Assembly (NCBI RefSeq): GCF_004010195.1
Contig: NC_057718.1
Span: forward strand, 2,614,996-2,678,995
Length of the DNA stretch: 64,000 bases
Source of the DNA: Chiloscyllium plagiosum
Taxonomy: Eukaryota
Direction of reading: 5' to 3'
Position 1 is the stretch's first letter. Each line of letters opens with the position of its first letter. Position numbers and translations under genes: made by a program. The notes beneath the pieces were generated by a model. That model did not search any database and was not told the origin of the DNA. It saw only the letters and a list, made by a program, of their open reading frames with translations. Of this stretch, positions 1 through 64,000 are shown piece after piece.

Positions 1-870
1 GTATCGAAAGTACAGGGCATTAGTGTGACCACATCTGGAATACTGTGTACAATTTTGGTTCCTTATTTAAGGAGGGATACAGTTGTAGATTAGATTACTT
101 ACAGTGTGGAAACAGGCCCTTCGGCCCAACAAGTCCACACTGACCCACCCACCCAAACCCACCTAACACTACGGGCAATTTAGCATGGCCAATTCACCTA
201 ACCTGCACATTTTTGGTCTGTGGGAGGAAACCGGAGCAGCCAGAGGAAACCCACGCAGACACGGGGAGAATGTGCAAACTCCACACAGTCAGTCGCCTGA
301 GGCGGGAATTGAACCCCAGTCTCCGGCGGTGTGAGGCAGCAGTGCTAACCACTGTGTCACTGTGCTGCCCATAAAGTTGTACAGAGACAAATCAGAGGAG
401 GTTGAGGAAATTGATCCCAGAGATGAAAGGCTTGCTGTATGAAGAAAATTTCAGCCTTTTAGGTCAATACTTTGTGGAATTGAGAAGAATGAGAGGAGAT
501 CTAATGGAAGTGTATAAGATGATCAAGGGGATTGGCAAAGAAGATGTAAGATAGATAGTTCCCCTTGTGGGGCAATCTAGAGTGAGAGGTCATAGTTTTA
601 GGGATAAGGGGCAGCAGATTTAAAACAAAGAAATCACTTCTCTCGAAGTGTCGTGAATCTGTGGGATCACTCCCCCAGAGTGCGGGGAATGCTGTGGGTG
701 CTGAGGAAATTTAAGGAGGAGATGGACAAATTTTTAATTGCTAATGGGTTGAAAGGTTATGGCCAGTGGGCAGAAAAGTGGATTTAAGGCCAAGATGAGA
801 TCTACCATGATGGTTTTAACTGGTGGAGCAGGCTCGAGGGGCTGAATGGCCTCTTCATGCTCCTGGATCT
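1..870 (+). mobile_element. Degraded CR1/L3 LINE 3' fragment, interrupted by a SINE
   Basis: Degenerate ORF2 C-terminal motifs ([10 protein letters not shown]-like, RGDLMEVYKM, RGHSFR) followed by a typical CR1 3' UTR. Confidence 0.8.
88..370 (-). mobile_element. tRNA-derived HE1/V-SINE-type SINE
   Basis: Reverse strand has a tRNA head (B box ggttcaattcc) and V-SINE core (gtggagtttgcacattctccccgtg); TSD atacagttgta (77-87) / ataaagttgta (371-381). Confidence 0.85.
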
Positions 871-1239
871 TATGTTGTTTGGTCTGCACCGTAACAATTC
901 TGTGATTCTGCGAGTCTGGGAGGTAAGATGTAAGTGCTGCAGGCAAGAAACCTCATTTCTGAGGAATCCATCCTACATCAGAAAATCTTCATTTTAACAC
1001 ATATCTGTTAAACTTGCTGAAATGCTCCCATGTGCCTGCATGGTTGAAGCTTCAAAAGCGTCCAGGAAGCTTGACACCATCTAGGAGAAACCAGACCACA
1101 TGACTGGCTTCAGACAGAGCTTCCACTGGGTAGGTTTATGGGGATGGAGTGGTTACAGATGGGGCATTTTATACTGTGCGCTAATCAGACAGTGGACAGG
1201 ATGTGATACGATGGAGGTATAGAATCATATATTTTTCAT

Positions 1240-2400
1240 CTTATTGAAATTATGTGGCAAGATATAAGATGCAAGACAGACTGGGTTTGTTTTCCTTAGA
1301 GAAGAGGTGATTGAGAGGGGATAGGGAGATGTATAAAATTATGAGGGTCAGAGAAAATCTAGACAGGAATCTACATTTTCCTCTGATAGATGGATGAATG
1401 ACCAGGGGCATTGATTTATGGGAGGGGTCAGGAAGTTTAAAGGAGATTTGAGGAAACTTTGTTTTCCCCAGAGGGTGGTGGGTCTCTGGAACTCACTGCC
1501 TGTCAGGGTGGGAGAGGCAAAAACCCTCAGCACATTGAAGAAGTAATGAGATGTACATTTGTGATTCCAAGACACATAAGCGGCTAAGAAATGGCAAATG
1601 GAGTTTAGTATCGATATGTGTGAGGTCTTGAATTTTGGAAAGTCAAATCAAGGTAGGAGTTTCATGGTGAATGGTAGGGCCTTAAAGAATGTGGTGGAAC
1701 TGAGACACCTTGGAGTTCAGGTCCACGGTTCTCTGAAAGTGGATTCACAGGTAGACAGGGCAGTGAAGAAGGCTTTTGACGCACCGGCCTTCACCAATCA
1801 GAGCATTGAGTTTAGAAGTTGGGAAGTTATGCTGCAGTTATACAGGACATTGGTGAGGTCGCACTTGGTATATTCAGTTTTGGTCATTCAGTTATAATAG
1901 GAAGGATGTCATTAGACCGGAAAGAATGCAGAAGAAATTTACAAGGTTGTTGCCAGAACTCAAGGGAGAGGTTGGACAAGATAGGACTTTTTTCTTTAGA
2001 GTGTAGAAGCCTGAGGGGGGACATTATAGAGGTGTATAAGATCATGAGAGGCATGGATAGGGTAAATGCACTCAGTCTTTTTTCCCAGCCTTGGGCAATC
2101 AGGACTAGAGGGCATCGGTTTAAGGTTAGAGGGGAAAGAATAAAAAGGAACCTGAGGGGGGACTTTTTTACACAGAGGGTAGGGTGCATATGGAATGAGC
2201 TGCCAGCGGAAGTGGTTAGGTGGGTACGTTAATAACACTTAAAAGGCATTTGGACAAATACATGGATAGGAAAGGATTAGAAGGATATGGGCCAAGTGCA
2301 GGGAAATGGGGTCAGCATGGATGGACATTTCTGTCAGCATGGAGCAGTTTGGGCCAAAGGGCTTGTCTCTGTGCTTTAGGACTTTATGACTCTAAGGCTA
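1240..2400 (+). mobile_element. Two stacked CR1/L3 LINE 3' fragments
   Basis: ORFs 1598-1897, 1819-2232 and 2220-2426 are frameshifted CR1 ORF2 C-terminus (QMEFS..CEVLNFG, RGDIIEVYKIM, FFTQRV..WNELP). Confidence 0.85.
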
Positions 2401-2609
2401 TGGGTCAATGTTGGAAAGTAGGATGATAATTGTTAGCAGGTTATTTTTGATTGATGCAGATGAAATGGGCTGAATATCCTTTTTATGTACTATTGATCAT
2501 TATGTCACTATGACTCAAAAATGTAAACTAATGTTGATTTGCTCTTTTTAGAGTACTTGTTCTTCTGTACACATGAACCCATGATCACGGTTGAGGTAAT
2601 TTTCACAAG

Positions 2610-3525
2610 TGCAGTGGTGGTTGATAGAAAATATTCAGCCTGGAGTCCAGTTACTAGTGGTGTGCCACAAGGATCTGTTTTGGGACCACTTCTGTTTGTT
2701 ATTTTTATAAATGACTTAGGCGCAGGCATAGGTGGATGGATTAATAAATTTGCAGATGACACTAAAGTCGGTGGAGTAGCAGACAGTTTAGAAGAATGTT
2801 ACAGGTTGCAGGGGGACTTGGATAAACTGCAGAATTGTGCTGAGAGGTGGCAAATGGAGTTCAATGCAGCTAGATGTGAGGTGATGCACTTTGGTAAGAA
2901 TAACAGGAAGGCAGAATACTGGCTCAGTGGAAAGAGGGATCTTGGAGTCCATGTGCATAGTTCCCTGAAAGTTGCCACCCAGGTGGATAATGCTGTTAAG
3001 AAGGCATATGGTGTGTTAGGTTTCATTCATAGAGGGATTGAGTTCTGGAGCCGCAATATCATGCTGCAACTATACAAAACGCTGGTGCGGCCACACTTGG
3101 AATATTGTTTACAGTTCTGGTCGCCCCATTACAGAAAGGATGTGGAAGCATTGGAAAATGTGCAGAGGAAATTTACCAGGATGTTGCCTGGTCTGGAGGG
3201 AAGGTCTTATGAGAAAAGGCTGAGAGACTTAGGTCTGTTCTCATTGGAAAGAAGAAAGTTAAGGGGGAATTTGATAAAGACATACAAGATGATCAGAGGA
3301 TTAGATAGGGTAGACAGAGAAAGACGTTTTCCTAGGATGATGACGTCAGCTGTACGAGAGGGCATAACTACAAATTGCGGGGTGATAGATTTAAGACTGA
3401 TGCCAGAGGCAAGTTCTTTACGCAGAGAGTGGTAAGGGCGTGGAATGCCCTACCTGCTAATGTAGTCAACTCAGCCACATTAGGGAGATTTAAACAATCC
3501 TTAGATAAGCACATGGATGATGATG
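2610..3525 (+). mobile_element. CR1/L3 LINE, 5'-truncated, RT domain remnant
   Basis: ORF 2539-3435: SGVPQGSVLGPLLF, KFADDTK, LVRPHLEYCLQFWSP. Confidence 0.95.
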
Positions 3526-6261
3526 GGTTTCTCCTGGATGGTGTCAAGCTCCTTGAGTATAATTGAGATGTTTAAAGAAAATTTGTGTTATAGACCATAT
3601 GGACTGCACTGCAATGGGGGATAGCTCCTCACAACCTCTGCAACTGGACAGTGTCACTGTATATTGTCCTGTGCCTTTAACTGTATATTGCCTGGCCCCT
3701 TTGTTTGTACTTCCTTTGAAAACAATTATACAATTGTATTTTGTTTAAGTTATCAACATTCAGATGGATATTAATCTATCTCTTTACCACATTAAGAATA
3801 TTTTTGATTCACTATATCTTCTACTGTCTTCAAACGCTGAGTGTAATTTATTTAACTACAATGAGGCAGGTTTGATCAGACCAACCCAGGTCAAAGGGAA
3901 GGTCACTCAGTGACCCTGAACCAGCCCCTCCTCCAAGTAAACATGGAGCTGAAGGTGTTTTTAGTCAGGCTTTGAGGAAACAATGTCAGTGACCCCTTGA
4001 ATTAGCATCTTCGCCACAGAGTGCATTTGGAATTTTCTGTGCTTACATTATCCCTTTAAACCATTTGTTATGAGGGTGGAGAGGTACTGTAACATTAAGA
4101 GAGTTGAAAAGCTAGCAAGGCCTGACTGACACAACATACAGTGTTCTGAACAAGGTAAGAATGTAACACAAATCAAGTCTCTGGGTTGCCATGAGACAAA
4201 AACAAATTCAAATTCTGCCAATCAGTTTAAATTATGCCAATCAGTTTAAATCAAGTTTGAATTTAGTATTTTGATAACATTAAAACCAAGGAAATGATCT
4301 GATGTTTTGGGGCATAAAACTGGATATTTTTGAACATTTAATATATAACCTGTGAAGCAGAATCCCTAAGAAGAAGAAAAGAAGACCAAAAGAGAAGAAA
4401 TGAAAGCTGCCTGATTTTGAGATAAGAAGTTTTGCTTTGTAAATCTTAAGATTTATAAAACTTAATCGGGATTTTTATTGGACCAGTATTGCAGAGGGGA
4501 AGGCAAAAGGGAGGCTCAAAGAAGGAGTTGTAAATAGTTGTTCATTAATTATTTTCTGTTATACTTTAAGAAATAAAGTTGTTAATTTTTAATTTAAATA
4601 GTTCTGGGCCTCTCGAATTTTTACAGATTACTGAATGGGATAATTCTTTTTTGTGTTGCTGGTTTGAATTAAGCAGGTGGGTTTACCCCATGTTGTAGCA
4701 CGGGTATGTCATGTGACTATGATGAAAGCATTATACTAGAGAGAACCAACTGGAGAAACACGTGTTAGTTACTGCTCCTCAGAGTGAGGAATCAAATCCA
4801 AATGGTATGGATTTTGATGTGCTTCATAATAGATTAAAAAAAAAAGGTCCTTGAGGAATGGGATAGGTTAGTAAACTCTCTGTCTCAGGAGCATAGAACA
4901 TAATTGAAAGATTTGTTACTGCAGTATAAGGATATATGTAAGAATCAGATAGGGAGGACTAATACTATTGTACATGCAGTAGATGTAGGGAATACTGCTC
5001 CAATAAAACAACACCCATATCGGCTTAATCCTCTCAAAGCCAGACAGGTCCAGAAGGAGGTGGAGGCCATGCTCGATGAGGATATCATTAAACCAAGCCA
5101 GAGCAAGTGGAGTTCACTGATCATCTTAGTTCCCAAACCTGACAGGACCCATCAATTTTGTCTGGATTATTGGGAGGTCAATGCTGTTACAAAATTTGAA
5201 ATATCCAATTCCAAGATTGGAGGACTGTATCAAAAAAGTCAGACAAGCCAGTTACATCACCGAGTTGGACTTACTGTGTGGTTACTGGCAGGTACATTTA
5301 TTAAAGATGGCGAAAGAACTTTCTGCGTTTGTAACCCCAAATGGGCGATATCTGTTTAAAGTGATACCGTTTGGAATGAAGAATGCACCCGCCACATTCC
5401 AAAGCCTCATGAACAGAGTTGGGTTAACAAATTGTGCAGTCTATTTGGACGATGTAGTGATCCATAGTAAGTCCTGGAAAGATCACATGACACTGCTGGC
5501 AGAGTTTTTTGAATGACTACAAGAAGCAAAACTGGTGATAAACTTAAATAAAACTGAATTTGTGAAAGCAGAGGTCACATTCTTGGGACATAGCATCAGT
5601 CATGGAAGGTTGACCCCACGGAATGCAAAGACGAACACCATCGAGAAATTTCCACAACCAGCCTTGAAGAAAGAGATGCTTTGGTTCTTAGGACTCAGTG
5701 GAATCTATCGGAAGTTTGTTCCAAACTTCAGCAGTGTAGTGGCACCATTAACTAATTTGCTGAAGGACTACACAAGGTTTCGGTGGACAGAGCAATGCCA
5801 GGAGGCATTCGACCATTTGAAAGTGATATTAATCACCGTACCGGTTTTAGCGACACCAAACGTTTCAAAATGTTTTAAAGTTGCCATTGATGCTAGTGAC
5901 ATAGGAGTTGGAGCTGTACTGCTACAGGAAGATGGTGATGGGATTGAACTGGCAGTTGGTTACTTTTCAAAGAAACTTGACATTCACCAGAGGAAGTACT
6001 CCATGATCGGAAAAGATCAATTGAGTTTGGTACTGACCTTACAACATTTTAATGTGTATGTCACAAACAATGCATTGGAGACGGTTGTGTACACGGATCA
6101 CAATCCTTGTAAATTCATGGAATGCTTTAAAGACAAGAATATGCGATTATTTCATTGGAGTCTTATGTTACGGACTTTTAGTTTACATATTGTACATGTT
6201 GCGGGTCATAAGAATGTAATAACAGGTGTGTTATCATGGATTTAAATGATAAAGATAATAG

Positions 6262-6757
6262 ACAATAGGCAATAGTGCAGGAGTAGACCATTCTGCTTTT
6301 CAAGCCAGCACCACCATTATGATCATCCTCAATCAGTATCCGTTCCTGCCTTATCCCCATAACCCTTGATTCCACTATCTTTAAGAGCTCTTCTTTCTTG
6401 AAAGGATCCAGAGATTTGGCCTCCACAGTCTTCTGGGGCAGAGCATTCCATACACCCACCACTCTCTGGGTGAAGAGGTTTCTCCTCAACTCTGTTCTAA
6501 GTGGTCTACCCCTTATTTTTAACTGTGTCCTCTGGTTCGGGACTCACCCATCAGCCGAAACATGCTTCCTGCATCCAGAGTGTCCAATCCTTTAATAATC
6601 TTATACATCTCAATCAGATCCCCTCTCAGCCTTCTAAATTCAAGCATATACAAGCCCAGTCGCTCCAATCTCTCAGCATAGGAAAGTCCCACCATTCCAG
6701 GAATTGACCTTGTGAACCTACGATGCACTCCCTCAGTAGCCAGAATGGCTTTCCTCA
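6262..6757 (-). mobile_element. CR1 LINE 3' fragment nested in Gypsy
   Basis: Minus ORFs 6519-6758 and 6178-6489 (RRLRGDLIEMYKII, FTQRVVGVWNALP). Confidence 0.9.
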
Positions 6758-7431
6758 AATAAAATTAATAACTATTAAATGTTATATTTATGTGGGAAGA
6801 AGTTAATATGAACTTAGATTAATATCAAAAGAATGTCATGATAATGTGGTTAAGGAATAGAAAAAAACATGAAGCCATCCTTTCATTATGGTGGTTCATT
6901 TTTTTCTTAAGGGTTAGAGGTGTTATGAGGTGTAGAGGTACTGTACCTTGAAGAGAGTTGAAAAGCTGGCAAGGCCTGCCTGACATACACAAAGTGTTCT
7001 GAAAAAGGTAACAATGTAACATTTTGTCGACACAACTAGCAGCAGATGAGTTGCCATGAGACTAAAACAAATTCAAATTCGGCCTTTAGTTTAAATTATA
7101 CCCCAATACACCAAAATCTAATCAAGTTTGAATTTATTATTTTGGTAATATTGAAACCAATGAAAAGATCCGATGTTTTGGGGTATAAAACCAGACATTT
7201 TTGAACAGTTGAGAGAGAACTGCCAAATAACAGGCAGATACAGGCTGCTAGTTTAAGAGCTCTCTGAGAGGTACCTGTCTGTCGAATAAGTCTGCACAGC
7301 AGAACATCACAACTGACCTGGAGAGAATCTATAAAGGAGATTTGTCAAAGCTGACTGGCTTTGAAACTTGATTACTTTTTTGTAAATCGTAATTGGGATT
7401 TTTAATCGGCCTGGTATTGGAGAGTGGAATG

Positions 7432-7802
7432 GGCGCTCTCTACTTGCGGAATGTTTCAGAGAACACCTCTGGGACACCCGGACCAACCAACCCAACCACC
7501 CCGTGGCTCAACACTTCAACTCCCCCTCCCACTCCACCAAGGACATGCAGGTCCTTGGACTCCTCCAACGCCAGACTATAGCAACACGACGGTTGGAGGA
7601 AGAACGCCTCATCTTCCGCCTAGGAACCCTCCAACCACAAGGGATGAACTCAGATTTCACCAGTTTCCTCATTTCTCCTGAAGAAGGGCTCATGCCCGAA
7701 ACGTCAATTCTCCTGCTCCTTGGATGCTGCCTGACCTGCTGCGCTTTTCCAGCAACACATTTTCAGCACTGATCTCCAGCATCTGAGGTTCTCACTTTCT
7801 CC
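7432..7802 (+). mobile_element. Penelope-like element 3' fragment (GIY-YIG C-terminus plus pLTR hammerhead) nested in an LTR
   Basis: HFNSPSHS..RRLEEERLIFRLGTLQPQGMN; hammerhead core 7678-7705; TSD ttggagagtggaatg (7417-7431) / ttggagagtgggatg (7803-7817). Confidence 0.85.
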
Positions 7803-9465
7803 TTGGAGAGTGGGATGTAAAAGATAGATTAAAGAGACAAGAGTTGTTTGTTTTAATATTCTCTATTGGACTTAAAGAATAAAGTTGTTATTTTTTTACT
7901 TTAAATAGTGACTTTTGGGATAATTCTTTGCCCCTTGAGTTTTAGCAGATTGTAGCACGGGGTGAATCTTTTCTGTGTTGCTAGTTTTAATTAGCAGAGG
8001 GGTTTACTCCATGTCATAGCACAGCCAATTATTTCAAATGTGCCTCTTTTCCAAGGGGTATGTTGTACAACACCGTGACATTGTGTTGTATTTCAAGTTG
8101 GGTGTGACACAGTAAATAGATTGGATGCTCTGCCCATCGCTCTCTGTCCTAGACCGTTATGGAGGATGGGTTATAGAGGACCTGCTTTGGGAGTCCCCTG
8201 TGCCCATTGACACATGCCCCACTGATGACCCTTTCCCTCTTGTCCCTCCTCCCCTAGACTCTTCCCTCCATAAACCCCCTACCTTGCCCTCCACACCCCC
8301 CACCCCTTGGCCAGTTGGGGCACCAATCCCAGTTTGACTAAAATGCTCAGGTTCAGGGTCAAGCCCCTGCCCCATGGTCTCCCTCCCTGGGGCTGAGAAG
8401 TCAAATGATGAAACGAAGAGAAGTGAGAATGAGGCAGGAACCTGTCGCAGACAGAAAGAAAGAACATGTTTGACCATCAAATAATACAGCAGCAGAAGGG
8501 GGCCATTTAGCCCATAGTGATGATACTGGTTCCTCGATTGAGATCTTCAATCAGCCCCACTGGTCAATTTCAGAAACACGCCCTGCCCCCTCTGTTGGTG
8601 AAAGAGGGAACTGCAGTAAACCTTTCCTCAGTATTCCATTTATTTACAGAGTGAGACAATAAAAGCACAGACCTGTGAACCCAATCCAATCAGTTACAAT
8701 ACTCTCTGAGGTTTTGAACTTGAAATTGAGGCCCTGTACCTATGAACCCTCTCCAAAGCCTCCACATCGTTCTGGTAGTGTGGTGACCAGAACTGTACAC
8801 AATATTCCAAATGTGACCGAACAAAGTTCTATCCAGCTGCAACATGGGCTGCAGCTCCATCCAACAGGCAGCTCTCCCCCTTTCCCATCTCCCATTATCC
8901 TGCAGAGGGAAACACCAACACAAACCTGGTTTGATGATTTAAAACCCACCATGACACTCACACAGACATTTCAGAATGTGTTTATTTTAAGGTGCACTGG
9001 GTGTTGTGGATTTGAGTGAAACCAAAAAAGGCACTCAGTTTCATTCTCTGCACAATGTTGCTCAAAGTGACCCCAACTGCAATGTTGATAGTTCCTGTTT
9101 TCTCTCTCCTGAGCGATCTTTCATCATCCTGAATTCTCTTTAATTCCCTTGTTTTAACCACTGTCATATCCTTGGGGGTGCATGCTTGGGGAGGACAGAA
9201 GCAGACTCATTGGTGATGGGACTCAGGTTGAACTGTTTGCCAGATCTGACTGTGTGGGGTCACAGCCTGACTCAGAGTTAGTCAATGAATGTTGTTGCAT
9301 GGACCAACCCAAGGAGGAGTCATGAGGGATTTGGGACAGATTCCAGGAAGGTCATTTGACCAGCACCAATCCCTGGGAGGATTGACCTGAGAGATCGTGA
9401 TGTTAAAACAGGACCATCAGCAACTCAGAACTGACTGATATTCTTGGTCAATGCCACATTTGCTC

Positions 9466-9660
9466 TGGGACCTGGAGGGAAATCACAATTCAAGCTGTTT
9501 CCCCCTGCTGTTGTTCAGCACAATGCGAGAGGGAGCAGCAGAGGGCAGTGTGTTCCAAATAATCTCAGTGAGAGACTGCACTGCCTCCCGCACCTTCCAC
9601 CCCAAAGCTGAGCTGCTGCACTGTCTGAGTGCTCAGTATTCTCAGGGTCTGGGAGTGTAA
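9466..9660 (-). repeat. Low-copy paralogous segment (inverted copy of sequence downstream of the ITIM exon)
   Basis: Aligns by eye with ~11203-11400 and, as reverse complement, with ~53520-53720. Confidence 0.8.
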
Positions 9661-10849
9661 AGGACATAAAGGATTGTCAGGCAGTTCACTGGTTAGAGGT
9701 AGCTGTAACCTCAGGAGCAGGCATGCAGCTGATGATGTACTGATCTGCATCGAGTGCTCACCATCAGCTCAGTGTCAAAGATTTGTTCCTGAAAGTGGTT
9801 ACGGGGCTAAGTGTTAGAGAGCAGTTGTGGAGAGGGAACTGCAGCCACAGTCATGGCATCAAATCCTTCCTCTTGTGGTGAGCTCTCAAATAGTCTGTGG
9901 TCACAGGCTCCCATTCACCTCATCATTGAGTTGTACACCTTGTCTGAACCAGTTGCCTGCAGTTTACCTCCCCCCCTCTCCATGTTTGCATTGTTCTGGA
10001 GTGAAGTGGCTGCTGGGATCAGGTTCAATGTGAATGTGCAGGAGCAGAGAGCTCCATGTTCCAGCCCCAGTCCCTGAGTCAGCATCAAGACCCTCTCCAG
10101 GCCTCTGCTACACAAGAGCACATCCCATCCATTTATACTCCCAGAATCCTGGAATGTTCTGGGCCATTGGTGACAGGATCAGAAGTGGGGAGGTTGGTAA
10201 AACAGGGTAGGGGCAGAGGAACCACTCACCCTTGAACTCCCCACCCCCCCAGCCAGCTCCAACATTCCTGAGGCTCACAGTGAAGCTAGTGAGCTGCTTC
10301 ACCAATGTGTGTCCTGACCCAGTCTGGTTTTCCTCTGTCTCCCGCATTGACTGAATTCCAATCAGATCCCAAGGATTGATCCCAGGTGATCTTGAGGGTT
10401 CATCAATCAGGCTCAGCGTGTGTGCCTGGGTTTTTGGGCCTATTGGGGCCAAGGTGAGGGGAATACATTGTGAGGCTCTGAAATGTGATTGTCTCCAATC
10501 CATTTCGACCAATGGGATGGTCAGCCATTAAAGCCCCAGCAAGACAGGACGTCTGAGGAAAACATTGAGGGCGATGGTGGGAGGAGGGGAATGGCCACCA
10601 TAGAGAGGGCAGGAAATAATGGGAGGGTGAGGGGCATAGAGAGACAGAAGAAGTTTGGGGAAAGGGTGGGAGAGGGAGGAGATCAAAGGGAGGGAGGGAG
10701 TAAACGAAGGGAAGGGAAATGGAGGAGGGGAATATGGAGAGTAAGGAATGAAAGATCCAAGATGGGATAAATGAGGGCTCTCTTGAATATGCAACAGTAA
10801 ATGTACAGCACACCAGTTCAATCCATCTCAAGGCAACAATTTGGAAATG

Positions 10850-11520
10850 ACTGGCAAAATAAAACCAATCCCAACTGCCAGGCAAGATTAAAACATCAAT
10901 GAAACAGGAACTGAGCCAACCACACTGAGATGCAGGCAATGTCTGAGTGGGATTAACATGAGACGATTAAACCAGAGATCCAGTCAATGTTTTGGCAATG
11001 TTCCAACTTTAATGATCAAACTGTCAATCATCATTTTTCCCAAGAATGTGATGAATATCTCCAATTTAAGGCATGCCTTGCCTCATCCTGGTCAAGCTCA
11101 GGCCTGCCTCCATTGACCCAGTGCTGGCTGCCAACTGGGGAATTCCAATAACCAGAGCCAGTGCTGAGGAAGGAAAGGCTGAGATTCCAAATCAGGATGG
11201 ACTGGGACTTGGAGGGAATTCGCAATTCGAGCTGTTCCCACAGTGTTCCTGCTGTCGTTGTGCACAATGTTAGAGGGAGCAGCAGAGGGCAGTGTGCTCC
11301 AAATAATCCCAGTGAGAGACTGAACTGCCTCCTGCACCTACCACCCCCATGCTGAGCTGCTGCACTGTCTGACTGTCCAGTAATCTCAGGGTCTGGGAGG
11401 GTCTGAGTGCCCAGTCATCTCAGGGTCGGGGGGGTCTGAGTGCCCAGTCATCTCAGGGTCTGGGAGAGTCTGAGTGCCCAGTAATTTCAGGGTCTGGGAG
11501 GGTCTGAGTGCCCAGTAATA
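10850..11520 (-). repeat. ~670-bp inverted paralogue of 53455-54080
   Basis: Shared long words such as ccagagccagtgctgaggaaggaaaggctgagattccaaatcaggatggactgggacttggagggaa; ORFs 11161-11355(+) and 53567-53761(-) are near-identical. Confidence 0.9.
11367..11520 (+). repeat. 34-bp minisatellite, ~4.5 copies
   Basis: Unit gtctgagtgcccagt(a/c)atctcagggtctgggagg at 11367, 11401, 11434, 11468 and 11502 (partial). Confidence 0.9.
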
Positions 11521-11995
11521 TCAAAATGATGTTCCTTTGTTCAAGAAGGGAAATAGGGTAATGTAGGAAACTATAGACCAGCGAGTCTCACATCGGTGAG
11601 TGGGAAACTATTGGAGAGAATTCTTAAGGATAGGATTTAAGCACATTCAGAAAAACATGACCTAATTAAGGACAGTCAGCATGGCTTTGTGCAGGAGAGG
11701 TCATGTCTTACTAACTTAATTGAATTTTTTGAGGAGGTGACAAATGTAATCGCTAAGGGCAGAGCAGTAGATGTTGCTTTCATGGATTTAGTAGGCTTTT
11801 GACAAGCTTTCTCGTGGTTGGCTCATCCAGAAGATTAGGTTGCATGGGATCCACAGTGACGGTGCTATATGAATTCAGAATTGGCTTGTAATGCAAAGGC
11901 AGAAGGTAGTGGTGCAAGGTTGCTTTTTCATGCTGGAGGTTCATGACTAATGGTGTTCCGTAGGGATCCGTGGAACCCTCTGCTGTTTTTGACAT
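11521..11995 (+). mobile_element. CR1 LINE internal RT fragment
   Basis: NYRPASLTSV, SQHGFVQERSCLTNLIEFFEEVT, degenerate GVPQGS motif. Confidence 0.85.
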
Positions 11996-11999
11996 ATAA

Positions 12000-12946
12000 T
12001 GTGCAAAGTTGGGGAGCTTACTTATAGACTGGGAGGCAGGAAGTTCGAATTTGTTGTTTGTAAAATGCTGCGGGGAAAGCGTTGCATGGTCCTTTTAAAA
12101 GATGGTATGTATTTTCTCTGCTCAGAGATTTAAAATGGATGTCTGCGAGTCGCAACTTGAAAGTTTACAAGTGCCCAGAGAGTACGCGAATTGAAACATT
12201 TGTATGAGAAGGCCATACAGTTAGCAGACCAAGCAGCCCATTTTACCAAGACAACAGGCTTTTGAAGACAGCAGGTGGCATGGTGAATCACAGTGCTAGT
12301 GACCTGGGTTCAATTCCTGCCTCAGGCAACTGTGGAGTTAGTGCATTGTCAGCGTCTGTGTGGGATTCTTACGAGTGCTTCGGTTTCCTCTCACAATCCA
12401 AAAATGTGCCGGTCAGGTGAATTGACCATGCTAAATAGCCCATCACGTTAGATGCATTAGTCAGGGGTAATTATAGGGTAGGGGAATGGGTCTGGGTGGA
12501 TTACTCTTCAGAGGGTCAGTGTGGATTTGTTGGGCTGAAGAGCCTGTAGGGAATCTAATCTAAATTAGCCAATCAATTTGAACCAGGCTCGTACCAAAAA
12601 CCTATTAAATTTAAATCTGATGGCTTTGTGACCAATCCTATTGTAAGAAATATTGATATGTCTCATGGGGACAGTTGGAAAATGACCCCAGAGCTAGCTG
12701 CCATCCACCAGAGCTAACAGCCCTCGAGAGAGAATCACTGGCTCTCACAGCCTCACCTATGTCTGAGAGAAAATGCCATTTAAATAACAATGGTACTAAT
12801 AGCACAGCTCATTAATATTCCTGACAGAAGAATAAATGGAGAATGCACAGAACATTCCAGAAGACACGTAACCTGGCTGTAATATCAAGAGACTTAAGTT
12901 CTTTTTTTTGTTATATGAGGGGACTTGTATTTATTGGAAAACCATT
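12000..12946 (+). mobile_element. Truncated Gypsy LTR with nested HE1-type SINE (~12272-12562)
   Basis: 5' part matches the LTR start at ~60118-60250 (gggaggcagg..gcatggtcc.tttaaaagatggt); nested SINE has tRNA head and V-SINE core. Confidence 0.65.
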
Positions 12947-14349
12947 CATATTGTACATTTTTAAATGTTCTGCCAATACCATCATCACCATCTCCCTAAT
13001 GTGGCTGAGTTAACTACATTGGCAGGTAGGGCATTCCACGCCCTTACCACTCTCTGAGTAAAGAACCAGCCTCTGACATCTGTCTTAAATCTATCACCCC
13101 TCAATTTGTAGTTATGCCCCCTCGTACAAGCTAATGTCTTCTTGAACAACTACAGTCCATTTGCAGTAGGTAGACCTTTAATGCCCTTAAGCAGGGAATT
13201 CAAGGATCTTGACCCAATGACACTTAGGAACATTGATATAATTCCAAATTAGGATGGTGAGTGGTTGAGATGGGAACTTGCAGGCAGTGATGTTCCCATG
13301 TATCTGATGCCCCTATCCTTCTAAATGGAAGTCATTGTGCATTTTGATCTTGCTGCAGAAGAAATTGTGCCCAAAATGTCAATGCATTTCTGAAGAGATT
13401 TAAATAATAGTATTGTACACATTGCATATTTAATTATTTTTGCTTATGTTGATGGATTTTGTTTGGTCAGAAACCGTCACACATGTAGTTCTATGGTTTA
13501 GTGTAAACCTGTTCTCGCTTTTTAACTCCTACCACCCTGACAGATTCATTCCATACAGCAGTACAGAGGATCTGTTCGTGTGGGAATAAGCTTATTCTGA
13601 TCTTTTTCTTTAAAGATCCAATCCTTCTCCAGTCTCCGAACCTGGAACGTGTCACCGAGGGTCACACTGCCCGGTTAAAGTGCACCAGGTGGAACGCCAC
13701 AGTGACACACCAATGTTCAGTAGTACCAGGAGCAACAAGGGAATAAAATAGAGTGGGTTTTAACACATGATGTGAGGAACATCGCAGGAAGGAGCCCAGG
13801 ATTCACTGACCGATTTCAGCCTTCCAGAAACCCCTCCAGTAACAACTTCAATCTGACCATCACAAACGTGCAGCCCAGTGACACTGGGGTCTATTACCGC
13901 TCAGTGTTGGAAAGTATCAATGGGAGAGGAAGCCAGCTCAATATCACCAGTAAATAGAGTTTACATGACAATCACCTTCAACAATAACATCTTGCCCAAT
14001 GAATGGATTGGAGATCAGTTTGTGATCAAGAAGATTGAGGAGGTGATGGAGAGTGATCTTGGGGATGGATTCTCTGTGGGGAGGAAGCTGAGCTCAGGTG
14101 CAGTAATTTATTTAATTGGTTTGTGAGATGTGGGTGTTACTGGCTGGGCCAGCATTTATTGCCCATCCTTCATTGCCCTTGAGAAGGTGGTGCTGAGCTA
14201 TCTTCTTGAACCACTGCAGTGGCCCATTGTCATTACTGGATTTAGGTTGGGCTCCTGCACAACCTGTTAAGACCCTGCTAAACGGTTGTTCAAAAGCTGT
14301 GATCAGGATTTCAGGTGAAGCTTTAACTGAGGGTTGGAGATTTCCCAAG
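12947..14349 (+). repeat. Segmental duplication, copy A (copy B at 43751-45157)
   Basis: Near-identical colinear 1.4 kb, offset 30804-30808. Confidence 0.97.
13616..13949 (+). pseudogene. Germline-joined VJ-type Ig V-domain exon (Va, copy A), pseudogenised
   Basis: Acceptor tttttctttaaag|, donor |gtaaat, phase 1-1. (D)PILLQSPNLERVTEGHTARLKCT..[-2 nt]..VQ*YQEQQG..GFTDRF..NFNLTITNVQPSDTGVYYRSVLESINGRGSQLNIT. TAG at the Trp position (13721); second Cys replaced by Arg. Confidence 0.92.
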
Positions 14350-15300
14350 TTCTGACATGGACCAGCTTGTCTGGTAAAATTTAACAGCTCTATCTAATCT
14401 TGACCAATAAATTTTTAAAAATATTTTAGCTTGTGTTCCTCATCCATAAATGACCTGCCATTGGAATTTCATGAGCTAAATTGTGAACATTCATTCTGAT
14501 CCTCAGATGGAGTGACCACCTGATGGATCACTGTCCATTCCTCATCACCTGGTATTTCCTCAATAATGCTTTACCTTTCAAGTAATAACACTAAGGGATT
14601 CTTCTGATTCCAATTCTCAGGAGGGTATTTGATAAAACTCTCCCAAGTCAGGATTTATTTCTTCCATTTCTGCTAAAGAAGATATTCTGAACATATCAGT
14701 CTTCTGTTTCTCTTCATTCTTTTCATCGACAAGTTTTTCAAAATTGAGTCTGATAACAGTAACTCCAATCAAACGCATTGTTTCATCAACCACTTTTCCC
14801 ATTGTTCTAACTGTGTGAACCTGACATCTAGTCACTATACCATCAGGAATCAATCCAGAATACTCCCCCCATACCATTTCAGTCTATTTCACCTCCATTG
14901 TTGTTAAACCATCCTTGGTAGCTAATGTGTTTGAATCTGCCAAGTCATTCCAGAAAAATAAATTCCCTAATAGGAATGTATTACACTCTTCCAACTACAA
15001 CAACTCCATAGACCAAGTTATTTATTAATTCGGCTCTGTTCAGTGATACTGGGGTGTAAGCACCAAGATTGCCTGCAATAAGTATTTTCTCATTCATTAA
15101 CCCTTCAGGAAAATAAACAGTCTCATCAGTGGCTGACTTGTTTAATTCTCTCTCAAAATCTATATTGGTTTACCTTTTTGATTTGAAACTGAAGGAGACA
15201 CCGTTCCTTTTGAGATGGAATTCTCAGAACATCACATGGTCTGAATTTATTAAGGCTTTTTTTTAATGATCCTCTTGTTCTTTATTTCTGTGATTTGACT
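14350..15300 (-). mobile_element. Old Gypsy (Gmr1-like) pol fragment, protease to integrase Zn-finger region
   Basis: Reverse strand gives degenerate ..IPDGIVTRCQ.., EEWTVIHQVV, LAHEIPMAGHL. Confidence 0.6.
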
Positions 15301-15309
15301 CTAAGCCAG

Positions 15310-15830
15310 GGTGTACTGGTGTTGAAGGAGGTTCAGATGATGATTACAAGAGTGATCCTGACAATCAAGGGCTTGTCATATGAGGAATAGCCGATGGCTT
15401 TGGGCCTGTATTCAATGAAGTTTATAGGGGAGGGGGGGGGGGGGGGGGGGGGGGATCTGATGCAAACTTACAGAATAAAAGGCCTGGATAGAGTGGATGT
15501 GAAGAAGATGTTTCCATGGGTAAGAGAGACTACGGTCCAAGGGCACAGCCTCAAACTGAAGGAACGACCCCTTAGAACTGACATGTGGAAGAATTTCTTC
15601 ACTTGAAGGGTGTTAAATCTATCAAACTCATTGCTGCAGAGGGTTGTTGAGGCCAAGTCATTGAGCGTATTTAGAGACAGATATATTTCTTGATTTATAA
15701 GGGATCAAGGATTACAGGAAGAAGACAGGTGAATGTGTTAAGAAGCATACCAGCCATGATCAAATGGCAGAGCAAACTCGATGGGCCAAATGGCCTTACA
15801 ACACTCCATTATCTCATAGTGCTTTGGTTT
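15310..15830 (+). mobile_element. CR1 LINE 3' fragment containing a ~23-nt poly-G run
   Basis: GDLMQTYRIKGLDRVDVKKMFP..KNFFT; G run ~15432-15454. Confidence 0.8.
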
Positions 15831-15964
15831 AAAATGTCTTGTTTATTTTGAATACTTACCTCTACTTTTTCACTCTTACAATCTGTCATTTCTCATTAAA
15901 TTTAAATTGGAGTTGTTCACAACCTTCAAACTAAATTTAATTTATTCACACTATTCTCTTAAAG

Positions 15965-16294
15965 CTGTAAATGTCTCTGACCTTGGAACGTGTCACCGAG
16001 GGTCACACTGCCCGGTTACACTGCGCCATGAGGAACATGGCAGTGACACAGACTGATGTTCACTGGCACCGGGAACAACCAGGACATAACACAGAGTCGG
16101 TTTTAACACAAGACATGAGGAACAACCCTTAAAATAGAGCCCAGGATTCACTCTACGATTCCAGTCATTAAGAGACCCCTCCAAGAACAGCTTCATTCTG
16201 ACCACCACAAACATGCAGTTCAGTGACACTGAGGTCTATTATTGTAAAATGTGGGGAGGTATCAGTGGGAATGGAACCCAGCTGACTGTAACAG
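15965..16294 (+). pseudogene. Germline-joined VJ-type Ig V-domain exon (Vb), pseudogenised
   Basis: Acceptor ttctcttaaag|, donor G|gtaagt. ..LERVTEGHTARLHCAMRNMAVTQTDVHWHREQPG..[stop/frameshift ~16130]..SPGFTLRF..SFILTTTNMQFSDTEVYYCKMWGGISGNGTQLTVT. N-terminal deletion relative to Va. Confidence 0.92.
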
Positions 16295-17229
16295 GTAAGT
16301 CCTGTTTATCTTAGAATAATCTAACACAGTAACCTTTTCCACATGGATTTATTGGAGATGAGAATGTGTTAAATTCCTCTGGTACAGAGAAAGCAGAGAG
16401 CTCAATATAAACATAGAATAGTTACTTTCTCTTGTTTTACTCCAAGATAGAATAAACGGTTTCTTCTCTTGGACCAGTTCCTCAATCTCAAACTCTTTCT
16501 CTTCTGCTTCTCCATCTCGTTTGTTCTCAGTGTTGTATTGAACATTCTCCTGTCTCTGTCTGGTTTTGTTTCATTCAGTCTTGGCTAATGGCCACCACTA
16601 GTTGGGCCAGCACTTATGGTCCATTTTGAATGGTCCTTGAGAAGAAATGTCTTCACCCAGAGAGTGGGGAACCTGTGGAATTCTCTGTCACAGGAAGCAT
16701 TAAGGCCAAAATATTGAATGATTTCAAAAAGGAGTGAGATAAAGTTCTTTCGGCTAATGGGATCAAAAAGTATTGGGGAAAAAATGTGAACAGGGGACTG
16801 AGTTGGATGATTAGCCATGATTATGTTGAAAGGCAGTGGAGACTAAATGGGCAGAATTACCTACTCCTCCTCCTTTCGATGCTTTGAGACTATGATGAAT
16901 GGAAACATTTCAGTCATGATCAAATTGCAGAACACATTCAATGGTCTGAATGACCTCATTCTGCTCCTATATCTCATGGTCTCATGGTCTAATGGTCTCA
17001 TGGTCTCATGGTCTCATGGTCTTTGTTTCAAATGGGAAATTTCAAACTCTCAGCTCTTGAGACTTTGGGTAATCATTTCCCACAACCCCTTGATGCTCAA
17101 TGACACTCCCATCTCTACCTCTGATGTCCTTTGCCTGAGCTAAAACCTTCTTCATCCCACCCTGGTTACACCCCTTCTTATGACACTCATTCATTCCTTT
17201 AGTCTAAAAGACACAGAAAGAGGGACACA

Positions 17230-18153
17230 AGAACAGGAGAAGGCCAATCAGCCCATCAAGTCTATCCATCCTGTCAATTAAATGATGCTGATGGATGATC
17301 GAATATTATCTCAACTCAACATTCCTACTTATTCCTGTTCACCTTTAATCCCCCGGGTCATCAAGAATCTCCCTCCCTCTGCCTTAAAAACATTTAAGGA
17401 TTCTGCATCCACTGCCTTTTGATGAAGGGAATTCCAAAGACTCACAACCCGCTGAGAAAAAAAACATTTCCTCATCTCTGTCTTCAATGTGCACTTCCTT
17501 ATTTTTTAACTGTGACTCCTAATTATAGAGCCATACGGCACAGAAACAGACCCTTTCTTCCAGCTGGTCCATGCCGAACAGAATCCCAAACCAAACTAAT
17601 CCCACCTACCTCCTCCTGGTCCATACAACCTCCAAATCTTTCTTATTCATGTATCAATAAAAATGCATTTTAAATGTTGCAATTGTACCCACATCCATCA
17701 CTTCCTCAGGAAGTTCATTCTGAACACTAACCACCTCTGTGTAAAAAAAAATGCCTCTTATGTCTTTTTTATAAATCTCTTTCCTCTAACCTTAAAAAAG
17801 GGTGCTCTTGAGTCTTGAAATTTCACATCTTTGGGAAAAGACAAATATCATAAAGTCTACCTATACCTCTCACTGTTTTATAAACTTCTATAAGGTCACC
17901 GCTCAACCTCCTTACGCTCCAGTGAAAAAAGTCCCAAACTATCCAGCCTTTCTTTACAACTGAAATCTTCCATACCCAGCAACATCCTTGCAAATTTCTT
18001 CTGTACCTTCTCCAGCTTGATTCAAGACTCTCTCTGAAGAGAAACCATCCTTTCCATGTCCTTCTGATCAAGTCCCCTCAGGATCTTACAGGTTTCAATG
18101 AAATCCCCTCTGAGTCCAAGGGGATCCAGAGTGAACACATCTGGAGGAAGGGT
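17230..18153 (-). mobile_element. Stacked CR1 3' fragments up to the gap
   Basis: Minus-strand RRLSGDLIEVYK and LRGDFIETCKILRGLD. Confidence 0.75.
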
Positions 18154-18653
18154 NNNNNNNNNNNNNNNNNNNNNNNNNNNNNNNNNNNNNNNNNNNNNNN
18201 NNNNNNNNNNNNNNNNNNNNNNNNNNNNNNNNNNNNNNNNNNNNNNNNNNNNNNNNNNNNNNNNNNNNNNNNNNNNNNNNNNNNNNNNNNNNNNNNNNNN
18301 NNNNNNNNNNNNNNNNNNNNNNNNNNNNNNNNNNNNNNNNNNNNNNNNNNNNNNNNNNNNNNNNNNNNNNNNNNNNNNNNNNNNNNNNNNNNNNNNNNNN
18401 NNNNNNNNNNNNNNNNNNNNNNNNNNNNNNNNNNNNNNNNNNNNNNNNNNNNNNNNNNNNNNNNNNNNNNNNNNNNNNNNNNNNNNNNNNNNNNNNNNNN
18501 NNNNNNNNNNNNNNNNNNNNNNNNNNNNNNNNNNNNNNNNNNNNNNNNNNNNNNNNNNNNNNNNNNNNNNNNNNNNNNNNNNNNNNNNNNNNNNNNNNNN
18601 NNNNNNNNNNNNNNNNNNNNNNNNNNNNNNNNNNNNNNNNNNNNNNNNNNNNN
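18154..18653. other. Assembly gap (further gaps at ~20103-20596 and 36590-37089)
   Basis: N runs of about 500. Confidence 1.
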
Positions 18654-19630
18654 CAACTACACCTCCGATTCCCATCCCCTGCTGAGCTAGTTTAAACCCA
18701 CCCGAATAGCACAGCAAATTTCCCACCCAGGATATTACTACCCCTTTGGTTCAAGTGAACACAGTCCTGTTTGTACAAGTCCCACCTTCCACAGAATGAG
18801 CCCCAATTATCCAAAAACCTGAAACCCTCCCTCCTGCACCATCCTTGCAGCCACATGTTCAGCTGATATCTCTCCTTATTCCTTGCCTCGCTATCATGTG
18901 GCATGGATAACAATCCAGAGATAACAACTCTGCTTATTCCTGCTCTCAGCTTCCACCCTAGCTCCCTATCTTACATCCCTATCCCTCTTTCTACCTATGT
19001 CGTTGGTACCTACATGGACAACGACTTGAGGCTGGTCACCCTCTCCCTTCAGGACCCCCAAGATACGATCTGAGACATCACGGACCCTAGCACCTGGGAG
19101 GCAACACATCCGCGAGTCTCGTTTGTTCCCTACAAGCCTTCTATCTGAGCCTCTAAATATTGAGTCCCCAATGACTAACATTCTCCTCCTTTCCTTCATT
19201 CCCTTCTGTGCAACATGGACAGGCTCTGTGCCAGAGACCTGGGCTCCACTGCTTGCCCCTGGTAAGTCGTCCCCCTCAACAGTATCCAAAACGGTATACA
19301 TGTTTCTCGGGCGAACGAGCACAGGGGATCCCTCCACTGACTGTTTTTCCCCTTTCGAACAGTCACCCAGCTTTCTTCTTGCCTAGGAGTAACTACTTCC
19401 CTGTAACTCCTTTCTATCACAGCCTCTGCCTTCTGAATGATCCGAAGTTGATCCAGCTCCCGCTCCAGTTGACTAACACAGTCTAGGAGGAGCGAGCGTT
19501 GGGTGCACTTCCTGAAAATGTACTTGGATGGGACACATTTGGCATCCCTGACCTCAAACATCATGCAGGAGGAACATTGCTCTCCGTGCATTGCCATCCC
19601 TGCTAGTCCCCGAGTCACAAAATAAAAAAG
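18654..19630 (-). mobile_element. CR1/L3 LINE 5' region: ORF1 with Zn-finger/coiled coil and SGNH esterase domain (frameshifted)
   Basis: CSSCMMFEV..RKCTQ, VIGDSIFRG, CCLPGARVRDV, VHVGTNDIG, DCVHLN. Confidence 0.88.
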
Positions 19631-19632
19631 AG

Positions 19633-21075
19633 GCTCAAAGTTTGGGAGAAGATTTGTAGCTCGGGTGCTCATTGTTGTGGTTCTGTTCGCCGAGCTGGGA
19701 ATTTGTGTTGCAGACGTTTCGTCCCCTGTCCAGGTGACATCCTCAGTGGCTTGGGAGCCTCCTGTGAAGCGCTTCTGTGATGTTTCCTCCGGCATTGAAA
19801 GTGATTTGTATCTGCCGCTTCCAGTTGTCAGTTCCAGCTGTCCGTTGCAGTGGCCGATACATTGGGTCCAGGTCGATGTGCTTATTGATTGAATCTGTGG
19901 CTGAGTGCCATGCCTCTAGGAATTCCCTGGCTGTTCTCTGTTTGGCTTGTCCTATAATAGGAGTGTTGTCCCAGTAGAGCTCATGTTGCTTGTCATCTGA
20001 GTGTGTGGCTACTAAGGATAGCTGGTCATGTCGTTTCGTGGCTAGTTGGTGTTCATGGATGCGGATCATTAGCTGTCTTCCTGTTTGTCCTATGTAGTGT
20101 TTNNNNNNNNNNNNNNNNNNNNNNNNNNNNNNNNNNNNNNNNNNNNNNNNNNNNNNNNNNNNNNNNNNNNNNNNNNNNNNNNNNNNNNNNNNNNNNNNNN
20201 NNNNNNNNNNNNNNNNNNNNNNNNNNNNNNNNNNNNNNNNNNNNNNNNNNNNNNNNNNNNNNNNNNNNNNNNNNNNNNNNNNNNNNNNNNNNNNNNNNNN
20301 NNNNNNNNNNNNNNNNNNNNNNNNNNNNNNNNNNNNNNNNNNNNNNNNNNNNNNNNNNNNNNNNNNNNNNNNNNNNNNNNNNNNNNNNNNNNNNNNNNNN
20401 NNNNNNNNNNNNNNNNNNNNNNNNNNNNNNNNNNNNNNNNNNNNNNNNNNNNNNNNNNNNNNNNNNNNNNNNNNNNNNNNNNNNNNNNNNNNNNNNNNNN
20501 NNNNNNNNNNNNNNNNNNNNNNNNNNNNNNNNNNNNNNNNNNNNNNNNNNNNNNNNNNNNNNNNNNNNNNNNNNNNNNNNNNNNNNNNNNNNNNNNTGTC
20601 ATCCACATATCTGACCCAGAGTTTGGGTTGAATTTGCGGTAAGACTGTTTGTTCTAATCTTTGCATTACCGCTTCTGCTATGAGTCCCGAGATTGGTGAG
20701 CCCATGGGTGTGCCGTTGATTTGTTCATATATTTGGTTGTTAAATGTGAAGTGTTTTGTGAGGCACAGGTCCAGTAGTTTGAGTATGCCGTCTTTGTTGA
20801 TAGGTTCACTGTCCTGTTGTCTGTTGTGTATGTCCAGCAGGTTGGCTATTGTTTCTCTGGCTAGGGTTTTGTCGATAGAGGTGAACAGTGCTGTTACATT
20901 GAATGAGACCATAGTTTCTTCCTTGTGTATATTTCTGATGATGTCCAAGAATTCCTGTGTTGAAAGTATAGAGTGTCTGGATCCACTGATCAGGTGTTTC
21001 AGTTTCTGCTGTAGTTATTTAGCCAGTTTGTGTGATGGCGTCCCTGGTAGTGATACTATGGGTCTGAGTAGGTCT
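19633..21075 (-). mobile_element. Penelope-like element (RT plus GIY-YIG endonuclease), 5'-truncated, spans a gap
   Basis: ORF 19743-20948: GTPMGSPISG, WVRYVDD, HYIGQTGR..RIHEH, REFLEAWHS; pLTR hammerhead 19713-19746. Confidence 0.95.
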
Positions 21076-21084
21076 ATGGGTCAC

Positions 21085-21694
21085 ACTACCATAAATGAAA
21101 AACATTTCTGAATTGACAGCCAGACTACTGCGACCACGAGGACTCATAACAGCACACAAACCAACAGCCACTCTCAGACAACAACTCACCAGAACAAAGG
21201 ACCCAATACCCAGCATGAGCAAAACCAATGTAGTGTACAAAATCCCATGCAAGGACTGCACAAAACACTACATAGGACAAACAGGAAGACAGCTAACGAT
21301 CCGCATCCATGAACACCAACTAGCCACAAAATGACATGATCAGCTATCCTTAGTAGCCACACATTCAGATGACAAGCAACATTTGAGTTCGACTGGGACA
21401 ACACTACTATTATAGGACAAGCCAAACAGAGAACAGCCAGGGAATTCCTAGAGGCTTGGCACTCATCCACAATTTCAATCAATAAGCACATCGACCTGGA
21501 CCAAATGTATCGGCCACTGCAACGGACAGCTGGAACTGACAACCGGAAGTGGCAGATACAAATCACTATAAATGCCGGAGGAAACATCACAGAAGCGCTT
21601 CACAGGAGGCTCCCAAGCACTGAGGATGTCACCTTGACAGGGGATTGAAATGTCTGCAACACAAATTCCCAGCTCGGCGAACAGAACCACAACA
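21085..21694 (+). mobile_element. Inverted 3' copy (pLTR/endonuclease) of the same Penelope element
   Basis: VVYKIPCKDCTKHYIGQTGR; reverse complement of ~19665-20102. Confidence 0.93.
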
Positions 21695-22189
21695 AAAAAG
21701 AGACGCTTACCTGATATGTCCCTGGTCTTTAAGGTTAGAGGTGATGGTTGGGTGGTAGGCCCTACAAAGGTAGGGTCTTGGGTTGAGAAGACACAGACGT
21801 ATATAGTAGGATGGAAATAAAAATAAGAAATATAAATAAAAATAATAAGTAACTCAATTATTCCTGCCTGGGAGCTCCCAGCCTCTCTCAAATCTGGTGG
21901 GGAATGTGTATCTCAGAGACAATGACAGTTGAAGCTGCAGCTGGTCTTATCACCATGAGGGCTGTGGAGGAAAAATGACCAATGATGACCGGATATCACA
22001 TGGCATTCAATGCCCACTGTTGGTTTTTAATTCCACTTCATTGGTTGTTGTGTTCAGTCTCACGGTCAGTGGGTCAGGGGAGCTGTATGAGACATGGAGG
22101 ACTCAATGAATGGCAGGACATGAGGAAACTCAGAGGGACAGAGGGAGCTTGGGCAGCTTGCCCACAGATCCCTGAAGGTGGCAGGACAC

Positions 22190-23100
22190 GTTAATAGAGG
22201 CATTATGATGGGACACTTGCCTTTATCAATCAAAGCATAGACTGTAAGAACAGGGAGGTGATGTTGGAGCTGTATAGGACATTGTTCAGGCCACAGTTGG
22301 AGGACTGTGTGCAGTTCTGGTCCCCACACTACAGGAAAGATGGGATTGTACTGGAGGGGGTGCAGAAGAGATTCACCAGGATGGTGCCCGGGATGGAGCA
22401 GCTTAGTGATGAAGAGAGGCTGGCTAAGTTTGGGTTGTTTTCTTTGGAAGAGGAAAGGTCAGAGGGTGGGAATCTGAGTGTGGTTTAGAACATTATGAGG
22501 GGCATAGACACAGTGAATAGAAAGCAGCTTGCTCCCTAAGTTTGAGGGTTAAAAAGGGGGTTTTATGATTCTATGACTCTCAAAACTAGGGGACATATTT
22601 TTAAGGTGACGGGGGAAAGATTTAAAAAGGACTTGAGGGGCAACTTTTTCACACAGAGAGTGGAACAAATTGCAGAGGAAGTACTAGATGCAGATACAGT
22701 TACAACATTTAAACAACATTTGGGCAGGAACATGAACAAGAAAGGCGTAATTGGATATGGACAAAACATAGGCAAATGAGAGTGGTTTAGTTTGGGAAAC
22801 TTGGTCAGCATGAACAGACTCCGTGCTATACGACTCGATGACTCTGTGAAAAGCAGAAGATTTAGAGGGGATTTTAAGGAAAAGTATTTTCACCCAGAGG
22901 GTGGTGAGAATCTGGAATTCATGGGTTTAGAGGGTAATTGAAGTGGGAAATCTCAACCTTCAAAATGCACTTGGATAAGCAACTGCAATGTCAGAATATT
23001 CAAGGCTGTGAACGTAGTGGTGGAAGTTTGGATGAGTGTAGGTTTTGTGTTGGGATTGATGGGAAAGACTCAATGGTCTGAAAGGTCTCTTTTGTCCTGA
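22190..23100 (+). mobile_element. Nested CR1 3' fragments
   Basis: [24 protein letters not shown]; RGHIFKVTGERFKKDLRGNFFTQRV. Confidence 0.85.
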
Positions 23101-25189
23101 ATGATGATTCCTCATGGTGATGACATCATCACTATCTCACAGCCTGTGACCTGAGAGTACAAAAATCTCTGACTCCATCTTGTATCAGATCACATAAAGC
23201 ATGCGACTGTACTGGAAATAATCCTGCTCTGTGTAACCCAACCGCTAATGTTAGCCCAGACATTGACAAGCCTGAGAAAGGTGATATTTGCATATAATAG
23301 GAGTCTCCTCCACTTCTGAAGCAGCTGCACACAATAGTAGCTTTTAGACTCATGAATAACACAATCCCCACACCCAGATTCTCATGTTCTCGGAGATAGC
23401 ATAAACATTGCTGCACCCTGTAAACTACCCTGTTGGAAGCAAAACTCGAAACATACTTTTAAGCTCACATTAATAGAGTGATCCCATTTCTGCAATGGCT
23501 AACAGGAAAAAGAGAAATATTAAAGCCTGTAATCTAAAACATGGACACAATTATGACTTATTTAGAATTATTTCACATTCTAACAATATTTACTGCTTAT
23601 GGGCAAAAGGGATTTCCCTCCCTGGAACCAGATCCATGTTAGCAGCCTCCTTCATTCATTAGTGTCAGTGGAAAAACATTTGTTTCTGAGACTGGAGAGT
23701 TTGGATTGAAAGCTGAGTCCGGAGATGTGATCGTACCATCCAGGCTGCTCCCTCAGTGCAGTACAGAGGCAGTGCAGCACTGTCAGCAGGACAGGCTTCT
23801 CAATGAGTTGTCACACTGAAGTCCTGTCTTCTCAAGCAGAAAACAAATTATCTTTAGAAGAAAATGTTTTCCTTAAAGGGTTGATAATCTTTGGAATTCT
23901 CTCTACCAAAGAATTGACAATGTTCCATCACTGAGAGTATTTCAGTTTGGAATGGACTGACCTTCAGTTTCTCCAAGAATTTCTGGGATATGAGGAACAG
24001 GTGGGAAAGTGTATTATCCGCCAGGATTGTATTGAATGGTGGAGCAGCTAGGAGAAGCTGCCGGCTTTACAAAATAAAAGCAAATTACTGCGGATGCTGG
24101 AATCTGAAACCAAAAGAGAAAATGTTGGAAAATCTCAGCAGGTCTGGCAGCATCTGTAAGGAGAGAAAAGAGCTGATGTTTCAAGGGACAAAGGGTCAGT
24201 TAGACTCGAAACATTAGCTCTTTTCCCTCCTTTCAGATGCTGCCAGATCTGTCGGCTTTACACTTGCTCCTATTCCTTATGTTCTTATATTCTGAAGCAA
24301 CATTGCTCTCCCAGTGACCTTGCTGTGTTTAAATCAGTTCCTCTTCTTTCTGATAACAGTGACCACACTTCAAAAGCACAATCCCAGATGGAAAATCAGG
24401 AACAAAATCAGGAATACTTGGACATGAACATCCCAGTCAGATTCTGAATTACACAAAGCAAGTTGGACCAGTACGTCTCATTTGGTAATTTGAGTGATTT
24501 GGCTTTCCTGCTGAAGGATCAGTCACTGTTCAACATAAGGGCTAATTGGAGATGAGCCAAGCTCAGCTGCTCTCCAATAACCACTCATGTGTGTCTAAGA
24601 GATCATGTAGAGATCTGGGATCAGTCCTCCTGGTCTCTCTCTCTGCCAGGGAGTAATGAAGAGAGACACAAGCTGTTATGGAGTGGAACTGTTTTTATCT
24701 TTTGTATTTTTGATTGTGAATTGAAATGGCAAATTAAAAGCTTTGCAAATCAAAGATTGTTGATGGACTGCTACACTTTCGGAGATCAACTAACCTGACC
24801 CTCATTGCAAGTGCTGTTTACACGGCTGACTGCTGGGGCAGTAGAGGAAGAGGGTTTGCAGACCAGGTAGAGCTGGAAGGTGGAGAGAGAGGGAAAGGCT
24901 CTGGGAGGAGGGTATGTAATAATTGAGATGTAACTGGCAACATGTAGCTGATTGGTTTGTGAACATGCGATCAATTATTGATAATAAATGTTTTCTGCCT
25001 CCCAATAGCAATGTGAGAATTCAAAGGAAGCTGAACAACTTTGGGAGTGTGAACAACAGAGAGAACCCATCAGACCTGTACCAGCTCAAAATCAGTCTCT
25101 CTGTTCTCTGCAGTAAAACAGTATTTTAAAGCTGAAGAAAGTCAGGTGATTCCTCCTTCAGCAATTCCTTTAAGCTGCAACTTTTAATG

Positions 25190-25280
25190 AATCAGTCAGG
25201 GAGCTGCTGTAAGTGTAAATCAGTCAGGGAGCTGCTGTAAGTGTAAATCAGTCAGGGAGCTGCTGTCAGTATGAATCAGT
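25190..25280 (+). repeat. 28-bp tandem repeat x3 plus partial copy, in the putative proximal promoter/5' UTR
   Basis: aatcagtcagggagctgctgtaagtgta at 25190, 25218 and 25246 (variant). Confidence 0.9.
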
Positions 25281-25393
25281 TCCTCCGGTGTCTCCTGTAA
25301 ACAGGTGAAAGCACAAGGAGAAGCAAGATTAAGAAACAGTGTCTGAGCAGCACAAGAATCAACTCAGAAAACTCTGTGGACAGGCAGTCTGAA

Positions 25394-25451
25394 ATGTCTC
25401 CCCAGTCTTTGTCCATAGCGCCCATATTTTTTATCTGTCTCTGCGTGCCTG
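25394..25451 (+). pseudogene. Signal-peptide (leader) exon of the Ig-like receptor gene
   Basis: gaaATG; MSPQSLSIAPIFFICLCVP+G, hydrophobic core, phase-1 end matching the V exons; donor GT (25452) immediately broken by a Penelope insertion. Confidence 0.65.
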
Positions 25452-25453
25452 GT

Positions 25454-25992
25454 GTTGTGGTTCTGTTCGCTAAGCTGGGAATTTATGTTGCAGACGTTTC
25501 GTCCCCTGTCTAGGTGACATCCTCAGTGCTTGGGAGCCTCCTGTGAAGCGCTTCTGTGATGTTTCCTCCAGCATTTATAGTGGGACAAACAGGAAGACAG
25601 CTAACGATCCACATCCATGAACACCAACTAGCCACGAAACGACATGATCAGCTATCCTTAGTAGCCACACACGCAGATGACAAGCAACATGAGTTCAACT
25701 GGGACAACACTCCTATTATAGGACAAGCCAAACAGAGAACAGCTAGAGAATTCCTAGAGGCATGGTACTCATCCACAGATTCAATCAATAAGCACATCGA
25801 CCTGGACCCAATATACCAGCCACTGCAGCGGACAGCTGGAACTGACAACCGGTAGCGGCAGATACAAATCACTTTCAATGCCGGAGGAAACATCACAGAA
25901 GCGCTTCACAGGTGGCTCCCAAGCACTGAGGATGTCACCTAGACAGGGGATGAAACACAAATTCCCAGCTCGGCGAGCAGAAACACAACAAC
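25454..25992. mobile_element. Short Penelope insertion with inverted pLTR (minus ~25454-25580, plus ~25581-25992)
   Basis: GQTGRQLTIHIHEH..REFLEAWYS; ends are mutual reverse complements; hammerhead 25490-25529 (-). Confidence 0.93.
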
Positions 25993-26689
25993 AAAGTTAT
26001 ATGTTAACAGCCCATCATCGTTTCCAAGTAACTATATACAATTTGTTTGTAATAAACTGGAAGTCTTGTTAAGGAAGGAAATCTCATTTGTGTTTTCTGA
26101 AAAACTGGTTCAAAAAGACAGGGAAATGGGGGACTTGTGTGTGGTTTATAAAATCTTTAAATTTTATGACAATTCCAGAAATAGCTGGCCTCCATGATGA
26201 GGTGTAACAAGAGACTTAAGACAAAAGGTTGGCTGTTCAGGAGAAATTGATTTGAAATCATAAATTGACAATGACACCAGCTCCTCCCTGTTCCAGGAAC
26301 ATGTACAGTGCAGAACAGTGAAGCTCACCTGCCTGTGTCCTGTCGGAGGAGGATCTGTCAGCTCCAGGGAGACACTGGTCACCAGCTGCTGTCACTGAGT
26401 CTGTGAGACAAATAATCACATGTCACAGGTAGGCAGCTGGGATGTTGTTGAGAGCATTTCCCCATAAAGACCACATCTTTATAATTGTCTTTATTGTGGA
26501 TTGCTGAACAAAATCAGAAAAGGGTATTGCTTTAAACCAAGGAAACCATGGAATACTATGAAGGTGAAGGTGTGTACTGTACCTTTAAGAGAGAGTGAAT
26601 ACTGTTTGTTTATTGGAACATTGTATTGTTATAGAGTTGAAAGCAGATTATAAGCAGTTAAGAGAAAGGGGGTTTAAGAGTTAGAAATA

Positions 26690-29600
26690 TCATTCCACAA
26701 ACACCTCTTGGTGAAAAGGTAAATTCAAACATAGATTCTTGCAGGCTGGAAGAAACAATACCCAAAGAGAGATTTCAGAAGAAAGTCAGAGGAATCCTTC
26801 ACTGAAGCTTCCAACTCTGCTGGAATCACACATCTTGTGACTGTTACAGCTAAACCAAACAAGATAAAACCTGAACTGGGAGAGCTGACCACTCTCCTTC
26901 CATTGTTAAACTAGATTCATCTTCATTTTTGTCTTTACAACCTCTCTTCAAAAGAAAACCAAAATAACGTATTTAAAGCAACAGCATCACCATACCATCC
27001 CACTTTTAAAAAGTTGAATCATCAATACAGAAAGATGGCTTCATTTTAAACCCCTTAGTCTTACTCTGGTAGTACATTACAATACATATACATTACATTG
27101 GCTCTAAGCATGCAAACATTCACTATTACATTTTATTGCAGTCCATTTATTCCTGCTACCAAACATTTCCATCTTTCTTCATTCCAATCTCATAATGTAT
27201 CAGCAATTGCATTTTCTCATCCGAGGATGTGTATAATTTTCAAATTGAATGGCTGCAAAAATGAGCACCATCTAAACTGTCTGGAATTTTTGTCAATAAA
27301 TATTTGTAGATACAATTGTCTCAGACACATTATTGGCAACAAAAATATTGAAATGTTGTAACGCCAACATCAAGCTCAATGTTTCCTTCTCAATTGTGGA
27401 ATATTTATGCTGATGATTATTCAGTTTCCTGGAGAAGTATCCAATAGGTCTTGTTTCTATCTTTTCATTCTCTTCTTGTAAGAGTACAGCAACAACACCC
27501 GCATAACGTGCGCTGATAGCCACCTTGAATGGCTTTGCATAATTAGGTGTGGCTAACACTGGGGCAATGGTTAATGCAGCTTTCAGGCTGTCAAATACCT
27601 TCTGACATTCCTCCATCCACTGAAATGTTCTGCAATTCTTCAATAAGTCAGAATGGAACAACCATATTACTAAAATTTGGCATGATTTCTGATAGTGGTG
27701 GTACGTGAAATGCACTGCCAGTGGTGATATTAGAGACCGATACAATAGGGACATTCAAACAACCCTTCGATAGGCACATGATAGTAAAATGAAGAGTATG
27801 TAAATTAGTTTGGAGGAGTAGGATAAAAGAGGACACAGCATCGAAGGCTGAAGGACCTGCACTGTGCTGTACTGTGCAATGTTCTATATTCAATTTTCAA
27901 TCCTAGAAATCGCAGTACTGCTCTCTTTGTAGATGACATGGGAAACTCCCTAACAACCTTTGTTTTCACATTCTGTGGGGCCATCTGTCCATGTCCAATA
28001 ACATGACCCAGGAAGGTGACTTGGGCTTTCGTGACAGGTTTATCATCAAGCCTGTCTCCCAAAGTCAATCGAATAATTCCGATAAATGCTGCAAATGTTC
28101 CTTCCATGTGTGATTAAAAATCATCAGATCGTTGATGTGTATCACACAATTGGGTTTTCCAGAAATGACTTTATTGGTTAGTCTTTGAAATGAGGCTGAC
28201 ACATTTTTCAAACCAAATGGCATGACGTTAAATTGGTGCAGTTTTATCGGTGTTACGAAAGCCAAAATTGCCTTCGCTCTTTCGGACAAAGGTACCTGCC
28301 AGTATCCTTAGAGAAATTCCAACTTAGAAATATAAGTTGCTTGTCCCTCCTTCTCCAAACAGTCTTCCAAACCGGAATCAGATATGAATCAGACTTTGTA
28401 GCTCCATTGATTTTGCGATAGTCTATATATCAGATTGGATATCATCTGGTTTTAGCACTATTACTATGGGTGCGATCCATTCACTGCAACTCACTTTGAT
28501 TATATTATCTTGGAGGATTAGTTCAATCTCTTTATGAACCTGCGCCAACTTTAGAGGGTTAAGAATGTAAGGATGTTGCTTAATTGGAACAGCATTTCCT
28601 ATACCTACATCATGCATAATCAGATTAGAACTTCCCAACTTATTCCCAAATATCTCTCCATGCAATAGTAATAACTCTTTCAAGTCATTTTGATTTACCT
28701 CTGGAAAGTAACTCCATAATTTAGCCCAATTTTTGAGAATGTCCTCATTGTCCAATTTAATTTGAGGAATGTCCAATTCAGAATCTTCTGAATTTGGTTC
28801 TTTACTCTGTGTTGTAACCAGTAACACATTCTCCTTATGCTTTCCTTCCCTATCAAAATACCCTTTGAGCATATTTGCATGGCACACTCTGTGAGACTTC
28901 TTTCTATCTGGATTTCTTATCAAATAGTTCACCTCACTCAATCTCCTTTCAATTTGATAAAGTCCATTAAACCTTGCTTTTCAAGGTTCACCTATCACTG
29001 GAAGTAACACTAACACTTCGCTTATGTCAGCAAAATTGTGAGTTTTTGATTTCTTGTATGCTTCATGCTTCATTATGTGTTGTGATGTTTTTAAATGCTG
29101 TCGAGCCAACTTCCCTGCGCTATTTAATTCTTCCCTAAACTTTAACACATGGTACAAGTATGTAGTCTCTGAATTCTGGCTCACCAATCTTTCCTTCATT
29201 AAATTCAGTGGTCCTCTCACCTCATGCACAAAAATGAATTTAGTGGACTGAATTTGTCAATTCATTTGGTGCATCACAAATGGACAAAAATACAAACAGA
29301 ATTCTTTTATTCCAATCATCTGGAAAGTCTTGACTGTATGTCCTTAACATGGTCTTTAAAGTTTGATACCACCTTTCTAAAGCTCCATACGATTCCAGGT
29401 AGTATGCAGAGGATTTGAATTTTTTTATTCCGAAACTATCTATAATCCCCGTGAATAATTTTGATGTAAAATTTGAACCTTGATCTGATTGTATTTCTGT
29501 GGGTAGTCCAGATTTCGTGAAAAATTTGAGTAACTCTTTTATTATTATTTTAGCTGTGACATTGCATTATGGAATGACCTCTGGAAATCTAGTGGACATA

Positions 29601-32600
29601 TTCATTATTGTTAATGGACAATGATGCACTCTTTTTGTTTTTGGCAGGGGTCTTATGCAATCAATAAGACCCATGTAAAATGTTCGTCAAATGCAATAAT
29701 GGGTATTAAAGGTGCTTGTTTTACTACTGCCTGAGATTTTCCAATTACCTGACAAGTATGACATGGCCGACAAAATTTAACTACATCCTTGTGCAATCCA
29801 AGCATGTAAAAATGTTTTTGTATTTTAGCTTGAGTCATTCTTACCCCTAAATTATCTCCTATTGGTAGTTTGTGTGTTACCCACAACACATCCTTTCTAT
29901 AACTCACTGGTAATGCAACTTGATGAACCTCTGCCTATTTCTCATCTAACTGAATATGTGATGGTCTCCATTTCCTCATCAAGACTTCACTTTTAAGATA
30001 GGAACATTTGGGAATACTCTCAGATTCTTCTTCCGTGTACACTTTTTGAGAAATTTGTTTCAGTATTTCATTCTTTTGTTCTAACTCAGTTAATTTCTCT
30101 GAGCTGAAGACGTCCACTTTGTCCTCCACCTGTTCTTGTTTTATTTCAACCATTTGATCAAACGTGATCTCTGCTAATTCTACTTCAACTTCCTTATCTG
30201 TATTCTTTGACTGCTGTCCCTGTTTCAACCAGTGGCTTTGTGACCTTGTCATCACACAGTCAGGAAGAATCCCAGGATATATTTCCTGTAATACCTCAGT
30301 TGCCTGATTCCCCACTTGCTTTTCAACCACGTAAACAGCACTCCTATATGTAATCCAACTATGCCATTACCAGGAAAAAGTGCATTCCTGGAGCTGACGG
30401 TTTCTCCAGCATTCCTAGTTCCACTTTTTCACTTTTCACCAAGTACTCCAACCTCACTCAATAAATGGAGCACTTCTCAACTCACTTTGAATTTCATGTA
30501 CTAGCACTTTTTCTGACAATAGTCCTCCTGACTTACATGTCTCCTCATCTATCCACATCAAAGATTGACATGATCTCATAAATCTTAAGACTGTAGCTTC
30601 TTTATCTGCTGCTCCTGATCTATGTGAGTAAACCTTATCTTCAAAGTGAATGGTTTACAAAGATCTGGCACTTCCTCCTTAAACAACCACAGATCCAAGC
30701 TGTGCAGCTTTTTAGTTTTCACTGCATCTTCCTTTACCGCTTTAACAAATGTCACTGGATTATGCTTTTTTCCTACATCCCAGTGTTTTTTCTAACCCAC
30801 CAACACTGTGATTTCATGTGGCCTACTTTATTGCAGTGAAAACACCAGAGCTTTTTGACTTCTTTTTCCCCTTCATGGGTTTTCTTTTTCCCTGTTATTT
30901 TTACTATCCTCAATGAGATCTACTTTTTGCTTACCACACGAGGATTTCTTTTTCAATTTCCATTCTTCACCAATGGAAATTGATGTCTGAAGCTGCACTT
31001 TGATTTATGAACCAACTCATAATCATCAGCCATTTCAGCTGCTAATCTTGCCGTCTTAACTCTCTGCAGTTTCACATGACTCTCACAACCTCAAGAAGTG
31101 AATTTTTGAACTCCTCCAAAATAATCTTCTCTCCAAGAGTGCAATATGTTTGATCTATCTTTAATGCCCTTATGCAACTATCAAAATTACTTTATTTGAT
31201 CCTTTCAAACTTAATATATGGTTGACCAGGGTCCCTTCCTTAGGTTCTTGGAATATTGTTGGCTTCGAGTACAAACTCATATGCACATAAGATGGCTTTC
31301 TTCACCTCCTCATACTCCCCAGATAGCTCTTCTGATAGTGATACAAATACCTCATTAGCTCTACCAATCAACTTTGTTTGGATCAACAAAACATATGATC
31401 ATTGGGCATTTTATTTGTTTAGCCACTTTGTCAAATGAGATGATAAGGGCTTCTACATTCTTCTCTTCAAATTTAGGCAACACTTGGACATATTTAAACA
31501 GTTTCCCCACAAGGCTACAATGGGTTAACTCATCATCACTGTCCTCCTCAATAAGCGTACCTTCACCTCTAACCTTTTAAGCTGACTTTCCTATCTAAGT
31601 GCCAATTTCTGAAGTTCAAACTCTCCCTTTTCCTCTTTTTCCCCTCTCTCTCTTTCCTTTTCTTCTACTGGACCTTCCTTTCCTTTTCTTTTTATTCTGC
31701 TCATGCAATTCTTTGCTTTTCTCTTTCCTCTGCTGTTAACTGTAATTCAAACTGTTTCAGTTCCTTTTCATGTTCAAGCTGCTTCATCTGTCATTTCCAA
31801 AGATTCTAATGGCATTTATAGCAAATGTAAAAGTCGAACTATTGCTGTAATTACCTCTCTTTTTCTCACAGATGAAGGAAACCCCAACTCCAGTTTGTCT
31901 GCCTTGATTCACCTCTTCTAAAACCCCCAAAGTCATTTCATCCACCCCCAGAAACCACTTAGTGACTGAAAGAGCCATTACTACACAAAGTACTGTTTAA
32001 ACCAACTAAACTCCAACCCAGAACAAAAAACCTAACACCTACTATTTGCCGCCTTTGAGTCCAACAGCCCTGAACACAAATTAGAACTATAGAATAAATC
32101 CTGGGCCAGCCTGTAATCTGTTATGGACCAGGCCAGAACCCTCAAAATATTTTAAGAAGGTAATCTAGACCCTAACTTTTTCTTATTTTCGGGGCAGATG
32201 TGAAGTGGATATTCCAGGTGGGATGCAACTGTTCAAATCACTCGGCTTTAAGCAAAATAGCATTTATTTAAGGACTACTGTTGAAACATGAACAAAAGAA
32301 AATGGAACTTAGAATATCTTAAGTATTGGAAAACTTAACTCACCCTGATACAGTATTTATTACTAATTAACTGTTTCAATCCAATAACATTCCATAAATA
32401 CACCCCTTGGCAAAAAGATAAATTCAAATACAGATTCTTACAGACAGGAGGGAACAACATCAAAGAGAGGTTTCAGAGAAAGTCTGAAGAATTCTTTAAT
32501 GAAGTTTGCAACTCTCCAGAATCACACACCCTGTGACTGCTACAGCTAAAACAAACCAGAAAAAACCTGAACTGGGAGAACTGGCCATTCCCTTTCCATT

Positions 32601-32689
32601 ATTAGACTTTTTGGTGCCTCTGCTTTAATGACCTCTCCTCAAAAAAAGCAAGGACAAAATAACTTTTTTAAAGTGACAGTATCATCACA
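26690..32689 (-). mobile_element. Near full-length degraded Gypsy (Gmr1-like): 5' LTR 32119-32689, gag, PR region, INT, RT, RNase H, partial 3' LTR ~26690-26992
   Basis: Minus ORFs: INT Zn-finger 29653-29907, RT 28065-28941, RNase H 27293-27754; degenerate PBS at ~32098-32116; the two LTRs share sequence. Confidence 0.9.
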
Positions 32690-33019
32690 AGGTGTGACGT
32701 TAATTATTTATTCAGTGTAAGATCCTTATAATCGGTCACTTAAACACTGAGCATTTATATAGTTGCTACAACCCTGTAAATGGTCAAAACATTTAGTTAA
32801 AAACTCTGACCAACATCCCTCCTCTATTTAACAAAACTGGCATTTATACAACAGAATGTACTCAGTAAAATGATTCGAAAACTTTACACAAGAAATGAAT
32901 AAATTTTATCACCAATTGAGGAATGAGATCATAAGACAAAAATCTGATCAAAAAACAGAAATTGCTGGAGAAACGCAGCAGATCTGGCAGTATCTGTGGA
33001 GAGCGAAACATAGTTAACA

Positions 33020-33985
33020 TAACCTGCAAACATATTTAACAAATCCTGTCGATCCTGTAGAGGACTTCAAACCAGAGTCTACAGTAAAACATCACATACA
33101 GACCAAATATTGAAGTATCGAAGCAATCATCCCAACACCCATACGAAGCTGTAATAGAACATTATTTCAATGAGCCAACACACATTTCAGCACAGAAAAA
33201 CTACGCAGACCAGAGGAAAATCACCTATACAGTGTATTCAAAACGAACGGGTACTCAATGAACACAGTCCACCGATTTCTCAGCAACAAACCCAAACACA
33301 TCCAGAAACCCTAGCCACTCTCCCCTACATCAAAGACATCTCAGAAATGACTGCCAGAATACTCAGACCCCTTGGCATCATGGTAGCCTACAAACCCACC
33401 AACACACTAAAACAGCAGCTAATGAACTTGAAAGATCCAATACAGACAACAAGCAAAACTAATGTCATTTACAAAATAGTGTGCAAGAACTGTAACAGAC
33501 ACTACATTGGACAAACAGGTAGAAAACTAGCCACCAGGATACATGAACATCAACTAGCCACAAAACAACATGACCCTCTATCACTAGTATCCTTACATAC
33601 AGATAAGGAAGGACACCACTTCGACAGGGACAACACATCCATCCTAGGACAAGCCAAACAGAGACACACACAAGAATTCCTAGAAGCATGGCATTCCAAC
33701 CAGAACTCTATCAACAAACACATTGACTTGGATCCCACTTGCCACCCCCTGAGAAAAAGGACAGGAAATAATATCACCATAGGAAATGATGTTACCACAG
33801 AAGCTGACATCACCAACCCTAGGAAACTCAAACATATAAATAGGAAGTGGTCTACACCACCAGTGCTTCATTCAGAGGCTCATGGAAGATATTACCTAGT
33901 ATGGTGATGAAATGTCTGAAAACAAACCTTCCAGCTCAGTGAACAACCTCAACCTGAGCTACAAATCTTCTCAAAACTCACTTCA
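33020..33985 (+). mobile_element. Penelope-like element 3' portion (GIY-YIG)
   Basis: ORF 33170-33907: TLPYIKDISE, VIYKIVCKNCNRHYIGQTGRKLATRIHEH. Confidence 0.92.
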
Positions 33986-36900
33986 TTCTTGACTGTTAAC
34001 ACAACTGAGAGCTTAGACATTCTCAGCTTGGAATAAATAATGCCAGGTTCTCAACATTGTGAGTTAGAATTACACTGTTGCTTTCTTCTGACAGTTGGGA
34101 ATTATGCTGGAGTCATTGACTCTGTAAGTGTGTATTTATGGCAGTTGTGTCCAGAGACAGTCTGTTGATTTGATTTTTCAATCAGCACTAATTCCATGGG
34201 TCAGGAGTCACCAGTATAACAACAACCCTGGGACTGGCTGATAGCCAAACTGATGAACAAGGCACGGCCGCTCGCCCACACTCAGCTGATGAATAGCCAA
34301 TTAGAACAGTATCACAATCTCAGACAGGAGCCTGTAAGGAACCAGATGTGAAGGAACTGAGGCCAGTGCTGATTGTCACAGCAGCTGGTAATACATCAAG
34401 AAGCTTTCACTGAAAACCATGCCAACCACACAATGGCCCTGTCCTACATCAGCTGGAAACCAATCCAGTTCAGCACTCATGCTGTTTAGAAACGTTACTG
34501 TGTGTTGGGAAACAAGGTGTAACTATGAGCAGCTTCACCCCACATCTTGAGTTTCTCCTTGCAATCTCAGGAATTAGCCAGAAATGTTTGTTTTTTTTTA
34601 CTCAAATGATTCTCTTCACAGAAAGAAGTTCAGTTTGTTCCCATTTCTTGGTGTGGATGGTTCTGTGTTTTGAGGTATTTAGAGGGGTAGATGTTTGTAC
34701 TTTCATATTCTGTGTGAAAATAGTTTTTTCATGTTTGATGCCAAATAAGGCATATTTTGTAGTTAACCAATAGCGTTGTTCTTTATCAAAGGAACCTGGT
34801 GTGTGAACCTTTTTGTTTTATAGGTGATATCAACAACCAAGTAAAACACTAACTTTTATTCTGTCACTCGTGCTGAGGTACTACTGGAGAAAGACCCATC
34901 TTGTCTTGATCGTAACGATGCGTCATGTGATACCTATGTCAAATGTCTTGCTGTAACTTCCATCACCAGATGTTCACTTTTTAAAAATTTATTCTTGCGT
35001 GTGTTGAGGAGATTATTGGCAAGACCAGCATTTGTTTCCATTGCTTAACTTCCCTTGAGCCAAGTCAGTCACACTTGAGTCATTAAGAACCAACCCTATT
35101 GTTATGACCTGAAGTCATGTGTAGGCCAGATTGGGGAAGGTCACCAGGTTTCCTTCCCTGAAGGCCATCAGTACACAGGTGGACTTGTACAAAATTTGTT
35201 AACAATTGTCACCATCACTGAGTCTAATATTCTCTTCCTGATTTTATTAATTAAATTTAACCATCACCAGCAGTTGTAATGGGATTTGAATGATGTTCCC
35301 AGAACATCAGCCTGCAGCTTTGGATTATTTCACAAAGGGCAATACCTCTTCACAACCTGCTAGCCTACCTATAACATTGGGCAATTTGCTTACTCTGTGA
35401 CCCTGTCAATGCCAATGGGTGTTTGGAACCTAATAATTTTAATGGCTTAAAAATAATAACAAAATTCCCAGGTGGGTTTGGAAATGAACTACGTTTATAA
35501 ACGTCAGTTATGGCCTTAAAGTGATCCCAGATACTAAGAAGTATAAACGCAACAAAAACAGCAAATTTTTGAAATTAAAAACAAGTCATCCCCCCACTGT
35601 CTGAGGTCTTCCTACTGAAGGAAATGGGGATCTGTTCAGTCATCGGACCCTCCCAGTGCCGGACATATATAGAAATATTAATATTGTATGTATAAGAGAT
35701 CTCTGGGGATTTTGAGATACAGTCAAGTCCAATGTTTTGTTTGTTTACTTGACATGCAACTGTACAGAACCGACTGTATTTGTGTCAATGCATATGTACA
35801 AAAACATTTTTATTAAAATTTTTAAAAATCTCACTAACACTTCAAATGGGGAACATCAGCTGGGTGATTCGAGTTTAGCACCTACCTTGGACTGGAAAGT
35901 CTGTTCTGAACAGTGACTCACTGCTGATGGGATTTCTACAAATGAAAATGATGCATTCCACTCAGGTGAGGTATCCCTGGCTTCAAGGGTGAGTTTTATG
36001 TACAAAATTCTTTCCTTCTGTAACGGGAGTGAATGGACATTGGGGCAATTTAGGGTGAAATTGACCCTGTCCATTTCTTAATTAGATCACATGATGGTTA
36101 TCCTGTGTTATTGTTGTGAAGTTCTAAATTCCAGTGTATAGTATCAGTCCTGCTGTAGATGACATTGCTATTCTAATCTGAGGTGTGAGTGAGTTTTTTT
36201 TTAAGATATACTTTTTTAGTATAAATCTCTTTGTCGCAAATGCATTTGACTCTGTACAGTTATATGTCAAGTAAACAAACAGTAGTCTGTATACTGCTTG
36301 AAATTTTGTACTGGTGTCCTGGTTTTTCAACAGAGATTATCGTCCCACCATTGTAAAGCAAAGGCTGCATGATGTTTGAACGTCTAAAATACTCCCCAAC
36401 ACTCTGCTTTCTCAACAAAAACAGACACTGTTGGAGAAACTCGCAGCATCTGTGGGGAGAGAACAGAGTGAACATTTTGGGTCCAGTGACCCTTCATGGG
36501 AACACTTCATCAGTTCAACAATACAGAATCGCTGAACAGAAACTGATAGTAAAGTTCTGCACTTGTGAAAATTACCTCAACCGTGATCANNNNNNNNNNN
36601 NNNNNNNNNNNNNNNNNNNNNNNNNNNNNNNNNNNNNNNNNNNNNNNNNNNNNNNNNNNNNNNNNNNNNNNNNNNNNNNNNNNNNNNNNNNNNNNNNNNN
36701 NNNNNNNNNNNNNNNNNNNNNNNNNNNNNNNNNNNNNNNNNNNNNNNNNNNNNNNNNNNNNNNNNNNNNNNNNNNNNNNNNNNNNNNNNNNNNNNNNNNN
36801 NNNNNNNNNNNNNNNNNNNNNNNNNNNNNNNNNNNNNNNNNNNNNNNNNNNNNNNNNNNNNNNNNNNNNNNNNNNNNNNNNNNNNNNNNNNNNNNNNNNN

Positions 36901-37404
36901 NNNNNNNNNNNNNNNNNNNNNNNNNNNNNNNNNNNNNNNNNNNNNNNNNNNNNNNNNNNNNNNNNNNNNNNNNNNNNNNNNNNNNNNNNNNNNNNNNNNN
37001 NNNNNNNNNNNNNNNNNNNNNNNNNNNNNNNNNNNNNNNNNNNNNNNNNNNNNNNNNNNNNNNNNNNNNNNNNNNNNNNNNNNNNNNNNTGCAGTGTGTG
37101 GCAAGTTAGCTTGTGTCAGACAATGGTTCGACAGTGTGAGCTCAACATTGCACTGTTATAGCAACATCTGTGTTGCTGTTCCCAGCACCCAGTGACTGAT
37201 AGCCAGGATATCAATCAGGAATAAACCATCACAACTTGTTCAGTCTGACAACCAGTTCCCTCTCTTTAATTTAGGACTCAGACTGCTGGAACAGTCACAT
37301 GAAATCCTGGCAGGAGTTTAGCACAATCAGACTGCTGTTCATTTATTAGTAACTTTTATTTTGAAGGTGTCTGCAAGAGAGCATCCTGTGCAGATGAATT
37401 TCTC

Positions 37405-37978
37405 TCCCAATGTCATCTACTGCATCCGTTGCACCAGGTGTGGTCTCCTCTACATCGGGTGACAGGATGCCTTCTTGCGGATCAGTTCAGAGAAATCTCT
37501 GGGACTCCCACACCCATCAACCCCAACGCTGAACACATCAACTCCCCCTCCCACTCAGTCAAGGACATGCAAGTTCTGGGCCTCCTCCACTGCCAAACCA
37601 TTACCAACCGATGCCTGAAGGAAGAACGTCTCATATTCTGCCTTGGGACCCTGCAACCACACGGGATAAATGTGGAATTCAACAGCTTCCTCATTTCCCC
37701 TCACCCCACATTACCTCAGTCCCAAGCATCCAACTCGGTACTGCCTTCCAGACCCGTCCATTACTGCCCCCTCCGACCTATCACCTTCTCCCTCACCTTC
37801 AGCCACCAATCATTTTCCTAGTTGCCTTTTCTCCACCCCCATCCCCCTCCCATTTATGTCTCAGCCCTGACTCACAAGCCTCATTCCTGAGGAAGGGCTT
37901 ATGCCCAAAACATTGACTCTCCTGCTCCTCGGAAGCTGCCTGACTGGCTATACTTTTCCAGCACTATACTCTCGACTA
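37405..37978 (+). mobile_element. Penelope-like element 3' fragment (second family)
   Basis: VIYCIRCTRCGLLYIG; RCLKEERLIFCLGTLQPHGIN; degenerate hammerhead ~37887. Confidence 0.85.
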
Positions 37979-37989
37979 ACTATAAACAT

Positions 37990-40900
37990 GCACAACTACA
38001 TTTGTTTCAGTCTGTGGTACTTCTACCATTGAGCTCCTCTGTTTCTCATTAGAGTCTCGATAATGCATCAGCAGTCATGTTTTCTCGACCTGCCACATGC
38101 ACAATTGTCAAACTGAATGGCTGTAACAACGAGCTCCATTTAAACAATCTGGCATTTTCATCCTTAAATCTCTCCACAAACTTCAATGGGTAATATTCAG
38201 TGTATATGATTGACTCAGATGCACTGGTGGTAATATAAACACTGAAATGTTATAGTGCCAACACCAAGTTTAAAGTCTCTTTCTCAACTGATGAATGTTC
38301 AACTTCTTGAAGAAATATCCAATAGGTCTTTCTATCCTCTCGTCATCTTTCTGCAGGAGCACAGCACCGACACCCACATCACTGGCAATGATAACAGCTT
38401 TCAGGCTGTCAAATGCCTTCTGACAGTTCGCTGTCCACTAAAACTTCTTGCCTTTCTTTAGTAATTCAGTGAATGGAGCAGCCACGTTGCTAAAATTCAG
38501 CACAAAATTTCAATAAAATCCACTCAATCTCAAGAACCGTAGTACTGCTATTTTTGTTGATGGTATAGGAAATTCCCCAAATACTTTCTTTTTGCATCCT
38601 GTGGGGCCATTTGTCCATGTCCAATAACATGGCCCAGGAAGGTGACTTGGGCTTTGGCAAATTCACTTTTGAGCTAGGTTTGCAACCAAGCTTGCCTTCC
38701 AAAGTCGATCGAATAAGTCCGATAAATGCTGTAAATACTCATTCCATAACTGACTAAAAATCACTAGGTCATCTATGTACACTGCACATTTGGGTAATCT
38801 AGCAATTACATTATTATTCAGTTGCTGAAATGTGGCTGGAGCATTTTTCATACCAAATTACATGACTTTAAACTAATGCAGTCCATTTGGCATTACAAAA
38901 GCCGAAATTTCCTTTGCTCTTTCTGACAGAGGTACCTGCCAGCATCCTCAGAGCAAGTCCAACTTAAAAACGTAAGTTGCTTGTCCCGGCTTTTCAACAC
39001 AGTTTTCCAACCACATAATTGGATATGCATCAGTCTCTGTGAGTGCATTGACTTTGTGATAGTCCACATATAACCTTTGGGTACAATCTGGCTTTGGCAC
39101 CATTACTTTGGGAGAGTTCCAGTCACTGTAACTCACTTCAATTATGTCATCTTAGAGCATGCATTCTGTCTTCTTCTGAACCTGTGCCAACTTTAGAGGG
39201 TTATACCTATAAGGATGTTGCTTAATTCGAACAGCATCTCCTATATCTACATCATGCATAATTAGGTTAACACGTTTTGGTTTATTTCCATATATCTGCC
39301 CATGTGATAGTAATAACTTTTAGCTCATTTCGATGTTTCTCAGAAAGGTAACTCAATAATTTATCCTAATTTTTGACAAGTTCCTCATTGTCCAATTTAA
39401 TTTGAGGAATGTCCAATTCAGAATCCTCTGAACCTGGTTCTTCCGTCTGTGCTATAATCATTATCATCATCTCCTCTTGCTTTCCTTCCCTATCAAAATA
39501 CCTTTTCAGCATATTCTGAGATTTCTTCCTGCCTGGAGTCCTTATCAAGTAGTTCACTTCACTCAATTTTCTTTCGATTTGATAACGTCCACTAATCTTG
39601 CTTTTAAATGTTCACCTATTACTGGAAGTCAAACTAATACCTTACTCTCAAGAGTAAAATTGTGAATTTTTGATTTCTTGTCCGCTTCCCGTTTCATTGA
39701 ATTCTGCAATACTTTTAAATGCTGCCTAGCTAACTCCCCAGCTCCGCTTAATTATTCTCTAAAATTCAACACAATCCAAATGTATGGTCTCTGAATTCTG
39801 ATTTACTAATTTCTCCTTAAACAATTTTAATGGTCCTCTCACTTCATGCCCAAAAACTAATTCAAATGGACTAAATTGTGTCAATTTATTTGGTGCATCT
39901 CTGACCACAATCAACACAAATGGAACTCCCTTATCCCAATCATCTGGATAATCCTGACCACAAGCCCTCAACATGTTCTTTCATGTTTGATGCCACCTTT
40001 CTAACACTCCCTGCCATTCTGGATGGTATGCAGTAAACTTGAATTGTTTTATGCCTAAGCTGTACATAACTTCCTTGAATAGTTTGGGTGTGAAGTTTGA
40101 CCCTTGATCTGACTGGATCTCTATTAATAGTCTGAATCTTGTAAAATATTTGATTAATTCCTCTACAACCCTTTTAGCTGTGATAGTATGTAATTTAACG
40201 GCCGCTGGAAATCTTGTTGATACATTGAATATTGTTAACAAATACTGATTCCTACTTTTTGTTTGAGATAGGGGACCTACACAATCAATTAAGACTCGTA
40301 AGAGGTTTTTCAAATGCTGAAATAGATATAAAAGGTGCTGGTTTTATTACCACCTGTGGTTTTCCAATTACCTGACATGGATGACACGTCTGGCAAAATT
40401 CCTGATGAAAAACGTATGCTCGAAACATCGATTCTCCTGCTCCTTGGATGTCGCCTGACTGGCTGTGCTTTTCCAGCATCACACTCTTTGACTCTGATCT
40501 CCAAGCATCATTCTCCCAAAATTCAACTGCATCCTTGTGTAGTCCAGGCCAGTAAAAGTGTCTTTCTATTTTAGCCTGTGTTTTCCTCACTCCTAAATGA
40601 CTTCCAAGTGGTAGCTCATGTGCCACTCACAGCACCTCTTTTCTATACTCCACAATTTGATGAATTTCTGGCCATTTCTCATCTGCTTGAATATGTGATG
40701 GTCTCCATTTCCTCATCAAAACAACATTTTTCAGGTAATAACACACAGGGATAGATTCAGATTCTCTCTCTCTGTATATATCTTTTGATACAACTATTTT
40801 AAATTTTCATCTTTTTGCTGCAACTCAATGAGTTTTGCAAAGGTAAAGATATTTGCATGATTATTTATTTGCTCCTGCTTTGCCTCAACTAACTGATTGA

Positions 40901-42098
40901 ACACAGTCTCTGCTAATGCCACTTCATCTTCCTTCTCTGTATCTTTTGATCTCTCCTCCTTCAAATGGTGATTCTGTGACCTCATTATTATACAATCAGG
41001 GAGGATTTCTGAATAAGAATCCTGCATTGCTTCAGTTGCCTGAGTCTCCACTTTTTTTTACCTACAGCGATAGCATGCTTATTGGTGAATTCGCAAGGCT
41101 AAATAGTATTCCTGCAGCTGAAAGTTTGTCCAGTACTCCTACCACAAATTCTCCACTCTTTTCTGGACACTCGCTTTACATAAACATGGCTTTTTGTCTC
41201 ACTTTGAATTCCTGTTACCGGTACCTTTTCAGGTAATTGTCCTTCAAGAGTACATATCTCCGCATCCATCAGCATCACAGATTGAGAGCATCCTGTGTCC
41301 CTTAATATTGTAACCTCTTTACCTGTTATTCCTGACCGATGTAAATAAACTTTATCTTTGAGGGCATTTTTTTTAAGCAGATCTGGCACTTTCTCCTTAA
41401 CCAATCTCCGATTAGCATGTGTACTCTGATGCAGCTTCCTAGCTTCCACTGTGCTTGTTTTTTACCATTCCAACAAAACTCCTAGGCTTATCCTGCTTTC
41501 CCACATCTGGAGGTAACTTCAACCCCAGCTTGTTTACTAATTCCCACAGCTTGGTCTTATTTGCCTTTTATAAAACCCCCAAGGTCACTTCTCCCATCTC
41601 CAGAAACTCCTTGTTGACTAAGAGAGCTATTGCTATCTGAATGCTGTTTAAACCAACCAAATCAACACCAGAAATAAAAGACACTAACACATACCACTCG
41701 CTGTTTAAATCCTGGATGAGCCCCAATCTGTTGTGGACTAGGCCAGACTCCTCGCAACAATTTTAAGCAGATAGTCCAAACCATAACTTTGCTATTTGTT
41801 TTAGCTAGGTCTATAGTGAATATTCCTGGAGTAAATTAGTTGGTTCGACTGACAAGTTTAAAACAAACAAAATTTATTTACAAAATTATGGAATGAAATA
41901 CAAAGAACAGAAAACAGAATACTGGATGCCTTATCCTATCCTAACCAGTCTTAGGTTGGAGGTATTATCTGATATGGTCAACAAAAGGGGCCCATTAAAA
42001 CTTTCACAGCCCGCTTAGTTGCAGCCTGTCCAATTAGCCCCTCTCTGAAAAAAAACTCAAAGGCATAGTAACCCTGCAAAAGAACCAGTATTGTGACA
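37990..42098 (-). mobile_element. Degraded Gypsy (Gmr1-like) with 5' LTR 41729-42098 and tRNA-Pro-like PBS; most of gag deleted
   Basis: PBS TGGGGCTCATCCAGGAT (41709-41725, minus); ILRDTGCS protease; INT 39759-40626; RT VYIDD ~38770. Confidence 0.9.
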
Positions 42099-43750
42099 GC
42101 TGAAACTCTCATGTCCCTTAGGGCTTCAGATCTCCAAAAATTCACCTGTTTAGAAAATAGCCCATGCCTTTATTTTTTCCCACCAAAATGCATAACCTCA
42201 CACTTTCCCACAATATATTTCAACTGTCTTTTCTTTGCTGTTGACCTGTCCTGGATTTCCGATATAAATGCAATGGTGAAGAACTTGTCTTCCTCAGGCG
42301 GCTCAGGAAAGTTGGCATGTCCATACGGACCCACACCAACTTTTGCATATGCATCATTGAAAACATACTGTCCTAGTGCATAATGGCTTGGTATGGCAAC
42401 TACTCTGCCCAGGATCAGAAGGTTCAGAAGGATATGTGCACAGCCAAAACCATTGCGAAAGCAACCTCCCATCCATGGACTCCATTTACACCTCTTGTTG
42501 CTGCAAAAAAGGCTGCCATCACCATGGTCCATCCCACCCTGGTAATGCTCTCCTACAACCTCTTCCATCAGACAGAAGATACAGAAGCTTGTACAGACAC
42601 ACCAGTAGTTTCAGGACAAGTTTCCTCCTTGCCATTATTAAACTGATGAATGAATTCTCTAGCTTCAAATAATGTTGATCTTGCAAATGTTGGTCTTGCC
42701 TTGTGCACGTCAAGTGCTTTGTAACCTATGTATGCCTCACTTTGTCCAAGATTTTTCAGCCTATTATTTGTATGTCCTTGCTTAATATGATCTGTCCATA
42801 CTGCTTTTCACTGTATTTAGGTACACACAACAATAAATCCAACTAATGAATCAATCAGTTTCCTAGCCTGTCCAAGTTCTCCTGCACCCTCCCCTTTTCA
42901 TCCTGTCCCTCCAGCTATCTTTGTGTTATCTGCAAACTGAACAACAATGCCCTCAGATCCTTTGTCCAGGTCATAAATGTGTAATATGAATAGTTGTGGT
43001 CCCAAAACTGACTCTTGCAATTGCCTTCTTCACTGCCAAGTGAACCCACATGTTAAACTTAAGAGAATTCTTAACTAGGCCTCCCATGTCCCTTTGTCTT
43101 TCAGATTTCCAAAGTTTTTCCCCATTTAGTAATATTCTTCCTACCAAAAGACTGATACTTAATGGCATTCTGAGAAATTATTGATGGGTAATAAGTGTTG
43201 GTTTAGCCAGCAATGTTCATAACCTGAATGAAGAAACCAATCATATTCATCTTGTTAGAGAGCATGACGCTATATTTCTTACATAATATTTCATTAGAAA
43301 CATTTTGCTCACTCACTGAACCTGTCTATAGCTCTGTGCAGACTCCTTGTATCATTCTCACCACTTGCCTTTCCACTTAGATTTGTGCCATCCACAAACT
43401 TTGCTGCTGTAGATTCACTTTTCTCAGCCAGTCATTCTTATAGCTTGTCAATAATTGTGGCCCAGACTGAGTCCTGTGACACTTCACTAATTATGTTTTG
43501 TTACCCTGAAAATGCCACCTTGAGCCCAATTCTCTGTCATCATTTAGTTACCCATTTCTCTACCCATGCTACTTCCAACACCAAGGACTTGCCTCTTAGT
43601 AAGTCGCCTAATATGTGGTACCTTATCAAAAGCATTTTGAAAATCCGAAAGCATAAATTGGCTGAATCCCCCTTATCTATCTTGCTTCTTACCTCATCAA
43701 AAAATTCCTGCAAATTTATTCTTCATGACACCATGCTGACTCTGCTAGAT

Positions 43751-45157
43751 CATATTGTACATTTCTAAATGTTCTGCCAATGCCATCATCACCATCTCCC
43801 TAATGTGGTTGAGTTAACTACATTGGCAGGTAGGACATTCCACGCCCTTACCACTCTCTGAGTAAAGAACCTGCCTCTGACATCTGTCTTAAATCTATCA
43901 CCCCTCAATTTGTAGTTATGCCCCCTCGTACAAGCTAATGTCTTCTTGAACAACTACAGTCCATTTGCAGTAGGTAGACCTTTAATGCCCTTCAGCAGGG
44001 AATTCAAGGATCTTGACCCAATGACACTTAGGAACATTGATATAATTCCAAATTAGGATGGTGAGTGGTTTAGAGGGGAACTTGCAGGCAGTGATGTTCC
44101 CATGTATCTGATGCCCCTATCCTTCTAAATGGAAGTCATTGTGCATTTTGATCTTGCTGCAGAAGAAATTGTGCCCAAAATGTCAATGCATTTGTGAAGA
44201 GATTTAAGTAATAGTATTGTACACATTGTATATTTAATTATTTTTGCTTATGTTGATGGATTTTGTTTGGTCAGAAACCGTCACACATGTAGTTCTATGG
44301 TTTAGTGTAAACCTGTTCTCGCTTTTTAACTCCTACCACCCTGACAGATTCATTCCATACAGCAGTACAGAGGATCTGTTCGTGTGGGAATAAACTTATT
44401 CTTATATTTTTCTTTAAAGATCCAATCCTTCTCCAGTCTCCGAACCTGGAACGTGTCACCGAGGGTCACACTGCCCGGTTAAAGTGCACCAGGTGGAACG
44501 CCACAGTGACACACCAATGTTCAGTAGTACCAGGAGCAACAAGGGAATAAAATAGAGTGGGTTTTAACACATGATGTGAGGAACATCGCAGGAAGGAGCC
44601 CAGGATTCACTGACCGATTTCAGCCTTCCAGAGACCCCTCCAGTAACAACTTCAATCTGACCATCACAAACGTGCAGCCCAGTGACACTGGGGTCTATTG
44701 CTGCTCAGTGTTGGAAAGTATCAATGGGAGAGGAAGCCAGCTCAATATCACCAGTAAATAGAGTTTACATGACAATCACCTTCAACAATAACATCTTGCC
44801 CAATGAATGGATTGGAGATCAGTTTGTGATCAAGAAGATTGAGGAGGTGATGGAGAGTGATCTTGGGGATGGATTCTCTGTGGGGAGGAAGCTGAGCTCA
44901 GGTGCAGTAATTTATTTAATTGGTTTGTGAGATGTGGGTGTTACTGGCTGGGCCAGCATTTATTGCCCATCCTTCATTGCCCTTGAGAAGGTGGTGCTGA
45001 GCTGTCTTCTTGAACCACTGCAGTGGCCCATTGGTTGTCATTCCTGGGTTTAGGTCGGGCTCCTACACAACCTATTAAGACCCTGCTAAACGGTTGTTCA
45101 AAAGCTGTGATCAGGATTTCAGGTGAAGCTTTAACTGAGGGTTGGAGATTTCCCAAG
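43751..45157 (+). repeat. Segmental duplication, copy B
   Basis: Near-identical to 12947-14349. Confidence 0.97.
44420..44753 (+). pseudogene. Germline-joined VJ-type Ig V-domain exon (Va, copy B), pseudogenised
   Basis: Same splice sites, 2-nt deletion and TAG (44525) as copy A; ends DTGVYCCSVLESINGRGSQLNIT. Confidence 0.92.
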
Positions 45158-45579
45158 CAGCCCATCCTGTCTGCACTGACTCTTCAAATGAGCATCATTC
45201 CTGACTGCCAATGTCCTGCTCTCTCCCCACAGCCTTGCATTCTGTTAGGATTTAGAATCGAATGGAGCAAGAGTGAATCAGAGAGGGTGTGCTCAAGGAG
45301 CACTGATTCCAGGCTGTTTGAAACTTTCAACATTTTTCTTTTGGTTTTCTGTGAGAATGAATTTTTTTAAATGGCTGCTTGCTCTCTTCCAATCAGTCAG
45401 CTGTGAGCATTGTGAACTTCTCTCAATAGTTTATTCACAAAGTGAATCATACCAGCAAATTGGAAATCATTCAGCTAATGGTTATATTTCAAATCATTCC
45501 CTCTCAAATTACAAATAGCAATATCGACACAGGAAGGTTCAGTTCATCCTCTCCAAGTCATCATTGGCTATTTTTGTGT

Positions 45580-47870
45580 TTTTATTGAAGAAAATCTGTG
45601 AGGAGATGCCTGGGAGCTGTCAACTTGTGAACCTGATATCGGGGAGGGTAAGTTGTTGGAGGGGATTCTTACAGACAGGATTTGCATGCATTTGGAGAGG
45701 TAAGGACTAGGTATAGTCAACATGGCTTTGTTTGTGGGAAATCGTGTCTCACAAAATTGAGTTATTTTTGAGAATCTAAGCAACACGATTGATGATGGCA
45801 GAGCAGAGGACATTGTCAGCATGAACATTAGTATCTCCTTTGACAAGGTTCTGCATAGTAGATTAGTCAAGTGAGATCACATGGGATTCAGAGAGTGCTT
45901 TCCAATTGGATACAGAATCAGCTTGATGGTAGAAGATGAAGGTGGTGGTAGAGGATTATTTTTTGGAGGCCTGTAACCTATGGTGTACTGGAGGGAATGG
46001 TGCTGAACCATCTTTCTTTCGTCATTTGTATAAATGATTTGAATAGGAATATAAAAGGCATGGTTCGTACATTTGTATATGACAGCAATATTGGTGGACA
46101 GTGAAGAACATTATCTAAGATTACAAAGGGATCTTTATCAACTGTGGCAATGGGCTGAAGAGTAGCAGATGGAGTTTAATTTGGATAACTGTGTGGTATT
46201 GCATTTTGGTAAGACAAACAAGGGTCTTCCATAGTGTTATCAAACAGTGACCTTGGAGTTCAAATGCATAGTTCTTTGAAAGTAACATTGCAGAGAGACA
46301 AGGTGCTTAAGACATGATTTAACAAGCTTGCCTTCATGGTTTAGGCCTTTGGGTATAGGATGTGGGATGTCAAATTGAGGTTGTACAGGACATTTGTGAT
46401 TCCACTATTGAGGTACCGTGTACAGTTCTGGTAGCCCTGCCAGAGGAAGAATATTATTAAATTGGTCAGGGTTCAAAAGATTTACCAGGATGTTGCTGGG
46501 AATGGAAGTGTTGAATTATAAGGATGGGCTGGATAGGTGGGGACATTTTCACTGGAGCGTAAGAGGTAAAGGTGTGACCTTGTAAAGATTTATGAAATCA
46601 TGAGGGGCGTATCTAAGATTAATAGCAAAGGTCTTTTTCCTAGGTGGTTAATTTCAAAATTAGGGGGCACATTTTAGTTTGTAGAATTGAGAGACGTAAG
46701 AGTTGAGAGATATAGCTCTCTGAAATGTGTGTCAGGTTGTTACAATGGCATTTCCCTCACTTGCCTTCACTGCTCTAACATTTCAGTTTTTGAGTTGGAA
46801 TATCATGTTGAGATTGTAGGACATTTTAACAAGCTTGCCTTCATGGTTTAGACCTTTGGGTATAGGATGTGGGATGTCAAATTGAGGTTGTACAGGACAT
46901 TTGTGTTTCCACGGGGTACCGTGTACAGTTCTGGTAGCCCTGCCAGAGGAAGAATATTATTAAATTGGTCAGGGTTCAAAAGATTTACCAGGATGTTGCT
47001 GGGAATGGAAGCGTTGAATTATAAGGATGGGCTGGATAGGTGGGGACATTTTCACTGGAGCGTAAGAGGTAAAGGTGTGACCTTGTAAAGATTTATGAAA
47101 TCATGAGGGGCGTATCTAAGATTAATAGCAAAGGTCTTTTTCCTAGGTGGTTAATTTCAAAATTAGGGGGCACATTTTAGTTTGTAGAATTGAGAGACGT
47201 AAGAGTTGAAAGATATAGCTCTCTGAAATGTGTGTCAAGTTGTTACAATGGCATTTCCCTCACTTGCCTTCACTGCTCTAACATGTCAGTTTTTGAGTTG
47301 GAATATCATGTTGAGATTGTAGGACATTGGTGAGGCCCCTTCTGGAGTACTGTGTGCAGTTCTGGTCACCCTACCATCAGAATGATATTATTAAGTTGGA
47401 CAGGGTTCAAAAAACAGCTATCAGAATGATGTTGGGAATGGAGTGTTTGAATTATAAGGATGGGCTGGAATGCCTGGGGATTTCCCCAAAGGGTGAAAGG
47501 TGACCCTTGACAAGATTTATAAAATCATGAGGGGTGCAGATAAAGTGATAACAAATGTCTTATCCCTTGGGTGAGGAAGTTCAGAATTACAAGGAAACAT
47601 ATTAAGTTGAGAAAAGCTTTAAAAAGGCCATTACTGGTATCTTTTTTTACAGAGAGTGTGGTTCATGTGTGGAATGAGCTGCCAGATGAAGTGGTGGATG
47701 TAGATACAGTGACAACATTCAAAAGAAATTTCAACAAGTGCCTAAATAGGAAAGGTTTGAAGGGGTAGACCAAACGCAGACAACTAGGACTAGTTCAGCT
47801 TGGGAACATGGTCGGCATGGACTGGTTGGACAGAAGAGTTTGTTTCCGTGCTTTCTGTCTCTATGACTCT
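45580..47870 (+). mobile_element. Degraded CR1 LINEs containing a ~505-bp tandem duplication (46318-46824 / 46825-47328)
   Basis: [37 protein letters not shown]; the direct repeat is visible by eye. Confidence 0.85.
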
Positions 47871-47942
47871 ACTTACCCAGAGAGAGATTTTATAAAATGT
47901 TACAATTCAAGTTACATTTTTCTTTCTCTTCAATATGAACAG

Positions 47943-48289
47943 AACCATTGGTTGATCCAGTTCTCATTCAGGATCCAGTAGTCAGCAAGGTAGCAGAGGA
48001 TGAAACTGTCAAGTTCCAGAGTGCCATGTACAATGCCAATGTGATTGACACTGTGCCCATTGGCACTACCAATAACCTGGCAGCAACAGGGAGTGGGTGA
48101 TAAGCCACTTTGTGAATGGTACCCTCACCAAGGCCCAGGCTTTCCCCAATCGTGTTGAGCTTTCCAGGAATGTCCGCAGGAACAGTTACATTCTGAGCCT
48201 TGTGAATGTGACTCTCAATGATACTGCTATGTACAGCTGCAGTGTGTGGAGCTACATCTATGGAGCAGGGAGCCAGCCCAATGTAACTG
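47943..48289 (+). pseudogene. Germline-joined VJ-type Ig V-domain exon (Vc), pseudogenised
   Basis: Acceptor ..tgaacag|, donor G|gcaagt. PLVDPVLIQDPVVSKVAEDETVKFQS(C->S, 48020)AMYN..[-1]..HWHYQ*PGSNREWVISH..FPNRVELSRNVRRNSYILSLVNVTLNDTAMYSCSVWSYIYGAGSQPNVT. Confidence 0.92.
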
Positions 48290-48902
48290 GCAAGTCAATG
48301 GGAGTGAACACTGGTGTGACCAGGGAAGGGAGCACCCGGCTGCTGTGCTTCATCAGTGGAAGTGCAGAATGGTCATCAAGACCAAGTATTCCCAAGGCAG
48401 GATGGGGAGTGGCTTGGAGGGGAACTTGCAGGGGGTGGTGTTCCCTTGTAGCTGCTGCCCTTGTTCTAGGGAGAGGAAGTTGTGAGTTTGGAAGGTGCTG
48501 TCTGAGAATCTAAGGTGAATTTCTGCAGTGTATCTTGCAGATAGTACACACTGCTTCTACTGAGCATTGGTGGTGGAGAGAGTGAGTGTTTGTGGATGTG
48601 TGCCAGTCAAACAGGCTGCTTTGTCCTGGATGATGTTAAGCTTCTTGAGTGTTGTTGGAGCTGCCCCCATCCAGGTAATTAGGGCGTATTCCATCACACC
48701 CCTGACTTGTGCCTTGTAGATGGTGGATAGACTTTGGAGGTCAGGTGAGTTACTATCTTGAGGAACTCAAAATTAATGTTGTTGACAATCTTGGACATTG
48801 CTCAGACTGAAGTGACTGTGTGTGTGATATTCTGATATTTTACCTTTCTCTGAATGTATGCTCTTCACCTCATTTACCTTATTTCATCACCCATCTTCAT
48901 TC

Positions 48903-49734
48903 CAAGGGAGACTTGGATAAACTGCAGAATTGGGCTGAGAGGTGGCAAATGGAGTTCAATGCAGATAAATGTGAGGTGATTTATTTTGCAAAGAATAACA
49001 GGTAGGCAGAATATTGAGTCAAAGGAAAGATTCTTGGTAGTGTTGATGTGCAGAGGGATCTTGCAGTCCATGTATATCGATCTCTGAAAGTTGCCACCCA
49101 GGTTGATAGTGCTAATAAGAAAGCCCACTGTGTTAGGTTTATCGGTAGAGGGATTGAGTTCTGGAGCCGTGATGTCCTGCTGTAACTGTACAAAACGCTT
49201 GTGTGGCCTCATTTGGAGTATTTTGCGCAGTTGTGGTCACCCCATTACAGGATGTGGAAGCATTGAAAAAGGTACAGATGAGATTTACCAGGGTGTTGCC
49301 TAGTCTGGAGGGAAGGTCTTATGAGGAAAGGCTGAGAGACTTGGGTCTGTTCTCATTGGAGAGAAGAAGGCTAAGAGGGCACTTAATAGAGACATACAAG
49401 ATGATCAGTGGATTAGATAGGGTAGACAGTAAGAGTCCTTTTCCTTGGATGTTGACATCTGTTTGTAAGAGGGGGCATAGCTACAAATTGAGAGATGATA
49501 GATTTCAGACAGATGTCAGATGCAGATTCTTTACTCAGAGAGTGGTAAGGGCGTGGGATGTCCTGCTTGCCAATGTAGTTAACTCAGCCACATTAGGGGC
49601 ATTTAAACAGTCTTTGAATAAGCACATGGATGATAATGGGATAGTGTAGAGTGATGGGCTTAGATTTGTTCGCAGGTCAGCACAACATCAAGGACCGAAG
49701 GGCCTTTTCTGCGAGGTGTCATTCTATGTTCTAT
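48903..49734 (+). mobile_element. CR1 LINE 3' fragment (same family as 2610-3525)
   Basis: GDLDKLQNWAERWQMEFNADKCEV..; ttctatg-type tail. Confidence 0.92.
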
Positions 49735-49829
49735 AATAATAGCCCTGCAGTCTGGGTCCTTCCAAAGATAAAGAGACATTCTGAAGTTGTTCTTTGTTTC
49801 TGTATTAGCTTATCCTGGACAGCATTCCA
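49735..49829 (+). pseudogene. Possible transmembrane-exon remnant, 5' end disrupted by CR1
   Basis: Hydrophobic stretches (SPAVWVL; ILKLFFVSVLAY or VVLCFCISLSW depending on frame) ending at consensus donor |gtgagt (49830); lies between Vc and the cytoplasmic exons. Confidence 0.45.
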
Positions 49830-50488
49830 GTGAGTCGGTGACTATGAGACCAGGAGAAATAGGAACCTGAGAAGGCCATTCAGCCCATCGAGCCTGCTCT
49901 GTCATTTAATATAATCATGCCTGATCCAACATTCCTCACGCTTTTATCCTGTAACTTTTGATTCCCTGGATGATCAAATATCTATCTGTCTCAGCCTTAA
50001 ATATACACAAGGACTCTGCCCCCACAGCTCTCTGTGGCAAGGTATTCCAAAGACTCACAACTCTCTGAGAAAAACAATTCCTCCTCATCTCAGTCTTAAA
50101 TTGCAACCTTATTTTTCTGAGATATGCCTCTTATCCTGGACTTGTTCTAGCTCCATTCGAACATTAGCTTCTTTCTCGGTCTTTACCAACAGACAGTGCA
50201 GCAAGTTTTTTTGAAGAAATCTCTCCCTTCCACAGTCACTAATAACAACAACTTGGCCAAGTATCCCACCATGCCCTCGGGTTTTGGTCACATTCTTTCC
50301 TTTGTTGTTCAGACAAATTCTGGCCTTTTTAGCAAATGATCCAAGTATTTAGAGCATTCTTTCTGTCTTTAAGCTAGCCTCAAAAGTCTTTAGAGTAAAG
50401 TGTAAAGTCTACCAGCGCAAGTGTCTAAACATTATAGCGTTGTTTGTGGTAAATGTGTGATAACTCTAATGTGTGGCATTTTTTTTAG

Positions 50489-50532
50489 AAGCCCTGTTGA
50501 AGACTATAGCACTGTGTGTGCAACAGTGAATG
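50489..50532 (+). pseudogene. Cytoplasmic exon 1 (SPVEDYSTVCATVN)
   Basis: ttttttttag| ... G|gtaagc; TVCATV is one substitution (TGT vs TAT) from an ITSM TxYxxV. Confidence 0.65.
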
Positions 50533-51932
50533 GTAAGCAAATTAATTCAATCATTATCACAATATTTGCTAGGAATTACTCTCTGTCACAAATATCCATT
50601 TTACGTGGTTAGATTCATGATGTGTTTAATAAGCTAATAGTCAGAGCAGTCATTTGTCTGATTGACATATTTATTGCAGTGAGACGAACATAGAACATAG
50701 AATACAGAACATAGAACATAGAACAGTACAGCACAGTACAGACCCTTCAGCACACAATGTTATGCCGAGCAGTTATCTGAATCTCAGATCAACCTAATCT
50801 ATGCACCCCTCAATTTACTGCTGTCCATATGCTTGTCTAGCAGTCACTTAACTGTCCCTTAACACAATCATTAAAACAATGTTTCGCCCACATTCCTATC
50901 ATTATTCGTTGTAGCCGCATCCACAGAATTATACTCCAATCTCAACTTATTAATTTTCCAATGAACTGACTCCTGCTCACTTCCCTGTTTTGAACTGTGA
51001 AAGCAATTCCATGATTTTTGTCTGAATCCAATTGCATGAATCAATCACTGTTCCAGTGGCTCAACTTTTTTCAGTTCAAACAACCTGAAGGTTTCCCTTA
51101 CAGGTTCTCCCTGTTTGGAAAAAAAAAACACAGGCTGGAAAAACATTGCTGTTGTGTTGACTGGCATCTTCTCCACTGAAAATTCCAGCTGGGAGAGAAA
51201 CTCAAATTTCATTCTGAATTCAAATCTTGGTTATTTTGAGCTTAATCTCTGTTTATTTTTTGAACTGAACTCAAAACAAAATTCAAAGCTGAATTTACAT
51301 TGCTTGTCATAAACTCAGAAGTATATCCAACTGATTTCTGTAATACTCCAGAGATTGTCCCAATTCACTGGTAACAGTCACGTGTCTTTTTAGAATTATT
51401 GCATTGAATTACTGTTCCAGAATGACTTTCAGACCTTTTAAAGGAATCTCAACAATGCAAATCCATGTTCACGTGTTGCTTTTTAAATCATTCTAAATTT
51501 CAAAAATGATATATATTACACACCATTCATCACAAAAATGTTCGATCAAAGATAAGGAGAAAGGTTTTCACTGGACAGAGTTGCTAAGATCTGGAACACA
51601 CTCCCTGAAAAGGTGTTAGAAGCTGATTCCATAACAACTTTGAAGAGGGGTTTGGACAGGTATTTGAGGATGAGGACTGTCAAGAGAGGGCTGTGGGGTT
51701 GAGCACAATAACTCTTTAAAAGATCTAATGCGGGTGTGATTGGCGGATGGTGCGCTCTCTCTGTGCTGAGTTTGTCTGATTGACATGATGAATGTTATAA
51801 CGGAGAGCAGTGTCTAGGATTCACACCAGGTGCCTTCCTCTAAAACTGCCCAAAGTCACACTGGCATTTTCCCATCACCATCTTTCCCAGTTTAAAGAGC
51901 TCGATTGTGACTTGGCTCCATTCTGAAGAGGT

Positions 51933-52072
51933 AAAAACAATGACTGCAGATGCTGGAAACCAGATTCTGGATTAGTGGTGCTGATGAAGGGCTTTTGCCT
52001 GAAACGTCGATTTTACTGCTCCTCAGGATGCTGCCTGAACTGCTGTGCTCTTCCAGCGCCACTAATCCAGAA
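51933..52072 (+). mobile_element. Non-autonomous Penelope pLTR-derived insertion with hammerhead core
   Basis: ctgatga-agggcttttgcct-gaaacgtc (51981-52008); 16-bp TSD tccattctgaagaggt (51917-51932 / 52073-52088). Confidence 0.85.
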
Positions 52073-52108
52073 TCCATTCTGAAGAGGTTTCATTCTGTTT
52101 TCTTTTAG

Positions 52109-52152
52109 ATCGAACACGGAGCAGTGAGCGAGCAGCAGTTCCTCCTGTTGTG
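52109..52152 (+). pseudogene. Cytoplasmic exon 2 ((D)RTRSSERAAVPPVV)
   Basis: ttttcttttag| ... GTG|gtaagg; phase 1 in, phase 0 out, matching both neighbouring exons. Confidence 0.65.
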
Positions 52153-53193
52153 GTAAGGAAATGGGACACCACTGTTGGTTTTTGCTGCATTTTGAGAAAC
52201 AAGAGCCACATCCGGGAGGAACATTAGTATCACCAGAATGATTACAAATCATAACTTGTAACACACACTGTTCCACAAAAGGCTTTGACTGAAAATAATC
52301 AAAGAGCAGTCAATCATTTCCTTCTTTTTAATCTTCGGACAAGTTGCATGAACAGAAATGTCCACAACTTTTGAGTGCCTGGGAAATGCTCTCACATTTT
52401 GTGGGACTACCATCACAGACAGAATGCCCTGGGATCTATGTTCCTCCTAATGGATTGTTCAGGTGCAGGGGGACTCTCTGAGGGCTGAGATTAAGAAGGG
52501 GGAATGAGCCAGTACCTTGTGGCTGTAATTCAATCTCAATTCCAACTTCCTTCGCTATCTCCAATGTTCTTCATTCCCTCAGTATAAAACTGATTGGTAT
52601 CTGGTGTCTGTGAGGAGCTGAAACCCACAACAAGCCCTGGGTCAGGAAGATTCAATCCCTGCTCTGCTCCAAATGAGCTACTGCAGTTGGGGGAGAGAGG
52701 AGCTTGGCTCCATTGACCTCAACACCTGAGATTAAGAAGGGGGGGGATGAGCCAGTGTTCCAGCTTTTCCCTCCCAGATCATGTTCCGAACATTCTTGGA
52801 TAGCAGCCAGGCCTCAGTAGGGACTCTCTTGCTGCTCACTCAGATGGATGTCAATTCAAGCCTCAGTGCACAGATTTGAGCACAGATTTTGGGCTGACCC
52901 TCCAGGGCAGTACTGAGGGAGTGCTGCTCTGTAAAAGCTGCCTCTCTTTTGGGCATGGAGTGAAATCTGGATCCCCTCTGCTGCCTCGGATGGATGTAAA
53001 ATATCCCTGGGCAATACTTTGGCAGAGAGCAGAGAGGTTCTGCTGAACTCCCTGGGTGATGCGTGTCCATTCCCCAACATTCACCAAAGCAGACTATCTG
53101 CTCAGCACTGCTGCTGGGATCTTGCTGTGTACAAATGAGCACCTCCCGATGTCTGTGAGGAAATTACTGAGTGATGTTCATGTTCGATTCCAG

Positions 53194-53358
53194 CATGCTG
53201 AAGGGGAATGTCATTATGCTGAGGTTCACTTTCACTGACAAGGAAGCAGCCAGCTGACAGTGACAACTGCTGAAAGGAGCTCGGAGTACGCAGTTATAAA
53301 ATGGTCAAGAAACTGTAGTTCAACAGGACCCTTTCACTCTGCAGCAAGGAGCAGTTAA
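53194..53358 (+). pseudogene. Terminal cytoplasmic exon with two ITIM-type motifs and an internal stop
   Basis: ttccag|HAEGECHYAEVHFH*QGSSQLTVTTAERSSEYAVIKWSRNCSSTGPFHSAARSS*; TGA at 53236, SEYAVI at 53281-53298. Confidence 0.75.
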
Positions 53359-53454
53359 GAGCAGCTCATTCGAGCAGAATCATCTCAGCTTCAACTTCAC
53401 ATTCACACTTCAGATTCAGGCTTCCTCACCAACAACCATCTCATATCCATATAT

Positions 53455-54080
53455 TCCGAGACCCAGAGATTTACTGGGCACTCAAACCGTCCCAGCCACT
53501 GAGGTTACTGGGCATTCCGACTCTCTCAGACCCTAAGATGACTGGGCACTCAGACAGTGCAGCAGCTCAGCATGGGGGTGAAAGGTGCAGGAGGCAGTTC
53601 AGTCCCTCACTGAGATTATTTGGAGCACACAGCCCTCTGCTGCTCCCTCTAACATTGTGCGGAACAACAGCAGGGACATTGTGGGAACAGCTTGAATTGT
53701 GAGTTCCCTCCAAGTCCCAGTCCATCCTGATTTGGAATCTCAGCCTTTCCTTCCTCAGCACTGGCTCTGGTTATTGGGATTCCCCAGTTAGCAGCCAGCA
53801 CTGGGTCAATAGATAGCCCAGGCAGAGCTGAGCTTGATCAGGATGAGGCAAGTCATGCCTTAAACTGGAGACATTCGTCACATTGTTGGGAAAAATAATG
53901 ATTGACAGTTTGATCATTAAAGTTGGAAGATCCCCAGAGTGTTGCCTGGATCTCTGGTAAAATCGTCTCATGATAATCCCACTCCGACGTTGCCTGCTGC
54001 TCAGTGTGATTGGCTCGGTTCCTGTTTTCATTGAAGTTTAAATCTTGCCTGGCAGTTTGAGTTGGTTTAATTTTGCCAGT
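53455..54080 (+). repeat. 3' flank/UTR segment of the receptor gene, paralogous (inverted) to 10850-11520 and 9466-9660
   Basis: Reverse-complement match, including degenerate 34-bp units. Confidence 0.88.
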
Positions 54081-54264
54081 TGTTTCTGAACTGTTGCCCT
54101 CATTTTTCCTAGCCAAGCATTTAGATAGATCAGAGAAACAATCAAGTGCAGCAGAGTTAGAAAAGGTTGCATAGCAAATGAGACAATTGGAGTTAGATAG
54201 TGAACTGTAGGAGAAAGAAAGGGAAAGAATGCTTGAGTTGGAAAAGATGAAGTTGGAACTTTCA

Positions 54265-54583
54265 TGCAATCCTTACAGTGTGGAAACAGGCCTCTCAGCC
54301 CCACAAAGAGACCCTCTGAAGAGCAATCCACTCAGACCAATTCCTCTACCCCCTTTTTTTTATCCCTGACTAGTGCACCTAACCTACATGACTCTGAATA
54401 CTATGGGCAATTTATCATGGCAAATTTACCTAACCTGCACATTTTTGGATTCTGGGAGGAAACTGGAACACCCAGAGGAAACCCATGGGTTGAATGTGCA
54501 AACTCCACACAGACAGTCGTCCAAGGCGGGAATCGAACCCGAGTCCCTGGTGCTGTGTGGCAGCAGTGCTAACCATCGAGCCA
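54265..54583 (-). mobile_element. HE1/V-SINE-type SINE
   Basis: Same family as 88-370. Confidence 0.85.
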
Positions 54584-54976
54584 TTATAACTTGGAGCAAA
54601 AGGACTTCAAAAAACAGAAATAAAATTATAGGATAGAAGTGATGATAAGCAAACTCATCGTAGCCAACTTCTTGGTCGGGATATATACCAATATGTCCAA
54701 ACATTACCAAAATTTGATGAAAAAGCTGCCGAAGATTTTTTCATTTCCTTTGAGAAATTGGCTAACCAGATGAACTCGCGAGAGAGTGTGTGGCTAATGT
54801 TAATTCAGTCCAAGTTGGTCGGCAGGGCTCGTGAGATGCTTGCAGCACTGTCAGAGGCGGTGTCAGGAGAACATGAGGAAATGAAAAAGGTGATGTTGAG
54901 TGACTATGAATTGGTACCAGAAGCACATTGACGATGGGTCAGAAATGTAAGAAAAGAACCATGTCAGACTTATACC

Positions 54977-55250
54977 ATCATGATTTGGAGATGCTGGTGT
55001 TGGACTGGGGTGTACAAAGTTAAAAATCACATGACATTAGGTTATAGTCCAACAGGTTTACTTGGAAGCACTACCTTTCAGAGCGCTGCTCCTTCATCAA
55101 GTGGTTGTGGAGTACACAATTGTAAGACGATTGTGTCTTACAATCTTATACTCCACAACCACTTGATGAAGGAGCAGCGCTCTGAAAAGTAGTGCTTTCA
55201 ATTAAACCTGTTGGACTATAACCTGATGTCATGTGATTTTTAACTTTGTA
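54977..55250. mobile_element. Palindromic (fold-back) non-autonomous element
   Basis: 55013-55250 is a near-perfect inverted repeat; TSD gacttatacc (54967-54976 / 55251-55260). Confidence 0.88.
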
Positions 55251-55989
55251 GACTTATACCGAGTTTTAAAAAATTAAACAGAATAACTTTAATTGATGGA
55301 TGAGAGCATTAAAGATAGAAAAGATACACGAGAGATTATTCTGCTGCAGGAGTTTAAAAACTCACTTCCAGAAGTGATAAGAACTCATGTTGAGCAACAG
55401 AAAGTTCAGACAATGTGAAGAGCTGTAGGGAGGCTGATGAACATGTGTTAGTGTTTAAAACGAAATCTAGTTGCCGACAGCAATTTCATTCTGTGAGGGA
55501 TAGAAATTGGGAAAAAGGATGATCCTTTAATGAAAACCAAAAAGGAGATCACCCTGGGAGAAATTTATCATATGTGACAAAAGAAACCCAAGAACATGGA
55601 AAAGAGGTGAAAGACCTCAGATGTTTTCATTGCAATAAGGTGGGATAAACAAAGTCATGGTGCTGGGGGTTTCAAAAGGTGCTGGGAGAAAGGATGTGGT
55701 AAAAGGGGCTAATCCAGTGGCATTGGTTAAGGCAGTGAAAGAAATCCTAAAAGAAGTGCAGGAAAGTGCACAGCTTAGTCACAGGCTGGATAGTGAGATA
55801 GTGCCAGACCTTTTCAAAGACTTCATCTGTGTGGGTAAGATTTATGCAGGTAGAACAGGGAGAGTAGGTAAAAAGGGTTAAAATATTGAGGGATACGGGA
55901 GCCAGTCTGTTTCTAATAGTAAGAGATGAAAATATTTGCCCTCCTTCTGAAATATTGCCCGACAGCATGGTAACCTGTGGAATAAATGG

Positions 55990-56780
55990 AGAGAGGAACA
56001 AAAGGATGGTCAGAGTGATGGTGGGGCCGATCAACAATAGTGCAGGGAACTTGTGCCTGGAGTTGGAGAAGGTAGGGGAGGTCCTGAATGAATACTTTGC
56101 TTCAGTGTTCACTACTGAGAGGGACTTTGTCATTTTTGGGTTGTTAAGTAGGTGTATGGTGTATTGGCTTTCATTAGCGGGGGATTGAGTTTAAGCACTG
56201 TGAGGTTATGCTGCAGCTCTATAGAGCTCTGGTTAGACTGCACTTGGAATATTGTGTTCCGTTCTGGTTGCGTTATTACAGGAAGAATGTGGAAGCTTTA
56301 GACAGGGTGTAGAGGAGATTTTTCAGGATGTTGCTTGGACTGGAGGGCATGTCTTATGAAGAAAAGTTGAGGGAGCTCGGGCTTTTCTCATTGGAGAGAG
56401 GAAGGATGGGAGGTGACTTGATAGAGGTGCACAAGATGATGAGAGGCACAGAGAGAGTGGGTAGCCAGAGACTTTTTCCCAGGGCAGACATGGTGATCAC
56501 AAGGAGCTATAATTTTAAGATGATAAGAGGAAGGTTTAGAGGTGATGTCAGAGGTAGGTTATTTGCACAGAGAGTGGTAGGTGCATGGAATGCATTGCTA
56601 GTGGTGGCAGTAGAGTCAGAGACATTAGGGACATTTGAGTGACTCTTGGACAGGCACATCATTGATAGTAAATTGAAGGGTATGTTGGTTAGTTTGATCT
56701 GAGAGTAGGATAAAAAGTCGGCACAACAAAAATGGCCGAAAGGCCTGTACTGTGCTTTATTGTTTTATGTTCTACGTTTA
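55990..56780 (+). mobile_element. CR1 LINE fragments nested in the Gypsy protease region
   Basis: GEVLNEYFASVFT; GGDLIEVHKMMRG; AQRVVGAWNAL. Confidence 0.88.
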
Positions 56781-59700
56781 TGTTTGATGTTCCTTCATGT
56801 AAGATAAAGCTAGAAAGTCCAATCAAAACTGGGGAAGTGATTGTGGGACTGATGGAAAAATTTGCTATTCCAGGAGTCCTGTTTATTATCGGAAACATTA
56901 GAGCTGGATCACAGATGGGAGTGAGGCCCATTCTAATAGAAAACCAAAGGAAAACCAAGGAACTGAGGAATTAAAACAAAAATACCCTGGGATTTTCTGG
57001 ACTGTGTGGTGACAAGATCTCACAGCCATAAGTTAAAACATTGGAGGAGAACAAAAGAGAAAGATGAAGGGGTTGGGTTCCAGTTAGCTGGCGCTCTGTT
57101 TGATGAGATGGTGAAGGAAAAGCTGAAGCAGCTAGAGGATCAGGCAGAAGTGTTTCATTCTGAAAGATTAATGGAATCATGACAAAAAAATGAGATGATA
57201 AAGGATTTATATCAAAGCCTACTTGGAAAAGGAATCAGAGTGTATTCCAGAATGTTATGAAATTAAGGGTAAAATCTTCTGCTGTAAATGGAGATCTTGG
57301 CAGATTAGTGCAGGTGAGAAATGGGCAGAGGTTCACCAAATTGTGCTGCTGGTAGAATACAGACAGGAAGTATTGCGGGTATGATTGCCAGCCATGACTG
57401 AATAATGGCACAGACTTGGTGGGCTGAATGGCTTAACTTCTGCTCCTATGTCTTATGGTCTATGGGTAGCACACATATTACCTGTAGGAGGTCATGTAGG
57501 AGTGTGGAAGACTCAGGTTAAGATACAGAAGTATCTTAGTCAGTTTGGATCACATAACAATGTGGTCGAGTTTTGCTGTAACTGTCATACTTGTCAAATG
57601 GTAGGAAAGCCACAGGCAGTGACAAAAAAAACACCTTTGATGCCAATTCTTCCATTCAAAAAACTTTCTACACAGTTTATGATTGTGTAGGTCCTCTCCC
57701 TAAAACTAAAAGTGGAAGCAATATTTGTTAACCAGAATGGGTGTGTCTACCAGGTGTCCGGAAGCAATTTCATTATGGAATGTCAAGGCAAAAAAGGTTC
57801 TGGAGAGATTGCTTGCTTTCCTTACCCATTATAGACGAAGGGAGATTCAGTCAGATCAAGTGTCCAACTTTACTGCCAAATTATTTAAGGATTTCACAGA
57901 TAGTGTATATCAAGTGTGTAGCATCCTGAATCCCAGCGAACAATGGAAAGGTGGCATCAGACCCTAAAGCCAATGTTGAGGGTTTATTTCCAGGATTACC
58001 CAAATGATCAGGATAAAGGTATCCCATTTATATTATTTGTTGTTACGGATGCACCAAATAAATCGAATCAGTTTGCTCCATTTGAATTGATATTCAAATA
58101 CTAAGTAAGAGGGCCTTTAAAATTAATTAAGAAAAAGTTGATCAGTCTGAAGTCAGAGATCTCACATTGGATTATGTATCTAAGGTGAGAGAAAGATTAA
58201 ACTGAGCAGGTGAATTAACTGGACAATGTTTGAAGGTGGCACAGCACCTAATGAACCAAGGACCAGATAATAAATTGAAAATTTGTACATTTGTCTGTAG
58301 GGATAAAGTATTAATGCTGTTACCAGTGGTAGCAGATCCCTTCAAAGCAAGGTTTAGTGGTCCTTACCAGATTGAGAACAAGTTAGGTCTGGTGAATTAT
58401 CTGGTAAAATATTTATCAGTTATGTCATGTGATTTTGCTGAAACATTACTATGACAGGGAAAGGGAACCGGAGAAACAGATATTAGTTATTGCCACTCAG
58501 AGTCAGGAATAAAATCCAGATGATTTGGATTTTGATGTGTCTCAGAAGAAGTTGAATAATGAAGAAGTCCTCAATGAATGGGATGAGGTAGTGATCTGTC
58601 TGCCCCAGGAACAGAGAACTGAATTCCAAGACTTGTTACAGTGCTACGAGGACCTATGCAGAAATAAAATAGGGAGGACTAATGCTGTGGTACATGAGAT
58701 TGATGTAGGGAATGCGATTCCAATAGAACAACTTCCCACAGGTTTAATCCTCTCAACACAGAGCAGGTTCAGAAGGAAGCAAAAATGATGTTCCAAGAAG
58801 ACATCACAGAGATACATCAAAATGAGTGCAGTTCACCAATTGTGTTAGTTCCCAAACTTGATTATACTCAAAGCTTCTGTATAGATTATTGGGAGGTCAA
58901 TGCTGTGACCAAATCTGACTCATACCTAATTCCAAGGCTGGAGGATTGTATGGATAATGTAGGACAAGCCAATTACATCACAAAATTGGATTTATTGCCC
59001 GGTTACTGGCAAGTACCTTTGTTGGAGAGACCAAAAGAAGTTTCTGCTTTTCTAACCCTAAGTGGGCTATTTCAATTTAATGTGACACCATTTGGAATGA
59101 AACACATACCAGTCACTTTTCAAAGGCTTCTGAACAGAGCTGCTGCAGGATTGACTAAATGTGCACCTACATAGATGATGGAGGGATCTTTTACCATTCC
59201 TGGAAAGATCGCATGCAGCATTTGGCAAAGATTTTTCAGAGAATATGGTAGGCAAAGCTGGTCATAAACTTGATAAAAACAGACATTCGTAGTTCACAAA
59301 ATTTGATATGGACAGATGACACTGAGGACTGTGAAAATGAAGGTCATTGAGGAATTTCCAATGCCATCCTTGAAGAACGAAGTGCTCTGAACTTTGAGAT
59401 TGAAATTTGTACCAACCTTTAGTAGTGTAGTGGCACCATTGACAGATTTGTTAAAAAAGAACCTGAAATTGCAGTGGGCAGAACAATACCAGGAGGTGTT
59501 TGAGAATTTAAAAGGACTGTTAAAAATACCAGTTTTAGCCACAGCAAAACTTTTTGAAACTCTTCAAAGTTACCATTGACCCAAGCAATGTTGTGCTGGA
59601 GCTGTGTTGTTACTGGAGGAGGATTGTGAAATAGAAAGGCCTTTTGGTTATTTTTAAAAAAAAAACTCAATATCCACCAGAAAAAAAATCACCATTGAAA

Positions 59701-60252
59701 AGGGGTTATTGAGTTTGATATTGGCCACACAGCATTTTAATGTTTACTTTGCAAACAATGTATCAGAGATAATTGTGTATATTGATCACAATGTTTTGAC
59801 GTTTCCAGAGAGATTTGATGACACGAACACCAGATTATTTTGCTGGAGTCTCAGGTTACAAGCATTGACTTTACAGATTGTACATGTGAAAATATTATCA
59901 TAGATGCATTATCGTGAGCTTAAAAGAAAAATGCTCATCTAAGATAGAAATCGTAGTATTCAATGTTTTGTACAAATAACATTAGTGTAAAATGTGTAAC
60001 TCCAGATTAATAAACTATGGATGCAGTAATATCATAGATTATGGTTTTAAAAGAAGAAACAAAAAAATGAAGTCATCTTTTTATAATGATGGCTCAATTT
60101 TTTCATAAGGGACGAGGTGTTGCAAGGTTGGGTAGAGTACTAGTAGATTGGGAGGCAGGGAGTTAGAATTTGGTGTTTATAAAATGCTTGGGGAGTGGGG
60201 GGGAAGTGAAGCATTGCATGGTCCCTTTAAAAGATGGTGTTTTTCTGTGTTT

Positions 60253-63200
60253 TATTATAACATGGAGTAAACCTTTCTGCTAATTTAAACCGGCAACACA
60301 GAAAAGATTCACCCTGTGCTGTAATCTGCTAAAACTCGAGAGGTAAAGAACTATCCCAAAGCCACTATTTGAAGTACAAAAAGAATTAAGAATTTTATTC
60401 TTTAAGTCGAGCAGAGAATATTAACTAATAACTATTTACAACTCATTTTCCTAAACCGATCTATTACCTCCATCTGTACAATACTGGTCCGATAAAAACC
60501 CCAATTAAGACTGAGAGAAAAAAAATCAAATTTCTAAACCAGCCAGCTATCAAATCTTCTCTTTGTATCTACCGCTGTAGATTTTCTCTTCAGTTCAGTG
60601 TAATTTTTTTTTTCTGTACAAACCCCTCCAGACAGTTACCTTTTACTATCAGCCCACATCTGTTGGTCTTTTGGCAGTTCTCTTTGCTGCTCTTTGCCAC
60701 TCTGGGTAATTGTTCAAAATGTGCTAAATTTAAACTTGATTGGAACTTGACATTTTGGGGCATAATTTAAAATGATTAGCTGAATTTGAATTTGTTTTTT
60801 GTAGCCAGGAAACCCAGTTACTCCAGCTATTTGACCAAAGTTACATTGTTACTTTATTCAAAACACTTTACTGTGTCAAGTAGTTCTGCTAGATTTTCAA
60901 CTCTCTTAAAGGGACAGTACAACTGTAACCTTCATAACACCTCCCCCCATAAAAAAATGAACCGTCATCATGAAAAGGTGGCTTCATTTTTTTTCTATTC
61001 TTTAAAACATTGCCATAACATACAGATAACTTTAGTCTAAGTTCATCTTAACTTCTTCCTCTACATACATATAACATTTGATAAATACAAATCTCATCTA
61101 AACTTTATTAGTTAAATCCATGATAACACATCTGCAATTACATTCTTATGACCCGCAACATGTATGATTTTTAAATTAAAGGTTTGTAACATAAGACTCC
61201 AATGAAATAGTATCGTATTCTTGTCGTTAAAGATTGTAATCCATGTACACAACAATATCCAATACATTGTTCATGCCATACACATTAAATGTTGTAAGGT
61301 CAATACCAAACTCAATAGTGCTTTTCAATTGTGGGGTATTTCCTTTGGTTGATGTGGATTCTTCAAAAAACTAACCAATTGACAGTTCATTCACATCATC
61401 ATCTTCCTATAACAGTACGTTACAACTCCAATGTCACTGGCATCGATGGCAACTTTAAAAGGTTTTGAAAAGCTTGGTGTAGCTGAAACTGGTCTGGTGG
61501 TTAATATTGCTTTCAAATGGTTGAACGCCTTCTGGCATTGTTCTGTCCATCGAAACTTGGTGTTCTTCAGCATAACGGTTAACGGTGCCACTTACATTGC
61601 TGAAGTTTGGAACAAACTTCTGATAGAATCCACTGAGTCCTAAGAATCAAAACACCTCTTTCTTCGAGGCTGGTTGTGGAAATTCCTCGATGGCGTTCCT
61701 TGGGGTCAAATTTCCATGACCGATGTTATGTCCCAAGAATGTCACCTCGGCTTTTGCGAATACAGTTTAGTTTAAGTTTATTACCAGTTTGCTTCTCATA
61801 GTCATTCAAAGAGCTCTGCCAATTGTACCATGTGATCTTTCCAGGACTTACTAAAGATCACTACATCATCCACATAGACTGCACAGTTTGTTTGTTAACC
61901 CAACCATTACTCTAGGTTGTGAGGCTTTGAATGTGGCAGGTGTATTCTTCATTCCAAAGGGCATCCCTTTAAATTGATATCGCCTATTTGGGGTTACAAA
62001 TGCGGAAATTTTTTTCACCTTCTCTGATAAAGGTACCTGCCAGTAACCACGCAGTAAGACCAACTTGGTGATGTAACTGACTTGTCTGACTTTTTTGATA
62101 TAATCCTTAAATTTAGAAGTTGATACATGTCCAATTTCGTAACGGTGTTGACCTTCCAATAATCCACACAAAATGGTTGAGCCATGTCTGGTTTGGAAAC
62201 TAAGACGATCAGCGAACCCCTCTCGCCCTGGCTCAGTTCAATGATGTCCTCATCGAGCATACCCTCCACCTCCATCTGGACCTGCCTGACTTTGATAGGG
62301 GTGTTGTTTTATCAGAGTAGTATTCCCTACGTCTACTTCATGTACAACAGCATTGGTCCTCCCCACCTGATTCTTACATATGTCCTTATACTGCAGTAAC
62401 AAATCTTTCAACTGCGTTCTGTGCTCCTGAGACAGATAGCTTACTAACCTATCCCATTCCTCAAGGACTTCTTCATTTTTTAATCTATTTTGAGGCACAT
62501 CAAAATCCACATCATCTGGATTGGATTCTTCACTCTGTGGGGCAGTAACTAACACCTGTTTCTCCAGTTCTTTCTCTCTAGTATAATATGGTTTCAACAT
62601 GTTCACATGACTTACCTGATATCGTTTTTTTCTGTCTGGCTTCTTTATTAGATAGTTCACCTGGCTCAACTTTTTCTCAATTTGATAGAGACCACTAAAC
62701 CTGGCTTTGAAGGGATCTCCTATCACTGGTAACAGAACTAACACATCATCCGCTTGGGAAAATGTCCGAGTCTCAGAGCTTTTATCTGCCACTTGCTTCA
62801 TTCTATACTGTGCCCTCTTTAGGTGCTGTTGAGCTAACTCAAAGGGAGTGAACTGAGTAGATTCATTTGGGGCATCTCTAATGGCAAACAATATGAATGA
62901 GATCCCTTTATCCCAATCATTCAGGTAATCCTGACAGTATGCTTTCAACATGGTCTTCAAGGTCTAATGCCACCTTTCTAAGGCTCCTGGGATTCAGGGT
63001 GATACACACTGGATTTAAAGTGTTGTATATCTAAGCTACCTATAACCTCCTTAAACAGCCGAGCAGTAAAACTTAACCCATCATCCGACTGAATCTCACT
63101 GGGTAGTCCACACTGTGTGAAGAAAGCTACTAACTCCTCTACCATCTTTTTTGCTTTGATACTCCATAATGGAATTGCCTCCGGAAATCTGGTAGACACA

Positions 63201-64000
63201 GCCATTTTGGTTAACAAGTACTGGTTCCCACTTTTAGTTCTCGGGAGGGGAACTACACAATCAATTATAACCCAAGTGAAAGGTTCTTCAAATGTGGGAA
63301 TTGGTAACAAAGGTGCTGGTTTTATTACCGCCTGTGGCTTACCTATCATTTGGCATGTATGACACATATGACAAACGTTAACCACAGCCTTGTGCATTCC
63401 AGGCCAATAAAAGTATTTTTGTACCTTGGTCTGAGTCTTTCGTACCCCTAAGTGACCTTCAACAGCTAGTTCATATGCTACCTGTAACGCCGCCTGTCTG
63501 TATGCCACAGGCAACACAATCTGGTGCACTTCGTCCCATTTCTCTTTGGCACTAACCTGCCGTGGTCGAAATTTCCGTCTTAGGATTCTATCTTTCAGAT
63601 AATATCCCTCCGGAATATTCTCTGCCTCCTTTTCGGAGTGCACATCCACATATCTTTTTTATCATCTTGTCTTGCTGTTGTAAGTCCCTTAGCCTTTCAG
63701 GACTAAACACTTTTGTCTGACCCTCTGCCTGTTCAGGTTTTTCCTGCACCATTACTTCAAACAGGGTATCTGCTAACTGAACCTCAACTCCTTCAGCTTT
63801 CTCTTTAGTTTTTGCTTTGTGCTGTGACTTAAAATGGTGGGATCTGGTTACTACACAGTCTGGAAAATACCAGGATATTTCTGTTTTACCTCCTCAGTTT
63901 CTTGGTTTACCTTGGGCTTCTCCACAACAAGGGGTGTCACTCCCACCTTGGATCCTGCCAAATCATTCCCAAGAATAAACGTAATTCCTGGAACTGACAT
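60253..64000 (-). mobile_element. Gypsy (Gmr1-like), runs off the window end: INT, RT, RNase H, PPT, 3' LTR 60253-60939
   Basis: ORFs 62978-63649 (INT), 62250-62960, 61866-62275 (RT), 61391-61591 (RNase H); PPT atggggggagg; LTR family as 4066/6921. Confidence 0.92.

Follow-up and report, generated by a model that had tools for sequence, protein, structure and literature searches.

Three mini-exons in a 64,000-nucleotide stretch of the Chiloscyllium plagiosum genome (hereafter the window; positions 2614996-2678995 of contig C9, the window's own contig, in genome G000) together encode a cytoplasmic tail in which one tyrosine motif has lost its tyrosine and another lies beyond a premature stop. 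The question raised by this locus is whether such lesions mark a live receptor on its way to a non-inhibitory function, as an earlier note on this DNA had suggested, or the neutral decay of a broken gene. We favor the second reading, to which we assign a probability of about 0.87: the exons are the tail of a broken copy with no transmembrane (TM) exon and a frameshifted ectodomain, the motif lesions are most likely neutral decay, and the intact relatives are likely paired inhibitory/activating receptors. The window copy is of little importance in itself, and the interest lies in the family rather than in the lesions. To our knowledge, innate or NK-type receptors of sharks have been catalogued only poorly, and a cluster with both inhibitory and ITAM-bearing members, kept across sharks and rays, represents a concrete candidate system.

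Tail exons of the window copy

All three exons lie on the forward strand with consensus splice sites. T1 (50489..50532), flanked by AG at 50487-8 and GT at 50533-4, is entered in phase 2 and left in phase 1 and contributes SPVEDYSTVCATVN; T2 (52109..52152), entered in phase 1 and left in phase 0, contributes DRTRSSERAAVPPVV, a product identical to that of an intact neighboring gene; T3 (53194..53358) carries CHYAEV (53209-53226), a premature TGA (53236-53238) and SEYAVI (53281-53298). The position of the neighbor's own stop, 53314-53316, reads TGT in the window, and the next stop, at which read-through would end, is the TAA at 53356-53358. The junction phases, 1 then 0, are exactly those originally claimed, and the interpretation of T1-T3 as an ITSM/ITIM-type tail is borne out by the intact neighbor (database model P0012), which has the same spliced tail. 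By the definitions in PMC12151841, SEYAVI is a strict ITIM and TVYATV an ITSM, CHYAEV being a variant only. The proposal that the motifs have been individually inactivated holds for the proximal one, which reads TVCATV (50511-50528) with its tyrosine replaced by cysteine (codon TGT, 50517-50519), but not for the distal pair: CHYAEV, with a cysteine at -2 and hence no strict ITIM, is untouched, and SEYAVI is intact and simply cut off by the stop. T1 of the window also has a new tyrosine (50501-50518; CAG>TAT) four residues upstream of the lost one. At the codon of this new tyrosine, L013, a paralogue, reads TAA, and both have Thr at -2.

Ancestral letters and splicing among the paralogues

A genome search with T3 DNA returned 10 matches, namely the exon itself, 7 paralogues in which the exon is complete, one duplicate of a 3' piece and one match to UTR only, and a search with T1 returned 11, namely the exon itself, 9 matches with the exon and 1 without; all fall on the window's contig at C9:2.68-4.02 Mb. 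The conservation of tyrosines and splice sites on which the earlier note depended is largely what these paralogues display, and the exon arrangement is not a product of chance. The TAT expected at 50517 is present in 7/9 paralogous T1 exons (the remaining two read CAT and TAA), and the sense codon expected at 53236 is CGA in 7/7 full T3 exons. The suggested origin of the TGA through CpG decay likewise agrees with the data, as 3/5 CpGs of the neighbor's T3 read TG in the window. The derivation of TVCATV from TVYATV fares less evenly: TGT does replace TAT, but the residue at Y-2 is I, V or A rather than T in 8/9 local paralogues, T being the majority state in the family at large (28/48 inhibitory-type database proteins). 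Splice sites are mostly kept, the T1 acceptor in 8/9 paralogues and its GT donor in 7/9, the T2 acceptor in 6/6 and its donor in 5/6, and the T3 acceptor in 6/7. Other broken copies exist in the cluster: L008/L009 (3.21 Mb) have lost the T2 donor and the T3 acceptor and have a duplicated SEYAVI piece, and L003 (2.90 Mb) has a 43-nt insertion in T2.

Four RNA or RNA-guessed runs were compared with window positions 50300-53700. For two of these, X19 and X20, which are contigs whose RNA kind was guessed, one contig each joins 50532 to 52109 and 52152 to 53194 at GT..AG boundaries, which establishes the junctions as real for the family. These contigs carry the neighbor's letters and not those of the window copy: the 14 differences from the window that were listed across T3 and the UTR, CGA included, match the neighboring paralogue L002, and no spliced contig seen came from the window allele. 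The remaining two runs did not cover the exons, the reads of single-cell run X21 falling on intronic repeats only and run X22 yielding none.

Lesions elsewhere in the window copy

An intact paralogue, the gene matched by P0012, lies 5 kb beyond the window's end in tail-to-tail orientation and has, besides V exons and a TM exon, counterparts of all three tail exons; all lesions described here were defined against it. At the site where a TM exon is expected (48844..49754, forward strand), homology to the neighbor stops at the acceptor (48843) and is followed by a fragment of a non-LTR retrotransposon (~48905-49735) resembling window 2810-3527, whose open reading frame is RVT_1. No TM exon was found in the window with blastn and tblastn queries of the neighbor's TM exon, which match only the upstream intron there and have 3 matches in the other sequence blocks examined; there is no N gap in 44000-54000. 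The ectodomain is equally damaged. The membrane-proximal V-set exon Vc (47943..48289, forward strand) has suffered a first canonical Cys>Ser substitution, a 1-nt deletion near 48053, a TAA near 48073 and a donor change from GT to GC, the Vb exon was removed by a deletion of ~4.7 kb whose junction lies at 45145..45158 on the forward strand, and the V-set exon Va (44420..44753, forward strand) has a 2-nt deletion near 44508, a Trp codon changed to TAG and further indels. Farther upstream, two more broken V exons lie on the forward strand (13616..16295): Va' (13616-13949), which has the frameshift of Va and is 98% identical to that exon, and Vb' (about 15966-16295), which is frameshifted. Four leader queries found no match in the window. 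The window copy therefore has no open frame from leader through V, TM and tail and would make no receptor, with the proviso that a leader or TM exon could sit outside the stretches examined.

The window also holds remnants of an activating-type family tail on the minus strand (23460..26400), with exon A2 from 26400 and a last ITAM exon from 23498 whose tyrosine is lost; the middle exon was not found. Recent internal duplications relate 13196-14349 to 44000-45157 (98%) and 46308-46825 to 46817-47328 (97%). On the minus strand, 10932-11518 and 9465-9658 are 86-88% copies of the sequence 3' of T3, with a 34-bp tandem repeat, and no coding exon was found beside either. The motif-like strings LEYATV at 10782 and EYLDMNIP near 24420 have no homology to the family's coding exons and were taken as chance. 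Many decayed mobile-element fragments, which we take to be LINE, Penelope-like, gypsy-like and SINE sequences (RVT_1 alone being a Pfam match), occupy 1-8000, 17000-43000 and 54000-64000, together with three N gaps of about 500 bases.

A receptor cluster with two tail classes

The window copy belongs to a cluster, roughly 2.2 Mb in length, of receptors of cartilaginous fish whose VJ domains are arranged in tandem, each on a single exon. A Vc protein search of the genome placed about 110 of the 150 matches listed on C9:2.02-4.26 Mb, 16 of them at an identity of at least 85%. Each V exon has two cysteines and a J-like YGxGSQLxVT end, and members carry up to 8 V domains. Two database searches returned 46 and 117 proteins, all named ones from sharks or rays, under database names that are wrong and varied (SIRP-like, pIgR-like, perlecan-like and others). 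Regular expressions assigned 119 proteins to 48 inhibitory-type, 24 ITAM-type, 7 short-tail and 16 other members plus 24 without a called TM, where the ITAM type was defined by YxxL-x6-8-YxxL/I, mostly after YEN[V/I], and the inhibitory class by two distal tyrosines, whose constancy is consequently circular. One protein, P0092, has an ITAM and a mis-called TM. Both classes are found in sharks and in batoids. A wider profile search detected related V domains, and of the 20 looked up among the 150 matches listed, five were from Callorhinchus milii, where P0254 belongs to a cluster and has three V domains and a TM, and none was a close bony-vertebrate member. The family spans sharks and rays and has V-domain relatives in a chimaera. 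In the literature covered, which did not extend to subscription journals, no description of the family was found; a prior description is thus possible, and the family may be uncatalogued.

Inhibitory- and ITAM-type genes both occur in the window's cluster, with Vc exons 88-96% identical. The intact neighbor P0012 has IVYTTV and SEYAVI in strict form, CHYAEV as a variant and a TM without charged residues, the sequence pattern of an ITIM/ITSM receptor, and the combination of clustered paralogues, similar ectodomains and opposing motifs is that of a paired receptor family. The ITAM gene P0004, compared with this inhibitory neighbor, is 82% identical in the TM and 79% in T1 at the amino acid level and then continues into three different downstream exons, its ITAM being split across the last two. 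Because the two gene types can share a near-identical TM and first tail exon, activating forms arose here from different exons (YENV plus ITAM) and not through the erosion of ITIMs, by which the earlier note had supposed paired non-inhibitory receptors to form.

Judged from their motifs, intact members appear to be type I receptors with tandem VJ domains. SH2-binding rules are the basis on which partners can be assigned. Ligand binding would be followed by phosphorylation of the tail tyrosines by Src-family kinases; tails with [T/I]VYxTV, xxYA[D/E][I/L/V] and [T/S]EYAxI would then recruit SHP-1/SHP-2, and tails with YEN[V/I] and YxxL-x7-YxxL/I would recruit Grb2 and Syk/ZAP-70 without an adaptor held by a charged TM. 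New copies would form by tandem duplication and exchange of exon modules, and many would die.

Several further features of the cluster and its surroundings may be recorded. A third tail class, YENI plus YxN[M/V] without an ITAM or ITIM pair, is encoded by L077-L078 (C9:2.02 Mb) and P0093. Off the main cluster, L089 and L096 (C34:26.08 Mb; C98011) contain a divergent relative like P0252, which has 2 V domains, a TM and the same three-tyrosine tail. At C9:4.459 Mb (L121:9146-9544), some 190 kb away from the last exon of the family that could be located, there is an exon with a Pfam ALO (lactone-oxidase) domain, probably that of GULO, and L119 (C9:4.349 Mb, minus strand) has a 157-aa open frame that resembles a genuine exon and has no Pfam match. 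Synteny with the mammalian IgH telomeric region was considered and dismissed, as the PACS and TMEM121 families are on contigs other than C9.

Probable neutral decay and its alternatives

Neutral decay, not tuning, most likely accounts for both motif lesions in a copy that has no TM exon and frameshifted V exons. Across Vc, T1 and T3, the window has 13 nonsynonymous and 3 synonymous private substitutions over 397 and 110 sites, a dN/dS of about 1.2 (binomial p=1.0) that comes from 16 substitutions and has little power. The chance that private changes hit at least one of the three tyrosine codons is about 0.23. Private changes rich in nonsynonymous substitutions occur in several other paralogues too, some of them without a stop in Vc.

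It is very unlikely that the window carries a polymorphic null allele, or a mosaic due in part to misassembly, of a locus that is functional in other individuals. Such a view might draw on the highly repetitive nature of the cluster and on a mosaic pattern of identities (69-79% to paralogues in the T1 region versus 87-94% in T3 and Vc), but four DNA runs from two studies agree with the window at 50517-9, reading TGT in 4/4, and contigs bridge the right LINE junction in 4/4, the left junction (48843) and the V frameshifts being known from the assembly alone. The Va frameshift, moreover, is common to two window copies, and there are more than six independent lesions. A null allele could also draw on position 53236, where the stop appears in 0/4 DNA runs, three being without cover and the only independent contig over the position reading CGA; that contig differs from the window by 6 letters and a 3-base insertion and from the 7 assembled paralogues by 12-21 letters. 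The stop may be private to the assembly or haplotype, and loss of the TM exon is probably, with moderate confidence, older than the stop.

The selected, stepwise loss of tyrosine motifs from a live receptor turning non-inhibitory, which was the earlier note's own suggestion, is hardly tenable for this copy. Its TM exon is absent, Vb is deleted, Va and Vc are frameshifted, no leader was found in the window, the private changes are neutral, activating members use other exons and the spliced contigs seen include no RNA of the window allele. These observations outweigh the facts that 2/3 motifs are affected, that consensus splice sites are kept in all three tail exons and that the proximal tyrosine is absent in 9/48 otherwise complete inhibitory-type database proteins. 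By the last count, loss of the proximal motif would seem to be tolerated elsewhere in the family, and motif loss in live genes may occur. It is just as hard to credit that the copy makes no receptor yet matters as a transcribed pseudogene or as a gene-conversion donor of tail modules, for although T2 is protein-identical to the neighbor's, splice sites are intact and segment identities vary as sharply along the gene as conversion predicts, the spliced contigs match the neighbor and no donor event is demonstrated. Pseudogenes are routine in paired-receptor clusters.

Comparison with known receptor systems

The Siglec/KIR likeness perceived in the tail stands for the tail only: the distal pair resembles that of CD33-related Siglecs, but the ectodomain is not Siglec- or KIR-like. 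In Siglecs, a single V-set domain at the N terminus precedes C2 domains, and there are extra cysteines; P0012 has 4 V-set stretches, with 2 Cys in each of the three scored by pattern. KIRs and LILRs consist of C2-type Ig domains only, and all 3 exons compared with Pfam matched V-set best. SIRPs in their long form have a VJ domain and then C1 domains; the family has neither SIRP C1 nor Siglec C2 domains, and no C1-set match was obtained in P0012, P0004, P0254 and P0252, although PF07654 is listed for 3/117 database rows and the tree described below has no SIRP row. NCR3/NKp30 has a charged TM residue, unlike the family, which has an average identity of 23% to the rows labeled NCR3-like by the analyst, the only ones of that kind in the comparison. 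CEACAM N domains are not VJ-type. Siglec, KIR/LILR, SIRP and NCR3 were accordingly rejected as identities for the family. PDB sequence searches with two V exons gave only engineered antibody fragments among the best 60.

Likeness in signaling is broader. As described in PMC2442602, the NITRs of bony fish are a clustered multigene family with V domains ending J-like, ITIM tails and both inhibitory and activating forms, all traits shared by the present family. However, the six-cysteine I domain of NITRs is absent here (2 Cys per domain, in up to 8 V domains), NITR activating forms pair a charged TM with DAP12 where this family has an intrinsic ITAM and an uncharged TM (0 charged residues in the called TM across 23 ITAM-type proteins), and NITR-like V rows did not group with the family in a 79-row tree; an NITR identity was accordingly rejected. 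Teleost NILTs and CEACAM pairs also combine cytoplasmic-ITAM and ITIM members within one family, according to the abstracts of PMC3022915 and PMC2832619, but the domains of the present family are antigen-receptor-like VJ with two cysteines, and those of NILTs are TREM/NKp44-like (PMC3031540). PMC3031540 also describes the MDIRs of skate, multigenic activating/inhibitory receptors of a cartilaginous fish as here, with CD300/TREM/pIgR-like domains, most CD300 domains having two cysteine pairs; the family has one cysteine pair and a J-like end, and the missing second pair sets it apart from MDIR, CD300 and NILT alike. By analogy, the family may resemble NITR, NILT or CEACAM pairs in its way of working.

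The PD-1 consensus given in PMC12151841, (I/V)(D/E)YG(E/V)L(D/E)F and (T/V)EYATI 25 apart, is of the same kind as the distal pair of the family, YxE/Dx[F] then EYAxI at a spacing of 24 residues, and SIRP-alpha and CD33-related Siglec tails share this arrangement. PD-1 differs in being a single-copy gene with one V domain, and the third, proximal motif of the family is on an exon of its own. UrIg, as reported in PMC12227049, has one VJ followed by C1 domains, is located in the MHC or antigen-receptor complex and has a single-exon VJ in elasmobranchs. UrIg and UrIg2, non-rearranging shark VJ genes, thus share the single-exon VJ domain, but the family has V domains only, tyrosine-motif tails and a cluster of roughly 2 Mb; its VJ is not succeeded by C1 constant domains, and neither UrIg/UrIg2 nor an Ig light chain was accepted as its identity.

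V-domain affinity to sigma-2 light chains

The nearest named V domains are those of sigma-2 light chains (P0259), at a mean identity of 40.9%, as compared with 30% for sigma, 28% for lambda and kappa, 28% for TCR, 25% for IgH and 23% for NCR3-like groups, all labels other than sigma-2 having been assigned by the analyst. The genome contains split sigma-2 V genes with a heptamer as well as joined sigma-2 genes, and one germline-joined gene ends CEVWGYIYGGGT, similar to the family's CSVW[S/G]YIYGAG. The VJ of this light chain (also sigma-cart, type I or NS5) is accordingly the family's nearest V relative with a similar junction end, whereas the family differs from sigma-2 light chains in having no C1 domain, tandem V exons and its own TM and signaling tail. 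No RSS was seen beside the V exons inspected. Skates and nurse shark are known to have joined sigma-2 genes (PMC5192425).

Long NITR branches distorted a first tree of 79 rows. For the second, 42 of these rows were retained and 5 new ones included; the 37 omitted were every NITR-like row (4), two divergent V rows of the family and redundant family, sigma-2, lambda and kappa rows. The family forms a single clade (100/96) in the resulting tree of 47 rows; it lies outside the sigma-2 clade and groups with sigma-2 and one unplaced VJ as its sister (91/76, not starred). AU tests rejected neither placement outside all antigen-receptor V domains (p-AU 0.51) nor placement outside all Ig V domains (0.26); light-chain monophyly was rejected (p 0.003), a result that may reflect IgH placement and is hence unused as support. 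The sigma-2 affinity bears on whether the VJ exons are of primordial age or were recycled from antibody genes joined in the germline, and both origins would be compatible with the trees. Single-exon VJ genes have been sought as relatives of the gene split by the RAG transposon (PMC12227049). We consider it possible, but rather doubtful, that this chondrichthyan-wide paired family took its VJ exon from a RAG-mediated joining of sigma-2 V and J in the germline before the shark/chimaera split, the exon then being multiplied and given ITIM or ITAM tails. If true, an innate receptor family would have been built from a frozen product of adaptive recombination.

Some related genes were encountered during these comparisons. 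L087 (G000:C39:27806019-27806354), whose sister is whale-shark P0314, is a germline-joined sigma-2 light-chain VJ that has a C exon and a junction of very short length. L095 (G000:C101085) is a single-exon VJ gene 42% identical to sigma-2 V, and L090 (G000:C45:12483082) is another, with a C1 exon 5 kb downstream. Finally, turtle P0174 and P0255 have four VJ-like domains and a three-tyrosine tail, a similar layout at about 23% identity to the family.
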